From Candidatus Magasanikbacteria bacterium RIFOXYD1_FULL_40_23 (GTDB lineage: Bacteria; Patescibacteriota; Patescibacteriia; Magasanikbacterales; GWA2-37-8): a stretch of DNA of 64,000 nt. Below are positions 1-64,000 of the stretch, one piece after another. The notes beneath the pieces are model-generated. The model was not told where the DNA came from. It saw nothing but the letters and a program-made list of their open reading frames with translations, and did no database searches. The DNA is taken from positions 29,845-93,844 of the forward strand of contig MFRA01000005.1 in the NCBI GenBank assembly GCA_001783215.1, given 5' to 3'. Positions within the stretch are counted from its first letter, which is position 1. Every line of letters starts with the position of its first letter. The position numbers and the translations under genes were made by a program.

Positions 1-809
1 GCCGCAGTTGGCCAAACATAACCAGAAACAGTTGGTAGTTGTTTTGATGAAGGCGGCGTTGCAACTCTTGCCACATTACGTGGAGGCACAACTGTAGATT
101 TTTGTGCAGCTCGCACACCATTTGGAATCAAAATCTTTTCTCCAGAAACAAGATCGGAACCATCGGCTTTTAACTTGTTAAACTTCACGATCTCATCAAT
201 ACTTGCGCTATATAGCGCAGCAATCTTTTTCAAATTATCACCTTTCTTTATAGTGTGATTAAGACCGGTGATTGGCAAAATACGAAGCTTATCGCCAGGG
301 TGTAAATAAGAATTAATTCCAAGATTATTTTCCCAAAGAATTGTATTTATACTAATCTGGAATCTTGCAGCAATACTACCCAACGAATCTCCCGGCTCTA
401 CCATATAATCAACGGTCTTTTCTCTAACACCATTTACAATGGTGCCAGACAAAATTGTTGGCTTAGACAAAGCTGTGCCACCAGCCACTACCGTGCCTAA
501 TTCTATAGTCTCAAAACTATTATGGGTAAACTGATCCTGACTTAACACACCAGTTTTCCAAGCTGGGTTAGCGGTATTTTCAAAATCTGTTGCCACACTA
601 GCCGTTACTTCTTCTACGCTATAATCTTCGTCATTTGGAGTAAGAGAATAAGCCACAGTCTTTTGACCTGGCAAACTCACATCTTTTTTGGCATAAAGTT
701 TTGTTTGAGGTAAAGCTACTACAAACAAAATAATAAAAATTATAATCTGTAAATTGTCTCGTTTTACCAACTGACCATCTAGCCCGGCTACACCCGATAT
801 CTTTCGCAT
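1..809 (-). CDS. LysM-domain peptidoglycan-binding protein, N-terminal part; the C-terminus runs past the window start and may be an M23-type hydrolase. Not in the ORF track because it is open-ended.
   Basis: Manual minus-strand translation gives MRKISGVAGLDGQLVKRDNLQIIIFIILFVVALP (TM anchor), then two LysM motifs (DYMVEPGDSLGSIAARFQISINTILWENNL and HTIKKGDNLKKIAALYSASIDEIVKFNKL). No stop codon before the window edge. Confidence 0.6.
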   Translation of the reverse strand, partial: MRKISGVAGLDGQLVKRDNLQIIIFIILFVVALPQTKLYAKKDVSLPGQKTVAYSLTPNDEDYSVEEVTASVATDFENTANPAWKTGVLSQDQFTHNSFETIELGTVVAGGTALSKPTILSGTIVNGVREKTVDYMVEPGDSLGSIAARFQISINTILWENNLGINSYLHPGDKLRILPITGLNHTIKKGDNLKKIAALYSASIDEIVKFNKLKADGSDLVSGEKILIPNGVRAAQKSTVVPPRNVARVATPPSSKQLPTVSGYVWPTA

Positions 810-1050
810 CAGGTAGTCCAATTTATAATGAACAAGCCCAATAACTCGCCAACCAGGAGCGGCAGCCTTGCCCAAAACAAAAAAAATTTGGGTGCCAAAC
901 CACCAAAAAAACCTCTTTGTATATATCAATACTTTCAGGGTTTTTAACAGTATTTTATAGCGCATACAAATTAGCCCATTTAGCTGGGGACTTACGGGGT
1001 TGACCCCATTAAATCCGGCTTAGCCGGTGTGCTTTCAGCACAATTTAACA

Positions 1051-1083
1051 GGGGTTGACTTGGGAGCTATATTAACATATCAT
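1051..1083 (+). promoter_or_regulatory. sigma70-like promoter for hppA (GGGGTTGACT, 17-nt spacer, TATCAT)
   Basis: TTGACT at 1055-1060, 17-nt spacer, TATCAT at 1078-1083. A GGGG run precedes the -35, as at several other promoters in this window. Confidence 0.45.
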
Positions 1084-1169
1084 AATGATTAAAACAACCC
1101 GGTTGGACCCTACCACATTAGGGTAAACAACCGCTCTAATTAGCTAATTTAAGTATTAATTCTCAACAT

Positions 1170-3152
1170 ATGTCCGTCTTTCTCTACGCCATATTGCCAG
1201 CAGTTTTGGCAATAGTTTATGGGGTAATTTTAATTGCCTGGATAAACAAACAACCAGCCGGAGATGATCGCATGAAGGCAATTGCCAAAGCTATCCAAGA
1301 AGGAGCAAACGCTTATCTTGGCAGACAATATAGAACTATCGCGGTAGTGGCTCTAGCAGTTTTTGTCCTTATGGGTTTTGGAGTTAACTGGTTAACTGCT
1401 ATTGGTTTCTTGGTGGGCGCAGTGCTTTCCGGATTAGCCGGTATTATTGGTATGAACGTATCTGTAAGAGCCAATATCAAAACTGCAGAAGCTGCCAAAA
1501 AAGGCATGGTAGAGGCACTAAACGTAGCTGTGCGCGGCGGGTCCATCACCGGTCTTATGGTAGTTGGTCTTGGCCTACTAGGCGTAGCTGGTTTTTATTT
1601 AATTACAAAAGATTTATCTGCTTTGGTTGGTTTGGCATTTGGCGGAAGTTTGATTTCTGTATTTGCTAGAATCGGTGGCGGTATATTTACCAAAGCAGCC
1701 GATGTGGGTGCCGATCTTGTTGGTAAAGTAGAAAAAGGTATTCCAGAAGATGATCCACGCAACCCAGCTGTTATTGCCGATAATGTTGGTGACAACGTAG
1801 GAGACTGCGCTGGTATGGCTGCCGACTTATTTGAAACTTACGCTGTAACTGCTATCGCTACTATGGTGCTTAGCGGCTTACTATTTGTAGGCAATGAAAA
1901 AGCTGTTATTTATCCTCTAGTTTTGGGTGGGGTGTCTATCCTTGCTTCTATTGCCGGTACATTCTTTATTCGCTTGGGCAAAAAACAAAACATCATGCAA
2001 GCTTTATACAAAGGCTTGGCTGCATCTGGCTTGCTTGCACTAGTAGCTTTTTATCCTGTCACCAAATGGCTTATGAGCGACTTGGCTGGATACGATGTAA
2101 ACAAAATTTATGCTTCTTCTGTGGTTGGTTTAGTACTTGCTGCTATTATGGTTTGGATTACTGAATACTACACTTCTACCGAATACGCTCCGGTAAAACA
2201 AATTGCCAAAGCAAGTGAAACTGGTCACGGCACAAACGTAATTGCCGGTTTAGCCGTTTCTATGAAATCTACTGCTTGGCCAGTATTATTTATCGTAGCT
2301 GCCATTCTTTCTACATACTGGCTTGCTGGTTTATACGGCGTAGCAGTAGCTGCAATGAGTATGCTTTCTCTAGCAGGTATAATTGTTACAATTGATGCTT
2401 ACGGCCCTATTACAGACAATGCTGGCGGTATTGCAGAGATGAGCGAACTCCCAGAACACGTAAGAGAAATCACAGATAAATTAGATGCTGTAGGAAATAC
2501 TACAAAGGCTGTTACCAAAGGCTACGCAATTGCTAGTGCAGCTTTGGCATCTCTGGTTCTGTTTGCCGATTACACACACAAACTTCCAGAAAGCGTACAG
2601 TTCTTAATCAACGATCCAAAAGTTTTGGCCGGATTATTTATCGGTGGTTTACTGCCATACTTATTCGGTTCTATGCTTATGGAATCCGTTGGTAAAGTAG
2701 CTAGCCAAGTAGTAGAAGAAGTTCGCAGACAGTTCCGAGAAATTCCAGGAATTATGGAACGTACAAACAAGCCAGACTACGGCAAAGCTGTAGATATTGT
2801 TACTAAAGGCGCGATCAATCAAATGGTTCTTCCAGCTGTAATTCCAGTTCTTGCTCCAGTATTAGTTGGCTGGTTGTTGGGCGTAGAAGCTTTGGGTGGA
2901 TTATTACTTGGTACAATTATTACTGGATTATTCGTAGCAATCTCTATGACTACTGGTGGTGGTGCTTGGGACAACGCCAAAAAATATATTGAAAAAGGAA
3001 ACTACGGTGGCAAAGGATCTTTTGCTCATCAAGCAGCTGTAACTGGCGACACCGTTGGTGATCCATACAAAGATACTGCCGGCCCTGCTATCAACCCAAT
3101 GATTAAAGTTGCAAACATTGTTGCGTTGCTGATTGTTGGATTATTGATCTAA
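1170..3152 (+). CDS. hppA: membrane-bound H+(or Na+)-translocating pyrophosphatase
   Basis: 660 aa, polytopic. Carries the H+-PPase signature [20 protein letters not shown] and the DNVGDNVGD motif. Confidence 0.92.
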
Positions 3153-3168
3153 AACAAACTTAAACATA

Positions 3169-3196
3169 TTGACAAAACTATTAAATAATATAGTAT
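3169..3196 (+). promoter_or_regulatory. promoter-like TTGACA / 16-nt spacer / TAGTAT upstream of the GC-rich ORF at 3229
   Basis: TTGACA at 3169-3174, TAGTAT at 3191-3196. Confidence 0.35.
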
Positions 3197-3228
3197 TATT
3201 TTATCTAACCCAAGGTTAGGAGGATACT

Positions 3229-3627
3229 GTGCAAATTCTGCAACTCACCGAGTCCATGCTGACCCCGTTCGTTGGCGGACAACTTGAAATCATGGATCAT
3301 AAGAACTTTTGTGCATACTGCGGCGAAATAGAAAGTGTTAGGATTATAAGGGACTTTCTCGTCGTGAAATTCGCCTGGTGCGCAAGCAACGACGACAATG
3401 GCAACCAACAAGGGTTAGGCACAAACTGGACGTCAATCAATAAACTCACCTACAGCTGGATGCTTCCGGAAGGAATCATCTCTAAAGAGTACGGTGGAAG
3501 AATTACGGTAGGCTTCGGAATGCGTCTCGTCGAGCTTCTCATCTTCCTTCCAAAGGAGTGTGGGCCAAGCTACGAGGAATATAGACTTAATCGCAGCCAA
3601 GTCAAAGGGCTAGATGCCGTTCCATAG
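3229..3627 (+). CDS. hypothetical protein in a GC-rich islet; GTG start with a strong SD (AGGAGGA)
   Basis: AGGAGGATACT GTG. GC content is clearly higher than the flanks. A hairpin (GTGCGACC..GGTCGCAC) follows at 3646-3672. Confidence 0.45.
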   Translation: MQILQLTESMLTPFVGGQLEIMDHKNFCAYCGEIESVRIIRDFLVVKFAWCASNDDNGNQQGLGTNWTSINKLTYSWMLPEGIISKEYGGRITVGFGMRLVELLIFLPKECGPSYEEYRLNRSQVKGLDAVP

Positions 3628-3815
3628 GCTACAATTCAAGGCCAGTGCGACCAGTAGAGGGGGTCGCACACAACAACGACCATTCGTACCTCTACTTTAG
3701 ATCCTAAATAATTTGGGGCTTAAAGTAGTGCGAGTGGTTTTTTGTTTACAAAAGTCTCAATCCTATTTGACCTTCAAATTATTTTACAGTAAACTGCATG
3801 ATCAGGAGGAATACG

Positions 3816-4004
3816 ATGAAAATCTCTCTTCGAACAATATCAAAAGTATTAGCTTTTGGTGGAGCGTTTGCCGCCTCGGCACTTATTTGGCTCATAGCAG
3901 AGCATGCAAAATGGACACCCGTACCTACTGCAATAGTGGCAGTAATATCCGCTATCGTCTGTATCATGCTCCCACAAATATTGTTATCAACACGGAGAAA
4001 ATAG
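3816..4004 (+). CDS. small (62 aa) two-helix membrane peptide; SD-led, hypothetical, possibly toxin- or holin-like
   Basis: CAGGAGGAATACG ATG then MKISLRTISKVLAFGGAFAASALIWLIAEHAKWTPVPTAIVAVISAIVCIMLPQILLSTRRK. Convergent with the 4178-4444 gene. Confidence 0.4.
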   Translation: MKISLRTISKVLAFGGAFAASALIWLIAEHAKWTPVPTAIVAVISAIVCIMLPQILLSTRRK

Positions 4005-4117
4005 CTAGACTTTGCCCTGCGTTCAGTGTGTACCACCATGAAGCATGTTGAACAGATAAAATAATTCGTGGTTCATATAAAGCAGCTTTTACAAAGGCTG
4101 TTTTTAAATTTTTTGTA

Positions 4118-4166
4118 ATAAAAAAATACCGCCGAACCGGCTGCTTTATAGGCAGTGGTCGGCGGA
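4118..4166 (-). terminator. rho-independent terminator for the minus-strand gene ending at 4178
   Basis: Stem CCGCCGACCACTGCC/GGCAGCCGGTTCGGCGG followed by TATTTTTTTATT on the minus strand. Confidence 0.6.
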
Positions 4167-4177
4167 TAGAAACAGAG

Positions 4178-4444
4178 TCAGGAATTCTCCTTGGTTGCAT
4201 GGGCAGCATCATTTAGGCTCACAAGCCATTTGCGTAACTCGAGTTCATCGAACTTAAGAACATGGTTGGGGTCATCTGGGGGTATTACCCAAAAAATCTT
4301 GCCGAAGCGGCCAACCACACTAGATTCTCTAGCCCTTAGCAAAAGACTGCTAATACCATCGCGCGGGAAATCCGATTCTTCTAGAACGAGAACTTGAGGA
4401 GGGCAGGTCAGAGGCGCTGCGACAGGTCGGTCGCCCATGTACAT
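4178..4444 (-). CDS. hypothetical 88-aa protein; SD-led (AAGGAG), in a GC-rich islet
   Basis: AAGGAGTCGAGCC ATG TAC ATG GGC. The track ORF 4178-4492 is trimmed to the SD-supported start. A terminator lies downstream. Confidence 0.5.
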   Translation of the reverse strand: MYMGDRPVAAPLTCPPQVLVLEESDFPRDGISSLLLRARESSVVGRFGKIFWVIPPDDPNHVLKFDELELRKWLVSLNDAAHATKENS

Positions 4445-4684
4445 GGCTCGACTCCTTCTCTGTTGATGTCTGCATCGCTTCGAAAACTTCAAAGCAATGA
4501 AAAAACAGATAGATAATAGTATTATACTTTTTTACTATTATGTCAATACTTTTTTGAAAAAACTTGCAATAATTATTAAATTAAAAAATATAATTTTACC
4601 ATTAAGCTACATTGACAAAACCGCTTTATTATGATAGTGTTATTTTAATTCAAAAATTTTTCTCCTCCACATAAGGAGTCTGAA

Positions 4685-5041
4685 ATGGAATGGTCCCTGA
4701 AAATTCTAACGGGAATTGTCATTCTAATACTAGTAGCTATGCTTGGCTATGCCGGCATACAATGCTACGACTGTGTTGGAATAAAAACCTCGACCGGAGA
4801 AGCTACCGTAACAGGCTGTACATACAAAGCTCCATGGATACAGGTTACCATAGTGGGTAAAACACCTATGGTAATAAGTCACCCCGAAGAATGGTGGTTA
4901 TGGATGCGCATAGACGCCCAACAAGCCGCTCTTCACGTTACCGAAAGCACTTGCCACTCTCCCATTGGCACGGTATATAAAGTAAAATATGGTTATGGTC
5001 GTCGTAGTGGCGACTTAATTATCAAGGACTTTGCCCCCTAA
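4685..5041 (+). CDS. hypothetical small secreted or membrane-anchored protein
   Basis: N-terminal hydrophobic helix. AAGGAGTCTGAA ATG. Confidence 0.45.
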   Translation: MEWSLKILTGIVILILVAMLGYAGIQCYDCVGIKTSTGEATVTGCTYKAPWIQVTIVGKTPMVISHPEEWWLWMRIDAQQAALHVTESTCHSPIGTVYKVKYGYGRRSGDLIIKDFAP

Positions 5042-5121
5042 GCCCACCCCTAACAGATACACGTATAGTTCGCTGGCTACTAAAACAGCCGGCGTTTTTT
5101 ATAAATATAACCACTAAGACA

Positions 5122-5154
5122 GGGGTTGACATTTCGCTAATTTTAAACTAGTAT
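5122..5154 (+). promoter_or_regulatory. sigma70-like promoter for tig (GGGGTTGACA / 17 nt / TAGTAT)
   Basis: TTGACA at 5126-5131, TAGTAT at 5149-5154. Confidence 0.5.
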
Positions 5155-5181
5155 TACCTCGTTAAATATTTTAAAAAAGTT

Positions 5182-6471
5182 ATGCAATATACACTAAAAA
5201 ATCTAGAAAAATCCCAAGTAGAACTAACCATTACCGTAGAACCAAAGGATTACAAAAAACATTTAGAAGAGGCTGCTGTTCGCATTTCCGAACGCGCCGC
5301 TATTGCTGGCTTTCGCCCAGGCAAAGCCCCTTATGAAACCGTAAAACAACAGGTGGGTGAAATCCGAATCATAGAAGAAGCAATGCAAAGCATAGTAGAA
5401 AGAAATTTCTTTTTGGCTGCCAAAGAAGCTGCTTTAGATACTGTTGGCATGCCCCAAATTACTATTACCAAAATTGCTCCAGGCAATGATTTGGCCTTTA
5501 CTGCTACTGTAGCCCTGCTCCCAAAAATTAAATTGGGTGATTTGGCAACTGTAAAAGTAAAACATCAAGCCAAAGAAATTACCGACGAAGAAGTAGATAA
5601 AACTTTGAACGATTTAAAAAAGATGCAAACCAGAGAAATTCTAAAATCTGGTCCAGCTACCAAAGAAGATAAAATGGTAATTAACCTAGAAATGTTCTTG
5701 GACAAAGTACCAGTAGAAGGCGGACAAGCTCCAAACCACCAAGTATACTTGGGCGAACCTCACTATATTCCAGGACTAGCAGAACAATTAATTGGCTTAC
5801 AAAAAGATGAAACCAAAGAATTTACTCTCAAATTTCCAAAGGATCACTACCAAAAACATTTGGCTGGCAAAGATATTGAATTCAAAACAAAAGTACACGA
5901 TGTGTTTGAATTACAATATCCAGAAATAAATGAAGAATTTGCCAAATCTTTGGGCCAAGAAAGTATAGAAAAATTAAAAAATATTATAAAAGAAAACATG
6001 GCGGCTGAGCAGAAACACAAAGATGAACAAAAAATAGAAATAGAAATCTTGGATCAAATGATAGAAGCTAGTGAAATCTCCGAAATTCCAGACGTTCTAA
6101 TCAATACCGAAAAAAATAAAATCTTCCAAGAACTTCGCCGAAGTCTAGAAGCTCAAGGCATAGAGATGGAAAAATACTTAAAAGACTTAAAGAAAAGTGA
6201 AGAAGATATTTACAAGGACTTTACCGAACAAGCGATGCGCAGAGTAAAGGCCGCTCTTATCTCTCGCCAGATTGCGCTAGACAACAATATCAAAGCCGAG
6301 AAGTCCGAAATTGATGATGAAATAAAACAAATCAAAGCCGCATACCCAGATAATAAAAATGTAGAAGAAAATCTAAAAAAACCAGAAGTAATTGATACTC
6401 TAGCTCTAACAATTCAAAACAGAAAAGTAATGAGTTGGCTAAAGGAAAAAATTACAGATAAAAAATCCTAA
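5182..6471 (+). CDS. tig: trigger factor (ribosome-associated chaperone with PPIase domain)
   Basis: 429 aa. N-terminus MQYTLKNLEKSQVELTITVEPKDYKK...FRPGKAPYETVKQ is typical of trigger factor. Confidence 0.9.
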   Translation: MQYTLKNLEKSQVELTITVEPKDYKKHLEEAAVRISERAAIAGFRPGKAPYETVKQQVGEIRIIEEAMQSIVERNFFLAAKEAALDTVGMPQITITKIAPGNDLAFTATVALLPKIKLGDLATVKVKHQAKEITDEEVDKTLNDLKKMQTREILKSGPATKEDKMVINLEMFLDKVPVEGGQAPNHQVYLGEPHYIPGLAEQLIGLQKDETKEFTLKFPKDHYQKHLAGKDIEFKTKVHDVFELQYPEINEEFAKSLGQESIEKLKNIIKENMAAEQKHKDEQKIEIEILDQMIEASEISEIPDVLINTEKNKIFQELRRSLEAQGIEMEKYLKDLKKSEEDIYKDFTEQAMRRVKAALISRQIALDNNIKAEKSEIDDEIKQIKAAYPDNKNVEENLKKPEVIDTLALTIQNRKVMSWLKEKITDKKS

Positions 6472-6487
6472 ATCTCATATTCTCTAA

Positions 6488-6528
6488 AATAAAACAGTCC
6501 TGCAACAAGGATTGTTTTATTTTTTAAG
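6488..6528 (+). terminator. rho-independent terminator after tig
   Basis: ACAGTCCTGCAACAAGGATTGT hairpin followed by TTTATTTTTT. Confidence 0.5.
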
Positions 6529-6606
6529 CAATCAGTATTTTAAAAAGCGCCCTGCCAGAGAAAATCTCCGACAGAGCGCGCACCCTCCCCCTTACTACAG
6601 ACGAGC

Positions 6607-6834
6607 TCAGTCGTCTTGGCTCAGTCGCATCTCTCGGTCCCCCAACCGATCGGTGTCGAACAAGAACCCATCCTCGAGCCACGGCGACAACGGCAACGCC
6701 CGAAGCTGAACATCCACCTTGGCCTCCAAGGCAGCTTCGGGGTCAACTTTCGCACAGTCATCACAGACGGCAACGTCCTCGTCGTCGGTCTCGATCTCCC
6801 TCTCACAAAGAACACATTCGACAGTCTTCGGCAT
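6607..6834 (-). CDS. small acidic zinc-ribbon protein (CxxC-x13-CxxC) in a GC-rich islet
   Basis: MPKTVECVLCEREIETDDEDVAVCDDCAK. GGGGGA precedes the ATG. Local GC is well above the flanks. Confidence 0.45.
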   Translation of the reverse strand: MPKTVECVLCEREIETDDEDVAVCDDCAKVDPEAALEAKVDVQLRALPLSPWLEDGFLFDTDRLGDREMRLSQDD

Positions 6835-6922
6835 CCGGAATCCCCCATGTTGTTATCTGCGAATTTGCAGATAGTAGATTATACACTCCAAAACGGCTTT
6901 TTGTCAATCGTATGATATAATT

Positions 6923-6951
6923 TTGACTATAGGATTTTTAAATACTATAAT
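6923..6951 (+). promoter_or_regulatory. near-consensus sigma70 promoter for nfo (TTGACT / 17 nt / TATAAT)
   Basis: TTGACT at 6923-6928, 17-nt spacer, TATAAT at 6946-6951. Confidence 0.55.
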
Positions 6952-6971
6952 GACACTACTAAATAAACTAT

Positions 6972-7808
6972 ATGCTTTTTGGCGCACATGTATCCATTGC
7001 TGGCGGATTATTCAACGCCCCTATAAACGCGGCTGCTATTGGCTGTGAAGTATTCCAAATGTTTTCTCGTTCCCCTCGCGGTGGTTGGGTAGCTCCACTA
7101 GACAAAAACATTGCCAAACAATTTAAAGAAAACTGCGAAAAGCATAACCAAAAAGAATGGTATATTCATGCGCCGTATTTTATAAACTTTGCTTCTACCA
7201 ATCCACGCATCAAACATGGCTCTGTGGCTGTATTACGAGAAGAACTAGAGCGTGGCACAATGCTGGGCGCAAAATACATAATGACTCATTTGGGCAGCTA
7301 CAAAGATGTGGGCCAAAAAGAAGGTTATAAACAATTAATAGAGGGTTTAGAAAAAGTAATGAAGGGATATAAGGGCACAACCCAATTTCTAATAGAAATC
7401 TCTGCTGGTGCCGGTAATATCCTTGGGGACACATTTGAAGAGGTAGGCGCTGCCTTACATCACAAAAAAATAGAAAAATATAATATCGGTGTCTGCTACG
7501 ATACCCAACATGCATTTGCTAGCGGCTACGATTGCCGCACGCCCAAAGCATTTGATGAAACTCTAAAAAAATTTGATAAAGAAATTGGCCTGGATAGATT
7601 AAAAATGTTTCATTGCAATGATTCCAAACCAGAACTTGGATCTCACCGAGATCGTCACGAACATATCGGCAAGGGCCAAATAGGATTGGCTGGATTTAAA
7701 ACAATCTTAGGTGATAAAAGATTAAAAGATAAAAACTTTATAGCAGAAACCGAAGATGACGAAATCGTACAAGACTTAAAACTACTAAAAAAGATTAGGG
7801 ATAAATAA
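6972..7808 (+). CDS. nfo: endonuclease IV (AP endonuclease family 2)
   Basis: MLFGAHVSIAGGLFNAPINAAAIGCEVFQMFSRSPRGGW is the Nfo N-terminal signature. 278 aa. Confidence 0.88.
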   Translation: MLFGAHVSIAGGLFNAPINAAAIGCEVFQMFSRSPRGGWVAPLDKNIAKQFKENCEKHNQKEWYIHAPYFINFASTNPRIKHGSVAVLREELERGTMLGAKYIMTHLGSYKDVGQKEGYKQLIEGLEKVMKGYKGTTQFLIEISAGAGNILGDTFEEVGAALHHKKIEKYNIGVCYDTQHAFASGYDCRTPKAFDETLKKFDKEIGLDRLKMFHCNDSKPELGSHRDRHEHIGKGQIGLAGFKTILGDKRLKDKNFIAETEDDEIVQDLKLLKKIRDK

Positions 7809-7847
7809 ACGGTCGTAAAAAATATTTATATTAAATAATAATAAATT

Positions 7848-8285
7848 ATGGATGAAAACATGTTAAACACAGCCCCATCTACAAGCAAAACAAAACTAAT
7901 CGTTGGCGTTCTAGTTTTATTAGTTGTTTTGGGTGGTGCTGCTTTTGTCTGGTACTCAAAAACTAAACCAGAAAATAAAATCCCCGTACCAACCACAAAT
8001 AATAGCGGTGCAACTGAGCCAAACATAACCCAACCAAGTTCCGAAGAAAATAATGGCGCCTCTCCTAACCCAGCCGTTCCCGCCACACCAGACACCTCTG
8101 ATACAGACCACTCCAATCCACCTAGCACTACTACGCCTCCATCAACTTCTACTTCTACAATCCCAAGACAAGATACAGGAGTAGATACTTTTGACCCAGG
8201 AAACTTACCACCTACTACCTCTACACCTCCAAGACCACCTGGCACACAAACAAATCCAGACAGCAGCACGGTACTTTCTCAATAA
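7848..8285 (+). CDS. Pro/Thr/Ser-rich low-complexity protein with an N-terminal TM anchor
   Basis: TM helix LIVGVLVLLVVLGGAAFVW followed by a PT-rich tail. The antisense ORF 7826-8269 is judged artefactual. Confidence 0.4.
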   Translation: MDENMLNTAPSTSKTKLIVGVLVLLVVLGGAAFVWYSKTKPENKIPVPTTNNSGATEPNITQPSSEENNGASPNPAVPATPDTSDTDHSNPPSTTTPPSTSTSTIPRQDTGVDTFDPGNLPPTTSTPPRPPGTQTNPDSSTVLSQ

Positions 8286-8300
8286 TTAATAACGAAAAAC

Positions 8301-8330
8301 AAAAATACACCGCTTAATAGGTGTATTTTT
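8301..8330. terminator. bidirectional hairpin terminator
   Basis: AAAAATACACC GCTTAATA GGTGTATTTTT. Confidence 0.5.
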
Positions 8331-8333
8331 GTT

Positions 8334-8603
8334 TTAAGGGTTATCTATTCCACCCTTACTCCACGGATTACAGCGCAATATTCGCCAGGCCGCTAGTGCA
8401 ACACCCACCACTAAACCTCGTTTTCTTATTATTTCATATCCATACTCACTACAGGTGGGCGTAAACCTGCAATAGCCATAGGGGAATTGAGATTTAAACA
8501 GCCCATGATCTGGAGAAATTGTTTTTTGGTATATTTTTATCAAAAATAAGAGCGGCGTTCTTGGCAAGAATAAGAGAAAATCAAGGATTTTTTTTATTTT
8601 CAT
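8334..8603 (-). CDS. yidD: membrane protein insertion efficiency factor YidD
   Basis: [39 protein letters not shown]...[14 protein letters not shown]. The start may be 6 codons upstream at 8621. Confidence 0.8.
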
Positions 8604-8690
8604 ACAAAGTGAAGGAAACAAAAATTTATTTTTATTTCTGAGCGTGTATAGAAAATACCTTTAGTATTTTCATATTAAGCAAACTTTGGA

Positions 8691-8724
8691 TGTCATCCCG
8701 AGCGAGCCGTAGCGACGAGGGATC
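8691..8724. repeat. GTCATCC...GGATC palindromic repeat unit (family R, single unit) at the 3' end of rnpA
   Basis: TGTCATCCCGAGCGAGCCGTAGCGACGAGGGATC; ATCCC/GGGAT stem. Confidence 0.6.
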
Positions 8725-8742
8725 TACAATATAAAATAAATG

Positions 8743-9138
8743 TTATGCTTTCAAAACCTTCGCCTTACTTAATAAAACTTTTACTTCTTGGCTAATGGCT
8801 GCATAATCTTTGTTCAAAACATCCTTTTTGGCTACCACAAGTATATAGTAGCCGTTTTTTATAACCCCATCTTTGAGTAGAAGCCTTATTACCTCTCTTA
8901 TCTGCCTTCGCACCCTATTTCGCTTTACTGCACTTTTATGCACCTTTAACCCTGTAGAAATGGCTAGCTTTAGCTGATTTTGGAAATTAATTGGATCTTC
9001 TTTTTCTGGGAAGAACTTTGTATTTTTGGCTAATTCTAGTACTTTTATATCCAAAAACTGGCCATTTGCCCAATAGCCATGCTTTAGTACCAAGTTAAAA
9101 TCTCTAAGTTTTCGTAAACGATTGTCTTGTTGGAGCAT
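8743..9138 (-). CDS. rnpA: ribonuclease P protein component
   Basis: 131 aa, basic. The motif VHKSAVKRNRVRRQIRE is typical of RnpA. Synteny is rpmH-rnpA-yidD. Confidence 0.85.
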   Translation of the reverse strand: MLQQDNRLRKLRDFNLVLKHGYWANGQFLDIKVLELAKNTKFFPEKEDPINFQNQLKLAISTGLKVHKSAVKRNRVRRQIREVIRLLLKDGVIKNGYYILVVAKKDVLNKDYAAISQEVKVLLSKAKVLKA

Positions 9139-9274
9139 ATTATAAAATAGTATAACAAATTACCGTTGATTTGTCTTTGACAACACATCGCAGTCACGAC
9201 TCGCGTCGGGACGAGATCTGAATGCCCGAGTCATCCACAGATGGCGAGAGGCTGTTTGGCAAAGATAAATTAAT

Positions 9275-9325
9275 GGTAATTAAACATAAAACCCGCCTTT
9301 GAAGGGGGTTTTATGTTTAATTACC
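9275..9325 (-). terminator. 20-bp perfect inverted repeat hairpin between rpmH and rnpA (terminator or attenuator)
   Basis: GGTAATTAAACATAAAACCC ...GCCTTTGAAGGG... GGGTTTTATGTTTAATTACC. The minus-strand reading is followed by a U-rich stretch. Confidence 0.55.
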
Positions 9326-9499
9326 AGGTTTTTCTTGTTCTCTTGCCTTTGCGTTCGTTGGAAACTGTTAGTTTCTTTCTGCCTTTTGCACGTCTGCGGC
9401 TAAGAACTGCGCGTCCTCCCTTGGTTTTCATACGAGCACGGAAACCGTGGGATTTTGCTCTCTTGCGTTTTTTAGGTTGATAAGTTCGCTTTGTTGCCA
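9323..9499 (-). CDS. rpmH: 50S ribosomal protein L34 (below the 60-aa cutoff, so absent from the ORF track)
   Basis: Manual translation gives [59 protein letters not shown], with the L34 motif HGFRARM..GGR.VL..RR.KGR..L. Confidence 0.85.
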
Positions 9500-9697
9500 T
9501 ATATAAGACAGCTAATAATTACAAAACCAATTGTACATAATTACCCGTGTTTTGTCAAGGTAAGTGAGTTTTATCCCCAAAAACAATCTATCCACACCTT
9601 GTCCCCAGTCTTTCCCCCACCTGTTTTTGGCTAACTATTGGACACCTAGCTTTATTATGTTAAGATTAAAAAGTTAAATAATAAAGGTTCTAAAAAT

Positions 9698-11098
9698 ATG
9701 TCCAACCACGAAATATGGCAAGCTGTTTTGGCAGAATTGGAACTTACCATCTCTAAACCAAACTTTGTTACCTGGTTTAAGAATACAGATATCCTATCCT
9801 ACCAAGACAATTGCGCTGTATTGTGCGTACCCAATGACTTCAACCGTGCCTGGCTAGAGAAAAAATACCACCACATGATTGTAACTTCTCTAGAGAGAGT
9901 AACCGAAAAACCAATCAAACGACTAGAATACAAGATATATAATATAAAAAACATTGTTCCAGAAAGCGCTGTTGTAGAAACCAAAACAGAAAATGTTTCC
10001 CAAGAAACACCTGTGCTTTCTCCTGTTTTTACTTCTTCCGAAGTGTCTGCCCCTCCAAGAGTGGGTGAGTTTGGCTTAAATCCAAAATATGTTTTTGAAA
10101 CTTTCGTAGTTGGCGGTGGATCCGAACTTGCTTATGCAGCCGCTCAAGCCGTAGTAAACAAACCAGGCGAAGCCTACAACCCACTATTTATCTACGGTGG
10201 CGTAGGTTTAGGCAAAACCCACTTGGTACAAGCTATCGGCAACCATCTACTCAAAGCCAGACCAAATATAAATATCATGTATGCCAGCGCCGAAAAGTTC
10301 TCTAACGACTATATCTCTTCTGTTCGAGACGGCAATGCCAAAAACTTTCAAAACAGATACCGCAATATAGACGTACTTCTTATAGACGATATTCAATTTA
10401 TCTCTGGCAAAGACAAAACCCAAGAATCTTTCTTCCACACCTTCAACGAATTACACCAACAAAACAAACAAGTAGTAATGACTTCTGACCGACCACCAAA
10501 AGCTATTCCTGCCCTAGAAGACCGCCTAAAATCCCGTTTTGAATGGGGTATGATTGTAGATGTGGCTCCACCAGAACTAGAAACTAGAATAGCTATTCTG
10601 CAGAAAAAAAGCGTAGAAAAGAACTTTCATCTTAACCAAGACATTTTGCAATTGGTGGCCACCACTATCCACCGCAACATCCGCGAACTAGAGGGCGCAC
10701 TAAACAAAATTATCGCGGTTCACCAGCTAAAAAACATGGAACCTACTATGGAATCGGTAAAGGCACTACTAGCCAACACCGAAATGCGTTCGGCATACAA
10801 ATCTATTACCCCTCAACAGATTATAGACGCGGCCAGTGAATTCTTTACAATCAATACTTCCGATCTACTTGGCCAAAGCCGAGAAAAGAAATTCTCTCAC
10901 CCTCGCCAAATTATCATGCACCTAATGCGCAAAGAACTTAACATGTCTTATCCGGCTATTGGCAACGAGCTTGGCGGAAGAGATCATACAACCGCTATGC
11001 ATGCCGACAACAAAATAAGCACAGAGATAGAACAAGACCTAAAACTAAAACAAGAAGTAGAGCTAATAAAACAAAAGCTTTATATAAACATTACCTAG
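9698..11098 (+). CDS. dnaA: chromosomal replication initiator DnaA
   Basis: 466 aa. AAA+ Walker A GGVGLGKTHL, DnaA domain IV, and the MSNHEIWQAVLAELELTIS N-terminus. Confidence 0.93.
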   Translation: MSNHEIWQAVLAELELTISKPNFVTWFKNTDILSYQDNCAVLCVPNDFNRAWLEKKYHHMIVTSLERVTEKPIKRLEYKIYNIKNIVPESAVVETKTENVSQETPVLSPVFTSSEVSAPPRVGEFGLNPKYVFETFVVGGGSELAYAAAQAVVNKPGEAYNPLFIYGGVGLGKTHLVQAIGNHLLKARPNINIMYASAEKFSNDYISSVRDGNAKNFQNRYRNIDVLLIDDIQFISGKDKTQESFFHTFNELHQQNKQVVMTSDRPPKAIPALEDRLKSRFEWGMIVDVAPPELETRIAILQKKSVEKNFHLNQDILQLVATTIHRNIRELEGALNKIIAVHQLKNMEPTMESVKALLANTEMRSAYKSITPQQIIDAASEFFTINTSDLLGQSREKKFSHPRQIIMHLMRKELNMSYPAIGNELGGRDHTTAMHADNKISTEIEQDLKLKQEVELIKQKLYINIT

Positions 11099-11218
11099 TT
11101 GTCATTCCGACCGAGCCTTTAGGCGAGTGGAGGAATCCCTTAAACTTAGTATTTGCAACTACCAGGTATAAGGGATCCCTCGACGGAGTTTATGCCCCGA
11201 GGGGTGCTCAGGATGACA
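11099..11218. repeat. inverted pair of GTCATYC...GGATC repeat units (family R) immediately after the dnaA stop
   Basis: GTCATTCCGACCGAGCCTTTAGGCGAGTGGAGGAATCCCT ... AGGGATCCCTCGACGGAGTTTATGCCCCGAGGGGTGCTCAGGATGACA. Confidence 0.6.
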
Positions 11219-11225
11219 AATCCAC

Positions 11226-11517
11226 AGTTAATAATCAGTGGATAACCGATGTATAACTACCAAATATTTGCACCACTTATACACACTACTTACAACTTAT
11301 TCACAACCAATTACAAAATAATATTTTATCCCCACACCTTATTAGTCAAACACCAACAACTTACCCACAACACAAAAATCTAAAAACCCGTTTGGATAAA
11401 CAAGAATTCTGACTTATACACTTTATCCACTGCTATATAGTAACGATTGGAATTTATATATAAATATATAACGATATAATAATAGACAACTAAAAGTTTA
11501 CCCACTAGTTAAATTTT
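11226..11517. other. candidate oriC: DnaA-box cluster plus AT-rich unwinding region between dnaA and dnaN
   Basis: TTATCCCCA, GTTTATCCA (rc), TTATACACA x2, TTATCCACT and TTACCCACA x2, followed by ATTTATATATAAATATATAACGATATAATAATA. Confidence 0.6.
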
Positions 11518-12639
11518 ATGAAATTTTTCTGCACAAAGGAGAACCTATCAAAATCGTTGGCTCTAGTAATTGGAGTCGCTGGCAAAAACATTAACCTGCC
11601 AATCTTGGGTAATGTTTTAATTAAGGCTAGCGAACAAAAGGTAGAGTTTATGGCCACCAACCTAGAATTGGCTATAACTTCCAACCTTCGTGCCAAAGTA
11701 GAGGTACCAGGTACATTTACCGTGCCTGCCCGAACTCTAAACGATTTTGTAAACCTATTGTCGGAAGAAAAAGTAGAGTTGTCTTTAAAAGACAACGAGT
11801 TAGAAGTTGTATGTGGAAGGTCTTCTACACGCATAAAAGGCGCCCCAGCCGACGAGTTTCCTGTTGTGCCGGTAGTAGGTGAAGGTAAAGGTTATGTAGT
11901 AGATATAGAAGCATTCAAAAGTGGTTTGGGGCAAGTGTTCCAGGCTGCATCCAAAAACGAAATAAGGCCGGAATTAGCGGGTGTGCTGTTTAATTTCAAC
12001 GAAGATCAAGGAAGCCTAACAATGGCCGCCACAGACAGCTATAGACTGGCAGAGAAGAAGATAAAACTAATCCAAGGCGAAGAAAAATCCAGAGTGATTA
12101 TGCCAGCTCGCACAGCTCAGGAGATAAGTCATATTTTGATTTTGTCCAAAGGGTTAGAGAATGAAAGGAATGTACGACTGTTAGTTACAGAGAATCAAGT
12201 AATCTTGCGTTGTAACGACGTAGAGTTGGTATCTCGTCTGGTAGATGGCCAGTATCCAGATTACACTCAAATTATTCCAAAAGAGTTCAAAACTTCAGCC
12301 GAATTTTCTACCAATCAAATTACCAAAGAAATAAAAGCAGCTAGTTTGTTTACCACTATCGGTATAAACGCTGTAAGTTTTGATTTTGATCCAACCAGTG
12401 GTGTAGTTACGGTTTCTTCTGTGTCTACCCAAACCGGCGAACACAAATCCGAACTACAAGCAGAAATAAAAGGAGAGAAAAATAATACCCTTCTTAACCA
12501 CCGTTATGTGCTAGACGGCTTGGCTAATATAGATACAGAAAATGCAGTGCTCAAAGTAATTAATGCCGATAGCCCATGTGTACTTGCGCCAAAAGGCGAT
12601 CAAAGCTTTGTTTATATTGTGATGCCGATACGACAGTAA
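11518..12639 (+). CDS. dnaN: DNA polymerase III beta sliding clamp
   Basis: 373 aa, three-domain clamp. N-terminus MKFFCTKENLSKSLALVIGVAGKNINLPILGNVLI. Confidence 0.9.
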   Translation: MKFFCTKENLSKSLALVIGVAGKNINLPILGNVLIKASEQKVEFMATNLELAITSNLRAKVEVPGTFTVPARTLNDFVNLLSEEKVELSLKDNELEVVCGRSSTRIKGAPADEFPVVPVVGEGKGYVVDIEAFKSGLGQVFQAASKNEIRPELAGVLFNFNEDQGSLTMAATDSYRLAEKKIKLIQGEEKSRVIMPARTAQEISHILILSKGLENERNVRLLVTENQVILRCNDVELVSRLVDGQYPDYTQIIPKEFKTSAEFSTNQITKEIKAASLFTTIGINAVSFDFDPTSGVVTVSSVSTQTGEHKSELQAEIKGEKNNTLLNHRYVLDGLANIDTENAVLKVINADSPCVLAPKGDQSFVYIVMPIRQ

Positions 12640-12650
12640 AATATATAATA

Positions 12651-12684
12651 AAAAACCGCGGTAATAAGCTGCGGTTTTTTATTA
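12651..12684 (+). terminator. rho-independent terminator after dnaN
   Basis: AAAACCGCGGTAATAAGCTGCGGTTTTTTATT. Confidence 0.7.
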
Positions 12685-12745
12685 TATAGATTGACGAAAT
12701 AGGGTGGGTATGTTTAAATTATTTTTGTAAAGCATGGAGGTTGAA

Positions 12746-13369
12746 ATGGGTGAGCCACTCTCGTTGCTTGTTGTTGATGTGTCAGAAGATTGGGAAGAGG
12801 TGCTAAAAGCACAGGAACGAGGCTATGAGATAGACTTTGATAATAAGTGGCCGGGAAGCTACTTGCGAAATAGCCTTGATCCAAACAGGCTAATGAAACT
12901 TCATTATCCGCATGGATCTGTTCGTGCCGGATTCAATGCAGTTATTGATACTACGCGCATTGCGCACCAACTTTCCATTCCAATTTACGCAGCCGAATAC
13001 TATGATGGGTGGACGGATGGTGAGGAGCAAACTTGCTTTTCTTTACAGTGGTATATACCAAAAGTAAACCGCTACGAAAAAGGCCAGCTCAGTGCTTTTC
13101 GATCTAGTTTGGCAGAAAGGCTAAAGACGGAGAATTGCCAACATCTCATGGTTATTGGTTATGACAGGGATGATTGTGTGATGGCAACGATTCGCGATGC
13201 TGTTGAGCGAGGTATTACGGTAGTTACCTCAGAGCATTGTATGCTTACTACAAACCGCGACAATCGGCGCGATGCTTCGTTGGCTTATTTCAAGGAAAAC
13301 ACAGTGTTTTTGGAAACACTGGTTGATGTGTGGAATTATATTTCCAACTCTGTAATTAGAGGGAGGTAG
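12746..13369 (+). CDS. isochorismatase-family (cysteine hydrolase)-like protein; SD-led, moderately GC-rich
   Basis: GGAGGTTGAA ATG. LLVVDVSED (Asp) and GYDRDDCVMATIRDAVERGITVV (catalytic Cys region) fit the isochorismatase-like fold. Confidence 0.45.
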   Translation: MGEPLSLLVVDVSEDWEEVLKAQERGYEIDFDNKWPGSYLRNSLDPNRLMKLHYPHGSVRAGFNAVIDTTRIAHQLSIPIYAAEYYDGWTDGEEQTCFSLQWYIPKVNRYEKGQLSAFRSSLAERLKTENCQHLMVIGYDRDDCVMATIRDAVERGITVVTSEHCMLTTNRDNRRDASLAYFKENTVFLETLVDVWNYISNSVIRGR

Positions 13370-13372
13370 AGA

Positions 13373-13636
13373 ATGAAAAGATACGAGATTGATGATACGG
13401 ATTATAACAAGCTGGTTCGGCATTATGGTCGTGAAAATAAAATTCTTACCACGGTCGGCCCCCTTAGACGTATAAGTAGGGGTAGTGAAAATGTTTGGCG
13501 GAGAGTTGTTAGTGAGAAAATATGGTTTGTAATACAGAGTATGCTTCGAGTGTTGAACAAGCTTCCACGATCGGAGCAGAACAAACTCGCTTCTTCTAAG
13601 CCGAAAAAAGCAAAACAGAAGAAACGTCGGTGTTAA
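13373..13636 (+). CDS. hypothetical protein with a basic C-terminus (KPKKAKQKKRRC); translationally coupled to the upstream gene
   Basis: GGGAGGTAGAGA ATG. Its start overlaps the upstream stop. Confidence 0.4.
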   Translation: MKRYEIDDTDYNKLVRHYGRENKILTTVGPLRRISRGSENVWRRVVSEKIWFVIQSMLRVLNKLPRSEQNKLASSKPKKAKQKKRRC

Positions 13637-13663
13637 TCTGTGTGTTGTGTAAGGGGGAAGGTT

Positions 13664-13692
13664 GGGCAGCCGTTTATGGCTGTCTTTTTTTA
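13664..13692. terminator. hairpin plus T-run between the convergent genes (bidirectional)
   Basis: CAGCCGTTTATGGCTG TCTTTTTTTATT. Confidence 0.5.
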
Positions 13693-16539
13693 TTCCACCA
13701 CCACATTCAAAATCTTCTCCGTAGTCTTCCCCGCATTATCCGTCAGCACGGCCTTTAAAGAATGTTCGCCTACACCTGGAGAATTTTTCCAGGTAAATGT
13801 TAGGGCGCCATTTGCAAGTGTATCTTCTCGATGATTAAAGTTATAAATCAACTTCGGTGCTTTGTCGCCAACAGTTAAATATATATCTATCTTTTTCATA
13901 TCATCCCAGCGGAAAGGTGTCAGGCTAATCACGCGCGGGAAATCGCTGGCGGTGAGCGTCACCGATTCGCCATCAAACCACTCAAAATCTGGCGCATCAT
14001 ATTCTGCTTGCATTGCAAAGGTAATATTTTTTTGAGAACTGTTGCCAGCATCGTCTACTGCCACCACAGAAAGCATGTGTGGGCCTTTGAGAAGCGTTTT
14101 GGCGTAGTAGGAGAGATTAAATGGTACTTCTGTCGACTCGCCAATTGAATGGCCGTCTATTTGGTATTTTACTTTGGTTACTCCGCGCGGAGCCACAGCA
14201 GTAACTTGTATTTCCATTTGTCTGGAAGTAAGAATGGCGCCCTCTACTGGCGAAACAAATTCTATAGTAGGAGAAAGCTCCGAAGAGTGTGTGCCTTCGT
14301 ATTCGGTTGGCGGTTCAGCAAAAGAAGAGCCTAGTTGTTTATCCATCCAAACTTTCAAGGCCTTTTCCCAATTTTCGTATTGAGGATCATCGGCAGGATA
14401 TGCCGGCACTGGCCCACGAGGATCGGATCTATCTACGTAATGAAGAATATCGTGTGGAGGTAGATATGTACGCTGGACAATCAAACTTTCTGGAGTAGAA
14501 GAGTTGGCGATTTTGCCAGTCTCGGAATTTATATTTAGCACAATGCCGTCGTTGCCACCACGAAGAACTGGTTTGGTAGCATCGTTTGGTGGCGGAGTTG
14601 GGAAGTTTTCTACAGGCGTTCCCTTTAGCGCTTCTCTCATAAACTTGTTCCAGATTGTACCAGCCAAGGCATTACCACCAGCTTTCATAGGTGTGGGGAT
14701 TGTATTTCCAACCCAAACACCGGTAGCTAGAGATGGTGTATAGCCCAGAGTCCAAGCATCTTTGTTATCGTTGGTAGTACCGGTTTTTGCTGCTACTGGT
14801 CGGCCAGGCAAAGTTAAGTTTCCATTTGCACCAAAGATCCAAGAACGGGCTACGTCATCGGATAAAACGTCGGCAGTAGTGGCTGCAATTTCTGGTGTGA
14901 TTGCTTCTGTACCTTCGTTTTCTTCCCATTCATACAAAGTCTCGCCGGCATTGCTAGTTACTCTCAAAATACTAACTGGTTGGTGGTATATGCCGTTGTT
15001 TGCCAGAGTGGCATAGCCATTGGTGTGTTCTAACAGGTTTACTTCTCCGCCACCGAGCACCAAACTCAAGCCATAATCACCAGTAAAAGTGCTGTAGCCA
15101 AATCGTTTAGCAAAATCTATTGTGTCTTTTGTGCCAACCAGATAAAGAGCTTTAACTGCTGGAATATTTAGTGAGCCTTGCAAAGATTTGCGAATAGTAA
15201 CCAGTCCGTGTTCTTTACCATCATAATTTTTTGGAGTGTAATCTTCACCGGCGCGCGCATCAAAGTTGGTAATCACGTCGTAGATTACTGTATCTGGCGT
15301 ATATCCTTTTTCAAAAGCAAAAGTATAAACAAATGGTTTAAAAGAAGAACCAGGTTGGCGTTTGCCAAGAGTGGCTACATCAAATTGGCCGTTTATTTCA
15401 TCGTTGTTATAATCACGCGAACCAACCATTGCCAGTATCTGCGCAGTCTTTGGATCTAGTGCTACCAGCGCAGCGTTGTTGGCGTTGGCATCTTTTAGAT
15501 TTTTGTCACCAATTTCTTTTACAATCTTTTCGGCGATTTGTTGTTTTTCAAAATCAAGCGAAGTAATTATTTTGAGTCCGCCTTCGTCTATTGCTCTTTC
15601 GCCAAACTGGTCGGCCAACAATTGTTTTACATAAAGTACAAAGTGTGGGGCTTCCATTGGGCCAGCACTTTTGAATAATCGCAAAGCTACGCCTTGGGCT
15701 TCATTCTTTTGTTCTTCGGTTATCATGCCTTGGTCATACATTAGAGCTAACACAACATCGCGTCTATCTCGTAGAGCATCCAAATCTTTTAAGTATCGGC
15801 TTGGAGCTTTTGGAATCGCAGCTAGTGTTGCAGCTTCGGCAAGAGTTATTTCTTTGGCGGTTTTTTTAAAGTATGCCTGGCTGGCTGCTTCTATACCATA
15901 GTTGGTAGAGCCGTATGGGATTTCATTTAAATATAATTTTAAGATTTGTTCTTTGGTATATTTTTTCTCCAAACGAATAGCGAGAATGGCCTCTTTGATT
16001 TTTCTAAAATAACCGGCAAAACCAGTTCGCGCATCTCCAACAATAGTATTTTTAATTAACTGTTGGGTAAGTGTAGAACCTCCGCCCGAACCGGCTCTGC
16101 GGCCAATAAGACTATAAAATCTGGCGCGGAGAATGCTTTGGATTCGGATACCGCTATGTTCATAGAAATTTTTGTCTTCCACGGCCACAGTAGCTTTTTT
16201 GGCATAGTCAGAGATCTGATCCATTTCTACCAGAGTTCGTTTTTGGTTTTGGTAAACTTCATAAAGCAGATGTTCGCCTGTGCGGTCGTAGATTTTGGTG
16301 CTCTGGGATACTTGGCGTTCGTTTAGCTTGTTTGGGTCTGGTAGGTCTCGACTTATCCAGGCCACAGCAATAGTGCCCAAAATAAAACAAGCGCTAAAGC
16401 CAATAGCGATAGTTGTTAGTATGATTTTGAAGAATTTCTTCTTTTTTTCTTTGGGCGACAACGGTTCGTAGTCTGGCAGGTGTCCGTAGTGCCTTCTTTG
16501 GTTTAGTTGGGGGATTGGCATATTTGTTTCATGATACAT
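13690..16539 (-). CDS. mrcA: bifunctional class A penicillin-binding protein (glycosyltransferase GT51 plus transpeptidase) with a long C-terminal Ig-like extension
   Basis: GT51 motif GSTLTQQLIKN. Transpeptidase SSFKPF (SxxK), SLN and KTGTT. N-terminal TM. 949 aa. Confidence 0.88.
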   Translation of the reverse strand: MYHETNMPIPQLNQRRHYGHLPDYEPLSPKEKKKKFFKIILTTIAIGFSACFILGTIAVAWISRDLPDPNKLNERQVSQSTKIYDRTGEHLLYEVYQNQKRTLVEMDQISDYAKKATVAVEDKNFYEHSGIRIQSILRARFYSLIGRRAGSGGGSTLTQQLIKNTIVGDARTGFAGYFRKIKEAILAIRLEKKYTKEQILKLYLNEIPYGSTNYGIEAASQAYFKKTAKEITLAEAATLAAIPKAPSRYLKDLDALRDRRDVVLALMYDQGMITEEQKNEAQGVALRLFKSAGPMEAPHFVLYVKQLLADQFGERAIDEGGLKIITSLDFEKQQIAEKIVKEIGDKNLKDANANNAALVALDPKTAQILAMVGSRDYNNDEINGQFDVATLGKRQPGSSFKPFVYTFAFEKGYTPDTVIYDVITNFDARAGEDYTPKNYDGKEHGLVTIRKSLQGSLNIPAVKALYLVGTKDTIDFAKRFGYSTFTGDYGLSLVLGGGEVNLLEHTNGYATLANNGIYHQPVSILRVTSNAGETLYEWEENEGTEAITPEIAATTADVLSDDVARSWIFGANGNLTLPGRPVAAKTGTTNDNKDAWTLGYTPSLATGVWVGNTIPTPMKAGGNALAGTIWNKFMREALKGTPVENFPTPPPNDATKPVLRGGNDGIVLNINSETGKIANSSTPESLIVQRTYLPPHDILHYVDRSDPRGPVPAYPADDPQYENWEKALKVWMDKQLGSSFAEPPTEYEGTHSSELSPTIEFVSPVEGAILTSRQMEIQVTAVAPRGVTKVKYQIDGHSIGESTEVPFNLSYYAKTLLKGPHMLSVVAVDDAGNSSQKNITFAMQAEYDAPDFEWFDGESVTLTASDFPRVISLTPFRWDDMKKIDIYLTVGDKAPKLIYNFNHREDTLANGALTFTWKNSPGVGEHSLKAVLTDNAGKTTEKILNVVVE

Positions 16540-16653
16540 GATTCACACAGCATTATTCACTTGCATCATGTTGTGTGCATTATGAATTCATGTTTGTTAG
16601 GGATATTTTATACCAATGAGCGAAAATTTACCAGTCTGTTAGGTTGGGTTGGA

Positions 16654-16686
16654 AGGGTTGACAAAAAGGGCGATTTGTGATATATT
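16654..16686 (+). promoter_or_regulatory. sigma70-like promoter for the 3D-domain gene (GGGTTGACA / 17 nt / TATATT)
   Basis: TTGACA at 16658-16663, TATATT at 16681-16686. Confidence 0.5.
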
Positions 16687-16742
16687 TAGACGTTAATTCA
16701 TGAGGGTATCCTGTAAGGGATACTTTTAAATTAATTAAGAAT

Positions 16743-17294
16743 ATGAGCTTAAATAAGCCAAATTTGACCACAAAAGCCTTGAAAGTTGCAGTAAACTTGC
16801 CAATATTTATGGCTTTACTTAGCAATTTAGCCTTGCCATCTATCGTAAAAGCTGATATTGAGCAAGAAATGGCTAACTCTACACAAAAAATGGCCTTTAC
16901 CGGGATAAAAGCCCCAGAAGTGGCTAAGATGCCAAAAAAATTGGCTTCTGCTGCTGGTGGGTTAGCTCCGGATAAGGTATTGGATGCTGTAATTACAGCC
17001 TATACCAGTACCCCTGGCCAAACCGATGATACTCCGTTTATCGCTGCTAGCGGTAAAAGAGTGCACGACGGCATGATTGCGGCCAACGGTTTACCATTTG
17101 GTACTCAAATCGTAATTCCTGAGCTTTATGGTGATAAGGTCTTCGTAGTAGAAGATCGTATGAATCGCCGTTATGGCTTAGGCCGTATGGATATCTGGTT
17201 AGACACTACTCGCGCTGAAGCTATGAAATTTGGTGTAAAGCGTGTAGAAGTATTAATCTTCTATCCAAAAAAGGCTGTTGCCAAAGTTAAGTAA
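16743..17294 (+). CDS. 3D-domain (MltA/YuiC-like) cell-wall protein
   Basis: AYTSTPGQTDDTPFIAASGKRVHDGMIAANGLPFGTQIVIPELYGDKVFVVEDR carries the three conserved Asp of the 3D domain. N-terminal signal/TM. Confidence 0.7.
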   Translation: MSLNKPNLTTKALKVAVNLPIFMALLSNLALPSIVKADIEQEMANSTQKMAFTGIKAPEVAKMPKKLASAAGGLAPDKVLDAVITAYTSTPGQTDDTPFIAASGKRVHDGMIAANGLPFGTQIVIPELYGDKVFVVEDRMNRRYGLGRMDIWLDTTRAEAMKFGVKRVEVLIFYPKKAVAKVK

Positions 17295-17308
17295 GAATTT
17301 TAAAACAA

Positions 17309-17340
17309 AAAAGGCCCCAGAGATGGGCCTTTTTTGTTTT
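17309..17340 (+). terminator. rho-independent terminator
   Basis: AAGGCCCCAGAGATGGGCCTTTTTTGTTTT. Confidence 0.7.
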
Positions 17341-17360
17341 ATTTCTTTTCAATAATCTCT

Positions 17361-17775
17361 CCCCACTTCTTTAGTAGAAGTGGGCAAGAATCGCTCACGG
17401 TGGAAAGGTTCAGGAAATTTAGGACTCATTTTCTTTAATTTTCAAAACTCAACAGCTTTTTATTCGCAAAAAGCTGTCTCAAACATTGAAAATTTCCTGC
17501 GAAGGAACACTCAAACTCATCTCTAAATTTTAACTTCACCTTTCCAAAGTTCGCCTGGACAATCGACGGACAACGATTCGCTATCCGAGCACATGGTGAG
17601 TGATGCTACTGGCCACGGTGAGGGGGGGGCGGTGCCTTTTTTAAGGCACAGGTAGTCATAGGGTAGTTTGCTGATTGACTGCCTGAGTAAACCCGAACCG
17701 ATTGGCAGTAGCAGAGCGAGACATCAGCTCGGAAACTTTTCCCTCCAGCTTTTGGTTTCAAAAGGTGGAAAATGG
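17361..17775 (+). ncRNA. copy 1 of an unclassified ~430-nt structured repeat/ncRNA candidate (appears 3'-truncated relative to copy 2)
   Basis: About 80% identical to 61940-62355 over conserved blocks. The stem in the 5' hairpin differs between copies in a compensatory way (CCCACUUC/GAAGUGGG here versus CGCUUUC/GAAAGCG in copy 2) with an identical UUUAGUA loop. There is no ORF. Confidence 0.5.
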
Positions 17776-17776
17776 T

Positions 17777-18511
17777 TTATTTTTCTATAATCTCTAGTGA
17801 AAGAATTTTAACTGGACTTACTGGGCTAGACATTGCACCGTCTGCACCCATAGTAGTTGGAGCTGTGGCAATCTTGTCTACTACATCTAGTCCTTTGGTT
17901 ACTTTTCCAAAAATTACATAATCTTTTTGTAGAGGAACGTCGGCATGCATAATAAAGAACTGACTGCCGGCTGAATTTGGAGCAGCGGTTCGAGCCATAG
18001 CTAGAGTACCACGAGTATAATCTCCTTCAAAACTTTCATCTTTAATAGTATAACCAGGTCCACCACGGCCAGTTCCTTCTGGGTCGCCGCCTTGGATCAT
18101 AAATCCTTTAATTATTCTGTGGAAGATTACATTGTCGTAGAAATTTTTCTTGGCCAAGAAAACGAAATTGTTTACGGTGTTTGGAGTGGCGGCTGCATTT
18201 AGAGATATTTCCATTTCTCCGGCAGTTGTTTTCATTTTGGCGGTGTAGGTTTTGTTTTTGTCGATTATCATAATAGGTGTTTTATATTGCGATAAGTCTA
18301 GTGGCTTATCTGAATTAGATTTTGTAGCTTCTTTTGTTGTGGTAGCCAATTCTGCTGGCACTGGTGTTTCGCTGGTTACTTCTACCTGTGTTGACTCGCT
18401 ATATTTATCTGTTTTAGTTTCGGTAGTTGGTGTTGGGGTTGTCTTTGCGCAACCGGCGCCAGCTAGCATAACAACTGCTAGAAGTATCGCTAGAGATGAA
18501 ATTTTTTGCAT
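17777..18511 (-). CDS. ppiB: cyclophilin-type peptidyl-prolyl cis-trans isomerase, lipoprotein
   Basis: FHRIIKGFMIQGGDPEGTGRGGPGY. N-terminal lipobox LAGAGC. Confidence 0.85.
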   Translation of the reverse strand: MQKISSLAILLAVVMLAGAGCAKTTPTPTTETKTDKYSESTQVEVTSETPVPAELATTTKEATKSNSDKPLDLSQYKTPIMIIDKNKTYTAKMKTTAGEMEISLNAAATPNTVNNFVFLAKKNFYDNVIFHRIIKGFMIQGGDPEGTGRGGPGYTIKDESFEGDYTRGTLAMARTAAPNSAGSQFFIMHADVPLQKDYVIFGKVTKGLDVVDKIATAPTTMGADGAMSSPVSPVKILSLEIIEK

Positions 18512-18574
18512 ACAATTTTTATTAAATTTTTAAGTGCTAGAATTGTAGCAGAACTATAAATTTTGACAAGTTAT

Positions 18575-18898
18575 TTATTTTTTATCCATCTTATCCTGTA
18601 TCATTTTCCAATGATATATAGGTAAATCAGGCAGAGCTCTTGGATTAAAAACTTCATCAATAGAAAAAGTTCTTCCAAAATTTTTCATTGCCCAATCATT
18701 GTCTAGGAGTTCAGTTTTAAAATCCCAGCCTGGTCCGGCACCCATTTCTGGGGTGGAATGAGAATAAAACTGCCTTAGGGTGTAGCGTGATTTTTCGTAA
18801 TGATATGTTTTACCGTTTACAATTTTAATGTCGCCTTCTTTTGGGGCAATGTCGGTTTCCTTGGTAGAAGGGTTAAAACCACTTTCGTTTTCTGGCAT
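18575..18898 (-). CDS. hypothetical protein
   Basis: 107-aa ORF with no recognised motif. Confidence 0.35.
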   Translation of the reverse strand: MPENESGFNPSTKETDIAPKEGDIKIVNGKTYHYEKSRYTLRQFYSHSTPEMGAGPGWDFKTELLDNDWAMKNFGRTFSIDEVFNPRALPDLPIYHWKMIQDKMDKK

Positions 18899-18907
18899 AT
18901 ATTTATA

Positions 18908-20422
18908 TTATTCTATTTTAGCTCTAAATTGTAATGCTTCCGCCACATGTCCTAGTTGTATATTATCACTCTTTCCCAAATCGGCAATCGTACGGCTTAA
19001 TTTAAGAATACGATTATAGGCGCGAGCAGACAAATGCATTTGGGTAACCGCCGCACGTAGCAGATCTATAGATGCATCATCTAGTTTACAAAATTCTTTT
19101 ATTTCCGTATTGCGCATTTCGCTGTTGGCATGAGTATTAAAATCTTTAAATCTTGTAGTTTGGATTTCTCTGGCATCTTCTACCCTTTGGCGAATGCTCT
19201 CTGATTTTTCACCTAGTGTGTCGGAAGATAACTTTTCAAATTGTACGCGCGGTACTTCTACATGCAAATCTATGCGGTCTAGAAGCGGCCCACTAATTCT
19301 TTTTTGGTAGCGCGCAATTTGGGCGGGTCCACAAATACATTGTCTGTCTGGGTCGCTGAGTAGTCCGCAAGGGCAAGGATTTTGGCTGGCTACCAAAATA
19401 AATCTGGCGGGAAACATTAACACGCTTTGGATTCTAGAAATTGTAATCACGCCGTCTTCTAACGGTTGGCGCAAACTTTCTAGTACAGATCTAGGGAATT
19501 CTGGAAATTCGTCTAAAAATAAAACCCCGCGATGAGCAAGAGAAATTTCTCCCGGTCGTGGATATTTACCACCACCCACAAGCGATACACCTGAAGCCGT
19601 GTGATGAGGAGACCTAAACGGCCGTTCTTTTACAAATCCACTGGATAGTAGTCCGGCTACAGAATAAATTTTCGTTACTTCTAGTGCTTCGTCGGCAGTA
19701 AGTTTGGGTAATATAGATGGAAAGCTACGAGCCAGTAATGTTTTACCAGATCCAGGTGGTCCACTCATAAGTATGTTGTGAGCACCGCTAGCTGCAATCT
19801 CTAGCGCGCGTTTTACAAATTCTTGCCCCTTTATCATAGACATATCCAGTTCGTATTGGGGCGCGCTAAACTCGTTCCAGTTTTCTGGTCTATCGTATGG
19901 GGTTATAGTTTCTGGGCCAACCAAATGGTCTACCAATTGTTTTAAATTTTTAACCGGATAAATTTCTATGCCGTCTACCAAAGCGGCTTCCGGCGCATCG
20001 GCTTCGGGTAAGAAAATTCTTGTTAGTCCTATTTTTTTGGCAAAAATTGTAATAGGCAAGATGCCGTTGGTATGGCGCAGTGTTCCGTCTAGTGCTAGTT
20101 CGCCCACCAGCAGCGCGTCGTCCAAATTTATTTGTAAATCATTGCTAATTATTATTACTCCCAGCGCCATTGGTAAATCATAAGCAGGGCCTTCTTTGTG
20201 CAAGTCGGCCGGAGCAAGATTAACTAGAATGCGAAAGTTGAATGGATAATTAAAGCCAGAATTTTTGAGTGCCGAATGTATGCGATCTTTGGCTTCGTGG
20301 ATAGAAGTGTCTGGCAACCCCACAATATTGAAAGCGCTTTGTCCCTTGTTTATATCTACTTCTACATCTATAGGCAAACAATCTAGGCCAACCGCAGCGG
20401 CCGAATTTAATTTAAGAAACAT
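18908..20422 (-). CDS. comM: YifB/ComM family Mg-chelatase-like AAA+ ATPase
   Basis: 504 aa. N-terminal Lon-like domain (MFLKLNSAAAVGLDCLPIDVEVDI), Walker A GPPGSGKT, and a C-terminal ChlI-like region. Confidence 0.85.
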   Translation of the reverse strand: MFLKLNSAAAVGLDCLPIDVEVDINKGQSAFNIVGLPDTSIHEAKDRIHSALKNSGFNYPFNFRILVNLAPADLHKEGPAYDLPMALGVIIISNDLQINLDDALLVGELALDGTLRHTNGILPITIFAKKIGLTRIFLPEADAPEAALVDGIEIYPVKNLKQLVDHLVGPETITPYDRPENWNEFSAPQYELDMSMIKGQEFVKRALEIAASGAHNILMSGPPGSGKTLLARSFPSILPKLTADEALEVTKIYSVAGLLSSGFVKERPFRSPHHTASGVSLVGGGKYPRPGEISLAHRGVLFLDEFPEFPRSVLESLRQPLEDGVITISRIQSVLMFPARFILVASQNPCPCGLLSDPDRQCICGPAQIARYQKRISGPLLDRIDLHVEVPRVQFEKLSSDTLGEKSESIRQRVEDAREIQTTRFKDFNTHANSEMRNTEIKEFCKLDDASIDLLRAAVTQMHLSARAYNRILKLSRTIADLGKSDNIQLGHVAEALQFRAKIE

Positions 20423-20433
20423 AATTTACTCTT

Positions 20434-20883
20434 TTACACTTTTTTCAATCCAAACAATCTTAACATATAAATCCCCAATCCGAAAACAATCATTATATCT
20501 GCCAAGTTTATGATAGCTGTGCCGATTATAAAATAGTCTCGTACGTAGGAATAAAATAATCTATCTACAAAATTGGAAGTAGCACCGCAAAAAATTGCAG
20601 ACCAAGCTAGGAGTAAACGAAAATCACCCGCAGGTTTTTTTAATTCGGTAATAAGTAGATAAGCGACCAAAAATATTATTGGTAGGGTAATAAAAATAGT
20701 GACCTGGTTTGGTATGGGCAAACTAAAGGCGACACCGGTATTGGCAAACGGTTCCCAGCCCACACGGTTCCAGAGCAAATATGAAGCATTCCATTTGTGG
20801 ATAGAGAGCCATTTCAAAAATTGGTCAGAGAGCAAAAAAAGCCCACTGAGTAAAATAATCAAGTGGGCTTTTTTGATGGACAT
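20434..20883 (-). CDS. lspA: lipoprotein signal peptidase II
   Basis: Motifs NTGVAFSL, FVDRL and INLADIMIVFGLG. 149 aa, four TM helices. Confidence 0.85.
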   Translation of the reverse strand: MSIKKAHLIILLSGLFLLSDQFLKWLSIHKWNASYLLWNRVGWEPFANTGVAFSLPIPNQVTIFITLPIIFLVAYLLITELKKPAGDFRLLLAWSAIFCGATSNFVDRLFYSYVRDYFIIGTAIINLADIMIVFGLGIYMLRLFGLKKV

Positions 20884-20902
20884 ATCTTTTGTCGTGATGA
20901 GT

Positions 20903-21286
20903 TTATACTTCTTGAGTAATGGTTTTTTTGCAGCTCATGCAGGAACTAGAAGTTGGGCGAGCGAGAAGACGTTTTTCTTCGATTGGTTTTTTGCAGTATT
21001 TACAGATACCATAATCTCCCTTTTTCAATCGTTCCAAAGATTGGTTGGTGTCGCGCAAAGATTTCTCTAGGTTTTCTTCTAGCGATAGATTTACTACATA
21101 GTCTGCTACCTCGGCAGCGTTTTCATCTTCTTTGTCACCATAATCAGGGAAGGCAGTATCTCCATCCGCGGCATTATTTTTAGAAAATTTAGCCATTTCT
21201 CTGTCTAGTCTGGCTTTTTCTTCCAAAAGCAGAGCCTCTATTTTTTTGAGTAATTCTGCAGAATAAGGTGATTTTATCTTTGTCAT
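20903..21286 (-). CDS. DksA/TraR-family C4 zinc-finger protein
   Basis: C-terminal CKYCKKPIEEKRLLARPTSSSCMSCKK plus an N-terminal coiled coil. Confidence 0.7.
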   Translation of the reverse strand: MTKIKSPYSAELLKKIEALLLEEKARLDREMAKFSKNNAADGDTAFPDYGDKEDENAAEVADYVVNLSLEENLEKSLRDTNQSLERLKKGDYGICKYCKKPIEEKRLLARPTSSSCMSCKKTITQEV

Positions 21287-21469
21287 ATAGGTCTAACTTA
21301 ATATTTATATAATACCTTATATTTGAGGGTAAAGGAAATAGCCTAGGCTAGGCCACCCCCTACGGATTAAGATCGTATTTTATCAACGATTTGGCGGGGT
21401 GTCAATAATGTTATCTAAAATAAAGAAACCCTCAGGTATGGCCGATATTTAGGCCTAAACCCAAAGGTT

Positions 21470-21943
21470 TTAATCAAGTAGTGGTTTCTGGCGCATTACT
21501 AGCCACCCATACTCCTCGCCAAGCTTTGCATGTTCGTAGAATTGACGCATTGGTCTGGGCGCTAATCCCTGGTCAAATCCGAAGATATATGGTGTGTTTG
21601 TATGTTCTCGCTTAACCAAAACGATTATCGGGTGGTCAAGGTAGATTAGCCCCAAAGACAGAGCTATGAGATGGCACTGCTCAAAGGCAAATGCTCTGGC
21701 TAGATGTTCTTCATCTGGAGTCAGAAGCCTATAGCCAAGGCTTTGCAGCTTAAACGACGCTTCGCTTGGGGTGGTCTCGCTCTGGAAATGGTGTTCGTAT
21801 AGCTCCCATTCGGTGGCATGCAAAGGCACGTCTGGTCCAGGAATATTGAAAATAAGCCTTTGCGCCATAGGCTGGCGTGCACATCCTAGAGCCAGAAAGG
21901 CGAAAACGATGGTAGAAAGAGCAAGATTGATCCGGTGGCGCAT
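21470..21943 (-). CDS. hypothetical lipoprotein in a GC-rich islet; SD-led (GGAGGT)
   Basis: Lipobox FLALGCA. GGAGGTCCAAC ATG. GC content is elevated compared with the surrounding host DNA. Confidence 0.5.
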   Translation of the reverse strand: MRHRINLALSTIVFAFLALGCARQPMAQRLIFNIPGPDVPLHATEWELYEHHFQSETTPSEASFKLQSLGYRLLTPDEEHLARAFAFEQCHLIALSLGLIYLDHPIIVLVKREHTNTPYIFGFDQGLAPRPMRQFYEHAKLGEEYGWLVMRQKPLLD

Positions 21944-22389
21944 GTTGGACCTCCGTGTGTAGGGATTAAACAGCCTTTTTCAATTTCAAGCAAGTATATT
22001 GGCAATAGGGGGCTTCGCCGCATATATTCTCATTCACTCGGAAATAGTTTGGCAAACCAACTGTTTCACTCATTCACTTCGAATATTAAAAAAGGCGATC
22101 ACCCTCTAAATCAATTTGCATTGGTACAGAGGCGGATCGCCTTTACGTTGATACTACTAAGGGGAGGTACTTTCCCCTTTACGGGGAACATGTACTCTAC
22201 CTACCTTGGGTAGTATTAAAATTGACCTCAACCGCTTGTGGGTAGAGCCCTGGTGTCTTGACCCGAAGGTCTCGACTAATTAGGGTTGCCCGGGAAGAAG
22301 TTGGGCGTGCCATTGTTTCTCTGTTTTCTACAGATAACAGTTGCATACCCGCTTTCTCTTTTACAGTTTGAGAGTCATTATCTGCTTAG

Positions 22390-22640
22390 GAGCAGACTAG
22401 ATAAATTGTAGAATGAACTACATAAGTAAGTATACACTATTTTTAGTGTTTTGTCAACACGTTTGTATACACTAGTATACACAAATGCTTTTTTGGCTAA
22501 TCATAAACAAAATTATTATTTCTTATCCACATTGTAAGTGAGTTATACCCAGGCTTATCCACAGTTGTATAGACTTGTGTATACAAAAAAAGATTAGTTA
22601 TCCACTTTTCAGGTGTTTATAATTGACAAAATACAATTTT
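22390..22640. promoter_or_regulatory. dense secondary cluster of DnaA-box-like motifs (at least 7), 11 kb from dnaA
   Basis: TTATCCACA x2 (perfect), TTATCCACT, TTATACCCA, and TGTATACAC/TTGTATACA x3-4. Confidence 0.5.
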
Positions 22641-22682
22641 TCTTATAACAATACCTTACGCAAATCACAAAGAGGGGGATTT

Positions 22683-23216
22683 ATGGAAACTTGGAGTGTT
22701 TCCAGGGTGTTTGCTTCTACGCGAGTAGTTGGTTTGTTTCTTCCCGGACAAATATTTTCCGTAAAGGATAAGTTTGTTGTTGGGTGCGGTCCCAGTACAC
22801 CCATCAGGTTTAATTGGGTAGTTGACCGGTTCCTTTGGTACTTTGGTATGGTTCCTTATTTAGTAGAGCATGGAGTTGTGCTACTGGAATGCCATGTATT
22901 GGCGAAGGAGTTCACTAGCACCAAAGACATGTTCAAGGCTGTTGGTGGCCCAGGGGATCAAGATGCCTTTGTTACCGTTCCAGAGGTATATGCCCTGCTG
23001 TTGGGCCATGCTGAGGATAGAGAGAACTGCGCACTATCTAGTAATCATGGGAATATCTTTTTTCTTCAGGGAACGCACGAATCGTCTTGGATTTTGAATC
23101 TAACCTGGTGTGAGAACTCTGGCTGGATTGTTACCTTTTGTGAGAGCCTTATTCCTCACAATTGGCTAAAAAATCAGAGAGTCTTCTCTCGTCACAAGTT
23201 CAAGCCGGCAGTATGA
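22683..23216 (+). CDS. hypothetical protein in a GC-rich islet; SD-led (AGAGGGGGA)
   Basis: Start trimmed to the ATG that follows the strong SD (METWSVSRVF...). The track ORF begins at 22623. Confidence 0.45.
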   Translation: METWSVSRVFASTRVVGLFLPGQIFSVKDKFVVGCGPSTPIRFNWVVDRFLWYFGMVPYLVEHGVVLLECHVLAKEFTSTKDMFKAVGGPGDQDAFVTVPEVYALLLGHAEDRENCALSSNHGNIFFLQGTHESSWILNLTWCENSGWIVTFCESLIPHNWLKNQRVFSRHKFKPAV

Positions 23217-23251
23217 GTGCCAGCACCAGTTTATTAGACCTTTTTGTTGGC

Positions 23252-23290
23252 CGGCCGCCTTAATCCCTTCGGGATAGGGCGGCATTTTTA
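23252..23290 (+). terminator. rho-independent terminator
   Basis: GCCGCCTTAATCCCTTCGGGATAGGGCGGC ATTTTTAT. Confidence 0.7.
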
Positions 23291-23298
23291 TAATTGAA

Positions 23299-23465
23299 AT
23301 ATAGGTAAACCATATTTACTCGCACGCTCGGAAAAGTACATAAATGTACTTTTCGCTCACTTTGCTTGTAAATGAATGAGGAAATAGTTGGTTTACCAAA
23401 CTATTTCCGAGTGAATGAAATTATATGTAAAACTATATAATTGTAATATAGGTAAACCATATTTC
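23299..23465 (+). promoter_or_regulatory. copy G of the ~85-nt leader element family; not fused to a real gene and flanked by 19-bp perfect direct repeats
   Basis: ATATAGGTAAACCATATTT is repeated at 23299-23317 and 23447-23465. Between them are Box1 ACTCGCACGCTCGG, an 11-bp perfect IR GAAAAGTACAT/ATGTACTTTTC, Box2-like GCTCACTTTGC, then ATG opening a 22-codon ORF that contains a 10-bp IR GGAAATAGTT/AACTATTTCC. Confidence 0.5.
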
Positions 23466-23535
23466 TTATTTGATTATTATTTTGGTGGGGGATATACTTC
23501 AATGTGGGTTTTTTTAATCATTTTTACTCAATCGT

Positions 23536-24969
23536 ATGCGCAATATTCCTTTGGCTCTTACCTACGACGATGTATTAATTATTCCAAAACGCTCATCGCT
23601 TACATCTCGCAGTGAAGCCAACACCAAAACTAGATTAACGAAAAAAATAAATTTAAATATTCCAATTGTTAGTGCCAATATGGACACTGTTTCTGAATCA
23701 GAAATGGCAATTGCTTTGGCGCGATTGGGTGGTATTTCTTTTATCCACCGGTTCATGAGTATAGAGGATAACGTAGAGGAAATAAAACGAGTAAAGCGCG
23801 CGCAAAACTTTATTGTGGCTGATCCATATACCATAGAAGCTAGTGCCACCATTGGTGAAGCCAAAAAGTTTATAGCCGCTCACGGAGTAAGTGGTTTGTT
23901 AGTAGCAGACAGTAACAAAAAATTAAAAGGCATTTTATCTAAAAGAGATTTTGTTTTTGTAAAAGATGACAGTCAGACAGTGGAGCAAACCATGACTCCG
24001 CGAGAAAAATTAGTAGTAGGAGATAGAAATACCAGCTTTGTTCAGGCCAAAGAAAAAATGATCCAAAATAAAATAGAGAAGCTGCCGTTGGTAGATGAAA
24101 ATGACAATATAGTTGGTTTAATTACTGCAGATGATATTAAAAATTTAATTGAATATCCTTTGGCCAATGTAGATTCTGATGGGCGATTGATAGTGGGTGG
24201 GTCGGTTGGTGTGCACGGAGATTATTTAGAAAGAGCTCAAGCTTTGGTAAAAGCCGGAGTTGATGTGTTAGTAGTAGACATTGCTCATGGTCATTCGGAA
24301 ATGATGTTTAATGCTATTAAAAAAATACGAGAAGTGTGCGGCGATGTGCAAATTATCGCAGGCAATATTGCTACTGCCGAGGCCGCCAGAGATTTGTGTG
24401 AAGCCGGAGTGGATGCACTAAAGGTGGGTGTAGGCCCCGGTACGATTTGTATCACCAGGCTAGTAACTGGTTGTGGTGTGCCGCAATTAACTGCGGTGTT
24501 GTCTGTAGCCGAAGTGGCCAAGCAGTATGGTGTGCCAGTAATTGCTGATGGTGGAATACAAAAATCCGGAGATATTGTAAAAGCCATTGGTGCGGGCGCA
24601 GACACAGTAATGTTGGGTGGGTTGCTTGCTGGTACCAAAGAAAGTCCGGGGCAAATAATGAACAGAGGTGATAAAAAATATAAGGTATGCCGTGGCAGTG
24701 CTAGCTTTGCCGTAGCTCAACGCAGGCAAGCGGTTAGCCAAGAAGGCAAAAATTTAAATGAAGTAGTGCCAGAAGGTGTAGAGTCGGTGGTGCTGTACAA
24801 AGGGCCGGTAGCAGAATTAATAGGGCAGTTGGTAGGCGGAGTTAAATCCGGAATGAGTTATACCAATTCACGAACTATTTCTGATTTGCAAAACAATGTT
24901 GATTTTATGCAGATAACTTCGGCTGGTGCGCGCGAGAGCGGAGCGCACGATTTGATAGATGTTAAATAA
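23536..24969 (+). CDS. guaB: IMP dehydrogenase (with CBS pair)
   Basis: LTYDDVLIIPKRS, catalytic loop GVGPGTICITRLVTGCGVPQ, and 477 aa length. Confidence 0.88.
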   Translation: MRNIPLALTYDDVLIIPKRSSLTSRSEANTKTRLTKKINLNIPIVSANMDTVSESEMAIALARLGGISFIHRFMSIEDNVEEIKRVKRAQNFIVADPYTIEASATIGEAKKFIAAHGVSGLLVADSNKKLKGILSKRDFVFVKDDSQTVEQTMTPREKLVVGDRNTSFVQAKEKMIQNKIEKLPLVDENDNIVGLITADDIKNLIEYPLANVDSDGRLIVGGSVGVHGDYLERAQALVKAGVDVLVVDIAHGHSEMMFNAIKKIREVCGDVQIIAGNIATAEAARDLCEAGVDALKVGVGPGTICITRLVTGCGVPQLTAVLSVAEVAKQYGVPVIADGGIQKSGDIVKAIGAGADTVMLGGLLAGTKESPGQIMNRGDKKYKVCRGSASFAVAQRRQAVSQEGKNLNEVVPEGVESVVLYKGPVAELIGQLVGGVKSGMSYTNSRTISDLQNNVDFMQITSAGARESGAHDLIDVK

Positions 24970-24996
24970 GAAAAAGTATCCTTAATTTCTGTAGTT

Positions 24997-25005
24997 TGGT
25001 ATAAT
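24997..25005 (+). promoter_or_regulatory. extended -10 element TGGTATAAT upstream of the 25071 gene
   Basis: TGnTATAAT, 65 nt upstream of the ATG. Confidence 0.35.
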
Positions 25006-25070
25006 ATTTAGGTAACCTGTTAATTTTTAATTACCTTTATTTACTTTTTGTAGAAAAGTAAACTTTTTTT

Positions 25071-25706
25071 ATGCCAAAGGCTGCTGGGCCAGAAAAATAT
25101 TTGGCCTTTCCATTAGAAAAAATTAGAGGTGTGTTGCCGGAACTAAAAGAAGCAGACATAATCTTTGTTCATCACCACCGCAGCTTTATTAGGTATTTGC
25201 TGCGAAAGATTATGCATAGCTACTGGGATCATGTGGCGCTGGTTTTGTTTACAAAAGATGTTGAAAAAGGTCAGTATTATAACCAGATAATCGAAGCCTC
25301 TTATCCGCGTGGCATCGAAATCCACAAGCTAGAAAAATATTTACGCGATCCAAGCAAGTATGATATAGCCATAAAACGCGTGCCAAATTTGGATGCTCCT
25401 ACGCGTAGAAGAGTTACGGCATTTATGCTTATGAATGTAGATGCGCCATATTACAAAGCCTCACTTATCGGAATGATTTTGGCAGCATTTTCCAAAAAAT
25501 TTAGTTTAGCGTTTTTGGCGCAGCAAAGATTTTGTAGTAGCGGGTTTGTGCAAAAATCTTTTTATGAAGCTTCTAATTGGGACGAAAGAGAAAAGTTTAT
25601 TTTTAGAACCGACCACCTGTCTCCTTTGGAGTTAGAAGATTTAACCACGCCTGCCGATATCGCAAATAGTGACAAGACTGTTTGGGTATATAACAAAAGG
25701 GTATGA
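25071..25706 (+). CDS. permuted papain-fold (YiiX/DUF830-like) putative amidase, paralog 1
   Basis: His (SYWDHVALV) precedes Cys (FCSSGFVQKSF). Tandem paralog of the next gene. Confidence 0.4.
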   Translation: MPKAAGPEKYLAFPLEKIRGVLPELKEADIIFVHHHRSFIRYLLRKIMHSYWDHVALVLFTKDVEKGQYYNQIIEASYPRGIEIHKLEKYLRDPSKYDIAIKRVPNLDAPTRRRVTAFMLMNVDAPYYKASLIGMILAAFSKKFSLAFLAQQRFCSSGFVQKSFYEASNWDEREKFIFRTDHLSPLELEDLTTPADIANSDKTVWVYNKRV

Positions 25707-26326
25707 GAAAGAAAGAACTGAGAAAAATACGAGAAGAGTCTTGGGCAAAGATAGAGCCAAAACTGCAAGTAGCAGATATTATTTTATCTCAAGAAAAATC
25801 ATGGCTCTCTCGTAGCATACGAGATGCCACCAACAGTTATTGGAGTCATGTCTCTATTGTTTTTTCTGTGCCGGACAAACACTTTAGCAATACCTTGGTA
25901 ATTAGCGCCGAAAGATCTGGAATAGAGATTCACCGCCTTCAAAAATATACAAACAGGCTAGATTTCTATGATTTGGGCGTAAAAAGAATACCTGGCCTTT
26001 CGAGCAAAACACGCGGGATGGTTTTGTCTTATGTTCTAAACAACGTGGATCTGCCATATGACTATGGTCGGCTATTTGGTTTGTTTTTGGGGTATTTGGG
26101 TACTAGATTTTTGGGCAAGAAAATATATCACCCTGTTTGCAACGAGGGTGCTTTTATTTGTAGTGCTTTTATTCAGAAGGCTTTTTATAATGTTTTGCCG
26201 GAAAACAAAAAAGACTCAGTTGTGTTTAAGGCTAAAGATATAAATAAATTCTTTTTGGAAGAAGTAACGCCGGCCGATATTGCTCGCAGCAAAAATTGCG
26301 AGTGGTTGTATAATGAGCAGCCATAA
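25703..26326 (+). CDS. permuted papain-fold (YiiX/DUF830-like) putative amidase, paralog 2
   Basis: SYWSHVSIV ... FICSAFIQKAF. Overlaps the paralog 1 stop by 4 nt. The shared C-terminus is VTPADIA. Confidence 0.4.
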   Translation: MRKKELRKIREESWAKIEPKLQVADIILSQEKSWLSRSIRDATNSYWSHVSIVFSVPDKHFSNTLVISAERSGIEIHRLQKYTNRLDFYDLGVKRIPGLSSKTRGMVLSYVLNNVDLPYDYGRLFGLFLGYLGTRFLGKKIYHPVCNEGAFICSAFIQKAFYNVLPENKKDSVVFKAKDINKFFLEEVTPADIARSKNCEWLYNEQP

Positions 26327-26390
26327 ATCGGGCTATTTTCAAAATTTTTTCTTTATGATAGGGTAAGTTGAAATTATAAGATTTCAGCTT

Positions 26391-28934
26391 ATGGATTGGA
26401 AAAAATATTTATTAATTAATTTAATACTGCTCGGCAGTTTTTTTGTTTCTTATCAGGTTTTTGGCGCAAACACAGATGTTATTATAAACGAAATTGGCGC
26501 ATATGAAGCCTCTGGTCATGAATGGATAGAAATTTGGAATAAAGGAAGTGAGCCGGTAGATATTAGGGATTGGAAATTGTGGGAAGAAAACGCCACTTCG
26601 CAAAATCATAAATTAACTACTACAACTGATTCAGTTGTGTCGGTTGGTGAATATGCCGTAGTTACCCAAGATGCGGCGCAATTTATTTTGGATTATCCAA
26701 ATTTTATTGGTTCGGTTTTTGATTCTTCTTTTGTATTAAATGAAAGTGGAGAAGAGATTGGTTTGATAGACGATACTGGAAATGTTGTAGAAAAATTTAC
26801 ATATATTTCGGCATCTAGTTTTTCTTTGCAAAGACGTAGTTCTTTTTTGGCAGATTATACCAGCTCTAACTGGGCAGAACATATTAGTGGCAATACAGTG
26901 GGTGCAGTAAATTATTTTGCTAGTGTGCAAGCATCTTCAACTCCAATATTTTCGCCAGCGCCAGCAGCTTCGCAAAACACGCAACAAGCCTCGTCTCAAA
27001 TTAATGGTTCATCTGTTTTGCAATATCAGAATTTGGCAGCGTTAAAAATAAATGAATTGGTCGTAGATCCAGAGAGTGAAAATGAATGGGTGGAATTATA
27101 TAACACTTCTCAGGTGTCTGTAGATATAACTGACGCCATAGTCTGTGATGCGCGCAACACCACTTCTACTTGTAAAAAATTAGTGGGAGCAGTTGGGCCA
27201 AATGGTTGGCTGTTTGTAGATTTGCAAACTAGAAGTTTTTTGAACAATTCGGGTGATAGTGTGATTTTAAAAGATGCGCGTGGAGTGGTGGTAGATAGGA
27301 TAGATTATGAAGACGAACTTACCCCAGATGAAGGGCAGTCTTTGGCGCGAAAAGCAGACGGTGTAGACACAGACAGTGAAGTTGATTGGGTGGTAACGGA
27401 CACTATTTCTCCTGGGAAGCCAAATGTTATTGTGAGTGAAAATCAAGAAGAGGAAGGTCAAAAAATTAGCTCTACCACGGCCAAAATTACCAAGAAAATA
27501 CCGTCTATTTTTGTTTGGGATATTGTGGCACCAACTACAGCCGAGATAAATGAGCAGGTAATGATTAGCGCAGAAGACACAGCCGACCCTCGAGGAGGAA
27601 TAATTTCTTTTGTATGGGATATTGGTGGTAGTAAATTATTTGGTCCAGTAGTTACAACCAGTTTTGCTACTTCGGGAATTTATAATGTAATTGTATTTGC
27701 CACTAGCACTAGTGGTTATGGCGAGCAGAAAAATATAGAAATTACAGTTGGCAGAGGTTTAAGTCAAAATGCGGAAGTAGTTATTTCGGAAATTTTACCA
27801 AACCCAGACGGCGACGACAGTAGAGAATTTGTTGAGATAAAAAATAATTCAATAGGACAGGTAAATTTGTCTGGCTGGTCGATAAAGGTGCAAGATAAAA
27901 AATATATTTTTCCGGAAAATACGATAGTAAACCCGAGCGGTGTTTTGGTTTTTTATAAAGCAGTAACTAAAATTAGTTTGGTAAACACTGCTGGTAAAGT
28001 AGAGTTATTAAACAAAGATAAATCAGTGGTGGATTTGGTAAAGTATGATAAGCCCCAAGCAGGGCAGAGTTATTCGCTGGTAAATAATCAGTGGGTATGG
28101 ACTAACCCAAGTCCGGGCACAAGCTCAAACCCCGCTGGTTTAGTGGCAGGAGAAAAAATTACAAACATTGCCAAGATTGTAGGTAAATCTAGCAGGCCAC
28201 TTATTACAAAAATTGCCGATGCGCGCGGGGCGGTAAAAGGTCAGTATGCAAAGCTAAAGGGCGTTGTTTCGGTTTTGCCGGGTGTGTTTGGTAGCCAGTA
28301 TTTTTATTTAAATAATGACAACGCTGGAATACAAATATATCAGAACAAAAAAGACTTTCCGCCGTTGGCTGTAGGCGATAGCGTGGAAATACAAGGTGCA
28401 GTTTCGGAAGCAAACGGCATAAAAAGAATAAATATTAAAAACAGCCAGAGTGTAGATATTTTATCTATTCATAATCGTGTTACCAGTACAGAATTAAATT
28501 TGGATGAAATAGAAGAAAGTGGAGCCGGTGCGTTAGTGTGGGTAGAGGGACAGATTACAGAGATAAAATCTACCTTTATGTATGTAGATAATGGTGTAGC
28601 CGAGATAAAAGTATATTTTAAACAGGGCGCCAAAATTGATAAGCAAAGGTTGAAAGAAGGAGAGGGCGTAAAAGTGGTAGGTATTTTAGAAAATGTTAAA
28701 GACGAATGGCAGATTTGGCCAAGATCCAACGAAGATTTAGAGTCTTTGGGTATGCCAGATAGCTCACAAGACGAAGAAACAGCTAAATCTACAACTAGTC
28801 CAGGCGAAAAGTATCTTATGGTTACGGTTGGTGGAGTGATAGGGCTATTGTTGGCGTTTTTGGGTAAGGCCAAGGGGTTGGCGTTGGTAAGTTGGCTAAA
28901 AAAGATGTCTGAAAAATTGGTTAAAAAGCCATAG
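26391..28934 (+). CDS. large cell-surface protein with three lamin-tail (LTD) domains, a PKD-like domain and a C-terminal TM anchor
   Basis: LTD-like segments: VIINEIGAYEASGHEWIEIWNKGSEPVDIRDWKL, LKINELVVDPESENEWVELYNTS, and VVISEILPNPDGDDSREFVEIKNNSIGQVNLSGWSI. C-terminal helix LMVTVGGVIGLLLAFLG. Confidence 0.6.
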   Translation: MDWKKYLLINLILLGSFFVSYQVFGANTDVIINEIGAYEASGHEWIEIWNKGSEPVDIRDWKLWEENATSQNHKLTTTTDSVVSVGEYAVVTQDAAQFILDYPNFIGSVFDSSFVLNESGEEIGLIDDTGNVVEKFTYISASSFSLQRRSSFLADYTSSNWAEHISGNTVGAVNYFASVQASSTPIFSPAPAASQNTQQASSQINGSSVLQYQNLAALKINELVVDPESENEWVELYNTSQVSVDITDAIVCDARNTTSTCKKLVGAVGPNGWLFVDLQTRSFLNNSGDSVILKDARGVVVDRIDYEDELTPDEGQSLARKADGVDTDSEVDWVVTDTISPGKPNVIVSENQEEEGQKISSTTAKITKKIPSIFVWDIVAPTTAEINEQVMISAEDTADPRGGIISFVWDIGGSKLFGPVVTTSFATSGIYNVIVFATSTSGYGEQKNIEITVGRGLSQNAEVVISEILPNPDGDDSREFVEIKNNSIGQVNLSGWSIKVQDKKYIFPENTIVNPSGVLVFYKAVTKISLVNTAGKVELLNKDKSVVDLVKYDKPQAGQSYSLVNNQWVWTNPSPGTSSNPAGLVAGEKITNIAKIVGKSSRPLITKIADARGAVKGQYAKLKGVVSVLPGVFGSQYFYLNNDNAGIQIYQNKKDFPPLAVGDSVEIQGAVSEANGIKRINIKNSQSVDILSIHNRVTSTELNLDEIEESGAGALVWVEGQITEIKSTFMYVDNGVAEIKVYFKQGAKIDKQRLKEGEGVKVVGILENVKDEWQIWPRSNEDLESLGMPDSSQDEETAKSTTSPGEKYLMVTVGGVIGLLLAFLGKAKGLALVSWLKKMSEKLVKKP

Positions 28935-28985
28935 GTTAGCTCTTGATTATTGGCAATTTTTATGTTAGTCTATCGGTATTATTTT

Positions 28986-29021
28986 TGTCATCCCGAGCGA
29001 GGCTTTTACCGACGAGGGATC
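28986..29021. repeat. GTCATCC...GGATC repeat unit (family R) between the LTD gene and tRNA-Ser
   Basis: TGTCATCCCGAGCGAGGCTTTTACCGACGAGGGATC. Confidence 0.6.
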
Positions 29022-29039
29022 TGCGTTTACAATAAAATT

Positions 29040-29127
29040 GGAAGGGTGGCCGAGCGGTTTAAGGCAACAGTCTTGAAAACTGTCGTATCGAAAGGTACCG
29101 TGGGTTCGAATCCCACCCCTTCCGCCA
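29040..29127 (+). tRNA. tRNA-Ser (anticodon UGA), class II with long variable arm; CCA encoded
   Basis: GGAAGGGTGGCCGAGCGGTTTAAGGCAACAGTCTTGAAAACTGTC...GGTTCGAATCCCACCCCTTCCGCCA. The anticodon loop CTTGAAA gives UGA. Confidence 0.85.
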
Positions 29128-29300
29128 AATGTAGAGGGATGAGAAGTTTATTTTCAAGTTGAGCGAGAGGAAAGAAAATTTATCTTCTTTCCCGAGCGAA
29201 TGAAGAAAATACCTTAGTATTCCCCATAGCGGGGCGACGGGGCAAATTCCACCCCTTTTCTCTAGCGGTGTTAATAGCAAAAAGCTAACCCGATAACTTT

Positions 29301-30098
29301 ATGGGTATTGAAAATGGAAAAAATTTTAATCCGGAGGATAAAGTTTTGTCTTCGGAAACTAAAAAAGTAGAAAAAACAAAACAGCTTTTTGGGCATTGTT
29401 TTGAAATCTTAAAATTTAATGAAGGAGATCGTATACCTGTTGGTGGTGAGAGTGTTTTTTCTGATGAGGTTAACATAAAAGTTACTGGTGATTTTGAAAA
29501 TTTTAAACAATTTTTCGACCAAACTCACGAATTAGTAGATAATTATAACCTTCCTAAATTGAGAGAGTGGCTTGACTCACAAGGAATAGAAATAGATGAG
29601 AAGTTATTTGCTACACTTTTTGCTTTTACTAAAAAGTTTGAGGCAAATTATCCTAGTAACCCTGAAAGAGCAGAAGCGCGACGAAAAATTTATGGAGACA
29701 AGGGTAAAGAAGTTAATCTGAGCAAAATTTTTAGCGTTAACGCTGCTGAATGCGCAGAAATTGCCGCGCTAGCCCAAGCTTATTTACAGCAAGAAGGCGT
29801 TCCCTCGACTTACTTCAGTGGTGATGTGCTTTGGGATAAAGAATGGGAATTTTCCGAGGAGCATAGTTTTATTATTATTCGGCAAGGAGATAAGGTGTAT
29901 ATTTACGACCCTACCAATCCTACCAATACGACTTCCGGGAAGTTCCCTAGCATATACACTGCCGAGGCTAATTTTGATGAGGAAATGGCAAAAAAACAAA
30001 AACGATTTGTTACTGCCAAAAATATTTTGAGTAAGAAAGAGGCTTTTTACGGAACAAATAACGGGACTAATATTTGGGCTGAAAAACATGTTGTTTAG
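29301..30098 (+). CDS. transglutaminase-like / papain-like cysteine protease domain protein
   Basis: Cys-His-Asp spacing: NAAECAEIAALAQAYLQQEGVP ... EEHSFIIIRQGDKVYIYDPTNP. Confidence 0.45.
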   Translation: MGIENGKNFNPEDKVLSSETKKVEKTKQLFGHCFEILKFNEGDRIPVGGESVFSDEVNIKVTGDFENFKQFFDQTHELVDNYNLPKLREWLDSQGIEIDEKLFATLFAFTKKFEANYPSNPERAEARRKIYGDKGKEVNLSKIFSVNAAECAEIAALAQAYLQQEGVPSTYFSGDVLWDKEWEFSEEHSFIIIRQGDKVYIYDPTNPTNTTSGKFPSIYTAEANFDEEMAKKQKRFVTAKNILSKKEAFYGTNNGTNIWAEKHVV

Positions 30099-30112
30099 CA
30101 GCTAAAAAATCT

Positions 30113-30652
30113 ATGAACCAATTCATCTTAGTGTTAAATGGGCCAATTTGTTCTGGAAAAAGTACGGTAGTTGATCTACTTCTTGCTCGGCATGAAAAAC
30201 TTTTTCTAGCCTCTTATGATACAATAAAATGGTTAGTGTCTAATTATTCTTCCGATAAACATCTTGCTGTTGTGACAGATATAGTCCTACCATTGGCAGA
30301 ATCCGCTTTTGATAAGGGTTTTTCTATAGTTGCCGACGCCGTTACGCTAAAAACAACTCGTGAGCGATTTGCCGAGCTGGCACAGCGCAAAGGTGTAAAA
30401 TTTATCGAAGTTAATTTGGAAGCGCCTCTACCTGCGCTAGAAGAGAGGTTCAAAAAAAGAGTTGAAGACTCTATTAGAATGGGTACAAAAATCTCTATTA
30501 CCGATATGCAAGGTATGATGAAGATATTTACGCGTTATCAAGAGAATAAAAATTTTAATGCCCCGACATTTGATTCAAGTATCCTTTCTGCAGAACGAAT
30601 TGCAGCTGAAATAGAAAATTTAATTAATTTAAATGTTTATGTCAAAAGTTAG
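30113..30652 (+). CDS. P-loop kinase (AAA_33 / zeta-toxin-like small-molecule kinase family)
   Basis: Walker A LNGPICSGKST. Confidence 0.5.
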   Translation: MNQFILVLNGPICSGKSTVVDLLLARHEKLFLASYDTIKWLVSNYSSDKHLAVVTDIVLPLAESAFDKGFSIVADAVTLKTTRERFAELAQRKGVKFIEVNLEAPLPALEERFKKRVEDSIRMGTKISITDMQGMMKIFTRYQENKNFNAPTFDSSILSAERIAAEIENLINLNVYVKS

Positions 30653-31073
30653 TACCTATCTAAATTTCGTTCGTAATACCGAAGAAGCTTTTAATTTTTA
30701 TAAATCCGTATTCGGCGGAGAGTTTGAAGGAGGTATAAATCGTATGGGTGCTGTGCCACCACAACCGGGTATGCCGCCTATGGCCGAAGAAGACAAAAAT
30801 TTGGTGATGCATGTATCTTTGCCGATTTTGGGTGGACATATGCTTATGGGTACAGACGCTCCAGAATCTATGGGCTTTAAAGTTATGCAAGGAAATAACG
30901 TACATATTAGCTTGCACCCAGATACTAGAGAAGAAACAAAAAGATTGTTTGATACTTTGTCCGAAGGTGGCAAAGTGACAATGGAGCTTCAAGATATGTT
31001 TTGGGGAGATTATTATGGCGCTTTTACAGATAAATTTGGCGTGCAATGGATGGTTAATTGCTCAAGTAAATAA
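30639..31073 (+). CDS. VOC-family (glyoxalase/bleomycin-resistance, PhnB-like) protein
   Basis: MSKVSTYLNFVRNTEEAFNFYKSVFGGEF ... MELQDMFWGDYYGAFTDKFGVQWMVN. Confidence 0.6.
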   Translation: MSKVSTYLNFVRNTEEAFNFYKSVFGGEFEGGINRMGAVPPQPGMPPMAEEDKNLVMHVSLPILGGHMLMGTDAPESMGFKVMQGNNVHISLHPDTREETKRLFDTLSEGGKVTMELQDMFWGDYYGAFTDKFGVQWMVNCSSK

Positions 31074-31089
31074 AAATTTCAATAAAATA

Positions 31090-31126
31090 AAACAGGCCGT
31101 TAAGCTGGCCTGTTTTATTTTTTATG
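31090..31126 (+). terminator. rho-independent terminator
   Basis: AACAGGCCGTTAAGCTGGCCTGTTTTATTTTTT. Confidence 0.7.
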
Positions 31127-31161
31127 TTATACTATTCTTAGATTAATCCTTATATAAACAT

Positions 31162-31764
31162 ATGTACAAAAAATATCTCGCAGAGCTTGTTGGAACATTT
31201 GCCTTGTCGTTTGTCGTTTTGTCCGCTGTGGCATCTGGCGGAGGTTTGCCAATCGCCGTGCCTCTTATTGCCGCGCTTACTTTGGGTTTATTTGTTTATA
31301 CTATTGGTCCAGTTTCCGGCTGCCACATTAATCCGGCAGTTACTTTGGGGTTATTGTCGATCAAAAAAATATCTTCTATAGAGGCAGTTCGTTATATTTT
31401 AGCCCAGCTCTTGGGAGCTTTGGCCGCCATTCTGGTATCCAAAATTTTTGTTATCACCAGTCCAATGACTGCCTCGCCATTTAATAGTAGGGTGTTCTTG
31501 GCAGAAGGGCTAGGCACGTTTTTCTTTTGTTTTGGTATTGCTTCAGTTGTATATGGTCAGGCCAAAGAGCAAATGTCTGGGTTGGTGATAGGCGGTTCGC
31601 TTTTGTTGGGTGTACTCATCGCATCCTTGGTTGGTGCGGCGGGCATACTTAATCCGGCTGTAGCTTTTGCCCTAAATTCTGCTACAATTTTGTATACAGT
31701 TGCTCCGGTTGTGGGTTCGGTGCTTGGGTTTAAAACTTATAAATATATTGTAAACGTCCAATAA
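31162..31764 (+). CDS. aqpZ: MIP-family channel (aquaporin/glycerol facilitator-like, short 200-aa form)
   Basis: Two NPA motifs (HINPAVT, LNPAVAFA). Confidence 0.8.
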   Translation: MYKKYLAELVGTFALSFVVLSAVASGGGLPIAVPLIAALTLGLFVYTIGPVSGCHINPAVTLGLLSIKKISSIEAVRYILAQLLGALAAILVSKIFVITSPMTASPFNSRVFLAEGLGTFFFCFGIASVVYGQAKEQMSGLVIGGSLLLGVLIASLVGAAGILNPAVAFALNSATILYTVAPVVGSVLGFKTYKYIVNVQ

Positions 31765-31773
31765 TTTTTTATT

Positions 31774-32562
31774 ATGTTAACTAGAAATCTAGAAAAAGCT
31801 CGAGATGCCTTTCGCAAGAATGATCCGGAAGCAAGTCGTAAAGCCCACGATGGCGATAGTGCGCCTGAAGAGCACCAAACAGGGCATGGGCAATATCTAA
31901 AAAGTTTTGTTTACGGCGGGTTAGACGGAATCGTCACCACCTTTGCCGTAGTAGCTGGTGTGGCAGGCGCCAATTTGTCTTCTAGCGTAGTAATTATTTT
32001 GGGCGTGGCCAATCTTATTGCCGATGGTATTTCTATGGCTTTTGGTGATTATCTGGGCAGTAAAGCCGAAAACGAATATGCAGCTGCCGAGCGCGTGCGC
32101 GAAACTTGGGAAGTGCGCAATTATCCAGATGGAGAAAAAAGAGAGATGGTAGAATTGTATGTAGGAAAAGGTATTGCTGAGGTAGATGCCAAAATCGCAG
32201 TAGAAGCCTTGTCTAAAAACGAAAAAGCCTGGGTAGATATTATGATGGTAGAAGAATTGGGAATGATAGAAAACCAAGAATCTGCAATCAAAAATGCAAT
32301 GGTTACTTTTGGTTCATTTATTTTCTTTGGCTCTATCCCCGTTTTAATTTATGCAGTCGCTCGATTCATTCCATTTTTTGCAGAGCATACATTTATTACC
32401 GCCTGTGTTCTTACTGGTATAACTTTATTTATCCTTGGAACTTTAAAAATATATTTTACTCGTCAGCCATGGTACAAAGCTGGTACGGAAATGCTTTTGC
32501 TTGGTGGTTTTGCCGCTGGTGCCGCCTATATTGTTGGTATATTACTGGGCGGATTAGTTTAG
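31774..32562 (+). CDS. VIT1/CCC1-family iron/manganese transporter
   Basis: [19 protein letters not shown] ... [21 protein letters not shown]. Confidence 0.7.
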
Positions 32563-32594
32563 TTTAATTAAATTATAGGGGTTAAAGCCAACAT

Positions 32595-32930
32595 ATGAGG
32601 AACTTTTTTCGAGTAGCTGCAAGCTTGGTAGTTATCATGCTCATGATAAGCATAATCAATTGGGTGAGCGATGATTATATTTTGGCCGGTATTTATATCT
32701 TGATTATTTTGGCAGACATGGCAGTAAGGAAAAGAAAACACGATACAGTAGCTTTGGTGTTTGGATTTTTTGCAATGACAATGTTTGAATATCTATTTGT
32801 CACTACCGGCGTAGAAACTTTTACTCGCCAAAGTTTGCTAGGAGTAATGCCAATTTGGTTGCCGATTCTGTGGTCGTATGGATTTGTTTCTATAAAAAGA
32901 GCAGTAGAGATTATAGAGAAAGGTAAATAA
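32595..32930 (+). CDS. hypothetical small membrane protein
   Basis: 111 aa, three predicted TM helices. Confidence 0.35.
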   Translation: MRNFFRVAASLVVIMLMISIINWVSDDYILAGIYILIILADMAVRKRKHDTVALVFGFFAMTMFEYLFVTTGVETFTRQSLLGVMPIWLPILWSYGFVSIKRAVEIIEKGK

Positions 32931-32977
32931 AATTTTTAAATTAAAAAACGGAGCGTATAGCCCCGTTTTTTGTTTTG

Positions 32978-33364
32978 TTAAGATTTGTTTGCTTCCTGCG
33001 TATTTGCATAGTGTAGCATTCCATCTCGCATATATTCGGCCAGACCCACAGCCACATTTTCGTAGTTGGCTTTGAATCGCGGGTCGTCCACATACATTTT
33101 GGCCATGCCACGGTACATTTGTAAGTTTGGTTCATAAAATGCGCGCAGGCCGTCGTAGTGTCTGGTAATTAATTTTTGTACTTCTTCGCTTTTTGGAGCT
33201 AACCCATTTTTCATTGCGGCTGCAATTTCTTGGGTTAGCGCGCCAGCTTCTTCTAGTACTTTGGCCAGCCCAGCTTTGCCCATCTGTTTTACTCGTTCTT
33301 GGGATTGCTTAAAGGCCTCGGTATGGCCCCAGCGTTGTTTGGCTTCTTCGGTATATATTTCCAT
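32978..33364 (-). CDS. stand-alone TipAS-like antibiotic-recognition domain protein
   Basis: MEIYTEEAKQRWGHTEAFKQSQERVKQMGKAG... is a TipAS-like N-terminus. Leader element F immediately precedes it. Confidence 0.6.
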   Translation of the reverse strand: MEIYTEEAKQRWGHTEAFKQSQERVKQMGKAGLAKVLEEAGALTQEIAAAMKNGLAPKSEEVQKLITRHYDGLRAFYEPNLQMYRGMAKMYVDDPRFKANYENVAVGLAEYMRDGMLHYANTQEANKS

Positions 33365-33448
33365 ATTTGAAATGAGTGAAATAAGTAATCAAATGTTTTG
33401 GTTACTTATGAGCGAGTGAGAATATATGCGGCTTTAGCCCCTATCTCT
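33365..33448 (-). promoter_or_regulatory. leader element F (-10-like TATATT / Box1 CTCACTCGCTC / hairpin ATAAGTAA..TTACTTAT / Box2 CACTCATTTC / aaATG) in front of the TipAS gene
   Basis: Gene-sense reading: ATAGGGGCTAAAGCCGCATATATTCTCACTCGCTCATAAGTAACCAAAACATTTGATTACTTATTTCACTCATTTCAAATATG. Its distal part also encodes the last 12 codons of the MerR ORF. Confidence 0.6.
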
Positions 33449-33825
33449 TCTTTGGAGAAATTACCGTATAGTTCCTCGTCTTGCATAGTGGTTTCTTTGT
33501 TAATTTTTTTAATAGTCTTATCTATGGTGTTTATTAGTCCGTCTAGCCGGTTTCGCTTTAGTTGGATTAGGCCCCTTTGGTCATTTAGGGCTGTTTTCAT
33601 ATCAAAGCGAGGGGAGGATAAAATCCGCTTTATTTTCTCTATAGAAAAGTCTAATTCCCGGAAAAACAGGATTTGCTGTAATCTTAGCAATTCCGGTTCT
33701 TCATAGTGTCTATAGCCATTACCTTGTGTTCGGGCAGGGCTAAGCAGACCCACCTGATCATAGTAATGGAGGGTCCGGACGCTTACTTTGGCTAAATTGG
33801 CTAATTGTTGCACAGAATAAGACAT
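33406..33825 (-). CDS. MerR-family HTH transcriptional regulator with a coiled-coil linker but no effector domain (like the N-half of TipAL)
   Basis: MSYSVQQLANLAKVSVRTLHYYDQVGLLSPARTQGNGYRHY is a MerR HTH. Start trimmed from the track ORF 33406-33888. Confidence 0.65.
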   Translation of the reverse strand: MSYSVQQLANLAKVSVRTLHYYDQVGLLSPARTQGNGYRHYEEPELLRLQQILFFRELDFSIEKIKRILSSPRFDMKTALNDQRGLIQLKRNRLDGLINTIDKTIKKINKETTMQDEELYGNFSKEEIGAKAAYILTRS

Positions 33826-33889
33826 ATTGTAGATTTGAAATTGATAGGCGTCGACCCTGTATGTTGGCTTACATACACACCATACCACA

Positions 33890-33920
33890 AGTCTAAACTA
33901 TTACGCAACGTTAGAGTCAA
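33890..33920 (-). promoter_or_regulatory. MerR-type promoter with a 19-bp spacer (TTGACT-19-TAGACT) upstream of the merR-family gene
   Basis: On the minus strand: TTGACT at 33920-33915, a 19-nt spacer containing AACGTT, then TAGACT at 33895-33890. Confidence 0.4.
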
Positions 33921-33992
33921 GAGGGGGGGTGCTGATAGACAAAACCACGTCAGAATAGTATGATTTAAGGGGTAAATTAACTATAAAATTGT

Positions 33993-34409
33993 ATGTTGGA
34001 GTCCAAAACCGCTGGTGGAATAGTGTTAAACAAAGATGGGGTAATTTTGGTTGTAAACCAAAATGGTAATTCTTGGTCTTTTCCAAAGGGGCACATAGAA
34101 GAAGGGGAAGAAGTTTTGGTTGCAGCTAAACGAGAAATAGAAGAAGAAACCGGCATTACCCACTTAGAATATTTAGGGGAATTGGGAACCTATAGTAGAT
34201 ACAAAATAGGCAAAAATGTAGATGAAGAAGACAAATCAGAAATAAAATATATAACAATGTTTTTATTTCGTACCGACCAGATGAAATTACAGCCAATAGA
34301 TCCGGATAATCCAGAAGCTAGATGGGTCGCCAGAGAAGAGGTTGTAAATTTGCTAACACACAAAAAAGATAAAGAGTTTTGGCTGAGTGTAAAAGATAAA
34401 CTTGATTAG
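33993..34409 (+). CDS. Nudix hydrolase
   Basis: Nudix box GHIEEGEEVLVAAKREIEEETG. Confidence 0.8.
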   Translation: MLESKTAGGIVLNKDGVILVVNQNGNSWSFPKGHIEEGEEVLVAAKREIEEETGITHLEYLGELGTYSRYKIGKNVDEEDKSEIKYITMFLFRTDQMKLQPIDPDNPEARWVAREEVVNLLTHKKDKEFWLSVKDKLD

Positions 34410-35019
34410 CATGTCTGAATTTTCAGAAGCAATGAAATTTTTAAAAAAATCAGATCCGGTGCTGGCCAAATTATTTGGCAAAGTACAGCCTTCTGTTTTG
34501 CGACCAAGTAAAAATTATTTTGAATCTCTTACCGACGCAATAATTAGTCAGCAACTGTCGGGCAAAGCAGCGGCAACAATCTTTAAACGCTTTCAAGGTT
34601 TGTTTCCTGGGAACAAGTTTCCAACACCAGCACAAGTGTTGGCAAAAAGCGATATTGAGTTGCGAACAGTAGGAGTGTCTGGTTCCAAAGCATCTTATAT
34701 AAAAAACATTGCCGCTGGTTTTGAAGATGGCTCGCTAGATTTTAAACATATAAATAAAAAAACAGACGAAGAAATAGTAGAGATGTTGGTAAAGGTAAAA
34801 GGGATTGGTAAGTGGACTGCAGAAATGTTTCTTATTTTTTCTCTTGGCCGGCCAGATGTATTTTCTTTTGGGGATTTGGGTTTGCGTAATGGGGTAAAAA
34901 AAGTTTATGGTTTGCGCAAAGACCCCTCGCCAGCAAAACTAAAACAGCTCTCGGCGAAATGGCAGCCGTATCGTACGTGTGCCTCTTTGTATCTTTGGGC
35001 TAGTTTGGATAACAAATAA
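34402..35019 (+). CDS. HhH-GPD superfamily DNA glycosylase (AlkA / 3-methyladenine glycosylase II-like)
   Basis: VKGIGKWTAEMFLIFSLGRPDVFSFGDLGLRNG. Confidence 0.7.
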   Translation: MISMSEFSEAMKFLKKSDPVLAKLFGKVQPSVLRPSKNYFESLTDAIISQQLSGKAAATIFKRFQGLFPGNKFPTPAQVLAKSDIELRTVGVSGSKASYIKNIAAGFEDGSLDFKHINKKTDEEIVEMLVKVKGIGKWTAEMFLIFSLGRPDVFSFGDLGLRNGVKKVYGLRKDPSPAKLKQLSAKWQPYRTCASLYLWASLDNK

Positions 35020-35066
35020 ATTTATAATAAAAAACTCCCACATGGCAATATGTAGGAGCATCTTCT

Positions 35067-35558
35067 TCACTTATAAATAGATTGAAAGAAATCAAAGAGC
35101 TCTTTTTGTTTATGTAGTGGAAGCGCGGAGAGTGGCTTGTTGCTCTTTGGTGAATTTCCTCCCCATGGTTTGCCAGAAATCATAAGCGATGTGCTTGGGC
35201 CGTTTAGCGGACGCACATAGTGCGCTCCATTTGGCTCCGTCATTTCATATTCCGACCCAGCCACGAGAATTATGCGCGCCGCTATAGGCATATCAGAGGT
35301 CTCCGAGCCGTATCCGATACCCATCTCGTAGCTGCCATCCAAAACCTTCATTGCCGAAGGCCAGGGGTGGGTGTGAAACAGAGCTTCTTCTGGTTCGCAT
35401 GGGTGAATGCGGTGGAGGTAAATACGATTCCCTTGCCACTCGCACCACAGGCGCTCCACGAAGGGGTGGTGGTAATCAATAAATACATTTTTCCACCTCG
35501 CTTCATCGCGAAGCAGGGCAGGAAGAACAAGTTCGGCTTGGTGTAGAAGGTTGAGCAT
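35067..35558 (-). CDS. hypothetical protein (His-rich HTHPW motif); moderately GC-rich
   Basis: Start trimmed to MLNLLHQ. Its AAGGAAAAAA SD overlaps the upstream stop. Confidence 0.35.
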   Translation of the reverse strand: MLNLLHQAELVLPALLRDEARWKNVFIDYHHPFVERLWCEWQGNRIYLHRIHPCEPEEALFHTHPWPSAMKVLDGSYEMGIGYGSETSDMPIAARIILVAGSEYEMTEPNGAHYVRPLNGPSTSLMISGKPWGGNSPKSNKPLSALPLHKQKELFDFFQSIYK

Positions 35559-35559
35559 G

Positions 35560-35811
35560 TTATTTTTTCCTTTGACCAATAATAGACAAGATAATTGATG
35601 CAGCGAAGTTATCCATCTCGCCAAAATCTTGGCCTGTTTCTGACTCTCTATCTAAGTCACATTCCACATTTTTAGAACCACAGAATTTGCAAGTAGTTTC
35701 TTCTTTGCGCATTTCTTGAAGCTGTTCGGGAGTCTTGCCCAAACCAGTCTTGTAGCCAACCCAATTACGAGCCCGGCCACAGCTATTACATTTCATCTTG
35801 TAGGCTTCCAT
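35560..35811 (-). CDS. small zinc-ribbon protein (CxxC...CxxC)
   Basis: MKCNSCGRARNW ... CKFCGSKNVEC. Confidence 0.4.
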   Translation of the reverse strand: MEAYKMKCNSCGRARNWVGYKTGLGKTPEQLQEMRKEETTCKFCGSKNVECDLDRESETGQDFGEMDNFAASIILSIIGQRKK

Positions 35812-35904
35812 GGAATTTTTCCTTGTTGTTAAGGTGCGCTTTGCTGCTAGTATCTACCTTCTTGCATTTTTGTTCAATCTGTCGTACAATTACGACAACA
35901 ATCA

Positions 35905-36694
35905 TATGGAACAGTTAACTACACAATTAAAAAGCCTTGGGCTGGGGGAATACGAGTCCCTGGTGTATGGTGTCCTTTTAAGTGCTTCTCCGGCAAGCGC
36001 TACTTTTATAGCAAAAAAATGTAGTCTTTCTCGCAGTAGTGTATATACAACGCTTAGCAGTCTTATAGCCAAAGGATTAGTAGGCACAACTTACAAAAAT
36101 AATGTGAAGCAGTTTACAGTCCAGGACCAAACAGCCCTTGAGCAATTATTAAAGAAAGAAAAAGAAGCGTTGGATAAAAAATTTAAATTAGTGGAGTCTC
36201 TAAAAGATACGGCCAAGTTTTTTGGACGATCTGATATGCAAATACCACAGATTATATTTTTTGAAGGACAGGAAGGGCTAAAGAAAATATATTTGTCTAT
36301 GATGCGCCAGGCTCCAAAGAACTCCACACGTTATCTTTTGCGAGACGAGTTCGTGTGGCAGTCAGAATGGGAGTTTGTTTTTAAACAAGATTGGAACGAT
36401 ACAGTAAAACGATGGGCAGCAGAAAAGAAGATGAAGACAAAGCTATTGGTAAATTCGTCAAAACTAGAAAAGAGCAAAGCTAAATTTTATCAATCTCAAA
36501 AAGCTTTTGAATATAGATTTTTGCCTATTCAAAACGCTATTCAGCAGTTTGCCCAGTACATTATGGGAGACACTATTGCCATAATGTCCATGGAAAAAAA
36601 TAACTTCGTAGGTATTCAGATTACCAACAAGCATTTGGCCGATAATTTTAAAAATAATTTTGATACGCTTTGGAAAGCTTCTTCTGCTAAGTAA
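35905..36694 (+). CDS. TrmB-family transcriptional regulator
   Basis: MEQLTTQLKSLGLGEYESLVYGVLLSASPASATFIAKKCSLSRSSVYTTLSSLIAKGLV is a wHTH. Start trimmed from the track ORF. Confidence 0.55.
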
Positions 36695-36747
36695 GGGGCT
36701 TTGGTAATAGACAAAACGATTAGTTTTAGTTAGAATTGATTTTCAAT

Positions 36748-36832
36748 GGAGAGGTGTCTGAGTGGTTGAAAGTACCGCTCTCGAAAAGCGGTAGGCCGCA
36801 AGGCCTCGTGGGTTCAAATCCCACCCTCTCCG
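36748..36832 (+). tRNA. tRNA-Ser (anticodon CGA), class II; CCA not encoded
   Basis: GGAGAGGTGTCTGAGTGGTTGAAAGTACCGCTCTCGAAAAGCGG...GGTTCAAATCCCACCCTCTCCG. The anticodon loop CTCGAAA gives CGA. Confidence 0.8.
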
Positions 36833-37163
36833 CAGCGTAATGAAATGAAGCGAGGAAGAGGAGAGACCAAACTGCTTTGGTCGCGAGTGGGGTTTGAACG
36901 CCGGAGCGATGTTTGGCGACGCAGGCGAGCGAGCTAAACCGCGAGGCGGCCCGCCCGGATGAATCCGTTCGGACGGGTGGCTAGACAAAATTTTCGGAAG
37001 AAAATTTTAGTCGAAGCAAAATCCCACCCCCCCCCGCTTTTTAATAGTATTTTATAGGTTTATATAGTAAACTTATAAAATATCTTTAATCTTTATAGGT
37101 TTTATACTAAAAGTTATAAATTAACCTTGACTTTTATAGGTTTTTGTGGTATAATATTTTCAT

Positions 37164-37889
37164 ATGAATGAAATAAAATTACGAATAGGCGAAGCTGCAA
37201 AGATACTGGGAGTATCGGAGCAAACCATGCGAAACTGGGAAAAATCTGGCAAACTTCGTGCCGAGCGAAGTAGAGGGAATCAGCGCTTTTATTTATTAAA
37301 AGACCTCAAAATTTTTTCCCTTGATTTAAAAGTATTGGCTTTAGCATGGGCTACAAGTGCTTTACCACCAGAACTTCCTAGCGAATATTACTGTGAGCGA
37401 CCAGATCGTTTTACAAGTCGAGTGGCCAGGATGGGTGCCGAACTTCAGAAGGCTGGAGGAGTGTCAGAAGATTTAGCATCTCTTCTAACCCTTGTTGCTG
37501 GGGAAATTGGTGATAATTCTTTTGCTCACAATGTTGGTAATTGGCCGGATCTTGCGGGTGTGTTTTATGGATACAACATAGATAAGCGAATTATAGTAAT
37601 TGCAGACCGAGGACGTGGTGTGAAAACAACACTTCAGCAAGTCAGACCCAATCTTGCAACGGATATAGAAGCTCTTAATGTAGCTTTTACAGAAATTGTT
37701 TCTGGAAGAAATCCGGAAAAGCGTGGCAACGGACTCAAAGTGGTTCGTAAAGTGACAGAGTCAAAAGAAATCGGTCTTTTATTCCGTTCGGGTATCGGGC
37801 TCGTTACCATACCCATTCATCCCGGACCGATGCGAATAACGATGACTGATGGAAATGTTCGCGGAACATATGCTGTTATACAATTTTAA
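37164..37889 (+). CDS. fusion of a MerR/Xis-type HTH with a GHKL (HATPase_c, RsbW-like anti-sigma kinase) domain
   Basis: HTH: MNEIKLRIGEAAKILGVSEQTMRNWEKSGKL. ATPase N-box-like GEIGDNSFAHN and G-box-like IADRGRGV. Confidence 0.5.
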   Translation: MNEIKLRIGEAAKILGVSEQTMRNWEKSGKLRAERSRGNQRFYLLKDLKIFSLDLKVLALAWATSALPPELPSEYYCERPDRFTSRVARMGAELQKAGGVSEDLASLLTLVAGEIGDNSFAHNVGNWPDLAGVFYGYNIDKRIIVIADRGRGVKTTLQQVRPNLATDIEALNVAFTEIVSGRNPEKRGNGLKVVRKVTESKEIGLLFRSGIGLVTIPIHPGPMRITMTDGNVRGTYAVIQF

Positions 37890-37900
37890 ACATATTAAAT

Positions 37901-38215
37901 ATGCAAACCATCCAACTTAAAAAATTTGGCAACGTACTTGTTTCTCGACCAGCAGGCCTGGAAGCTTTTAATGCTATTCGCCCACAACTTAATCCTGATA
38001 CACCTATTGAAATTGATTTTGACCAAGTATTAACTGTAACGCCTTCATGGCTTGATGAATTTTTAACACAACTTACAGATTATAATGGAGGAAAGGTGGA
38101 GTTGCTTCCTACTAAAAACGCGTCCGTACTTGCGGCACTGCCAGTATTGGCAGAGGCACGTAAAGATTTTGTTGCCGCTACTGTTTTGCGAGCTCTTAAG
38201 CAAATGCAAGGTTAA
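37901..38215 (+). CDS. STAS-like (DUF4325-type anti-sigma-antagonist-like) small protein
   Basis: 104 aa. IEIDFDQVLTVTPSWLDEFLTQL resembles the STAS core. Immediately follows the GHKL gene. Confidence 0.4.
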   Translation: MQTIQLKKFGNVLVSRPAGLEAFNAIRPQLNPDTPIEIDFDQVLTVTPSWLDEFLTQLTDYNGGKVELLPTKNASVLAALPVLAEARKDFVAATVLRALKQMQG

Positions 38216-38306
38216 AATTATATATTAAGTGTTTTTATTTGAACACTTTGCTTTAATATATCTAATATTATAAACAAATATTTAAGAATATTTAACTTAA
38301 CAAATC

Positions 38307-38678
38307 ATGGAAGAGATTGATGTAATTTATAATAGGTATGGAACGCCAATGTTAAGGTTGCTAGAAGATGGCAGGCTTGTTTCGTTCACGGGCAAAAGTA
38401 TTGGATTTATAAAAGAAAGTAATTTGTTTAATTACTCAGGGGAATATTGTGGATGGTTTGAAAATGGAATAATGAGAGATCAAAATGGACATTGTGTTGG
38501 GTTTGGGGAAAACGCAAGTGATTTCCCAGCACCATTTTTTCCCTTTAAGCAGTTTAAACCCTTTCCGGGATTTGTAGAATTTGAACCATTCCGTCCTTTT
38601 ACAGGATTTATTCCTTTTAAGCCATTAAAAACTTTTTCTTGGTCAGAAAAAGACCCGATAAGTTTATTTTTTAAATAA
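38307..38678 (+). CDS. hypothetical protein with C-terminal Pro/Phe repeats
   Basis: PFFPFKQFKPFPGFVEFEPFRPFTGFIPFKPLKTF. Confidence 0.35.
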   Translation: MEEIDVIYNRYGTPMLRLLEDGRLVSFTGKSIGFIKESNLFNYSGEYCGWFENGIMRDQNGHCVGFGENASDFPAPFFPFKQFKPFPGFVEFEPFRPFTGFIPFKPLKTFSWSEKDPISLFFK

Positions 38679-38679
38679 T

Positions 38680-39036
38680 ATGTCGGGGAATAATAATGGA
38701 AAAAATAAGAATGATTTAACACCAAGGGAGCAAAAGACCACGGCTGCTTTTAAGATGCTTTCAGGTCAAAATGATACGCTTAAAAAATCACTAAAAAAAA
38801 CACAGGATGAGCTGGAGAAGATGCGTGCTGAAAAATTTCAGCACGAAAAAAGAAATGCAGTTTTAGAAAATAAACAAAAAACTTTAATTTGGATCGAAAT
38901 TTTTAAATTTTTGTCGAGTGCCGGAGTTGGTTTTGCCATCAATTATTATTTTATAGGAAATGTCAGCTATGCCCTTGTTGTCGGAATACCGTCACTTCTC
39001 CTTTTTATTGTAGTTGAATTTTTATCAAATAAATAG
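38680..39036 (+). CDS. hypothetical coiled-coil protein with a C-terminal TM helix
   Basis: N-terminal KKSLKKTQDELEKMRAEKFQHEKRNAVLENKQK. C-terminal hydrophobic segment. Confidence 0.35.
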   Translation: MSGNNNGKNKNDLTPREQKTTAAFKMLSGQNDTLKKSLKKTQDELEKMRAEKFQHEKRNAVLENKQKTLIWIEIFKFLSSAGVGFAINYYFIGNVSYALVVGIPSLLLFIVVEFLSNK

Positions 39037-39067
39037 TAACGAGGCCGTGCTAAAGCCTCGTATAGAC

Positions 39068-39877
39068 CTACTCATTCACCAGCCGCTTTGAGCGCTCTGC
39101 CAGCGCCAGAAGTTCGGCATTGGTATATTTCTTCCGCACGATTGGTTGCCAGTCGTGTCCGGCAAACGTCGGGTCGTACGGATTTACCGACCTAACCCAG
39201 CCAAGGTGTGGCAAAACTTCCATCGGGTCGTTTGGGTTTACACGCGTGTAGTGGATTACTTGGCAATTGCCGATTTTGAACCATTTCTGGTTTTCGCTTT
39301 CCACCGTATGGTAGGTATCTGCGGTCATGTGCTCCAAGATAATGCGAAAGGCCTGCATCAGGCCGCCGTGCGAGACAATAATCACCTGCTTGTCTGCCAT
39401 CTCGCGATGTAGTGTGCTGAGAATATTGGTGCGAAGTCGATCGCAAATCTCTGGAATGGATTCTCCATCGGGCCAAGGCGCGTAGAGTAGATGCTGTTGG
39501 CGCAGCCGCATATACCTTTGGAACTGTTCTTTCCGCGTACTGTTGGCAAGCATATCCACTTGGCCATGATCGCGTTCGCGAAGCTGGAAGTCCATATTCC
39601 AATCTGCATCTGGCAGATCCAGCAGTGCAGCCGTTTCTACGGCTCGTGTATATTCCGACACGTAGTAGCCGTCAAATCGGTCTAGTCCTTGGCTTTTTAG
39701 CCAGTCGCCAGCCATTTTGGCCTGCACTTTGCCTTTGTCAGTGAGTCGCAGTTTAGTGCTGTGCCTGTTTAGAAATTCTGGCGTGAAGTCGGAGTTGTCT
39801 CCTTTGCGCGAACGCCTGTTGGCAATGTTACCTTCGGATTCGCCGTGGCGAACAATTACAAGATTGAGGGGGAGCAT
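39068..39877 (-). CDS. histidine phosphatase (phosphoglycerate-mutase-like) family protein; GC-rich, likely horizontally acquired
   Basis: N-terminal RHG motif VIVRHGESEGN. Local GC is clearly higher than the host. Confidence 0.6.
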   Translation of the reverse strand: MLPLNLVIVRHGESEGNIANRRSRKGDNSDFTPEFLNRHSTKLRLTDKGKVQAKMAGDWLKSQGLDRFDGYYVSEYTRAVETAALLDLPDADWNMDFQLRERDHGQVDMLANSTRKEQFQRYMRLRQQHLLYAPWPDGESIPEICDRLRTNILSTLHREMADKQVIIVSHGGLMQAFRIILEHMTADTYHTVESENQKWFKIGNCQVIHYTRVNPNDPMEVLPHLGWVRSVNPYDPTFAGHDWQPIVRKKYTNAELLALAERSKRLVNE

Positions 39878-40038
39878 TTTGTTTTTCCTTGGTTTGGGTT
39901 GGTTGTTAATGAACTGTCTGAAAGTAATATAACAAGGAAATAAAAATTATGTATCAAAATAGATACTAAAGTGTATCTATGCATTTTTAATCTGGGCTAT
40001 TGACCCTTTGTTTAAAGAGGTTTATACTATAAATATAA

Positions 40039-40782
40039 GTGTATCTTTTTATATACAGTGTGAAAGAATTACTAATAAAACTCGGTCTATCTACAATAGA
40101 AAGTGCTCTATACGAAGCTTTGGTAACAAAAGGGTCTTTGTCTGTTTCGGCGCTTGCCGAAGCTAGTGGTTTGTATCGCCCACAGGTATATAAATACCTT
40201 CCAGGTTTAATAGACAAAGGTTTGGTTACAGAAACTCGACACGGAAGCAGAGTGGTATATATGGCTGAGTCGCCACGACATCTGGAAAAATTAATAGATA
40301 ACTTGAAAAGCGAAGTTTGCGGACAGATGCCACAACTGCTCAAACTATATTCCAATACAGAGAGCCGTCCGACTGTTAGTTATTTTGAAGGTGAAAAGGG
40401 AATTCGTCATATCTACAAAGATTTGGTAGCCACATGCAAAAAAGGCGATATTTTTTATCGATACGAATCACCACGCAACTACCATGCAGTCCGTAAATAT
40501 TTACCTCAAGAATACTATGATCGTTTTCGAGATAGCGCCGAGGTAGAACGCCTGATAATTACCAACGAAGTGACCAAGCAACAGAAAAAAGAACGTCTTG
40601 GCCGTATTATCAAGGTGGTTCCACCAAAGTACGATTTGTTTGACTATGATATTTCCCAATTAATTTATGGAGACAAAGTAGCGTTTATAGATTTTCGTTC
40701 CGAAACTGCCAGCCTAATAGAGAGTCCGCTATTTGCCCAGTTCCAGCGAAAAATATTTAAACTTTTGTTTGATAAACTGTAA
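40039..40782 (+). CDS. TrmB-family transcriptional regulator
   Basis: wHTH LGLSTIESALYEALVTKGSLSVSALAEASGLYRPQVYKYLPGLIDKGLV. The start may be an internal GTG. Confidence 0.55.
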   Translation: MYLFIYSVKELLIKLGLSTIESALYEALVTKGSLSVSALAEASGLYRPQVYKYLPGLIDKGLVTETRHGSRVVYMAESPRHLEKLIDNLKSEVCGQMPQLLKLYSNTESRPTVSYFEGEKGIRHIYKDLVATCKKGDIFYRYESPRNYHAVRKYLPQEYYDRFRDSAEVERLIITNEVTKQQKKERLGRIIKVVPPKYDLFDYDISQLIYGDKVAFIDFRSETASLIESPLFAQFQRKIFKLLFDKL

Positions 40783-40787
40783 AATGT

Positions 40788-41441
40788 ATGGAAGAAAATA
40801 TTCTAATCTCAAAAATAGTTGCCGAAGTGAAATTAAAAATGGAAGGCGAAGGCTCCGGCCATGACTGGTGGCATGTATATCGTGTTTGGCAAATGGCCAA
40901 GCGAATTGGCGAGCAAGAAAAAGCAAATTTACTCATTGTAGAATTAGGCGCGCTTTTGCATGATATTGCTGATTGGAAATTTCATGATGGTGACGATACG
41001 GTTGGTCCGCGCGTGGCCGAAGAGATTTTGGCAAAGAATGAAGCATCCCAAGAAATAATTGAAGCAGTAAGTAAGATTATCTCAGAAGTAAGTTTTAAAG
41101 GTGTGGGTGTAAAAACAGAGCCATCTACACTTGAAGGTAAAGCTGTGCAAGACGCTGATAGAATTGATGCTCTTGGTGCAATTGGTATTGCGCGAGCATT
41201 TGCATATGGCGGACATAAAAATAGAGTAATGTATGATCCGAATATAAAACCAGTTATACATACAACTAAAGAGGAGTATATAAAAAGCGAAGGTACAACA
41301 GTCAATCATTTTTATGAAAAACTGCTCTTATTAAAAGATTTATTAAATACCGAGACAGCAAAGGAGATTGCCCAAAGCCGCCATAAATTTATGGCAGAGT
41401 ATTTAGATAGATTCTATAAAGAATGGGAAGGTACTATGTAG
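40788..41441 (+). CDS. HD-domain phosphohydrolase
   Basis: HDWWHVYRV ... LLHDIAD. Confidence 0.7.
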   Translation: MEENILISKIVAEVKLKMEGEGSGHDWWHVYRVWQMAKRIGEQEKANLLIVELGALLHDIADWKFHDGDDTVGPRVAEEILAKNEASQEIIEAVSKIISEVSFKGVGVKTEPSTLEGKAVQDADRIDALGAIGIARAFAYGGHKNRVMYDPNIKPVIHTTKEEYIKSEGTTVNHFYEKLLLLKDLLNTETAKEIAQSRHKFMAEYLDRFYKEWEGTM

Positions 41442-41490
41442 TGTAGATAAAATTTAGAATGGTAGAATTATTATTAATTATAAAAATGTA

Positions 41491-41572
41491 TATAGGGGCT
41501 AAAGCCACATATATACTCATTCGCTCGTAAATAATAAAACAAGTTTGATTATTTAACTCACTCATTTCGTAT
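41491..41572 (+). promoter_or_regulatory. leader element A (TATATA / Box1 ACTCATTCGCTCG / hairpin / Box2 ACTCACTCATTTCG / tatATG) in front of the LUD-domain gene
   Basis: TATAGGGGCTAAAGCCACATATATACTCATTCGCTCGTAAATAATAAAACAAGTTTGATTATTTAACTCACTCATTTCGTATATG. Confidence 0.6.
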
Positions 41573-42190
41573 ATGCAATATAATGAATTAGCAACTAAAG
41601 AGGCCTTACAACAAACTATAGAAGCGCTTGGTAAAAAAAATATAGAAGCGTTTGCAGTAGAGAGTGGCGCAGACGCACTAGCAAAAGTAAAAGAATTGGT
41701 TCCGGCTGGTGCATCGATAATGAATGGCGCTTCTCGTACGCTAGAGCAAATTGGTTTTGTGGAACATCTAAAATCCGGCACTCATGGTTGGAACAATCTT
41801 CACGAAGGAATTTTGGCCGAAACAGATCCAGCCAAACAAGCAATGCTGCGCAAACAAGCAGTATTGTCGGATTATTATGTAGCTAGCGTGCATGCGGTAG
41901 CCCAAACCGGCGAATTACTTATTGCTTCTAACACAGGTAGTCAATTACCTCATATTGTTTTTACTTCTCCTAATGTTATTTTTGTCGTGGGAGCACAAAA
42001 GATTATGCCAACCCTAGCCGACGCTCTTAGTCGTTTGGAAGAATATGTAAAGCCGCTCGAAGACAAACGTGCGCAAGAGGCATATGGTTCCGGCACGGCC
42101 GACAATAAAATTGTAATCTTTAAAGGCGAAAATCCAATGATGGGCAGAAAAGTGAAAGTTATTTTTGTGAATGAAAAGCTTGGGTTTTAA
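41573..42190 (+). CDS. LUD-domain (lactate-utilisation LutB/C-like, YkgG family) protein
   Basis: 205 aa. The ASRTLEQIG ... VVGAQKI pattern is compatible with DUF162/LUD. Confidence 0.45.
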   Translation: MQYNELATKEALQQTIEALGKKNIEAFAVESGADALAKVKELVPAGASIMNGASRTLEQIGFVEHLKSGTHGWNNLHEGILAETDPAKQAMLRKQAVLSDYYVASVHAVAQTGELLIASNTGSQLPHIVFTSPNVIFVVGAQKIMPTLADALSRLEEYVKPLEDKRAQEAYGSGTADNKIVIFKGENPMMGRKVKVIFVNEKLGF

Positions 42191-42271
42191 GTATAAGGGC
42201 TTTGTCGTATACATACTCATTCGTTCGTATAAAGTTAAATATTTTTAACTTTATACTCACTCATTTCGAAT
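42191..42271 (+). promoter_or_regulatory. leader element B in front of the DUF45 metallohydrolase gene
   Basis: GTATAAGGGCTTTGTCGTATACATACTCATTCGTTCGTATAAAGTTAAATATTTTTAACTTTATACTCACTCATTTCGAATATG, with a perfect palindromic spacer AAGTTAAATATTTTTAACTT. Confidence 0.6.
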
Positions 42272-42841
42272 ATGCAAAACAGGATAGAGTTGGGTAAAAG
42301 AATTATAAATTATACTCTTCGTATAAGCAGGCGAGCTAGACATCTACGATTGGCTGTCTATAATGGCGGTGATTTTATCGTCACCGCCCCTCGGCACTTG
42401 AGCTTGCCCGCCATAGAGCGGTTTATTATTCGTAAATCCAAATGGGTGCTAGAAAAAATAGATAAACTGATTTCTCTGCCCAAGCCAGTAAAAATAAAAA
42501 GTTCCAGGATTGATTATATAAAATACAAAGCGGTAGCCAGAAAAATTGCCAGAGACAAGATGGGATACTTTAATAAGTTTTATGGGCATAGCTGGAAGAA
42601 TATTTCTATAAAAAATACAAAGACTCGCTGGGGTAGCTGTTCCAAGAAGGGGAATATTAACTTTAATTACAAAATAGCGCTTCTGCCTGAAAAGTTGGTG
42701 GATTATATAATCGTGCACGAGCTGTGCCATTTGGCGCAGTTTAACCACTCGCGAAAGTTTTGGAGTTTGGTAGCCCAAGCAGTCCCCGACCATAAACAGA
42801 TTAGAACAGAGCTTCGCAAGATTGGGCTAACTGCAGGCTAA
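42272..42841 (+). CDS. YgjP/DUF45-family zinc metallohydrolase (WLM-like HExxH)
   Basis: IIVHELCHLAQFNHS. Confidence 0.65.
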   Translation: MQNRIELGKRIINYTLRISRRARHLRLAVYNGGDFIVTAPRHLSLPAIERFIIRKSKWVLEKIDKLISLPKPVKIKSSRIDYIKYKAVARKIARDKMGYFNKFYGHSWKNISIKNTKTRWGSCSKKGNINFNYKIALLPEKLVDYIIVHELCHLAQFNHSRKFWSLVAQAVPDHKQIRTELRKIGLTAG

Positions 42842-42935
42842 AATAGTGATTTTTACTATAGAAAAGAACCCTGCAGGGGTTGCTTTTTTCTGTATTTGGT
42901 GGTAGTGTATGGCGAAGTGTTTTTAATGTAAAAAT

Positions 42936-43853
42936 GTGGTAAACAAAAAACTTTTTCATGTTACAGATATTGGCGTGCCCCACGGAAATGGGGTAGATTC
43001 CAACGTGCGTATTGCCAAACAATACCGCAGGCTTGGTGTTGATGTTTCTATTATCTCGGCCGGAGATTCACCTTGTCATATAGCTTTTGCTGGCTGTGCC
43101 GACCTTTCGCCAGATGCAGTAAAAAATGCCAACAACACAATGCTAAAATTAGGTTTAAAAATACCAGAGTCACTTCCAGTTTCTCTAAACAGCGCCCCTA
43201 GAAATAGTAAAACTACCCAGAACAATGCCAAAGAAGATTATATCTATCGTGTTAAATATACCGATAAGCCAGCTTTTCTTTTGTATGGTCCGGAAGTTCT
43301 AAAATGGGTTTTGGTTTTTTGTTCTAGAAAATGGGTACAAGTAGAAAAAATACTTTCTATTACAGATATTATCCCAGACACTTCTTGCGGGTCCCAGTTT
43401 AGATCTGCTCAACATTTGCCAATTGCTCACTTTTTGGAATCCGAAGGACGTTTGGAAGCAAACTCAAACAGAGAAGATGTAGATGTAAGTACCATTGCCG
43501 AAATTTTCCCTAACAGAGATAAAAATATTCTGGTTGTACCACCAGACGAATATGGTAATTGCAGATTGGTGGTAGATAAAATTTTGGCTGCCAAAATTTT
43601 GGCAAAAGGAAAAATTAAAATTGCCGGCATTAACAGTAAAGCGCTAAGCACTTGTGAATCTCTTACTTCGGTTGTTCCGGACAAGATTTCTATTTGGCCA
43701 AGCTCTAATTATCTTCCAGATACTACTCTGACTGTACTCAACATCGGTACAAGATGGAAGCCGGGTACAACCAAGACAACCAACAAAGAAGTAATTAAAC
43801 TCTCTCAAAAATTTGCCAAAGAAGTTGGTAAAACATACAAAATTAAAGTTTAA
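42936..43853 (+). CDS. hypothetical protein
   Basis: 305 aa with no secure motif. A weak resemblance to SAM-hydroxide adenosyltransferase-like N-termini ([14 protein letters not shown]) is not relied upon. Confidence 0.3.
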
Positions 43854-43855
43854 AT

Positions 43856-44224
43856 ATGCAACTCAACCAATTAACTCCAGAAGAGGAAAGAGTTATTGAG
43901 CATAAAGGTACCGAAGCGCCATTTACGGGCGAGTACGAAGATTTTTTTGTAGAAGGGACATATCTTTGTCGCCGTTGTAATACGCCATTATATACTTCGG
44001 ATAGTAAATTTCATTCTGGTTGTGGTTGGCCAAGTTTTGATCAAGAGATATCCGGAGCAGTAAAAAAGACTATGGATGCCGATGGAAGTCGTACCGAAAT
44101 TACCTGTGCTACCTGTGGCGGACATTTGGGCCATGTGTTTACCGGAGAAAAATATACACCCAAAGACACTCGTCATTGTGTAAACTCTCTTTCTCTAAAA
44201 TTTGTTCCAAAAGAAAAATTATAA
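43856..44224 (+). CDS. msrB: peptide-methionine (R)-S-oxide reductase
   Basis: [18 protein letters not shown] ... [17 protein letters not shown]. Confidence 0.88.
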
Positions 44225-44273
44225 TTCTTCAAACAAAAAATCGACCGTATGGCCGATTTTTTGTTTGGTAATT

Positions 44274-44660
44274 TTAATTGAAATTTATATTAAAACTAAA
44301 CATTCCCATAGAGCACATTCCGCGAATGCTGGTGCCGGCCTTTTGCGCGGGCACATCTACCAAAGTCTCTCCGGAAGGTGGTAAATTTTTTCTATAATTT
44401 AGTGCTGGGATTACGAGAGATGAAGAGCAATCGAAAGTTCCTCTGGTATCTATCTTTATTACCGTGGGCATATCGGCTTTGGCATTGGTAATTCGTGGAG
44501 TATATCCACCCTTGGCGTTTATAGTTATAATCTGTTTGCCGTCTTTGATTTTTATATTATTGGCGCTAGGACCGGTATCTTTTTCTCCGCCAGAAAATAG
44601 TATAGCGCCGGTAATTACGGCAGCCACGAAGATAAAAATGGCAATAAAAGTTTTTTTCAT
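44274..44660 (-). CDS. secreted cupredoxin-like (PF13473-like) protein, copper-island member
   Basis: Signal/TM, then IKIKDGKQIITINAKGG...IRGMCSMGMFSFNINF. Leader element C precedes it. Confidence 0.3.
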   Translation of the reverse strand: MKKTFIAIFIFVAAVITGAILFSGGEKDTGPSANNIKIKDGKQIITINAKGGYTPRITNAKADMPTVIKIDTRGTFDCSSSLVIPALNYRKNLPPSGETLVDVPAQKAGTSIRGMCSMGMFSFNINFN

Positions 44661-44750
44661 ATGCGAAGTGAGTGAGTAAAATATTTAGCTTACTAAAGTA
44701 TTTTCGAACGAACGAGTATGTATGTGGCTTCAGCCCCTATATTAAAAATT
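44661..44750 (-). promoter_or_regulatory. leader element C in front of the cupredoxin-like gene
   Basis: Gene-sense: AATATAGGGGCTGAAGCCACATACATACTCGTTCGTTCGAAAATACTTTAGTAAGCTAAATATTTTACTCACTCACTTCGCATATG. Confidence 0.6.
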
Positions 44751-45761
44751 AAATAATGGTGGAATGAGGCCAAATCCCACCAAGCTATTTATTAAATTAA
44801 AAATACCAAAAAATATTACTACTAAGCCGGCAGTTTTGAAAAATATTCCAGACTGCGCTTTTTTGTGGATGCCAAGCGAGCTAAAGCTGAGCAGTGCCAA
44901 AACTGGCAAAGTGCCCAAAGCAAAAGTAAACATTATGAATGCGCCAGTCCAGAAGTTGCCGGTAGTAAGTGTATAAATTTGCATTGATTGAGTAAACCCA
45001 CAAGGCAAGAAAAATGTAGCCACACCCACCAGCATCGGTGTAAGAGTGTGGTTTATATTTTTTAGACTATGTACGCGCTTGCCAATAAAAGTAGGCATTG
45101 CCGGTTGAAGTTTTTTTACCCAAGGAAAAATATCCAAAAGATTAATACCTAGAATTAAAAGCACAGATGCTACTAGCAGGTTGAGTATAAATGTGCCGGC
45201 GATACCTAGTTGAAAAGTAGAGCCAAGCGCGCCCACCACCCCGCCTAGAATAAAAAATGAAGCCAAGCGGCCCACATGAAAAAGTATTTGTGGTTTGGTT
45301 TTGTCTCCTTCTTTGGCAAAGTTGGCTGACATAGACAACACTAGTCCGCCCACTATAGCCATACAGGTAGAAACAGAAGCGATTAAGCCTATTACAAAAG
45401 CTGTGCCATAACTAACTTCGGAAGCGGTAACTAGGTTTACGATCCCCATTTTTTGTAGGGCAATAAATACAACTATAAATCCAGCCGCAATTGGTATAGC
45501 TTTATAAAAATCAGACCAGTTAATTATTTTGGTTTCTTTTTCTAAAGATAAAGTATATCCGTGCGGTTGTAGAGTCGTAGATAGTTCTGCAGCGATTTGT
45601 TCATTTGTTTTTTCGCCAAATTCTCCGGTAACCTCTACGCTTAAATCTGGTAAGCAAGCCTTTACTTGTTTAACTTGAGGCAAATCGCCTAGCTCGCTTT
45701 CTGTAAGCACTACGCACGAGTTGCAGTGCATACCGTTTACATGAAATTTATATGTTTGCAT
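44742..45761 (-). CDS. N-terminal heavy-metal-associated (HMA) domain fused to a DsbD_2/CcdA-like polytopic membrane domain
   Basis: GMHCNSC (HMA). Membrane Cys pair VSTCMAIVGG / FFLPCGFT. Confidence 0.55.
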   Translation of the reverse strand: MQTYKFHVNGMHCNSCVVLTESELGDLPQVKQVKACLPDLSVEVTGEFGEKTNEQIAAELSTTLQPHGYTLSLEKETKIINWSDFYKAIPIAAGFIVVFIALQKMGIVNLVTASEVSYGTAFVIGLIASVSTCMAIVGGLVLSMSANFAKEGDKTKPQILFHVGRLASFFILGGVVGALGSTFQLGIAGTFILNLLVASVLLILGINLLDIFPWVKKLQPAMPTFIGKRVHSLKNINHTLTPMLVGVATFFLPCGFTQSMQIYTLTTGNFWTGAFIMFTFALGTLPVLALLSFSSLGIHKKAQSGIFFKTAGLVVIFFGIFNLINSLVGFGLIPPLFNF

Positions 45762-45768
45762 ATTGTTT

Positions 45769-45840
45769 TGTCATCCTGAACGGAGTGAAGGATCCCTTAC
45801 ACCCAAATGAGAGGGATTCTTCGCTTTGCTCAGAATGACA
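45769..45840. repeat. inverted pair of GTCATYCTGA...GGATC units (family R) between copA and the HMA-DsbD_2 gene
   Basis: TGTCATCCTGAACGGAGTGAAGGATCCCT ... GAGGGATTCTTCGCTTTGCTCAGAATGACA. Confidence 0.6.
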
Positions 45841-45907
45841 GTTAAAGTTAATTTTTAAATCGATTTATCTACTACATAGTGTAGTAGCAATAATTATGTT
45901 TGTCAAC

Positions 45908-48241
45908 CTAAAGTTTTTTAGTTTTAATTCGTAAAGAATTTCCTACTACTGATACACTAGATAAAGCCATAGCTAATCCGGCAAAAATAGGGTTGAGCAA
46001 CCAGCCAAACAGTGGGTAGAATACTCCAGCGGCCAGTGGTATGCCAACTATATTGTATATAAACGCCCAGAAAAGATTTTGTTTTATTCCGCGCATTGTC
46101 ATTTTGGAAAGTTTGATTGCTTTGACTAGTTTGGATATATCTCCGCCAAGCAGAGTGATGCCGGCAGATTCTATGGCCACATCTGTGCCTGTGCCCATGG
46201 CAATGCCTACGTCGGCTTGAGCCAGTGCTGGCGCATCGTTTACTCCATCTCCGGCCATAGCTACCACTTTGCCTTGTGTTTGTAGCTCTTTTATTTTTAT
46301 CAGTTTGTCTTGTGGCAAAACATGTGCCATTACATCATCAATATCAACTAGAGAGGCAATATAGTTGGCGGCTCTTTGGTCATCACCTGTAACCATTACC
46401 ACTTTAATTCCTAATTTATGAAGATCATTTACTGCTTGTTTTGATTCTGCTTTTATTTCATCAGCCACCATTACAAATCCGAGCACTTTTTCTTTGGTAG
46501 CCAAAATTACCGGAGTTTTTCCTTGGGCAGTAAATTGTTCAATTTTTGTAGAATCAAAAGTTATGCCAAGATCTTGGATAAGTTTTGTGTTGCCGGCAAA
46601 ATATTGTATTTCGTCTACCAAACCTGTAACCCCCTTGCCTTGAAGTCCTTCAAAATCGTGAACATCTTTGGTGTCAATATTTTTTTCTGTTGTGTAATTT
46701 ACAATTGCGTGCGCAATTGGGTGTTCTGATTTTTTTTCGAGTGATGCCAGAATAGAAACAAGCTCGGCATCTTTTAGGTCTGATAAATTTTGAATATCAA
46801 CCAACGTTGGTTTGCCGATAGTAATTGTGCCGGTTTTATCTACAACTACAGTGTTTACTTTGTGAAGCTTTTCCAAGGTAGCCGCATCTTTTATTAAAAT
46901 TCCAGCGCGCGCGCCTTTGCCTACTCCAACTATAATAGCGGTCGGTGTAGCCAGTCCAAGTGCACAAGGGCAAGCGATAACAAGTACGCCGACAAAAGAT
47001 ACTAAACCGTATGATAATGCTTGAGAAAATCCAAGTGGGCCAGTACCAAATATAAGCCAAGCACCCAAGGATAAGACAGAAATAACAAGAACTATAGGAA
47101 CAAAGACGCTAGATATTTTGTCGGCCAGAGCTTGAATAGGTGCTTTGCTTCCTTGCGCATCTTCTACCATTTTTATTATTTGAGCTAGTAGAGTTTCGGA
47201 TCCTACTTTGGTAGCTTTAAAAGTAAATGACCCGCTTGTATTTATAGTGCCCGACACTACATTGTCGCCAACTTTTTTTTGCGCAGGCATTGGCTCGCCT
47301 GTTACCATTGATTCGTCTACAAAAGAAGCGCCTTCGGTAATAGTGCCATCTACCGGGATTTTTGTACCCGGTTTTACAATAATTAAATCACCGTGTTTTA
47401 CATTGTTTACGGGTACTTCTATTTCTTTACCGTCGCGAATAACCAAAGCTGTTTTGGCCTGCAAGTTAAGAAGTTTTTCTATTGCATCTCCGGTTTTTAT
47501 TTTTGATTTTGCTTCCAAATATTTACCAAAAGCTATAAATGCTATAACTATGATAGTCACATCATAATAAGTATTCTCAACATTTATATAAGGGCTTAAT
47601 CCTTTTTCGAAAGCAGTTACAGCAAAACTATATAAAAAAGCTACTGAAGTGCCAATACCAATCAAAGTGTCCATGTTGGCTTTGCCATAGCGTAAGAACC
47701 TATAAAATCCCAAGAGGTACGGCTTTCCTACTACAAATAACATGTAAGTAGCAATCAGAGGTAGTAAGTGATGAAAAAATTCCATTAGCGTTTCGTTGGG
47801 TGCGGCAATATATTTTAGTTCGGAAAAAATATCCCAACTCATGATAAAAGCGCTTAGTATGGTTAGCGGTATAGAAATTAAAACCATAGTTTGCATGTTG
47901 GCTATTTCGGCTAGCTTTTCTTTTTTTGATTGGTTCAATCCCAAGTGGGCAGCGTGCTCATCTGCAGACATTCCCATTTCTTCGGCTGACATGTCTTTAT
48001 GTTTGATTGGCATGCTCATTTCTTCATTTTCAGGTATAGAAAGCGTATATCCGAGGTGTTCTATTTTTTTGGAAAGATCGTGGGCGCTAGTTTTATTTTC
48101 ATCAAAAGAAATTTTGGTTGTTTCGGTACCATAGTTTACTTCGGCCGAGTGTACTCCTTCGGTTTTTTTGAAAGTTTTTTCTATAATGCCGGCGCAAGAG
48201 GCGCAATGCATTCCTTTTACCCGATAGGTCTGGCTTTGCAT
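45908..48241 (-). CDS. copA: copper-translocating P1B-type ATPase
   Basis: [17 protein letters not shown] motif [11 protein letters not shown], phosphorylation site DKTGTIT, and [10 protein letters not shown]. Confidence 0.92.
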
Positions 48242-48248
48242 ATATTTT

Positions 48249-48515
48249 TTATTTACGTTTTAATTTATACACCTTAAGAATTTCTTGTTTGGCTTTGTCG
48301 GTTTGGCCGGATTTTATTTGGTTTATAATACAACCACCCAAGTGGTTTTCTAAGAGTAAATCTTCTACATTTGAGAGGGCTTGTTTAGCTGCTGAGGTTT
48401 GAGTAATTACATCTATACAGTAAATATCGCCCGCAACCATTTTTTGCAGGCCACGAATTTGACCTTCTATTAGTTTAAGGCGGCGCATTATTTTGGGTTT
48501 ATTTTTATTATGCAT
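48249..48515 (-). CDS. csoR: CsoR/RcnR-family copper-sensing repressor
   Basis: 88 aa. [13 protein letters not shown], then Cys ... H-x3-C (DIYCID...ENHLGGC) matching the CsoR Cu(I) ligand spacing. Confidence 0.8.
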
Positions 48516-48538
48516 ATATTTTTATAATATACCATATG

Positions 48539-48555
48539 ATACCCTATGGGGGTAT
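48539..48555. promoter_or_regulatory. CsoR-type operator ATACCCTATGGGGGTAT overlapping the csoR-copA promoter
   Basis: GC-rich pseudo-palindrome TACCC-N5-GGGTA, 24-40 nt upstream of the csoR ATG. Resembles characterised CsoR operators. Confidence 0.6.
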
Positions 48556-48570
48556 TGTTAACAAGTCTTT

Positions 48571-48612
48571 ATAATAGGATGAGATTATTTATAAATAATC
48601 TCATCCTATTAT
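48571..48612. repeat. 42-bp perfect palindrome (ATAATAGGATGAGATTATTTA | TAAATAATCTCATCCTATTAT)
   Basis: Every position pairs with its partner. Sits between the Met-rich gene 3' end and the csoR promoter. Confidence 0.8.
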
Positions 48613-48630
48613 CGTATTTCGTAAAAATTA

Positions 48631-48969
48631 TTATTTACTCATCATATTTTTCATTGTCCCGCTGCTTTCTGATGCTTTTATATTTTCTTTCATATATTTT
48701 TCTCCCATCATTTCCATATCTTTTCCTTTGGAAACAGCCCCATCATTTTTTAATTCCATTCCCATTTCTTGCATCATTGAGCCGCCTGTTTTCATCATAG
48801 TAGCCATTGTTTGAATAGAGGCTGATTGTTCTTTCATCATGGCAATTGAATCCTGCAGCTCTTTGGTTTGAGCGCTATTATTATTTATATTTTTTCCAGA
48901 TGAATAACCAATGCCTCCGCCAACAGCGAGGGCAATAATTATTCCGATGGTGAATGTTGTAGTTTTCAT
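48631..48969 (-). CDS. Met-rich secreted protein (putative periplasmic Cu(I)-binding, MxM/MMxxM motifs)
   Basis: Signal peptide, then MMKEQSASIQTMATMMKTGGSMMQEMGME...MEMMGEKYM...MKNMMSK. Confidence 0.45.
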   Translation of the reverse strand: MKTTTFTIGIIIALAVGGGIGYSSGKNINNNSAQTKELQDSIAMMKEQSASIQTMATMMKTGGSMMQEMGMELKNDGAVSKGKDMEMMGEKYMKENIKASESSGTMKNMMSK

Positions 48970-49043
48970 ATGTGAAATGAGTGAATATAAAGTTAAATGT
49001 TTTTAACTTTATATGAGCGAATAAGTATATACCTTAGTATATT
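48970..49043 (-). promoter_or_regulatory. leader element D in front of the Met-rich protein gene
   Basis: Gene-sense: AGGTATATACTTATTCGCTCATATAAAGTTAAAAACATTTAACTTTATATTCACTCATTTCACATATG. Confidence 0.55.
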
Positions 49044-49056
49044 TAAGATAAGTTAA

Positions 49057-49278
49057 TTAAATAATTTTTCCTTGCTTTTCAAGCATCATATGATGAATCG
49101 TGCTGACTGCAAGCCAAATAGCGATTAGGATAAGAATGCCAGAGCAAAGCAGGGCATCTATTTTTGTAATTCCAAAAACGAGATTATCGCCTCCGCCAAG
49201 AATTGCCGTTGTAAATGTTATGATTCCGGTAGTTCCTACTACGACACTTGCAACGTGCATTAATTTTGATAGTTTCAT
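49057..49278 (-). CDS. small two-TM membrane protein, hypothetical
   Basis: 73 aa, downstream of the RND pump gene. Confidence 0.35.
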   Translation of the reverse strand: MKLSKLMHVASVVVGTTGIITFTTAILGGGDNLVFGITKIDALLCSGILILIAIWLAVSTIHHMMLEKQGKII

Positions 49279-49374
49279 ATGTGTGAATATATGTATTAAA
49301 TATTTAACTTCCGATTGTTGAGTGTAATTATATTACATATTTTATGGATTAATTAGTAAGTTTGAATCTTGTTA

Positions 49375-52300
49375 TTAAAACCCGGATGCCCCTGTTTCTT
49401 TATTTTGATTTTGCAATGCAGTTTTTTTGCCGAAACGATAGAATAATGCAGGTGTTAAGAATAAAGAAATGATAGTAGAAGAAATAAGTCCCCCAAATAT
49501 TACAACTGCCAATGGGTTAAGCATTTCTTTGCCCGGTTCTCCACCGGAAATGATAAGTGGGATAAGCGCAAGTGCAGCTACAAGCGATGTCATAAGTACT
49601 GGCACTACACGATCGAGGGTGGCTTTTACGATTGTTTCTGGCTCAAATGGTAATCCTTCTTTTTGTACTAGTGCTAAACTGCGTCCAATTAGCATGATTC
49701 CATTTCTAGAAACAATTCCAGCAAGTGAAATAAAACCAACCAAGTGCGCTAGACTTACGGATCCGCCGGTTAGCCAGACGCCAATCATTCCGCCTATTAA
49801 CACTGTGGGGATATTGGTCATTACCAAAAGTACAATTGGAATTGATCTAAAAGCATGGTACAACACGCCAAATATCATAATCATCCCGATAATAAACACT
49901 AGTGCCAGTCGCTGGGAATTTTCTTTTTGGCTTTTATAATTACCTTCAAAAGAAAGAGTTATTCCGGTAGGTAGTTTTTGGGACTCAAGTGCAGTTTTGG
50001 CTCTGCCAACAGCCCCAACCACATCTGTGCCCTGATAATTGGCAGAAACTACTAATACTCGTTTTCCTCCTTCATGGTTTTGGCTATTGCGGCCGCCTTC
50101 AACCAGAATATCTCCTACGCTTCCCAACGACGGCGCACCCATAAAAGGAAGCGATAAATCCCGTAATGATGCCATTGTGCCTTTTGATTCCGCGTCATAG
50201 CGTGCGATAACATCAACCGAAGCGGGGCCTAGACGGACTTGTCCTAAATTATCTCCCATAATTCCCATTGCCAAATCATTGGCAACTTCGCCGGGAGATA
50301 ATGCATATTCGGCTAAACGATTTCTATCAACATAAATACGAAATTCCGGTACAATGGTATTTTGCTGAATGCGTGGATTATCAATCCCCGGTTGTTTTTG
50401 CAGTTCGGCTAATACTTGTTTGGCCGCATGTTCCATATTTTCCGGATCATCACCAAATATTTTTACTACAATCGGCGATCGTACGCCCGATAGTAGCATT
50501 TCAACACGGTGTGTAATTGGCTGCCCCAAACTAAAGTCTGCGCCGCCAAACCGGTCAAGCACCGCTTGAATATCCTCGAGAATTTGATCGCGCTCACCCT
50601 CAAATTCTGGTTTAAGTGCAATCTGAACTTCGCTTGAATTTGCACTGCCTCCATGAGGGTCAGCCGATGCTCGTCCAGCAATATTACTTACTTGGCGCAC
50701 TCCTTCTACTTGCAGAATAGCCTTTTCAAGCTTGGCCATATAATCATTCGTTGTAGAAAGCGCCGTACCTGGCGGTAAGAAAACCATAGCCACCATTGAT
50801 CCTTCGTTAAATGGCGGAATTCCCTCTTTACCGGCAAAGAAATACATGCCTACGGTAAGAAAAAGCGCAACAATTGTAACACCAGTAATGATTTTTACAT
50901 TAATGATGCACCAGTTAATCCAAGGCGTTATATACTCCTTAATTTTTTGTACAACTTTAGTCTCCTTTTCATGCTTGGCTAGTGACTTGTCATTTAGCAG
51001 TAGTGCGGACAAAACCGGTGTTACTGTAAGTGATATTGCCATGGATGCAAAAAGAGATACAAGATAGGCAGAACCAAGAGCTATAAGCAAACGCCCTTCA
51101 ATTCCTGGCATAAAGAATATGGGTAAAAATACTACCGCGACAAGTATTGTTGCATATACGATTGAATTACGAACTTCTTGTGAAGCCAGTAAAACAACAT
51201 GTTCGCGATTTTCTTTTTTACCACCCAGCATCCACAAACGTAGACGACGAAAAATATTTTCCACATCAACAATTGCATCATCAACAAGTTCTCCCACTGC
51301 CACCGCGATACCGCCCAAGGTCATCACATTTACCGAAAGATCAAAAGCTTTAAATATGATAGCTGTGGCTAAAATAGATAGAGGAATTGCTGTTAGCGTA
51401 ATCATCGTCATTCTCATATTCATTAGAAATATAATGAGAACTAAAATGACAAGGACAGTACCGTCTAGAAGTGCTCGCTCTACATTGCTTAATCCGGCGC
51501 GAATGAAATTTTCTTGGCGGAAAAGATCTGGATGAAGCTCTACTCCGTTAGGAAGACTGGCCGAAAGGGAGTTGAATGTTTTATTGATTGCATCCGTAAC
51601 AGCAAGAGTTTGCGCATCTGGCTGGCGAATGATGCGTAAAATGACACCCTCTTTACCATCAATTGCTCCGCTGCCGCGAATAATACTCGCTCCTTCCACA
51701 ACCGATGCAATATCACCAAGTCGAAGTGGGCGTCCATCCATAATATTGCGTCCGATAGAAATATCTTCCAATTGCGAAGCTTCAGTTGGTGCGGTAAGAA
51801 TACGGATTACATATTCTTTTTCGTTCTCAGTAAGAAGACCACCGCTTTTATTCGTCAAAGTGTTTTCCACACTTTTGCGAACATCATCAATCATGATTCC
51901 ATAACGACGCATGCGTTCGGCATTAATATTTATCTGCCACTCACGCACATCACCGCCCATGACAAACACATTTGCGACTCCTGGCATTTTGAGCAGCGCG
52001 GGACGAATGGTCCAATCTGCAAGCGTTCGTAGTTCCATCGGAGTAATTTTTGCATCGGATGCTGTTATTCCAATCCAGGCGATTTCGCCCAAAAGAGATG
52101 TTGCCGGACCAAGAGTTGGCCTTACACCAAATGGCAACACTGCTTGTGTTAAACGTTCTTGCACTACTTGTCTGTTTCGCAATGTATCGCTCCCCCAAGC
52201 AAACTCCATATTAACGGTGGCTTGCGCGAATGAAGCGCTGCTTCGTATGCGATCAACTCCTGGCGCGCCCGCAACTGCCGCTTCTATTGGATTAAGAATG

Positions 52301-52491
52301 AGCCGCTCCACTTCTTCGGCCGCCATGCCTGGACTTTCCGCAAAGATGGTAACGGTTGGTTTATTTATATCTGGAAGAATATCCACTTTCATTGTGGCCA
52401 CGCTCCATAGACCTGTTATCGTCATAATTCCGGCCAGAACAAGTACGGTAATTTTATTTCCTAGAGCCCAAGATATTATCTTGTTAAACAT
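49375..52491 (-). CDS. cusA: HME-family RND efflux permease (CusA/CzcA-like)
   Basis: 1038 aa, 12-TM RND architecture. N-terminus MFNKIISWALGNKITVLVLAGIMTITGLWSVATMKVDILPDINKPTV. Confidence 0.85.
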   Translation of the reverse strand: MFNKIISWALGNKITVLVLAGIMTITGLWSVATMKVDILPDINKPTVTIFAESPGMAAEEVERLILNPIEAAVAGAPGVDRIRSSASFAQATVNMEFAWGSDTLRNRQVVQERLTQAVLPFGVRPTLGPATSLLGEIAWIGITASDAKITPMELRTLADWTIRPALLKMPGVANVFVMGGDVREWQININAERMRRYGIMIDDVRKSVENTLTNKSGGLLTENEKEYVIRILTAPTEASQLEDISIGRNIMDGRPLRLGDIASVVEGASIIRGSGAIDGKEGVILRIIRQPDAQTLAVTDAINKTFNSLSASLPNGVELHPDLFRQENFIRAGLSNVERALLDGTVLVILVLIIFLMNMRMTMITLTAIPLSILATAIIFKAFDLSVNVMTLGGIAVAVGELVDDAIVDVENIFRRLRLWMLGGKKENREHVVLLASQEVRNSIVYATILVAVVFLPIFFMPGIEGRLLIALGSAYLVSLFASMAISLTVTPVLSALLLNDKSLAKHEKETKVVQKIKEYITPWINWCIINVKIITGVTIVALFLTVGMYFFAGKEGIPPFNEGSMVAMVFLPPGTALSTTNDYMAKLEKAILQVEGVRQVSNIAGRASADPHGGSANSSEVQIALKPEFEGERDQILEDIQAVLDRFGGADFSLGQPITHRVEMLLSGVRSPIVVKIFGDDPENMEHAAKQVLAELQKQPGIDNPRIQQNTIVPEFRIYVDRNRLAEYALSPGEVANDLAMGIMGDNLGQVRLGPASVDVIARYDAESKGTMASLRDLSLPFMGAPSLGSVGDILVEGGRNSQNHEGGKRVLVVSANYQGTDVVGAVGRAKTALESQKLPTGITLSFEGNYKSQKENSQRLALVFIIGMIMIFGVLYHAFRSIPIVLLVMTNIPTVLIGGMIGVWLTGGSVSLAHLVGFISLAGIVSRNGIMLIGRSLALVQKEGLPFEPETIVKATLDRVVPVLMTSLVAALALIPLIISGGEPGKEMLNPLAVVIFGGLISSTIISLFLTPALFYRFGKKTALQNQNKETGASGF

Positions 52492-52501
52492 ATAACTTTA
52501 A

Positions 52502-54259
52502 TTACATTTCCATTCCACCCATATCTTTATCCTTGCCCGACTTAGCAGGAGTAGAACCGGCGCCCTCTTTTGGAGCAGTTTTTATAAGATCATCAAGAAA
52601 CATATTTTCTTTTATTTCCGGTGTGGGATTTTGTATATAACGGTCACCATTCTTAAGTCCGGCATATACTTCCACCACAGCTCCGAGAGTGCGGCCAATG
52701 GTTATTTCTTGCGCAAATATTCTATCGGCTTCTGATATTGCCCATACTACCGGTGTTCCTTTTTCGTTCCAAAGAATTGAGGAATATTTAATTAACTCAA
52801 CAGCAGAGCTAGAAGGAGAAAGTACTCTTATAGAGGATCCCACGGGCCATTTTGTTGATTCTATAAAAATAGCATCAGCCATATATGAACCATCATCAAG
52901 AGAACTACCCACGCCTACAAGCCGTACCTTTTTTATATCGGTTCCAAAACCGGGACGAACGATAGAAAGCAGCTCTCCGATTTTTGGTTTTTGTATATTA
53001 TTTGGCATGCTTATTCTTACTAGTTCATTGCCATTATCATTTGCAGTTACAGTAGCTACTGGCATGCCCGGACCCACAAACTCACCTGGTTTTTTCATAA
53101 TACTAGATATGACACCGCTATTTGGCGCAACTATGGAGTAGCCGCCGCTGATTGAGCCCCTAACACTCGCATAAGCTGTTTCATTGGCGACGACATCTCC
53201 TTCCGACATGGCTAATTCTTTTTCTAACTCGGCAATCATTGCGTCTATCTCAGCCAAGGTATCAATGGATTCTCTTTGTGTATTAACACTTTCCAGTTCC
53301 ATGCTTTTAATTTCACCAAGCATGGCGACAAATTCTGACTGATCTTCAACCAGCATTTTTTTGAGTGTTTCCAGATCGGCTTCCATTAATGTTTCCATAT
53401 CAGCAATAGATGCGTTTGCAAGTTTAATTGCGCTATCAAAGTATAGAGATCCCGAGCGCTCTATTTCTTTTAGATCAAACAATGCCTTGTAAGTAATGTT
53501 GGGGAAATTATTACGCAAATTTTGATCTAAGATTCCGAATGTAGGTTTAAGTGGGATGCTAAAAAATAATCCGGCGGAGGGAATTCTACTTTGGCCATAC
53601 ATCATCGAAAAAGTTTTTGTGATTGATCCATTCAAAACCACTTGCGCCAATTTCTTTTTTGATTCAATTGAAGATAGCAAAATATTTCCGCTTGCGGACG
53701 TGTTTGATCCGATTAAGCCTATTTTTTGTTTATTTGAGCTTTCTGTATCTATACGAAGCTTTTGCAGTTGTGCAATTCTTTTGGCTGTATAAGTGCGTAG
53801 AGCCTCTACGCTCGTACGTGCTTCGGATAACATCTGAGATTTTTCCGAGAGCATGCTTACCATCTCCGGTGTTTGTGGCGGTCGTGAAAGTTTTCCGATA
53901 ATTTGACCTGCGGTGACGCGCTCGCCAATACGCACATACCACCTAGAGATAGTTCCCTCACGATCGGGTTGCACCTGTAAATTATTAAGAGAAATAATTT
54001 CTCCGGGCCATGAATTGTTTGAGGTGCCAGTAATTGAAAAATCCTCTTTTCCAACTATGGCTACTACTGGGCTGTCTGTAATTAGGTTGCTACTAGCAGA
54101 TTTACTATCTGCTATATTTGCTGATGCGCTTTTGCTTATAGAATAGAAAGCAAAGACCCCGGTAGCTATAACTAGCAAGATTGAAACAGATGCTATTGTA
54201 AGCGCCCGTTTTTCTAGCAGCTTAACACTCTGTATTAGGTTTTTTATTTTTTCTTTCAT
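52502..54259 (-). CDS. cusB: RND periplasmic adaptor (membrane fusion protein, CusB-like) with a Met-rich C-terminus
   Basis: N-terminal TM, biotinyl/lipoyl-like GEIISLN...GQIIGKL, C-terminal ...KDMGGMEM. Confidence 0.7.
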   Translation of the reverse strand: MKEKIKNLIQSVKLLEKRALTIASVSILLVIATGVFAFYSISKSASANIADSKSASSNLITDSPVVAIVGKEDFSITGTSNNSWPGEIISLNNLQVQPDREGTISRWYVRIGERVTAGQIIGKLSRPPQTPEMVSMLSEKSQMLSEARTSVEALRTYTAKRIAQLQKLRIDTESSNKQKIGLIGSNTSASGNILLSSIESKKKLAQVVLNGSITKTFSMMYGQSRIPSAGLFFSIPLKPTFGILDQNLRNNFPNITYKALFDLKEIERSGSLYFDSAIKLANASIADMETLMEADLETLKKMLVEDQSEFVAMLGEIKSMELESVNTQRESIDTLAEIDAMIAELEKELAMSEGDVVANETAYASVRGSISGGYSIVAPNSGVISSIMKKPGEFVGPGMPVATVTANDNGNELVRISMPNNIQKPKIGELLSIVRPGFGTDIKKVRLVGVGSSLDDGSYMADAIFIESTKWPVGSSIRVLSPSSSAVELIKYSSILWNEKGTPVVWAISEADRIFAQEITIGRTLGAVVEVYAGLKNGDRYIQNPTPEIKENMFLDDLIKTAPKEGAGSTPAKSGKDKDMGGMEM

Positions 54260-54372
54260 AATCGAAGTGAGTGAATTAAATAATGTAGGAGAAAATAATG
54301 AGCTTGCTCAATTATTTTCGAGTGGATTATTTATGAGCGAATGAGATTATATGGGCCTTAGCCTCTATAAAT
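54260..54372 (-). promoter_or_regulatory. leader element E (perfect TATAAT / Box1 CTCATTCGCTC / long hairpin / Box2 CACTCACTTCG / attATG) in front of cusBA
   Basis: Gene-sense: TATAGAGGCTAAGGCCCATATAATCTCATTCGCTCATAAATAATCCACTCGAAAATAATTGAGCAAGCTCATTATTTTCTCCTACATTATTTAATTCACTCACTTCGATTATG. Confidence 0.6.
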
Positions 54373-54452
54373 AAATGAATAAGTAAAATTAGCAATATAA
54401 AAAAATCCCTTAGCGGGGATTTGAAAGACATAGCTTTTTATAAAGCAAGCAG

Positions 54453-54914
54453 CTATGTCTTATATGAAAAAGAAGGGCTGTTTTCAAAAAGTGCCAGCCA
54501 CTTGGTTATGTTATTTAGTTTACATGAAGGCGGCCATTGTTTTATGCGATGTTTGGCCAAAAAAGATAAGTACAAATTTAGTTTTAAGAGCATCTGTCTG
54601 CCAAATAACCAAAAAAGAATTGAGAACGTAATAGTTAGTAACATTACTAGTAAAATACTTTTTGAGAAAAGAATATTAGAAAAAGTTTGGTAAGCAGAAA
54701 TATGGTGTATCGTTACCGCTAAAGTGTTTGTAGGGCAAAACTCATTACCTGGTAGAGAAAAGGGGCATTTACTAGTCATGTATTGGTTAGTGTCCATGCT
54801 CATATCCATCATAAAGATAAGCCCAAAAATAACTACCCCAATAAAAATTACAGAGGTAAAAATGGATGTAAGTTTAATTTTTAGTTTTTTATTTATCATA
54901 TCTAAATTAAGCAT
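54453..54914 (-). CDS. hypothetical polytopic membrane protein at the head of the copper island
   Basis: 153 aa, TM-rich. A CsoR-type operator overlaps its annotated start; the real start may be the internal Met at 54899. Confidence 0.4.
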   Translation of the reverse strand: MLNLDMINKKLKIKLTSIFTSVIFIGVVIFGLIFMMDMSMDTNQYMTSKCPFSLPGNEFCPTNTLAVTIHHISAYQTFSNILFSKSILLVMLLTITFSILFWLFGRQMLLKLNLYLSFLAKHRIKQWPPSCKLNNITKWLALFENSPSFSYKT

Positions 54915-54934
54915 ATACCCCCAGGGGGGTATAT
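54913..54934. promoter_or_regulatory. second CsoR-type operator ATATACCCCC-AG-GGGGGTATAT (10-bp perfect arms)
   Basis: Perfect inverted repeat at the 5' end of the membrane-protein gene. Same TACCC/GGGTA core as the csoR operator. Confidence 0.55.
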
Positions 54935-55105
54935 GTCAAGTGTGGATAAATATATAAATAAAAAACAACTCCGTTAGGAATTGTTTTTTAAATTTGTAAT
55001 TTCATGGAGGAGGCATTAGTGGAGCCAATTGTTTAGCTTAACTAATGCGCGCTCCTCCATGAATGTATCTGTTAGAGCGCGCCGACAACTGTGTCGGGTG
55101 GCGTT

Positions 55106-55864
55106 CTAGGCCACGGCGGCCATGATGCTGGACTGCTCGAACTTGGGGTTCGTCAGCAGGGCGAAGATCCGGGCGAAGCGCTCGTGGCCGAGCTCGCTGG
55201 ACTGCCACCCCTTCTGGTCCAGCTCGGCCTGCGTGTACTTCTGGGCGCAGGAGCCGTTGCGGGCGATGGTGACGTTGCCGTCCTTGTCGATGTGGTAGAC
55301 GGTGGCGCTCTTCTTCTTGGCACCATCGAGGAACACCAGGGCGATCAGCATGCCGCCGCTGACCTTCCAGATGACGGGGGTCATCGCCATGTTGGTGGCG
55401 TTGAACTCGTCGGTGGCGGGGTCGTTCTCCATGACCTTCCCCTGGAGGGCGGGCAAGCTGCCCGGGTACTGGAGGGAGACCGTGGTCTCGCCGGCGGTGA
55501 TCTTGATGGTCTCCATCGGCTGCGCGTTGCGCTTCTTCTGGGCCTTGTCCAGCCGGTGACCCACCAGGAGCCAGTGCCGCATGTTGCGCAGCTCCTGCCG
55601 CTCCCAGTAGGGCGAGCATGCCTTCTGCCGGATGCCGAAGTTCAGCTCGATCTTCGCCGCGACCTCGGGGCACATCGGGCAGACGATCCCGCTCCGCTCG
55701 TTGTGCAGGAACGGGCGCTTGCCACCCATGCAGAGGAAGTAGCTGTAGTTCTCGAGCGCGTACAAGGCGCCGGTCTCGGTGATGGCCTTCGTCGTGAAGG
55801 TCTGGCGCATGGTGCGCGCGTGCGAGGGGGTGAGCTTGTACGAGTCCTGGCTCATGGTGATCAT
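55106..55864 (-). CDS. hypothetical Cys-containing protein encoded in a very GC-rich block; strong SD (AAGGAGA)
   Basis: AAGGAGACTGCT ATG ATC ACC ATG. Balanced amino-acid composition, whereas the overlapping ORFs 55038-56048(-) and 55091-55960(+) are Arg/Ala/Gly/Pro artefacts. Cys-containing motifs FLCMGG, CPMCPE and KACSP. Confidence 0.5.
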   Translation of the reverse strand: MITMSQDSYKLTPSHARTMRQTFTTKAITETGALYALENYSYFLCMGGKRPFLHNERSGIVCPMCPEVAAKIELNFGIRQKACSPYWERQELRNMRHWLLVGHRLDKAQKKRNAQPMETIKITAGETTVSLQYPGSLPALQGKVMENDPATDEFNATNMAMTPVIWKVSGGMLIALVFLDGAKKKSATVYHIDKDGNVTIARNGSCAQKYTQAELDQKGWQSSELGHERFARIFALLTNPKFEQSSIMAAVA

Positions 55865-56036
55865 AGCAGTCTCCTTGGCGGTCGAAACGTCGTGTTGGTA
55901 ACCCTGAAACAGGGTCACCTATGGAAAAAATGGGATTTCTCCCTGTTTTGGAGGCCCTAATTAAGGCATCTAAAGCAGGGAAAAACCGTGTTTTAGTGAT
56001 AAATTGTAAAGAAAATGTTGCATATAGCAACCAAAC

Positions 56037-56069
56037 AATATACCACAAAAAAGCCCTTTTGTCAACCCC
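56037..56069 (-). promoter_or_regulatory. sigma70-like promoter (GGGGTTGACA / 17 nt / TATATT) on the minus strand, reading toward the GC-rich gene
   Basis: rc of 56060-56065 is TTGACA; rc of 56037-56042 is TATATT. Confidence 0.45.
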
Positions 56070-56136
56070 TTAATCCAACACTCAACTATTGTTTTTGGTG
56101 CCTTTCTATGTTATATATACTCATATCATTTATATG

Positions 56137-56949
56137 TTTTTAGATATTATAAAAGCTATAACCTTAGGTTTGGTAGAGGGCATTACCGAGTTTCTGCCCA
56201 TTTCTTCTACCGGTCATCTTATTATAGTAAATAAATGGCTAAGTTTTGCGCCATCATTTACAGTTATGTTTGATGTGGTAATCCAGCTCGGCGCGATTTT
56301 AGCTGTAATAGTAGTATTTTGGAAAAAGCTTTGGCCATTCGGTAAAGATGAAGCAAGCAAGTCTACTACATTAAATGTGCTTAGTTTACATATCTGGTAC
56401 AAGACAATTTTGGCCGTGTTGCCGGCATTAGTTTTGGGAGCATTGTTTGGAAGTTTTATAGAAGAAAAATTATTTAATCCATTGGTAGTCGCTGTTGCTT
56501 TAATTTTGGGTGGTGTGGTATTAATTGTCATAGAAAAAAGAAGGGTTGCTACACCGGTAAAGTTTACTTCGGAAATTTCTTATCGCACTGCTTTTTTAAT
56601 CGGTCTATTCCAATGTTTGGCTATGGTGCCAGGCACATCACGCGCAGCCGCCACAATTATCGGGGCAATGCTCTTGGGTGCAAGCAGAGTGGTGGCGGTA
56701 GAGTTTTCTTTTTTCTTGGCAATACCTACAATGCTGGCCGCTACGGCATATAGTTTGCTTAAGTATAATGCCAGTATTGGTATCAGCGAAGTTATAATTT
56801 TAGGTGTTGGTTTTATGGCAGCGTTTTTTACCGCCCTAGCTGTAATTAAATTTTTGTTAAATTATATTCAGAATAATAATTTCAAAGCGTTTGGTTATTA
56901 CCGTATTGGTTTGGGAGTTCTCATATTATTATTTTTTACAATATTATAA
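56137..56949 (+). CDS. uppP: undecaprenyl-diphosphatase (BacA/UppP)
   Basis: MFLDIIKAITLGLVEGITEFLPISSTGHLII. Start trimmed from the track ORF at 56089. Confidence 0.85.
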   Translation, partial: FLDIIKAITLGLVEGITEFLPISSTGHLIIVNKWLSFAPSFTVMFDVVIQLGAILAVIVVFWKKLWPFGKDEASKSTTLNVLSLHIWYKTILAVLPALVLGALFGSFIEEKLFNPLVVAVALILGGVVLIVIEKRRVATPVKFTSEISYRTAFLIGLFQCLAMVPGTSRAAATIIGAMLLGASRVVAVEFSFFLAIPTMLAATAYSLLKYNASIGISEVIILGVGFMAAFFTALAVIKFLLNYIQNNNFKAFGYYRIGLGVLILLFFTIL

Positions 56950-56952
56950 TTT

Positions 56953-57885
56953 ATGAATAATTACGAAATACTTTTATATTATAAATACGTGCACATTTCC
57001 GATCCGGATGAGTTTGCAGAAAAACACAGGTTGCTTTGTGAGAAGTTAGGATTTAAGGGGCGAATAATAATTACTGAAGAAGGTATAAACGGAACGGTAG
57101 AGGGGTTAAAAGAGAACACTCAAAAATATATAGATGAAATAACCAAGGACGCCAGGTTTGCCGACATGAATTTTAAAAGAAGTGAAGGTACCGGTAACGC
57201 TTTTCCTAAACTGTCTGTAAAGTCTCGTACCGAAATTGTAAGTGCTCATTTGGGAGAAGATGATGTAAATCCAAATGTGATGACTGGTAAATATTTGCCA
57301 GTCGAAGAATTGCACAAATGGATTCACAGCGATAAAGAATTTTATATTGTAGACATGCGCAATGACTACGAGCATTCAGTTGGATTTTTTAAAGATTCTA
57401 TTTTACCGCCACTAAAAAACTTCCGTGATTTGCCAAAAATTTTGCCAACGCTTGCGCACCTAAAAGATAAAACAGTGGTTACGGTTTGTACCGGAGGAGT
57501 TCGTTGTGAGAAAGCCTCTGGGTTTTTGGTTAAACACGGCTTCAAGGATGTTTATCAACTCCACAACGGAATTGTGTCTTATATGGAAAAGTATCCAAAC
57601 GAAGATTTTTTGGGGAAGCTTTATGTTTTTGATGGGCGAGTAACTATGGGTTTTAATACTCCTGATAAAGAGCCTGTGGTAGTAGGGAAATGCCGAAAAT
57701 GCGGGGTGAGTAGCGAACACTTTGTAAATTGCTTCCAGCCAAGTTGTCATGATCACTTTATTTGTTGTGAAAAATGTTTGAGTAAGAACGGTCAAGCATT
57801 TTGTAATTGGAAATGTGCTTTTATCAAAAAGATGCGAGATACTTTTCCAATTTTTAGGCACAGTGTAAAGAAAAAGAAGGATTAA
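56953..57885 (+). CDS. trhO: rhodanese-domain tRNA U34 hydroxylase (YceA/TrhO, UPF0176)
   Basis: MNNYEILLYYKYVHISDPDEF...ITEEGINGT. Rhodanese active-site CTGGVRCEKAS. C-terminal Cys cluster. Confidence 0.75.
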   Translation: MNNYEILLYYKYVHISDPDEFAEKHRLLCEKLGFKGRIIITEEGINGTVEGLKENTQKYIDEITKDARFADMNFKRSEGTGNAFPKLSVKSRTEIVSAHLGEDDVNPNVMTGKYLPVEELHKWIHSDKEFYIVDMRNDYEHSVGFFKDSILPPLKNFRDLPKILPTLAHLKDKTVVTVCTGGVRCEKASGFLVKHGFKDVYQLHNGIVSYMEKYPNEDFLGKLYVFDGRVTMGFNTPDKEPVVVGKCRKCGVSSEHFVNCFQPSCHDHFICCEKCLSKNGQAFCNWKCAFIKKMRDTFPIFRHSVKKKKD

Positions 57886-57895
57886 CTGGTTTAGT

Positions 57896-57968
57896 TGTCA
57901 TTCTGAGTAAAGCGAAGAATCCCTCTTGTCCGAACGAAAGGGATCCTTCACTCCGTTCAGGATGACAG
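57896..57968. repeat. inverted pair of GTCATTCTGA...GGATC units (family R) after trhO, overlapping the 5' end of the next ORF
   Basis: TGTCATTCTGAGTAAAGCGAAGAATCCCTC ttgtccgaacgaa AGGGATCCTTCACTCCGTTCAGGATGACA. Same two arm sequences as at 45769-45840 but in swapped order. Confidence 0.6.
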
Positions 57969-57979
57969 CTTCAAATTAT

Positions 57980-58318
57980 ATGAAGATAATATCTGGAATA
58001 GTAATAGAAGGAAAAAAGAAGGGTAGAGAATTGGGTTTTCCGACCGCCAATATTATTTTATTAGAAAAAATGGATGGTGGAATTTATGCTGGCAAAACAA
58101 TTATTTCTGACAAAGAGTATTTGGGAGCGATATTTGTTTATCCGGGAGGAGATCTATTTGAAGTGCATATTTTGGATTTCGAAGGAGATTTATACGGGCA
58201 GGCGTTAAAAGTTCATGTAGGAGAAAAAGTAAGAGATTCCAAACAATTTGATAACGAAGAAGAGTTGAAGGTGCAGATTGTGGCGGATATTGATTATATT
58301 AAAAACTTAAAGTTTTAA
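57980..58318 (+). CDS. riboflavin kinase domain protein (monofunctional RibF C-terminal-like)
   Basis: GIVIEGKKKGRELGFPTANI. Start trimmed so it does not begin inside the repeat pair. Confidence 0.6.
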   Translation: MKIISGIVIEGKKKGRELGFPTANIILLEKMDGGIYAGKTIISDKEYLGAIFVYPGGDLFEVHILDFEGDLYGQALKVHVGEKVRDSKQFDNEEELKVQIVADIDYIKNLKF

Positions 58319-58320
58319 GT

Positions 58321-58905
58321 ATGTTTACAGGTATTATAAAGAAAACTTCTGTTATAAAAGATTTATATAAGAAAGGTGAGAACCTGTTTGCTTCTGTTAC
58401 TAAAGAAAAAGATTGGCCAGTAGAACTTGGGCAAAGCATTTCTATAAATGGTGTTTGTTCAACTGTAAAAAGTTTTGATAAAACAAGTTTTTTGGTGGAG
58501 TGGATGCCAGAGACCTTGAAAAAAACCAGTGTAAATAGTTTTAAAAAAGGCACAATGGTAAATTTGGAAACAAGTTTGAATATGAGCACCATGTTAGATG
58601 GTCATATTGTGCAGGGGCATGTAGATACGGTGGGTAAGGTGATAGAAATTAAACCAAAGAAAGATTCTAGAGTTATAAAAATAAAATTGCCGGCCAAATT
58701 TATGAAGTTTATTGCCGACAAAGGCTCGGTGGCAGTAGATGGTATAAGTTTAACCGTAGTAGATACTGGTCGAGATTGGTTTACAGTATCGCTTGTTAGC
58801 TACACAATTTCTCATACCAATTTTTTAAATACCAAAAAAGGCGATCTAGTAAATATAGAAACAGACGTGTTAGCGAAGTATATACACAAATTATTGAAGA
58901 AGTAG
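58321..58905 (+). CDS. ribE: riboflavin synthase alpha chain
   Basis: MFTGIIKKTSVIKDL, and two lumazine-binding repeats (ISINGVCSTV / VAVDGISLTV). Confidence 0.85.
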   Translation: MFTGIIKKTSVIKDLYKKGENLFASVTKEKDWPVELGQSISINGVCSTVKSFDKTSFLVEWMPETLKKTSVNSFKKGTMVNLETSLNMSTMLDGHIVQGHVDTVGKVIEIKPKKDSRVIKIKLPAKFMKFIADKGSVAVDGISLTVVDTGRDWFTVSLVSYTISHTNFLNTKKGDLVNIETDVLAKYIHKLLKK

Positions 58906-58908
58906 TTT

Positions 58909-60231
58909 TTAGAGCGCCAAATCGGCAATATCTTTTTTGTATTTATCGGCCTGAGCCATTACGTTGTCGCCATAGAAACGATAACGAGTATTGGTTCCTC
59001 CGGAGAAGTAGCGCATTGCTGCTTTCCATTCACCATCACGTGTGCCATCGGCACCGTTGTTTTTTAATAATAGCGCGGCACCCATAAATGCATCTCGGAT
59101 ATCCCAAGGATCGGCTGGTTTTTTGCCTGTAATGGCGCTAACTTTGTCTTTGTAACCTATCCAAGTGGAAGGAATAAATTGAGCTGGACCCATAGCGCCA
59201 CCCCAACCAAGCTGGGAGCCGTCTTTGTTTTTCATAGGGCAGGATACTGGAGTAACATCTGGATCACGGCCAAGTTCTTCTACGATTTTTACAAATGGCT
59301 CTTGGTCGCGAGTTGGTTTCATAATTACCTTCCAGCCTTTTTCAGGTGGATCGCCTGGGCGATTGCAGGTGCCGACATTTTTGCCCAAGTTTGATTCTTG
59401 AGTAAGGATAGCAAGAAGAAAAGCAGCCGATACGCCGGTTTGTTTGTCTGTGGACTCCGCTATTTCTACTGCTTGGCCAAAAGTAATTTGGGTGCCTACG
59501 CCTAATAGTTCGTAGATGCGGCTTCGTATTTGGGCTGCATGTTTTTTGCTATCTTGGAGAAGGTTTTGGAATGTGGTTTCCAAGCCCTTTGTTTGCTCTA
59601 GTAGTTGGCTTTGCTCTTGGAGTTTGCCGCCCAGAGCGTTTTGTTGAATTTTTACAACACTAAGCAGTTTTTCGGCGTCATCTTGCTGGTCTTCGAAGTC
59701 TACTTGTTGCTGGCCTAGCTTTTTTTGTATTCCCTTTGATTCTTGTACGAGGTCATTTATAGAGGTAGACAACTTTTCGTAATTAGTTGCTTCTATAAAA
59801 GCTTTGTTTAGGCCGCTCTCTGCAAGAATATTAAGCAAAAATAAATCATTATCTTTTTGTTGCATTATGCGCAAGAGTTTGGCCAGCTCTATTCGTAAGT
59901 GGGCAATTTTTGCTTTGTTTACATCTATAGCTTTGGAAGTTTTAACTAGCTTGGTTTCTAGATCGTTTATTTTTACATTGGTAGATTTTATCTGTAGACG
60001 GAGTCTGGCTTCTTCGTTTTTAAGCTGTTTGATTTTATTGGCCAGAGTATTTTTTTCGCCTTTGGTAACGCTTAGTTGTTTTTCTAGTTCAGTAATTTGG
60101 TTTTCTATTGCAGTTAGTTCTGTTTCTAGTTGCTTACGTGTTTCTGTGTCGGTTTGGGCATAAACTTTTATACAAAAAACCACGCCAATTAGCGTTAGGA
60201 TTAAAGCAAACTTTTTAAAGTGTGGAAACAT
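58909..60231 (-). CDS. secreted coiled-coil protein with a C-terminal lytic-transglycosylase-like (SLT-like) domain
   Basis: About 230 aa of heptad-rich sequence, then AILTQESNLG...GGAMGPAQFIPSTW. Confidence 0.4.
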   Translation of the reverse strand: MFPHFKKFALILTLIGVVFCIKVYAQTDTETRKQLETELTAIENQITELEKQLSVTKGEKNTLANKIKQLKNEEARLRLQIKSTNVKINDLETKLVKTSKAIDVNKAKIAHLRIELAKLLRIMQQKDNDLFLLNILAESGLNKAFIEATNYEKLSTSINDLVQESKGIQKKLGQQQVDFEDQQDDAEKLLSVVKIQQNALGGKLQEQSQLLEQTKGLETTFQNLLQDSKKHAAQIRSRIYELLGVGTQITFGQAVEIAESTDKQTGVSAAFLLAILTQESNLGKNVGTCNRPGDPPEKGWKVIMKPTRDQEPFVKIVEELGRDPDVTPVSCPMKNKDGSQLGWGGAMGPAQFIPSTWIGYKDKVSAITGKKPADPWDIRDAFMGAALLLKNNGADGTRDGEWKAAMRYFSGGTNTRYRFYGDNVMAQADKYKKDIADLAL

Positions 60232-60293
60232 ACTGCTTATATATAACTATACCCATTTGGTGAGCTTTCGTTACTGATAGAATATCAGTTTCG

Positions 60294-61697
60294 GTGCTAT
60301 TTTTCAACGGCAACAAGGCAATATTTAATGATTTTTGTTTCGTAGACAGTCGCAAGCTTTCTTGTTATAGTATGGTAGTTATTTATGGGTTTATGTTGAT
60401 TTTGGCAGTGGCTTATTTTTTACTTTTTACCTGTGTAGCTTTGCATAATTTTCGCTGGGCTATTTTTGCTTTTATCCTCTTACTACCTTCGTATCTTATA
60501 CGTTTTGATGTTTTTTATTTTAAAAAGATAGTTTTTCCTTCCACAGTTTTGGAACTGTCTTTTGGGGCGATTTTCTTGGTTTGGCTTATCAAATATAGTA
60601 GGACAGATTGGTCAAAAATTTGGGCTATAGCCAAAAAACATATCTGGTTCTTTGTCGCCTTTGATTTATTTTTTATATCCTCTGTAGTGAGTATTTTTGT
60701 TAGTGATATGCCCATACCATCGCTGGGCGAGTGGCGCGCGTTTTTCTTGGAGCCAATGATTTTCTTTTTAATTTTAATTGGAAGAAAGGAAATTTTTAAA
60801 ACAAAAGATTTATTTTTGGCTTTGGCTTTTTCTACCCTGAGTATTAGTGTTTTTGCAGTTGCGCAAAAGTTTACTGGTTGGGGGATAGCTACGCCAGAAT
60901 GGTCGGCTGCAGCCACACGACGAGTAACTGCGTTTTTTAGTTCCCCCAATGCAGTTGGTTTGTATCTGGCACCTGTTTTTATGTTAATAGTCGCAGTAAT
61001 AGCTTCTTATGGACGAGACATTAAAGGTTTATTACGACGTCCATCGTATTTGGGGATTGTTGCGACAGCACTTTTTTGTGTATTAGCCATAACGTTTACC
61101 AAATCTCAGGGTACGTGGATAGGTTTGGGTGCGGGAATGCTGACATTTTTGTTTTTTGTAGATTATAAAAAATTGGCTATTGCTTTGGCTGTGGCTGGTG
61201 CAGTGTTTGCTTTGGTGGTGCCATCTATGCGACAGGCAGTCTTGTTTCAAGACCAAGCAAATCAGAATCGCCTAAGACTTTGGGGTTACTCCTGGACATT
61301 TTTGGAAGCATCTCCAAAAAACTTTGTTTTGGGTACAGGAGTGCGTCAGTTTTTTAGAAAAATACAAAAACCGTACTATGACAAGTATGTTATGGAGCGA
61401 CTTATCTATCCGCATAATATATTTCTTAATTTTTGGACAGAGATCGGTTTGGTGGGCATGCTAGCAGTTATGGGGGTACTTGCCTATGTTTTTTGTTTGG
61501 CAAATAGAATCAGAAAAAATAATAAATTAATTGGAGCTGGGCTTATGTCTGCGCTTGTTGTTTTGGTAGTGCATGGGCTAGTCGATGTGCCTTATTTTAA
61601 AAACGACTTAGCGTTTTTGTTTTGGATTTTAATGACGACGGTGTTTATCTTGTATGAAAATATATATAAAAGCGAAGCCGAACTCATACGAGGATAA
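60294..61697 (+). CDS. O-antigen ligase / Wzy_C-family polytopic membrane protein
   Basis: 12+ TM helices. Periplasmic loop ...RLWGYSWTFLEASPKNFVLGTG... and YPHNIFLNFWTEIGLVG. The start may be an internal Met. Confidence 0.6.
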   Translation: MLFFNGNKAIFNDFCFVDSRKLSCYSMVVIYGFMLILAVAYFLLFTCVALHNFRWAIFAFILLLPSYLIRFDVFYFKKIVFPSTVLELSFGAIFLVWLIKYSRTDWSKIWAIAKKHIWFFVAFDLFFISSVVSIFVSDMPIPSLGEWRAFFLEPMIFFLILIGRKEIFKTKDLFLALAFSTLSISVFAVAQKFTGWGIATPEWSAAATRRVTAFFSSPNAVGLYLAPVFMLIVAVIASYGRDIKGLLRRPSYLGIVATALFCVLAITFTKSQGTWIGLGAGMLTFLFFVDYKKLAIALAVAGAVFALVVPSMRQAVLFQDQANQNRLRLWGYSWTFLEASPKNFVLGTGVRQFFRKIQKPYYDKYVMERLIYPHNIFLNFWTEIGLVGMLAVMGVLAYVFCLANRIRKNNKLIGAGLMSALVVLVVHGLVDVPYFKNDLAFLFWILMTTVFILYENIYKSEAELIRG

Positions 61698-61872
61698 AGT
61701 AGAAAAGATAGATGATACGCATTTTGTAGTGGCAGTAAAAGAGCCACCGCAAAATGGGTTGGCCAACAAAGGCATATGCAGAACCTTGGCAAAATATTTT
61801 GAGGTATCGCAATCAATGGTGGTGGTAAAAAAAGGATTTACGAGTAAAAATAAAATTATTGAGATATTGTGA
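61654..61872 (+). CDS. DUF167/YggU-family small protein (UPF0235)
   Basis: IKAKPNSYEDKVEKIDDTHFVVAVKEPPQNGLANKGICRTLAKYFEV. Overlaps the preceding gene's 3' end in another frame. Confidence 0.55.
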   Translation: MKIYIKAKPNSYEDKVEKIDDTHFVVAVKEPPQNGLANKGICRTLAKYFEVSQSMVVVKKGFTSKNKIIEIL

Positions 61873-61879
61873 TTTACAT

Positions 61880-62390
61880 TAATCCACCTTTTGTAACTAC
61901 AACTCATCACCCCATTTTGTCAGCAAAAACATCTTTGCCGCTTTCTTTAGTAGAAAGCGGCGGAAAGAATCGCTCACGGTGGAAACTATCGGATAATTTA
62001 TGACTCATTGTCTCTTCCGCCCTAAACTCGCTTGCGAGCTCAAGCATAGGGCGGATTCCGCCAAGGAACCGTTCCAATTCACCTATAAATTGCACCGCTA
62101 GTTTCCAATGTTCGCCTAGACAATCGACGGACAACGGCTCGCTATCCGAGCATATGGCGAGCGATGCTACTGGCCACGGTGAGGGTGAGCAGTGCCTTCT
62201 TTAAGGCACAGGTAGTCATAAGGTAGTTTGCTGATTGACTACCTGAGCGAACCTGAGCCGATTGGCAGTAGCGGAGTGAGACATCAGCTCGGAAACTTTT
62301 CCCTCCAGCTTTTGGTTACAAAAGGTGGAAAACGTACTTCTACTAAAGAAGTGACAAGTAAAAGGTTTTTGGTTCCAAAAGGTGGAAATG
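61880..62390 (+). ncRNA. copy 2 (apparently complete) of the unclassified ~430-500-nt structured repeat/ncRNA candidate
   Basis: Conserved blocks shared with 17361-17775. 5' hairpin CGCUUUC-UUUAGUA-GAAAGCG. A 3' segment CUUCUACUAAAGAAG is complementary to the 5' hairpin arm. A flank CCACCTTTTGTAAC (61884) is complementary to GGTTACAAAAGGTGG (62320). Internal hairpins are preserved with a G-U to A-U change between copies. Confidence 0.5.
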
Positions 62391-62435
62391 AGGGTTTGTT
62401 AAAAAGAAAAAGATTTAAATTTTAATTGAAATAGT

Positions 62436-63575
62436 ATGGATAAAGTATATAAAGACTCGCTCAAGCTCCACAAAAAATTCCATGGAAAATTGGAATTGAA
62501 AAGTAAAGTACCAATAAAAAATAAAGCAGATCTTTCTCTTGCTTATACTCCAGGAGTAGCGCAGGTATGCCGTGAAATTGGCAAAGACAAAAGTTTGGCG
62601 CGTGAATATACTATAAAGAAAAATACCGTAGCTGTAATTTCTGATGGCTCGGCAATTTTGGGTTTGGGAAATCTGGGCCCAGAAGCAGCTATTCCAGTAA
62701 TGGAAGGTAAGGCTGTGCTATTTAAAGAGTTTGGGGGAGTGGATGCGTTTCCAATTTGTTTGGATACTCAGGATACGGAAGAGATTATTAAAACTGTAAA
62801 ATATTTGGCGCCGGTATTTGGTGGTATAAATCTAGAAGATATCTCTGCGCCAAGATGTTTTGAAATAGAAGAAAGATTAAAAAAGGAAATGTCTATTCCG
62901 GTAATGCACGACGATCAGCACGGTACAGCGGTGGTGGTGCTTGCTGCTATGATAAATGCGTTAAAGATAAAAAGATTAGATAAAAGCAAGGCTAAAGTAG
63001 TAATTAGCGGCGCGGGTGCAGCAGGTACAGCTGTAGCCAAAATTTTGATGAACTATGGTTTTAAAAATGTATCTGTTTGTGATAGCAAAGGTTTAATTTA
63101 CAAAGAGAGAGGGGATTTAAATAATGCAAAGTTGGACTTGGCTATTCTTACCGGCGCCAGCGCAGTACCGGATATTAGTCTAAAGGGTGTGTTGAAAAAT
63201 ACGGATGTATTTATTGGGGTAAGTGGTCCAAATATCATAACTCGTGCCGAAGTGAAGAGTATGAATGCAAAGCCGATTATTTTGGTGCTCGCCAATCCGG
63301 TGCCGGAAATTATGCCAGATGAAGCTAGGGCAGGTGGCGCATTTATTATTGGTACTGGCAGATCCGACTTTCCTAATCAAATAAATAATGTGTTGGCCTT
63401 CCCGGGAATATTTAGAGGGGCGTTGGATAATAAAGTAACTCAGATTACAGAAGAGATGCTGGTAAAAGCGGCCAAGAATTTGGCAAACTATGTAAAGAAA
63501 CCAAGCAGAGAAAATATTTTGCCAAAGCCGTTTGATAAAGGTGTGGCCAAGGCGGTGGCTAAAGCCATTAGGTAA
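62436..63575 (+). CDS. maeA: NAD(P)-dependent malic enzyme (short ~380-aa form)
   Basis: AYTPGVAQVCREI, and the NAD-binding VISGAGAAGTAVAKIL. Confidence 0.8.
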   Translation: MDKVYKDSLKLHKKFHGKLELKSKVPIKNKADLSLAYTPGVAQVCREIGKDKSLAREYTIKKNTVAVISDGSAILGLGNLGPEAAIPVMEGKAVLFKEFGGVDAFPICLDTQDTEEIIKTVKYLAPVFGGINLEDISAPRCFEIEERLKKEMSIPVMHDDQHGTAVVVLAAMINALKIKRLDKSKAKVVISGAGAAGTAVAKILMNYGFKNVSVCDSKGLIYKERGDLNNAKLDLAILTGASAVPDISLKGVLKNTDVFIGVSGPNIITRAEVKSMNAKPIILVLANPVPEIMPDEARAGGAFIIGTGRSDFPNQINNVLAFPGIFRGALDNKVTQITEEMLVKAAKNLANYVKKPSRENILPKPFDKGVAKAVAKAIR

Positions 63576-63595
63576 TAATTATAAACTTAGTTAAA

Positions 63596-63632
63596 ACAAA
63601 AAACCAAGCACAAGACTTGGTTTTTTGTTTTA
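63596..63632 (+). terminator. rho-independent terminator
   Basis: AAAACCAAGCACAAGACTTGGTTTTTTGTTTT. Confidence 0.7.
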
Positions 63633-63646
63633 TGTTTGGATTAATT

Positions 63647-64000
63647 TTATACTTCTGATTTTGGCGATTCTATTTCTTGTTCTTGCAGAGAGGTATTTTT
63701 ATTTTTTCTCAACGAGAATAGGCTCATACTAAATAGTAGGGTAGAGGTAGTAGCAGAAACCATGCAGTATATACACAAAGCTTTGATAACAAATATTTGT
63801 AGATATACGAATCGTGCGGAGACTAAGAATCCAAAGAAAGTAAGAATATTTGCGAGAAGGAAAAATGTTCTGTTTTTACTCTCTAGGTATATAGCGGTAA
63901 GTAATAAAACAGACAGGTAATAAAGAGATCCTGCCAACGCTACAGGTTGTCCAAAAAACAAAGAGTAGTGGCTAGTAGTTACTTGTTCGCAACCTTTTAG
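63647..64000 (-). CDS. VKOR-like (CxxC in TM) membrane protein, probably 5'-partial at the window edge
   Basis: ALCIYCMVSA in a TM helix. The ORF is open toward the window end. Confidence 0.3.
   Translation of the reverse strand, partial: LKGCEQVTTSHYSLFFGQPVALAGSLYYLSVLLLTAIYLESKNRTFFLLANILTFFGFLVSARFVYLQIFVIKALCIYCMVSATTSTLLFSMSLFSLRKNKNTSLQEQEIESPKSEV

Follow-up and report, generated by a model that had tools for sequence, protein, structure and literature searches.

A composite copper-efflux island, probably under CsoR control, in a Candidatus Magasanikbacteria genome

Genes of the island

The window, a 64 kb stretch of the genome of a tiny groundwater bacterium of the Candidatus Magasanikbacteria (CPR), carries on its minus strand an island that begins with a small membrane protein gene (the head gene) and continues through cusB, cusA, the gene for the membrane protein TM73, a Met-rich gene, csoR, copA, an HMA-DsbD_2 fusion gene and a cupredoxin-like gene (Table 1). 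This order had been predicted from the sequence and is borne out by checks of open reading frames and domains; the coordinates and sequences of the original prediction are all exact, and every feature lies where it had been placed. The name copper island, proposed at the same time, is justified by the signatures of CopA, the CusA/CzcA-family pump and the protein with 17 methionines. Loci from other genomes used for comparison are given L numbers.

Table 1. Features of the island, in minus-strand order, with the evidence for each
Feature	Coordinates	Strand	Evidence
TTATCCACA (DnaA-box consensus), 1 nt upstream of head promoter -35	54941..54949	-	exact motif count
Head promoter: TTGACA, spacer, -10 overlapping 3' TAT of operator 2	54910..54939	-	10/12 match
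CsoR operator 2, ATATACCCCCAGGGGGGTATAT, TAC-N10-GTA	54913..54934	.	consensus match; kept before homologous head gene in L128, L129, L135
Head membrane protein, 148 aa (C45, C55, H65-H66), no Pfam family	54453..54899	-	ORF, domain search
Terminator-like hairpin, AAATCCCCGCTAAGGGATTT then T7, between head gene and cusB	54403..54422	-	terminator scan
Leader copy before cusB, long P2	54257..54365	-	covariance model, 44.1 bits
CusB-like RND membrane-fusion protein, 585 aa	52502..54259	-	TIGR01730, 64.9 bits
CusA/CzcA-family heavy-metal RND pump	49375..52491	-	TIGR00914, structure matches, TM4 motif
Promoter-like site TTCAAA-16-TAAAAT, 3' of cusA and 5' of TM73 gene	49339..49366	-	9/12; weak evidence
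TM73, two-helix membrane protein, 73 aa	49057..49278	-	homologue comparison
Leader copy before Met-rich gene	48967..49057	-	covariance model, 64.6 bits
Met-rich membrane-anchored protein, 112 aa, 17 Met	48631..48969	-	ORF translation, homologues
Perfect palindrome, 42 bp, 21-nt arms	48571..48612	.	inverted-repeat scan, folding
csoR promoter TTGTTA-17-TATCAT	48536..48564	-	promoter scan; layout as in L128, L134, L135
CsoR operator 1, ATACCCTATGGGGGTAT, TAC-N9-GTA	48539..48555	.	consensus match, promoter position
csoR, 88 aa (C33, H58, C62)	48249..48515	-	domain search, residue positions
copA, P1B-1 Cu(I) ATPase	45908..48241	-	domain search, signature residues
Third promoter TTGACA-17-TACACT, inverted repeat CTACTAC-N5-GTAGTAG over -10	45869..45906	-	10/12
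MITE-like repeat TGTCATTCTGAGC...GTTCAGGATGACA, just 5' of HMA-DsbD_2 start	45769..45840	.	repeat search
HMA (CNSC13) fused to DsbD_2 membrane domain	44742..45761	-	domain search
Leader copy before cupredoxin-like gene, starting right after upstream stop	44658..44750	-	covariance model, 85.1 bits
Cupredoxin_1-domain protein, signal anchor, C-terminal MCSMGM	44274..44660	-	domain search, residues
Bidirectional terminator, common to island and convergent msrB	44230..44267	.	inverted-repeat scan

The head protein carries the motifs CPF..CP..HHIS..WLALxENSP and is 31-38% identical to the product of the first island gene in L128 and L129 and to L127. Its start is most likely the second ATG, at 54899, as in the NCBI annotation; the first, at 54914, lies inside the operator and the -10 region. 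CusB has 103 homologues, and all of those with a source name, as well as all whose genomic contexts were fetched, belong to the CPR. The pump scores 653.9 bits against TIGR00914, which is below the cut-off of 701.45 and still makes this by far its best family. CusA and ZneA are its best solved matches, and the TM4 motif A-x5-D-x6-E is present. At the Met triad of E. coli CusA, a hand count along the alignment places Met at positions 573 and 672 and Ser at 623. The score below the curated cut-off and the two Met residues kept out of three count against a firm assignment of the pump's metal.

In domain searches, none of the island genes fell into the OEP or CusF families; a non-homologous, Met-rich protein takes their place. 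In each of the 13 island loci compared (L128-L140), the Met-rich gene comes after cusA, either immediately or with one small gene in between, and TM73 is 74-81% identical to the products of island genes in L128, L129 and L140. Both genes would lie behind the AT-rich promoter-like site after cusA, and similar AT-rich sequence stands 3' of cusA in the same three loci.

Proteins whose transmembrane metal site contains CPC, together with YN, MxxSS and an N-terminal CxxC domain, are P1B-1 Cu(I)/Ag(I) ATPases. CopA of the island has CASC13, CPC424, DKTGT468, YN729 and MALSS758, and scores 601.8 bits against TIGR01511 (cut-off 397). The cupredoxin-like protein contains no His in its translation, and so no His ligands.

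The CsoR switch

The product of csoR matches PF02583 (Trns_repr_metal) with 82.8 bits (cut-off 22.8), and its closest structures are the solved CsoRs 4adz, 4m1p and 2hh7 (E = 8e-17 to 6e-11). The x-C-H-C fingerprint of Cu(I) ligands, a Cys followed by a His 25 residues on and a second Cys 4 residues further, is found as C33/H58/C62; in the alignment with the CsoRs of S. lividans and G. thermodenitrificans, these residues fall on YCID and HxxxC. An RLxR DNA-binding motif on helix alpha-1 is common in CsoRs and not universal (PMC3902906); here it reads R12-L-K-L15, with the first Arg retained and the second replaced by Leu, and the CPR relatives L134 and L135 have RLKI. Many CPR CsoRs are 84-92% identical to that of the island.

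The experimentally defined type-2 CsoR operator has the consensus ATATACCCCTNAGGGGTATAT, with a TAC-N9-GTA dyad (PMC3902906). Two CsoR-type operators in promoter positions had been proposed, and both match this consensus, including the C/G tracts: operator 1 is TAC-CCTATGGGG-GTA, and operator 2 is TAC-CCCCAGGGGG-GTA, with a span of 10 rather than 9 nt. The pattern TACCC-N2-8-GGGTA occurs at only these two places in the 64 kb (mean of 0.21 and maximum of 2 in shuffled sequences). Both operators lie within the spacer of a sigma-70-like promoter, where they reach into the -10. Eleven promoter-embedded sites, those of the window and of L122, L124, L125, L128, L129, L134, L135 and L136, have one layout: the -35 is followed after 2-4 nt by TAC...GTA, and the -10 starts at the 3' TAT of the operator. 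The span is mostly N9 in the nine sites of the relatives. Operators that overlap a csoR or cop promoter are conserved at orthologous promoters. The 11 aligned sites also provide a safe anchor for reading promoters in the CPR, since the positions of -35 and -10 can be inferred from them.

On this evidence, CsoR would bind both operators, and its Cu(I)-bound form would come off them. Once CsoR is released, the inner promoter would drive csoR-copA, and the head promoter would drive the small Cys/His membrane protein. An uncultivated, host-dependent group therefore appears to use a textbook copper switch, with an operator that is almost the streptomycete consensus.

The DnaA-box consensus beside the head promoter has three exact copies in the window (0.47 expected), and the motif, in the same or inverted orientation, accompanies CsoR-type promoters in L122, L128, L129, L130, L131 and L135.

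The minus-strand promoter scan detected no sigma-70-like site upstream of the cusB leader. The ATCCC/GGGAT hairpin and T-run after the head gene are kept in L128, L129 and L135, and in L128 the cusB ATG comes directly 3' of the hairpin, the whole spacer measuring 76 nt. Because cusB in the relatives follows the hairpin with no room for a promoter, transcription of cusBA probably comes from the CsoR-controlled head promoter and reads through the conserved weak terminator. The 7-bp stem with its T7 looks like a competent terminator, which counts against read-through; cusBA could then be transcribed from an unrecognised promoter within the leader or immediately 5' of it.

Composite origin

The syntenic relatives L122-L126 have uppP, csoR-copA-HMA/DsbD_2-cupredoxin and msrB, without the cusBA block. 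Other CPR loci have the arrangement memb-cusB-cusA-Met-rich-TM73-csoR-...-copA; compared with the window, their CusA is 84-96% identical, their CsoR 32-64% and their CopA 36-48%. Near-identical CusA in loci with diverged CsoR and CopA points to a recent exchange of a metal-efflux module among the CPR, and also to an RND pump that functions with no outer-membrane partner. In the window, the memb-cusBA-TM73-Met-rich module lies between a resident-type csoR promoter and the resident csoR-copA-HMA/DsbD_2-cupredoxin operon. The closest counterparts of the head promoter are the csoR promoters of the syntenic L122 and L125, and the assignment of a promoter as resident is based on short ungapped similarities (0.51-0.60). 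We infer that a module circulating in the CPR was inserted by recombination, separating the resident csoR promoter from the resident csoR gene, and that it would have carried in the second CsoR-operated promoter.

Further downstream, the third promoter is kept before HMA-DsbD_2 in L122, L124 and L125/L126. Its inverted repeat, at 45869-45887, is operator-like and not of the CsoR type, and HMA-DsbD_2 and the cupredoxin gene would use this conserved promoter of their own. The adjacent MITE-like repeat has a second copy in the window (57890-57967) and numerous copies between the island genes of L128, L129 and L122. Neither the chimeric nature of the island nor this third conserved promoter and operator-like site figured in the original prediction.

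The 42-bp palindrome

The arms of the palindrome are 100% complementary with 0 nt between them, and it lies 18 nt past the stop of the Met-rich gene and 6 nt short of the csoR -35. The folding energy of its RNA is -26.5 kcal/mol, that of shuffled sequences -8.0 +/- 2.5 (z = -7.4). In the same slot, L128, L129, L134 and L135 have GC-rich hairpins of 12-20 bp followed by a T-run. This shared position makes a terminator or insulator hairpin the most likely role. The hairpin would most likely end or stabilise the Met-rich transcript, and it would shield the CsoR-controlled csoR promoter from read-through.

The palindrome could instead act at the DNA level, as a site for a dimeric protein or a recombinase, or it could be a scar left where recombination joined the cusBA module to the resident csoR operon, perhaps perfected by template switching and with little present function. 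Its stem is AT-rich (4/19 pairs are G-C) and perfectly symmetric over 21+21 nt, with no loop, and selection on an RNA hairpin would not need such symmetry. On the transcribed strand no U-tract follows the stem (UAUUAUAAAGAC), and the terminator scan flags only the plus strand; the minus-strand tail, AAAGACUUGUU, is U-rich only in the last stem bases, UAUUAU. The sequence has no kinship with the terminators of the relatives at this position, has no second copy in the window or in 137 other loci, and lies exactly where module-type meets resident-type sequence. However, its arms far exceed known operator half-sites in length, domain searches revealed no recombinase or additional regulator gene in the island, and it is placed as the relatives' terminators are, just past a stop with the next promoter close behind. 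The palindrome had been described as far longer than a normal terminator stem. This does not hold for this genome, where long perfect inverted repeats are the usual terminators and that of rpmH also has perfect arms of 21 nt. A DNA-level element is consequently rather unlikely, and a terminator or insulator hairpin is the preferred reading.

The leader element

Three island genes are preceded by copies of a leader with the order hairpin P1, CU-rich box 1, covarying hairpin P2, CU-rich box 2, 4 nt and ATG, where the 4 nt run from the G at which box 2 usually closes. With a covariance model the island copies reach 44-85 bits (E = 5e-6 to 8e-14); the model finds 10-11 copies in the window and independent matches in L134 and L129, and copies also occur in other Magasanikbacteria and Patescibacteria genomes. 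Rfam was searched at the gathering score and at E <= 5, with no match. P2 is 89.8% paired, compared with 72% after shuffling and 33-56% when slid, and shows compensatory changes at all ten pairs, with many G-U pairs. P1 is a hairpin in most copies, with differing sequences, and the boxes and the AUG are predicted by folding to be open. The ATG is in the same register in 14 of 18 aligned copies, from at least nine genomes; box 2 is nearly invariant, and every copy followed by an ATG is oriented as its gene. The leader is a real structured 5'UTR cassette of several CPR genomes. It is also the least ordinary part of the island: a covarying, conserved RNA set right against start codons.

The cusBA, Met-rich and cupredoxin genes do have the leader and no CsoR box directly upstream, as predicted; the two regulatory layers deduced from this, CsoR repression and the leader, find no support. 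In that reading the three would be separate units whose expression the leader sets without CsoR, acting as promoter or as regulatory RNA. Directly 5' of each copy stands either a stop codon or a terminator-like hairpin, the TATA-like start of P1 could double as a -10, and the palindrome and the hairpin after the head gene would isolate the units. However, the genes behind the leader are unrelated and include those for a TipAS-domain protein, a LUD-domain protein and a YgjP-like peptidase, and the relatives lack it at all three corresponding junctions. The cusB leader is absent in L128, L129 and L135; the Met-rich leader is, compared with L140, a clean insertion of ~70 nt directly 5' of the ATG, with TA on both sides; and the cupredoxin junction in relatives has 11-22 nt spacers or overlapping genes. 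The promoter scan found no sigma-70-like site upstream of the three island copies, and covariation that includes G-U pairs points to a sense-strand RNA. In L134, a complete CsoR-operated promoter (TTGCCA-17-TATAAT) is followed by a full leader, with P1 ~8 nt past the -10, and then by the csoR ATG. The leader must then be transcribed and is not itself the promoter, and it acts in series with CsoR rather than in its place. Separate units under two parallel layers are therefore unlikely, and the leader is neither a copper-specific alternative layer of regulation nor a copper sensor.

The leader might also be a selfish miniature repeat (MITE- or REP-like) that spreads in AT-rich spacers and has no role in expression, whose position at start codons stems from insertion at the TA of TATG. 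It has been gained and lost between close relatives, occurs in tandem in L010 and L075, and has TA flanks at the Met-rich gene. Orphan, degenerate and antisense copies exist as well: in the window these lie at 23289 (+), at 29149 (-), antisense to a tRNA, and at 21995 (+), with no ATG following. The conserved register, orientation and box 2 argue against such a repeat; inspection of the alignment by eye showed no terminal inverted repeats, and L135 retains box 2 alone, directly before the csoR ATG, which suggests selection on box 2. A purely selfish origin is thus quite improbable.

The preferred reading is that the leader would be a generic expression module, with a stabilising 5' hairpin and an open start region free of a Shine-Dalgarno sequence, and that it was inserted at three gene junctions of the island in this genome. 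Most genes of the host genome have no Shine-Dalgarno sequence. Tentatively, the leader may represent a new class of CPR 5'UTR cassette, its two CU-rich single-stranded boxes clamped by P2, that recruits ribosomes and stabilises mRNA where Shine-Dalgarno sequences are mostly lacking, and that spreads by insertion before start codons, turning closely coupled junctions in operons, three of them in this island, into cistrons translated independently. If it does drive translation initiation, this would bear on how these reduced organisms begin translation.

The island as a whole

The copper switch belongs to a familiar, ordinary type, the island is assembled from two sources, and it contains three copies of an undescribed leader. 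As a whole, a composite copper-efflux island under CsoR control is the best explanation of the locus, and we consider it probable.

Comparison with known systems

The island shares with the CsoR-copZA systems of B. subtilis and S. lividans the repressor family, the Cys-His-Cys ligands and an operator that is almost the published consensus ATATACCCCTNAGGGGTATAT with TAC-N9-GTA (PMC3902906). Its repressor also appears to regulate its own gene, which would share a transcript with that of a P1B-1 Cu(I) ATPase. Unlike those systems, the island has no CopZ gene, its HMA domains being fused to CopA and to the DsbD_2 membrane protein; the second Arg of RLxR is Leu, one operator spans 10 nt, and the host belongs to the CPR. 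The second operator would, moreover, control a membrane protein and probably the RND pump.

With E. coli CusCFBA, the island has in common a CusA/CzcA-family pump with an adjacent fusion protein, the TM4 A-x5-D-x6-E motif, Met residues aligned with M573 and M672 of CusA, and a small Met-rich accessory protein encoded beside the pump. It differs in the absence of an outer-membrane factor and of a CusF homologue, in the Ser at M623, in a pump score below the NCBIfam cut-off, in the unusual length of the fusion protein (585 aa) and, as predicted from the operators, in control by CsoR rather than by the CusRS two-component system. CPR cells are not known to have an outer membrane.

The palindrome resembles intrinsic terminators as a stable hairpin after a stop, in the terminator slot of the relatives and similar in length to other terminators of the genome. 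It departs from them in the AT-rich stem, in having no separate loop and in the absence of a U-run on the transcribed strand.

The E. coli ompA 5'UTR has a stabiliser hairpin at its 5' end, and S1-dependent leaders are pyrimidine-rich and independent of a Shine-Dalgarno sequence. Like these, the leader has a hairpin at the 5' end of the transcript (in L134) and then open CU-rich tracts before the AUG; like intercistronic REP/BIME repeats, it is multi-copy, intergenic and variable between relatives. Unlike all of them, and belonging to no Rfam family, it combines a fixed layout of two boxes and two hairpins with a fixed 4-nt distance from the G of box 2 to the start, and its boxes are conserved across several CPR genomes.

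The copper island and its predicted CsoR switch

The island consists of nine minus-strand genes in the order given by the original prediction (head membrane protein, cusB, cusA, a 73-aa protein, a Met-rich protein, csoR, copA, HMA-DsbD_2 and cupredoxin-like protein), and its coordinates for both operators and the perfect 42-bp palindrome are all exact. Most of its gene names are backed by Pfam/NCBIfam families, while the head membrane, 73-aa and Met-rich proteins gave zero family matches in Pfam and NCBIfam. A search for homologues of the head membrane protein returned a single distant relative and nothing more; its homologues were obtained via synteny, not via sequence search. Identity to the window is 99.5-100% for a second assembly and for two JGI contigs, so these add no diversity. 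L-numbers denote the loci fetched for comparison.

Features of the copper island and of the neighbouring repeats
Feature	Position	Strand	Details
Operator 1	48539-48555		before csoR
Operator 2	54913-54934		before the head membrane gene
Palindrome	48571-48612		perfect, 42 bp
cusA	49375-52491	-	CusA/CzcA-family RND pump; TIGR00914, 654 bits, slightly below the 701-bit cut-off
cusB product		-	RND adaptor protein (Pfam/NCBIfam)
csoR product		-	Trns_repr_metal (CsoR) (Pfam/NCBIfam)
copA product		-	copper P-type ATPase; TIGR01511, 602 bits
HMA-DsbD_2 protein		-	HMA plus DsbD_2 domains (Pfam/NCBIfam)
Cupredoxin-like protein		-	Cupredoxin_1 domain (Pfam/NCBIfam)
Third promoter	45906-45878		TTGACA-17-TACACT, upstream of HMA-DsbD_2
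Leader copy	21995-22087	+
Leader copy	23289-23374	+	overlaps the next copy
Leader copy	23362-23450	-
Degenerate leader copy	29149-29237	-	directed into the antisense strand of the tRNA gene 29040-29124
Stand-alone P1-type hairpin	32570-32594		TATAGGGGTTAAAGCCAACAT; a gene start (ATG) at 32595 follows directly
MITE-like repeat	45769-45840; 57890-57967		TGTCATTCTGAGC...GATCCTTCAC...GTTCAGGATGACA; closely upstream of start codons
DnaA-box consensus near CsoR-type promoters	54941-54949		also in L122, L128, L129, L130, L131, L135
G-rich promoter-spacer boxes	L128 8984-8998; L130 14414-14428; L131 8420-8434
GC-rich block	55040-56065		61% GC
Frame in GC-rich block	55106-55864	-	12 homologue clusters, best 70% identity
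Promoter of GC-rich block	56065-56037		TTGACA-17-TATATT with TG; near-consensus, host-type
Terminator of GC-rich block	54959-54990

In the encoded CsoR, C33, H58 and C62 correspond in the alignment to the ligand positions of CsoRs of solved structure. The type-2 CsoR operator has the consensus ATATACCCCTNAGGGGTATAT, and binding needs a TAC-N9-GTA dyad (PMC3902906). Operator 1 fits this dyad exactly, and operator 2 has a 10-nt span. The pattern TACCC-N2-8-GGGTA is found in both operators and nowhere else in the 64 kb, where 0.21 matches are expected. Each operator is placed in the spacer behind a TTGACA-like -35, and the -10 starts at its final TAT; this layout is repeated at nine further promoters in L122, L124, L125, L128, L129, L134, L135 (two sites) and L136. 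Comparative support for the predicted repression by promoter occlusion is strong, and CsoR would be expected to bind both operators.

Islands with divergent CsoRs (L130 and L131 at 32-36% identity, L128 at 59%) have G-rich boxes in the promoter spacer and no C/G palindrome. In L130 and L131 the boxes are direct repeats of TAGGGGTATAGGGTA or TAGGGGATAGGGGTA, and L128 has a partial TAGGGTGAGGGGGTA. These may represent a different operator type.

Probable composite origin of the island

CsoR homologues at 84-92% identity are common among CPR genomes. Three syntenic relatives have uppP, then csoR-copA-HMA/DsbD_2-cupredoxin, then msrB-ygjP, with a gap of just 120-160 bp between uppP and csoR; at this position the window carries an additional ~7.5 kb. 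The order memb (head membrane gene)-cusB-cusA-Met-rich-TM73 (73-aa protein)-csoR-...-copA is found in other CPR loci with different neighbourhoods, where, compared with the window, CusA is 84-96% identical and CusB 65-82%, but CsoR only 32-64% and CopA 36-48%. The high identity of CusA suggests either a very recent spread of the pump gene or a strong constraint on it.

The head promoter resembles the csoR promoter of the syntenic relative L122. The resemblance extends to a TTATCCACA box placed 1 nt from the -35 and to the CTTAATTT that comes next. The inner promoter resembles those of cusBA-type islands. With moderate confidence, we infer that a cusBA module in circulation was inserted by recombination, with the resident csoR promoter on one side and the resident csoR gene on the other.

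Transcription units and a third promoter

The hairpin ATCCC/GGGAT with its T-run, between the head gene and cusB, is kept in L128, L129, L135 and the window. In L128 the cusB ATG stands immediately 3' of this hairpin, so there is no room for a promoter. Given this arrangement and the conservation of the hairpin, cusBA is probably transcribed from the CsoR-controlled head promoter by read-through.

Upstream of HMA-DsbD_2 is a third promoter, whose -10 is spanned by the inverted repeat CTACTAC-N5-GTAGTAG. Promoter and repeat are both kept in L122, L124 and L125, and the repeat looks like an operator for a regulator other than CsoR. This site was missing from the original prediction.

The 42-bp palindrome

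The palindrome folds far above shuffled sequences (z = -7.4), occurs once in the window and is absent from 137 loci of other organisms. A metagenome scan gave 0 matches; this negative is weak, since the collection misses the palindrome-bearing JGI contigs L002 and L003 and is therefore incomplete. In L128, L129, L134 and L135, a GC-rich hairpin of 12-20 bp with a T-run separates the Met-rich gene from the next promoter, and the palindrome occupies exactly this hairpin slot. The usual terminators of this genome are long perfect inverted repeats (the arms of the rpmH terminator are 21 nt). However, the transcribed strand of the palindrome lacks a U-run and its stem is AT-rich, both of which count against termination. 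On balance, there is an about even chance that it is a terminator or insulator hairpin; a DNA-level site or a recombination scar is rather unlikely. Derivation from a leader copy was rejected, as the overlap with the cusB copy is merely 10 nt, ATAATCTCAT.

The leader as a candidate generic expression cassette

The leader consists of a P1 hairpin, box 1 (CTCATTCGYTC), a P2 hairpin and box 2 (TCACTCAYTTCG), followed after 3 nt by ATG; counted from the usual final G of box 2, the distance is 4 nt. With a covariance model, 10-11 copies were detected in the window, and the leader was also found in L134 and L129, both outside the model's training set. More copies are present in other Magasanikbacteria and Patescibacteria: the pattern used in the genome-collection scan was too loose (118 matches, mostly chance), and stricter re-filtering left about a dozen genuine copies, almost all of them from records whose label reads Patescibacteria or merely "bacterium". 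No Rfam family matches the leader, and a permissive threshold gives terminator-driven chance matches alone.

Pairing in P2 reaches 89.8%, versus 72% in shuffles and 33-56% with the partners slid, with compensatory changes at 10/10 pairs; the numerous G-U pairs point to an RNA on the sense strand. P1 forms in most copies from differing sequences, and the boxes and AUG are predicted to be unpaired in single-sequence folds. The cassette appears modular because a P1-type hairpin stands alone both in the window and in L129. L135 retains box 2 as its sole leader part.

In L134 the full leader, with P1 beginning ~8 nt after a complete CsoR-operated promoter (TTGCCA-17-TATAAT), leads up to the csoR ATG. 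From this arrangement, the leader is predicted to be a transcribed 5'UTR acting in series with CsoR. A reading of the boxes as -35/-10 elements or as a site for a DNA-binding protein was rejected on the inter-box spacing of 31 to 59 nt, the G-U covariation and the upstream position of the L134 promoter. The original prediction of two regulatory layers, CsoR repression plus the leader, is not borne out, given the serial arrangement in L134 and leader-bearing genes outside the island that have no relation to copper. At all three island leader positions, relatives lack the leader, and their genes overlap or are separated by short spacers; compared with L140, the copy at the Met-rich gene amounts to a clean insertion of ~70 nt immediately 5' of the ATG.

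At most gene starts in the window a Shine-Dalgarno sequence is missing, and the stretch up to the ATG is A/T-rich; a simple regular expression found a purine-rich match at only 9/60 listed starts, at least one of the nine being spurious. A literature search on CPR translation initiation found nothing. The leader would best be described as a candidate generic cassette conferring stability and Shine-Dalgarno-free initiation.

Some copies have other settings. The degenerate copy heads into a tRNA gene on its antisense strand and so is not a 5'UTR. Of the three clustered copies, the outer two face each other across a 1.3-kb segment; after the first come ATT and ~600 nt with no long ORF and no ATG gene. 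These ~600 nt hold two TTATCCACA boxes (22523 and 22555), and their interpretation as an oriC beside dnaA was rejected, the gene at 23536 being IMPDH and dnaA lying at 9698.

Neighbouring repeats and the GC-rich block

In several CPR loci, CsoR-type promoters have a DnaA-box consensus, as TTATCCACA or as the reverse complement, at 1-8 nt 5' of their -35. The window also contains rpmH-dnaA, with similar boxes at 9560-9600. A MITE-like repeat has two copies in the window and many in the copper-island spacers of L128, L129 and L122.

The block beside the island head stands out from the ~39% GC genome and appears to have been acquired recently from a high-GC organism. The product of its frame was without match in Pfam, NCBIfam, plasmid and phage searches, and the NCBI annotation is on the opposite strand. 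The block has a ~130-nt leader. An assembly chimera was rejected, as the block is present in the second assembly at ~99.5% identity, although support from the same population is limited.

The composite origin, the third operator-like site and the leader cassette deserve pursuit. The copper switch and pumps themselves are ordinary examples of known families; the host is unusual.

Follow-up and report, generated by a model that had tools for sequence, protein, structure and literature searches.

The question raised by this locus is what kind of genetic object occurs twice, without coding content, in a 64-kb stretch of a Magasanikbacteria genome (64,000 nt, referred to here as the window). A first-pass annotation had reported two structured, ORF-less copies of one block, and had proposed either a large noncoding RNA or a structured, non-autonomous element. 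The copies themselves are as described: the shared blocks lie where they had been placed, and about 415 nt can be aligned between them. Box and block searches, with 0 matches expected by chance, recovered exactly two elements in the window, at 17359–17772 (copy 1) and 61934–62332 (copy 2). No ORF is common to both copies, their differences show no codon periodicity, and one of these differences is a 1-nt indel, findings on which a coding block was rejected.

Each copy is comprised of two homologous modules of ~190 nt, referred to as L (minus strand) and R (plus strand), that are arranged head-to-head around a 28-nt center. Evidence for this layout comes from a covariance model, CM R1, that was built from R modules only, i.e., from the conserved 3′ half of the element on the plus strand. 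Since the model also matches the 5′ half of each copy on the opposite strand and over its full length, the element is a head-to-head inverted pair of homologous modules. In copy 2, module L (61934–62116, minus strand) matches the full model with 65.5 bits (E = 6.7e-13) and is a diverged paralogue of module R (62145–62332, plus strand; 197.8 bits); the center of symmetry, TAGACAATCGACGGACAACGGCTCGCTA, spans 62117–62144. In copy 1, module L (17359–17555, minus strand; 57.7 bits, E = 4e-11) and module R (17584–17772, plus strand; 188.3 bits) flank a center at 17556–17583 that forms the hairpin AAUCG-ACGGACAA-CGAUU. A small central hairpin also forms in L028 and L039A, two related elements from other genomes, and the 5′ ends of the modules are constantly 20–28 nt apart in six divergent pairs. 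Module R is 91.5% identical between copies 1 and 2 and module L 59%, while L and R within one element share 40–45% identity. The interior of module L is free in sequence and constrained in pairing. What had been taken for a divergent middle of ~170 nt is instead the interior of the second module, read on the minus strand.

In module R of copy 2, a helix designated P1 (CCGAGC/GCUCGG) is followed by a long, irregular stem that forks at its tip, then by the linker AAACUUUUCCCU, a terminal hairpin (62305–62328), and AAAA. The 3′-terminal hairpin of module L in the same copy is located at 61940–61963 (minus strand). In copy 1, the terminal hairpins occupy 17363–17385 in module L (minus strand) and 17745–17768 in module R (plus strand), the latter again followed by AAAA. 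The “5′ hairpin” with a UUUAGUA loop that was described earlier does exist, but it belongs to module L, where it is the 3′-terminal hairpin read backwards (CUUC-UACUAAA-GAAG). Compensatory changes in its stem, CCCACUUC/GAAGUGGG versus CGCUUUC/GAAAGCG around the UUUAGUA loop, are real, as are those of another helix, CAGGUAGUCA/UGACUGCCUG versus a form with UGACUACCUG as its second strand. The GUGCCUU-loop-AAGGCAC hairpin is likewise kept in both copies.

Copy 2 carries additional hairpins outside of its two modules. Directly after module R lies an extra L-type terminal hairpin, ACUUC-UACUAAA-GAAGU (62336–62352, plus strand), and L028 and L051 carry such a hairpin at the equivalent position. Further downstream, a second R-type terminal hairpin, GGUUUUUGGUUCCAAAAGGUGG plus AAA (62364–62388, plus strand; an exact box match), runs into an A-rich tail that ends at 62413; the same box1–hairpin–box2 order recurs in L039A. 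On the other side, beyond the end of module L, is a partial R-type hairpin arm, GUUACAAAAGGUGG on the minus strand (61884–61897; box match with three mismatches). The first-pass annotation had noted a flank at 61884 and a 3′ segment of copy 2 that can pair with the 5′ arm, and had seen in the pairing of the flank a P1-type helix or terminal inverted repeats closing the unit. Both the inverted box, CCACCTTTTGTAAC (61884–61897), and the extra 3′ hairpin at 62336–62352 are present, but the proposed closing helices are better read as extra inverted copies of the terminal hairpins of the modules. As for copy 1, one same-species assembly ends inside its module R (L009, 3722–3905), with 97.3% identity to copy 1 and 94.6% to copy 2; the variant could represent strain variation, a chimeric assembly, or a third copy.

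Relatives of the element are found in five other MAGs, which contribute 15 modules for a total of 19 modules in 6 genomes. A pattern search of genome contigs with TTTTGGTTNYRRRRGGTGGAAA returned 32 loci, eight of which hold true homologues by nhmmer, blastn, and covariance model; the remaining 24 are chance coding matches. The eight loci belong to MAGs ERP119705_co24_1001 (L028, L051), SRP193066_co2_436 (L043), Patescibacteria H51-bin093_1 (L039), WY1.bin50 (L025), and WY1.bin77 (L046, L047, L048), and their modules are found paired (divergently or convergently), alone, or truncated. For instance, CM R1 detects L modules on the plus strand in L028 (2591–2773; 59.2 bits, E = 1.8e-11) and L051 (2314–2475; 39.5 bits, E = 5.8e-07). 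Modules are paired divergently in L025 and convergently in L046, L047, and L048, the last of which includes a 3′-truncated module remnant; L043 holds one R module on its own. In L039, two divergently oriented R-type modules are joined at a central palindrome and accompanied by a third copy that is partly truncated; the L039A unit is made up of R and a portion of L. Searching with an nhmmer profile of the full set of 19 modules yielded no further loci, and an initial genome-contig pattern (14 plain bases with R/Y flanks) had no match. The exact 20-mer CAGCTCGGAAACTTTTCCCT matched two metagenome contigs, L013 and L014, both in unrelated coding sequence. These two matches extend past the 20-mer (L013 238–266; L014 3513–3538, with 26/26 nt in L014) and both encode LEGKVSEL on the opposite strand, a coincidence that is probably due to chance.

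Folding of the plus strand is markedly more stable than that of dinucleotide shuffles for both copies (z = −7.8 and −6.8), and the minus strand of copy 2 also scores well by this measure (z = −6.1). A consensus structure was taken from eight aligned 3′ halves (R modules). It consists of P1, which reads CCGAGC/GCUCGG or GCGAGC/GCUCGC depending on the module, a long irregular stem in which the purine loops GGUGA and GNGA are conserved, a forked tip that varies, a U-rich linker, and a 10-bp terminal hairpin followed by A’s. Every module takes this one common architecture on its own strand. Among the eight R modules, 92% of alignment cells are paired, versus 30.8–43.9% in slid controls, and both sides have changed in 20 of the 43 pairs, versus 9.7±1.9 in shuffles (0/500 reach 20) and 3–9 in slid controls. 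When all 19 modules are considered, in an alignment fitted to the model, 37/43 pairs show changes on both sides.

Sequence conservation is greatest toward the 3′ end, where the last ~45 nt (linker, terminal hairpin, and A-run) are invariant or nearly so across six genomes. The near-invariant 3′ block of all true members is GCUCGGAAACUUUUCCCUCCAGCUUUUGGUUACAAAAGGUGGAAAA, with GCAAACUUUUGGCUCCACC... in the WY1 bins and L039A/B. Second modules of the WY1 bins end in CCACCUUUU-CUAA-AAAAGGUGG, a form that bridges the L and R hairpin types, and modules also share the conserved junction CUGUUUGAG/GAGUUCAGG. At the linker that follows P1 in all modules (e.g., window 62291–62304), two alternative partners are available to the final base of the 3′ strand of P1, namely the 5′ strand of P1 and the end of this U-rich linker. 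This P1/linker trio co-varies, being G/C/C in the window, L028, L051, and L043 and C/G/G in the WY1 bins and L039A/B, which hints at alternative pairings or a base triple.

The structure matches no Rfam 15 family; the earlier annotation had likewise seen no fit to RNase P RNA, tmRNA, SRP RNA, or a cobalamin riboswitch. A search of the whole window against Rfam 15 at the gathering threshold reported two tRNAs only, and a search of both copies at E up to 10 gave low-scoring noise only, none of it inside the conserved modules. Families whose thresholds were not reached include OLE, GOLLD, ROOL, HEARO, IS605-orfB, group I/II introns, 6S, RNase P, tmRNA, and SRP. Phage and plasmid BLAST searches and scans of viral contigs gave no match to the element, and literature searches returned no description of such an element in CPR bacteria. 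This family of ORF-less insertions in CPR bacteria has apparently not been described before.

The strand on which the fold is selected can be read from the wobble pairs. In sense orientation, G·U and A·C pairs number 20 and 1 in the R set, 22 and 1 in the L set, and 25 and 1 in the set of WY1 first modules; the antisense counts are 11 and 6, 3 and 5, and 7 and 2, respectively. Since G·U is tolerated and A·C is not, the form under selection is a single strand, the counts of the R set assign its fold to the plus strand, and the asymmetry of the L set places selection of the module L structure on the minus strand of the window. Energies follow the same pattern. In separate alignments, RNAalifold favors the sense strand in each of the four module sets, and for 18 of 19 modules the MFE is lower in sense than in antisense, with an advantage of up to 22 kcal/mol; module L of copy 1, for example, folds 11 kcal/mol better in sense than in antisense. 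With its left half selected on the minus strand, the element is not accounted for by a single 430-nt plus-strand RNA, which fails to explain that half.

Proteins encoded next to the copies match Candidatus Magasanikbacteria RIFOXYD2_FULL_39_9, a groundwater bacterium of the CPR. Both insertions in the window can be compared with relatives that lack them. Copy 1 is bounded on one side by a 183-aa ORF and its terminator (16743–17341) and on the other by a convergent PPIase gene (17777–18511, minus strand), a gap of 482 nt here versus 55 nt in the closest relative, L021; in two other relatives, a 65-aa gene sits between the 183-aa ORF and PPIase. Copy 2 lies between a DUF167 gene (61654–61872) and a malic-enzyme gene (62436–63575). 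This spacer measures 563 nt here versus 16 nt in relatives L015 and L018, whose malic enzymes are 95% and 87% identical and whose empty sites set the limits of the insertion. Because copy 2 is situated within what is a 16-nt operon junction in these relatives, expression of malic enzyme would most likely require read-through of the element. At a third locus, 14 loci syntenic with L039 are all without the module and so provide further empty sites. Several independent assemblies break exactly at the repeat.

Other small elements have been observed at the same junctions. A third relative has an unrelated 175-nt palindromic repeat between DUF167 and malic enzyme, and unrelated GC-rich palindromic repeats of the GTCATTC...GAATGAC type (L016 9826–10000, L067 ~2700–2930, L014 ~3860–4098) occupy module hot spots in relatives, namely the DUF167–malic enzyme and TPR–LAGLIDADG junctions. 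It seems that different small elements have settled at these two junctions on repeated occasions.

Copy 1 is flanked by the direct repeats TTTTCAATAATCTCT (17347–17361) and TTTTCTATAATCTCT (17781–17795), which match at 14/15 positions; 0/5000 random window pairs and 10/5000 shuffles equal this match. The right repeat constitutes the native last codons of the PPIase ORF, which are also present in relatives without the element. Read on the minus strand together with its surroundings, the left repeat still spells EIIEKK-stop, a remnant of a duplicated PPIase 3′ end; about 20 nt of target were therefore duplicated at copy 1 (range 15–22 nt). At copy 2, a possible left repeat, GATTTACATT (61871–61880), has its partner, GATTTAAATT, at 62412–62421, although this 9/10 match is not significant, being equaled by 337/5000 random window pairs. 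Further copies and flanking target-site duplications had both been suggested as things to look for: the former exist as the 15 modules in five other MAGs, and the latter is significant at copy 1 but not at copy 2. Empty sites in relatives, together with the flanking repeat and the existence of truncated copies, agree with the earlier notion of a structured, non-autonomous element. The family is insertion-polymorphic and ORF-less, with the single-stranded fold of the module under strong selection on its own strand.

The modules sit beside housekeeping genes that are unrelated to one another and differ at every locus (DeoC, TrmB, ECF sigma, RmuC, TPR, NDK, RNase HII, TerC, T4SS pilin), and none recurs. 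The ~50 window ORFs and the surroundings of the other copies yielded no transposase, integrase, reverse transcriptase, or HUH enzyme, and the ~50 window ORFs no homing endonuclease. A sigma-70-like promoter is not evident in or around the 28-nt center; canonical promoters do exist in these genomes. In L039, a LAGLIDADG ORF (2688–3122, minus strand) is positioned between module copies within the syntenic order TPR–LAGLIDADG–RmuC–S20, a locus at which tRNA-like sequences were also read by eye. The LAGLIDADG gene is present in 14 related loci, none of which (0/14) has the module. Its product is a compact, single-motif protein of 118–164 aa, with 51 homologues (P0241–P0291) at 57–100% identity. 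In many CPR genomes the gene stands free between the TPR gene and rmuC. Its promoter is a perfect TTGACA-17-TATAAT, and the gene looks domesticated rather than intron-borne. A group I intron with a LAGLIDADG endonuclease was rejected as an identity for the element, given that there is no Rfam intron match, all copies are intergenic, and the LAGLIDADG gene is a syntenic resident. Likewise rejected were a retron or other RT-associated ncRNA, for which no RT domain occurs in flanking ORFs at any locus, and a tyrosine-recombinase core site at the terminal hairpins, whose loops are conserved, whose arms covary, and whose spacer length varies from 3 to 7 nt.

Among known systems, REPINs and BIMEs come closest in layout, and large ncRNAs and ssDNA origins in degree of structural conservation; wherever they could be tested, the features that define these families fail. 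Like REPINs and BIMEs, the element is extragenic, ORF-less, and non-autonomous, its unit is an inverted doublet (seen in the window, L028, L051, L039, L025, L046, L047, and L048, all intergenic), two unit types form mosaics in alternating orientation, and a folded single strand is the presumed substrate. REP doublets are mobilized by RAYT transposases. In contrast, REPs are simple hairpins of 20–40 nt, whereas the units here are forked, multi-helix structures of ~190 nt; the copy number observed is low, one insertion has a 15–22-nt flanking duplication, there is no GTAG/CGTC tag, and no RAYT (Y1 HUH transposase) was found among the ~50 window ORFs or beside other copies. Identity as a REP unit was rejected on size and tag, since the units measure 162–224 nt with a forked fold instead of 20–40 nt with a GTAG/CGTC-type tag.

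MITEs such as Correia, ERIC, and RUP resemble the element in being ORF-less, intergenic, and a few hundred nt long, with inverted ends, presence/absence polymorphism, and, putatively, co-transcription with neighboring genes. What sets the element apart is that its arms, diverged paralogues at 40–45% identity, keep a fold that covaries and is strand-specific. No parent IS turned up in the sequences examined, and target duplications of one fixed, short length were not seen. Features that IS200/IS605 ends, PATEs, and omega/reRNAs share with it are hairpins with conserved loops and covarying stems and, putatively, mobility via folded ssDNA and a structured RNA encoded at the end of the element. 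However, IS200/IS605 elements have both end hairpins on one strand and make no target duplication; moreover, the IS605-orfB and HEARO models of Rfam are unmatched here, and no TnpA, TnpB, or IscB lies nearby. The large RNAs OLE, GOLLD, ROOL, and raiA also combine strong covariation with lack of an ORF and are sometimes tied to mobile DNA, but the element has no Rfam match, is insertion-polymorphic between close relatives, and presents its ~190-nt unit in inverted pairs on opposite strands. Finally, ssoA origins of rolling-circle plasmids are folded single strands of ~150–200 nt that work in one orientation and have a CCGAG-containing conserved stem base; they bear an RSB motif, TTATGCCGAGAAAATTT, at the stem base and CS-6 (TAGCGT) in the terminal loop (PMC4598088). 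In the modules, CS-6 is absent from the loops and RSB is partial, and the elements are chromosomal and dispersed, with no rep gene or dso. An ssoA origin was rejected, as only the CCGAG core resembles RSB and TAGCG occurs solely inside a stem of some copies.

On balance, the element is probably, albeit with considerable room for doubt, a selfish, non-autonomous repeat that propagates by way of a single-stranded intermediate and whose two-module layout makes it independent of orientation. With one module per strand, whichever strand is exposed would carry one sense module at its distal (3′) end. The exposed strand might be a read-through transcript from either neighboring gene (no promoter of the element’s own is detectable) or the lagging-strand template. 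The near-invariant last ~45 nt would then serve as a handle for a trans-acting enzyme whose gene lies elsewhere in the genome. We lean modestly toward RNA over ssDNA as the folded form, on the basis of the 6–13% G·U pairs, tandem G·A pairs, and A-rich 3′ ends, along with the intact 3′ ends, distal truncations, and long duplication, none of which is decisive. Several findings weigh against the selfish-repeat reading: the ~50 window ORFs and the surroundings of the other copies gave no candidate mobilizing enzyme, there are two elements only in 64 kb and 19 modules from 6 genomes only, the direct repeat is significant at one insertion only, and we know of no common bacterial transposition mechanism that a 15–22-nt duplication would fit. 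In addition, the conservation of R (91.5% within the genome, with 40-nt stretches identical across genomes) also fits an RNA that is useful to the host.

This last point leads to an unlikely alternative in which the modules are paralogous cellular sRNA genes, divergent here and convergent in the WY1 bins, that serve a host function such as protein sequestration and were spread between CPR lineages by horizontal transfer. Strong purifying selection on structure and on long stretches of sequence, a fold that is specific to the own strand of each module, and the persistence of distinct L and R types across genomes would all be expected of such genes. Truncated, fused, and solo modules would not be, nor would the absence of conserved synteny, of modules at three loci in the closest relatives, and of any sigma-70-like promoter in or beside the 28-nt center of genomes that do have canonical promoters. 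A further alternative is a SINE-like retroposon, whose read-through RNA would be recognized by a reverse transcriptase at the terminal hairpin and A-run and target-primed into AT-rich sites. In favor of this scheme, which we regard as quite unlikely, 3′ ends are intact and invariant and several copies are cut at the far end, as in the solo R module of L043, the R plus partial L of L039A, and copy 1, which is shorter than copy 2 on the outside. The A-rich 3′ ends, the RNA-like wobble pattern, and flanking duplications that are long and unequal (15–22 nt versus at most about 10 nt at the second site) agree with it as well. Yet L048 holds a 3′-truncated module remnant, the duplication is significant at one site only, no reverse transcriptase was seen at any locus, and, to our knowledge, no SINE-like target-primed mechanism operates in bacteria.

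If the element were instead an ordinary cut-and-paste MITE, the modules would be long TIRs, with hairpins that are incidental or that affect the stability of neighboring mRNAs, as in Correia, ERIC, and REP. Its inverted-repeat layout, intergenic location, lack of an ORF, insertion polymorphism, and flanking direct repeat are all typical of that class. However, binding of a protein to double-stranded TIRs explains neither the compensatory changes, nor the G·U/A·C asymmetry of each module’s own strand, nor the conserved bulges; the fold is kept between arms that are just 40–45% identical, and no parent IS was found. A MITE of this kind is very improbable. Least probable of these alternatives is that the whole block is one structured ncRNA of ~430 nt on the plus strand, or that it provides sso/ssi-type ssDNA signals on both strands. 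The z-score of −7.8 for the whole plus strand is in line with the former, which the first-pass annotation had placed in the OLE/GOLLD/ROOL size class, but the left half is an inverted homologue of the right half, and selection on the structure of the left half acts on the minus strand (G·U 22/A·C 1 in sense versus 3/5 in antisense). An sso is a strand-specific, folded ssDNA of similar size whose RSB shares the CCGAG core with P1 (PMC4598088), but TAGCGT occurs in no loop of the modules, there is no rep gene, dso, or plasmid context, and no phage or plasmid match was obtained.

A bolder extension of the selfish-repeat reading, and a doubtful one, is that the module represents a new class of functional RNA, either a recognition or priming scaffold or a ribozyme, that drives an RNA-mediated mobile element, with read-through from either side yielding an active 3′-terminal module. 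If so, bacteria would have in this element their own equivalent of SINE-like retroposons or self-processing satellite RNAs. Structural selection to this degree, with dozens of compensatory changes in two arms that fold on opposite strands, is usual for ribozymes and riboswitches, not for MITEs or REPs. Members of the CPR (Patescibacteria) have tiny genomes with little spare DNA and nonetheless keep and spread a gene-less element of 0.4–0.5 kb, which may reveal either a new way for non-autonomous DNA to move, through a structure-recognizing enzyme acting on RNA or ssDNA, or a new class of structured RNA. On the practical side, the element breaks metagenome assemblies, and the module covariance model is ready for use in annotating CPR genomes.

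Other repeats were also noted in the window. Short intergenic repeats of a second family, with a core like CATATATTCTCATTCACTCGGAAATA or TTTTCATATGCGAAGTGAGTGAG, lie close to gene starts in either orientation, at 22005–22067, 23381–23427, 33355–33444, 41492–41539, 44651–44683, 48960–48992, and 54250–54282, and also at 8593–8661 and 29147–29215. They may represent a common promoter or leader motif, or else a further small repeat. In addition, two inverted repeat pairs unrelated to the modules connect distant intergenic regions: 45769–45846 with 57890–57967 (78 nt, 86% complementary) and 42210–42278 with 48963–49031 (69 nt, 84% complementary).
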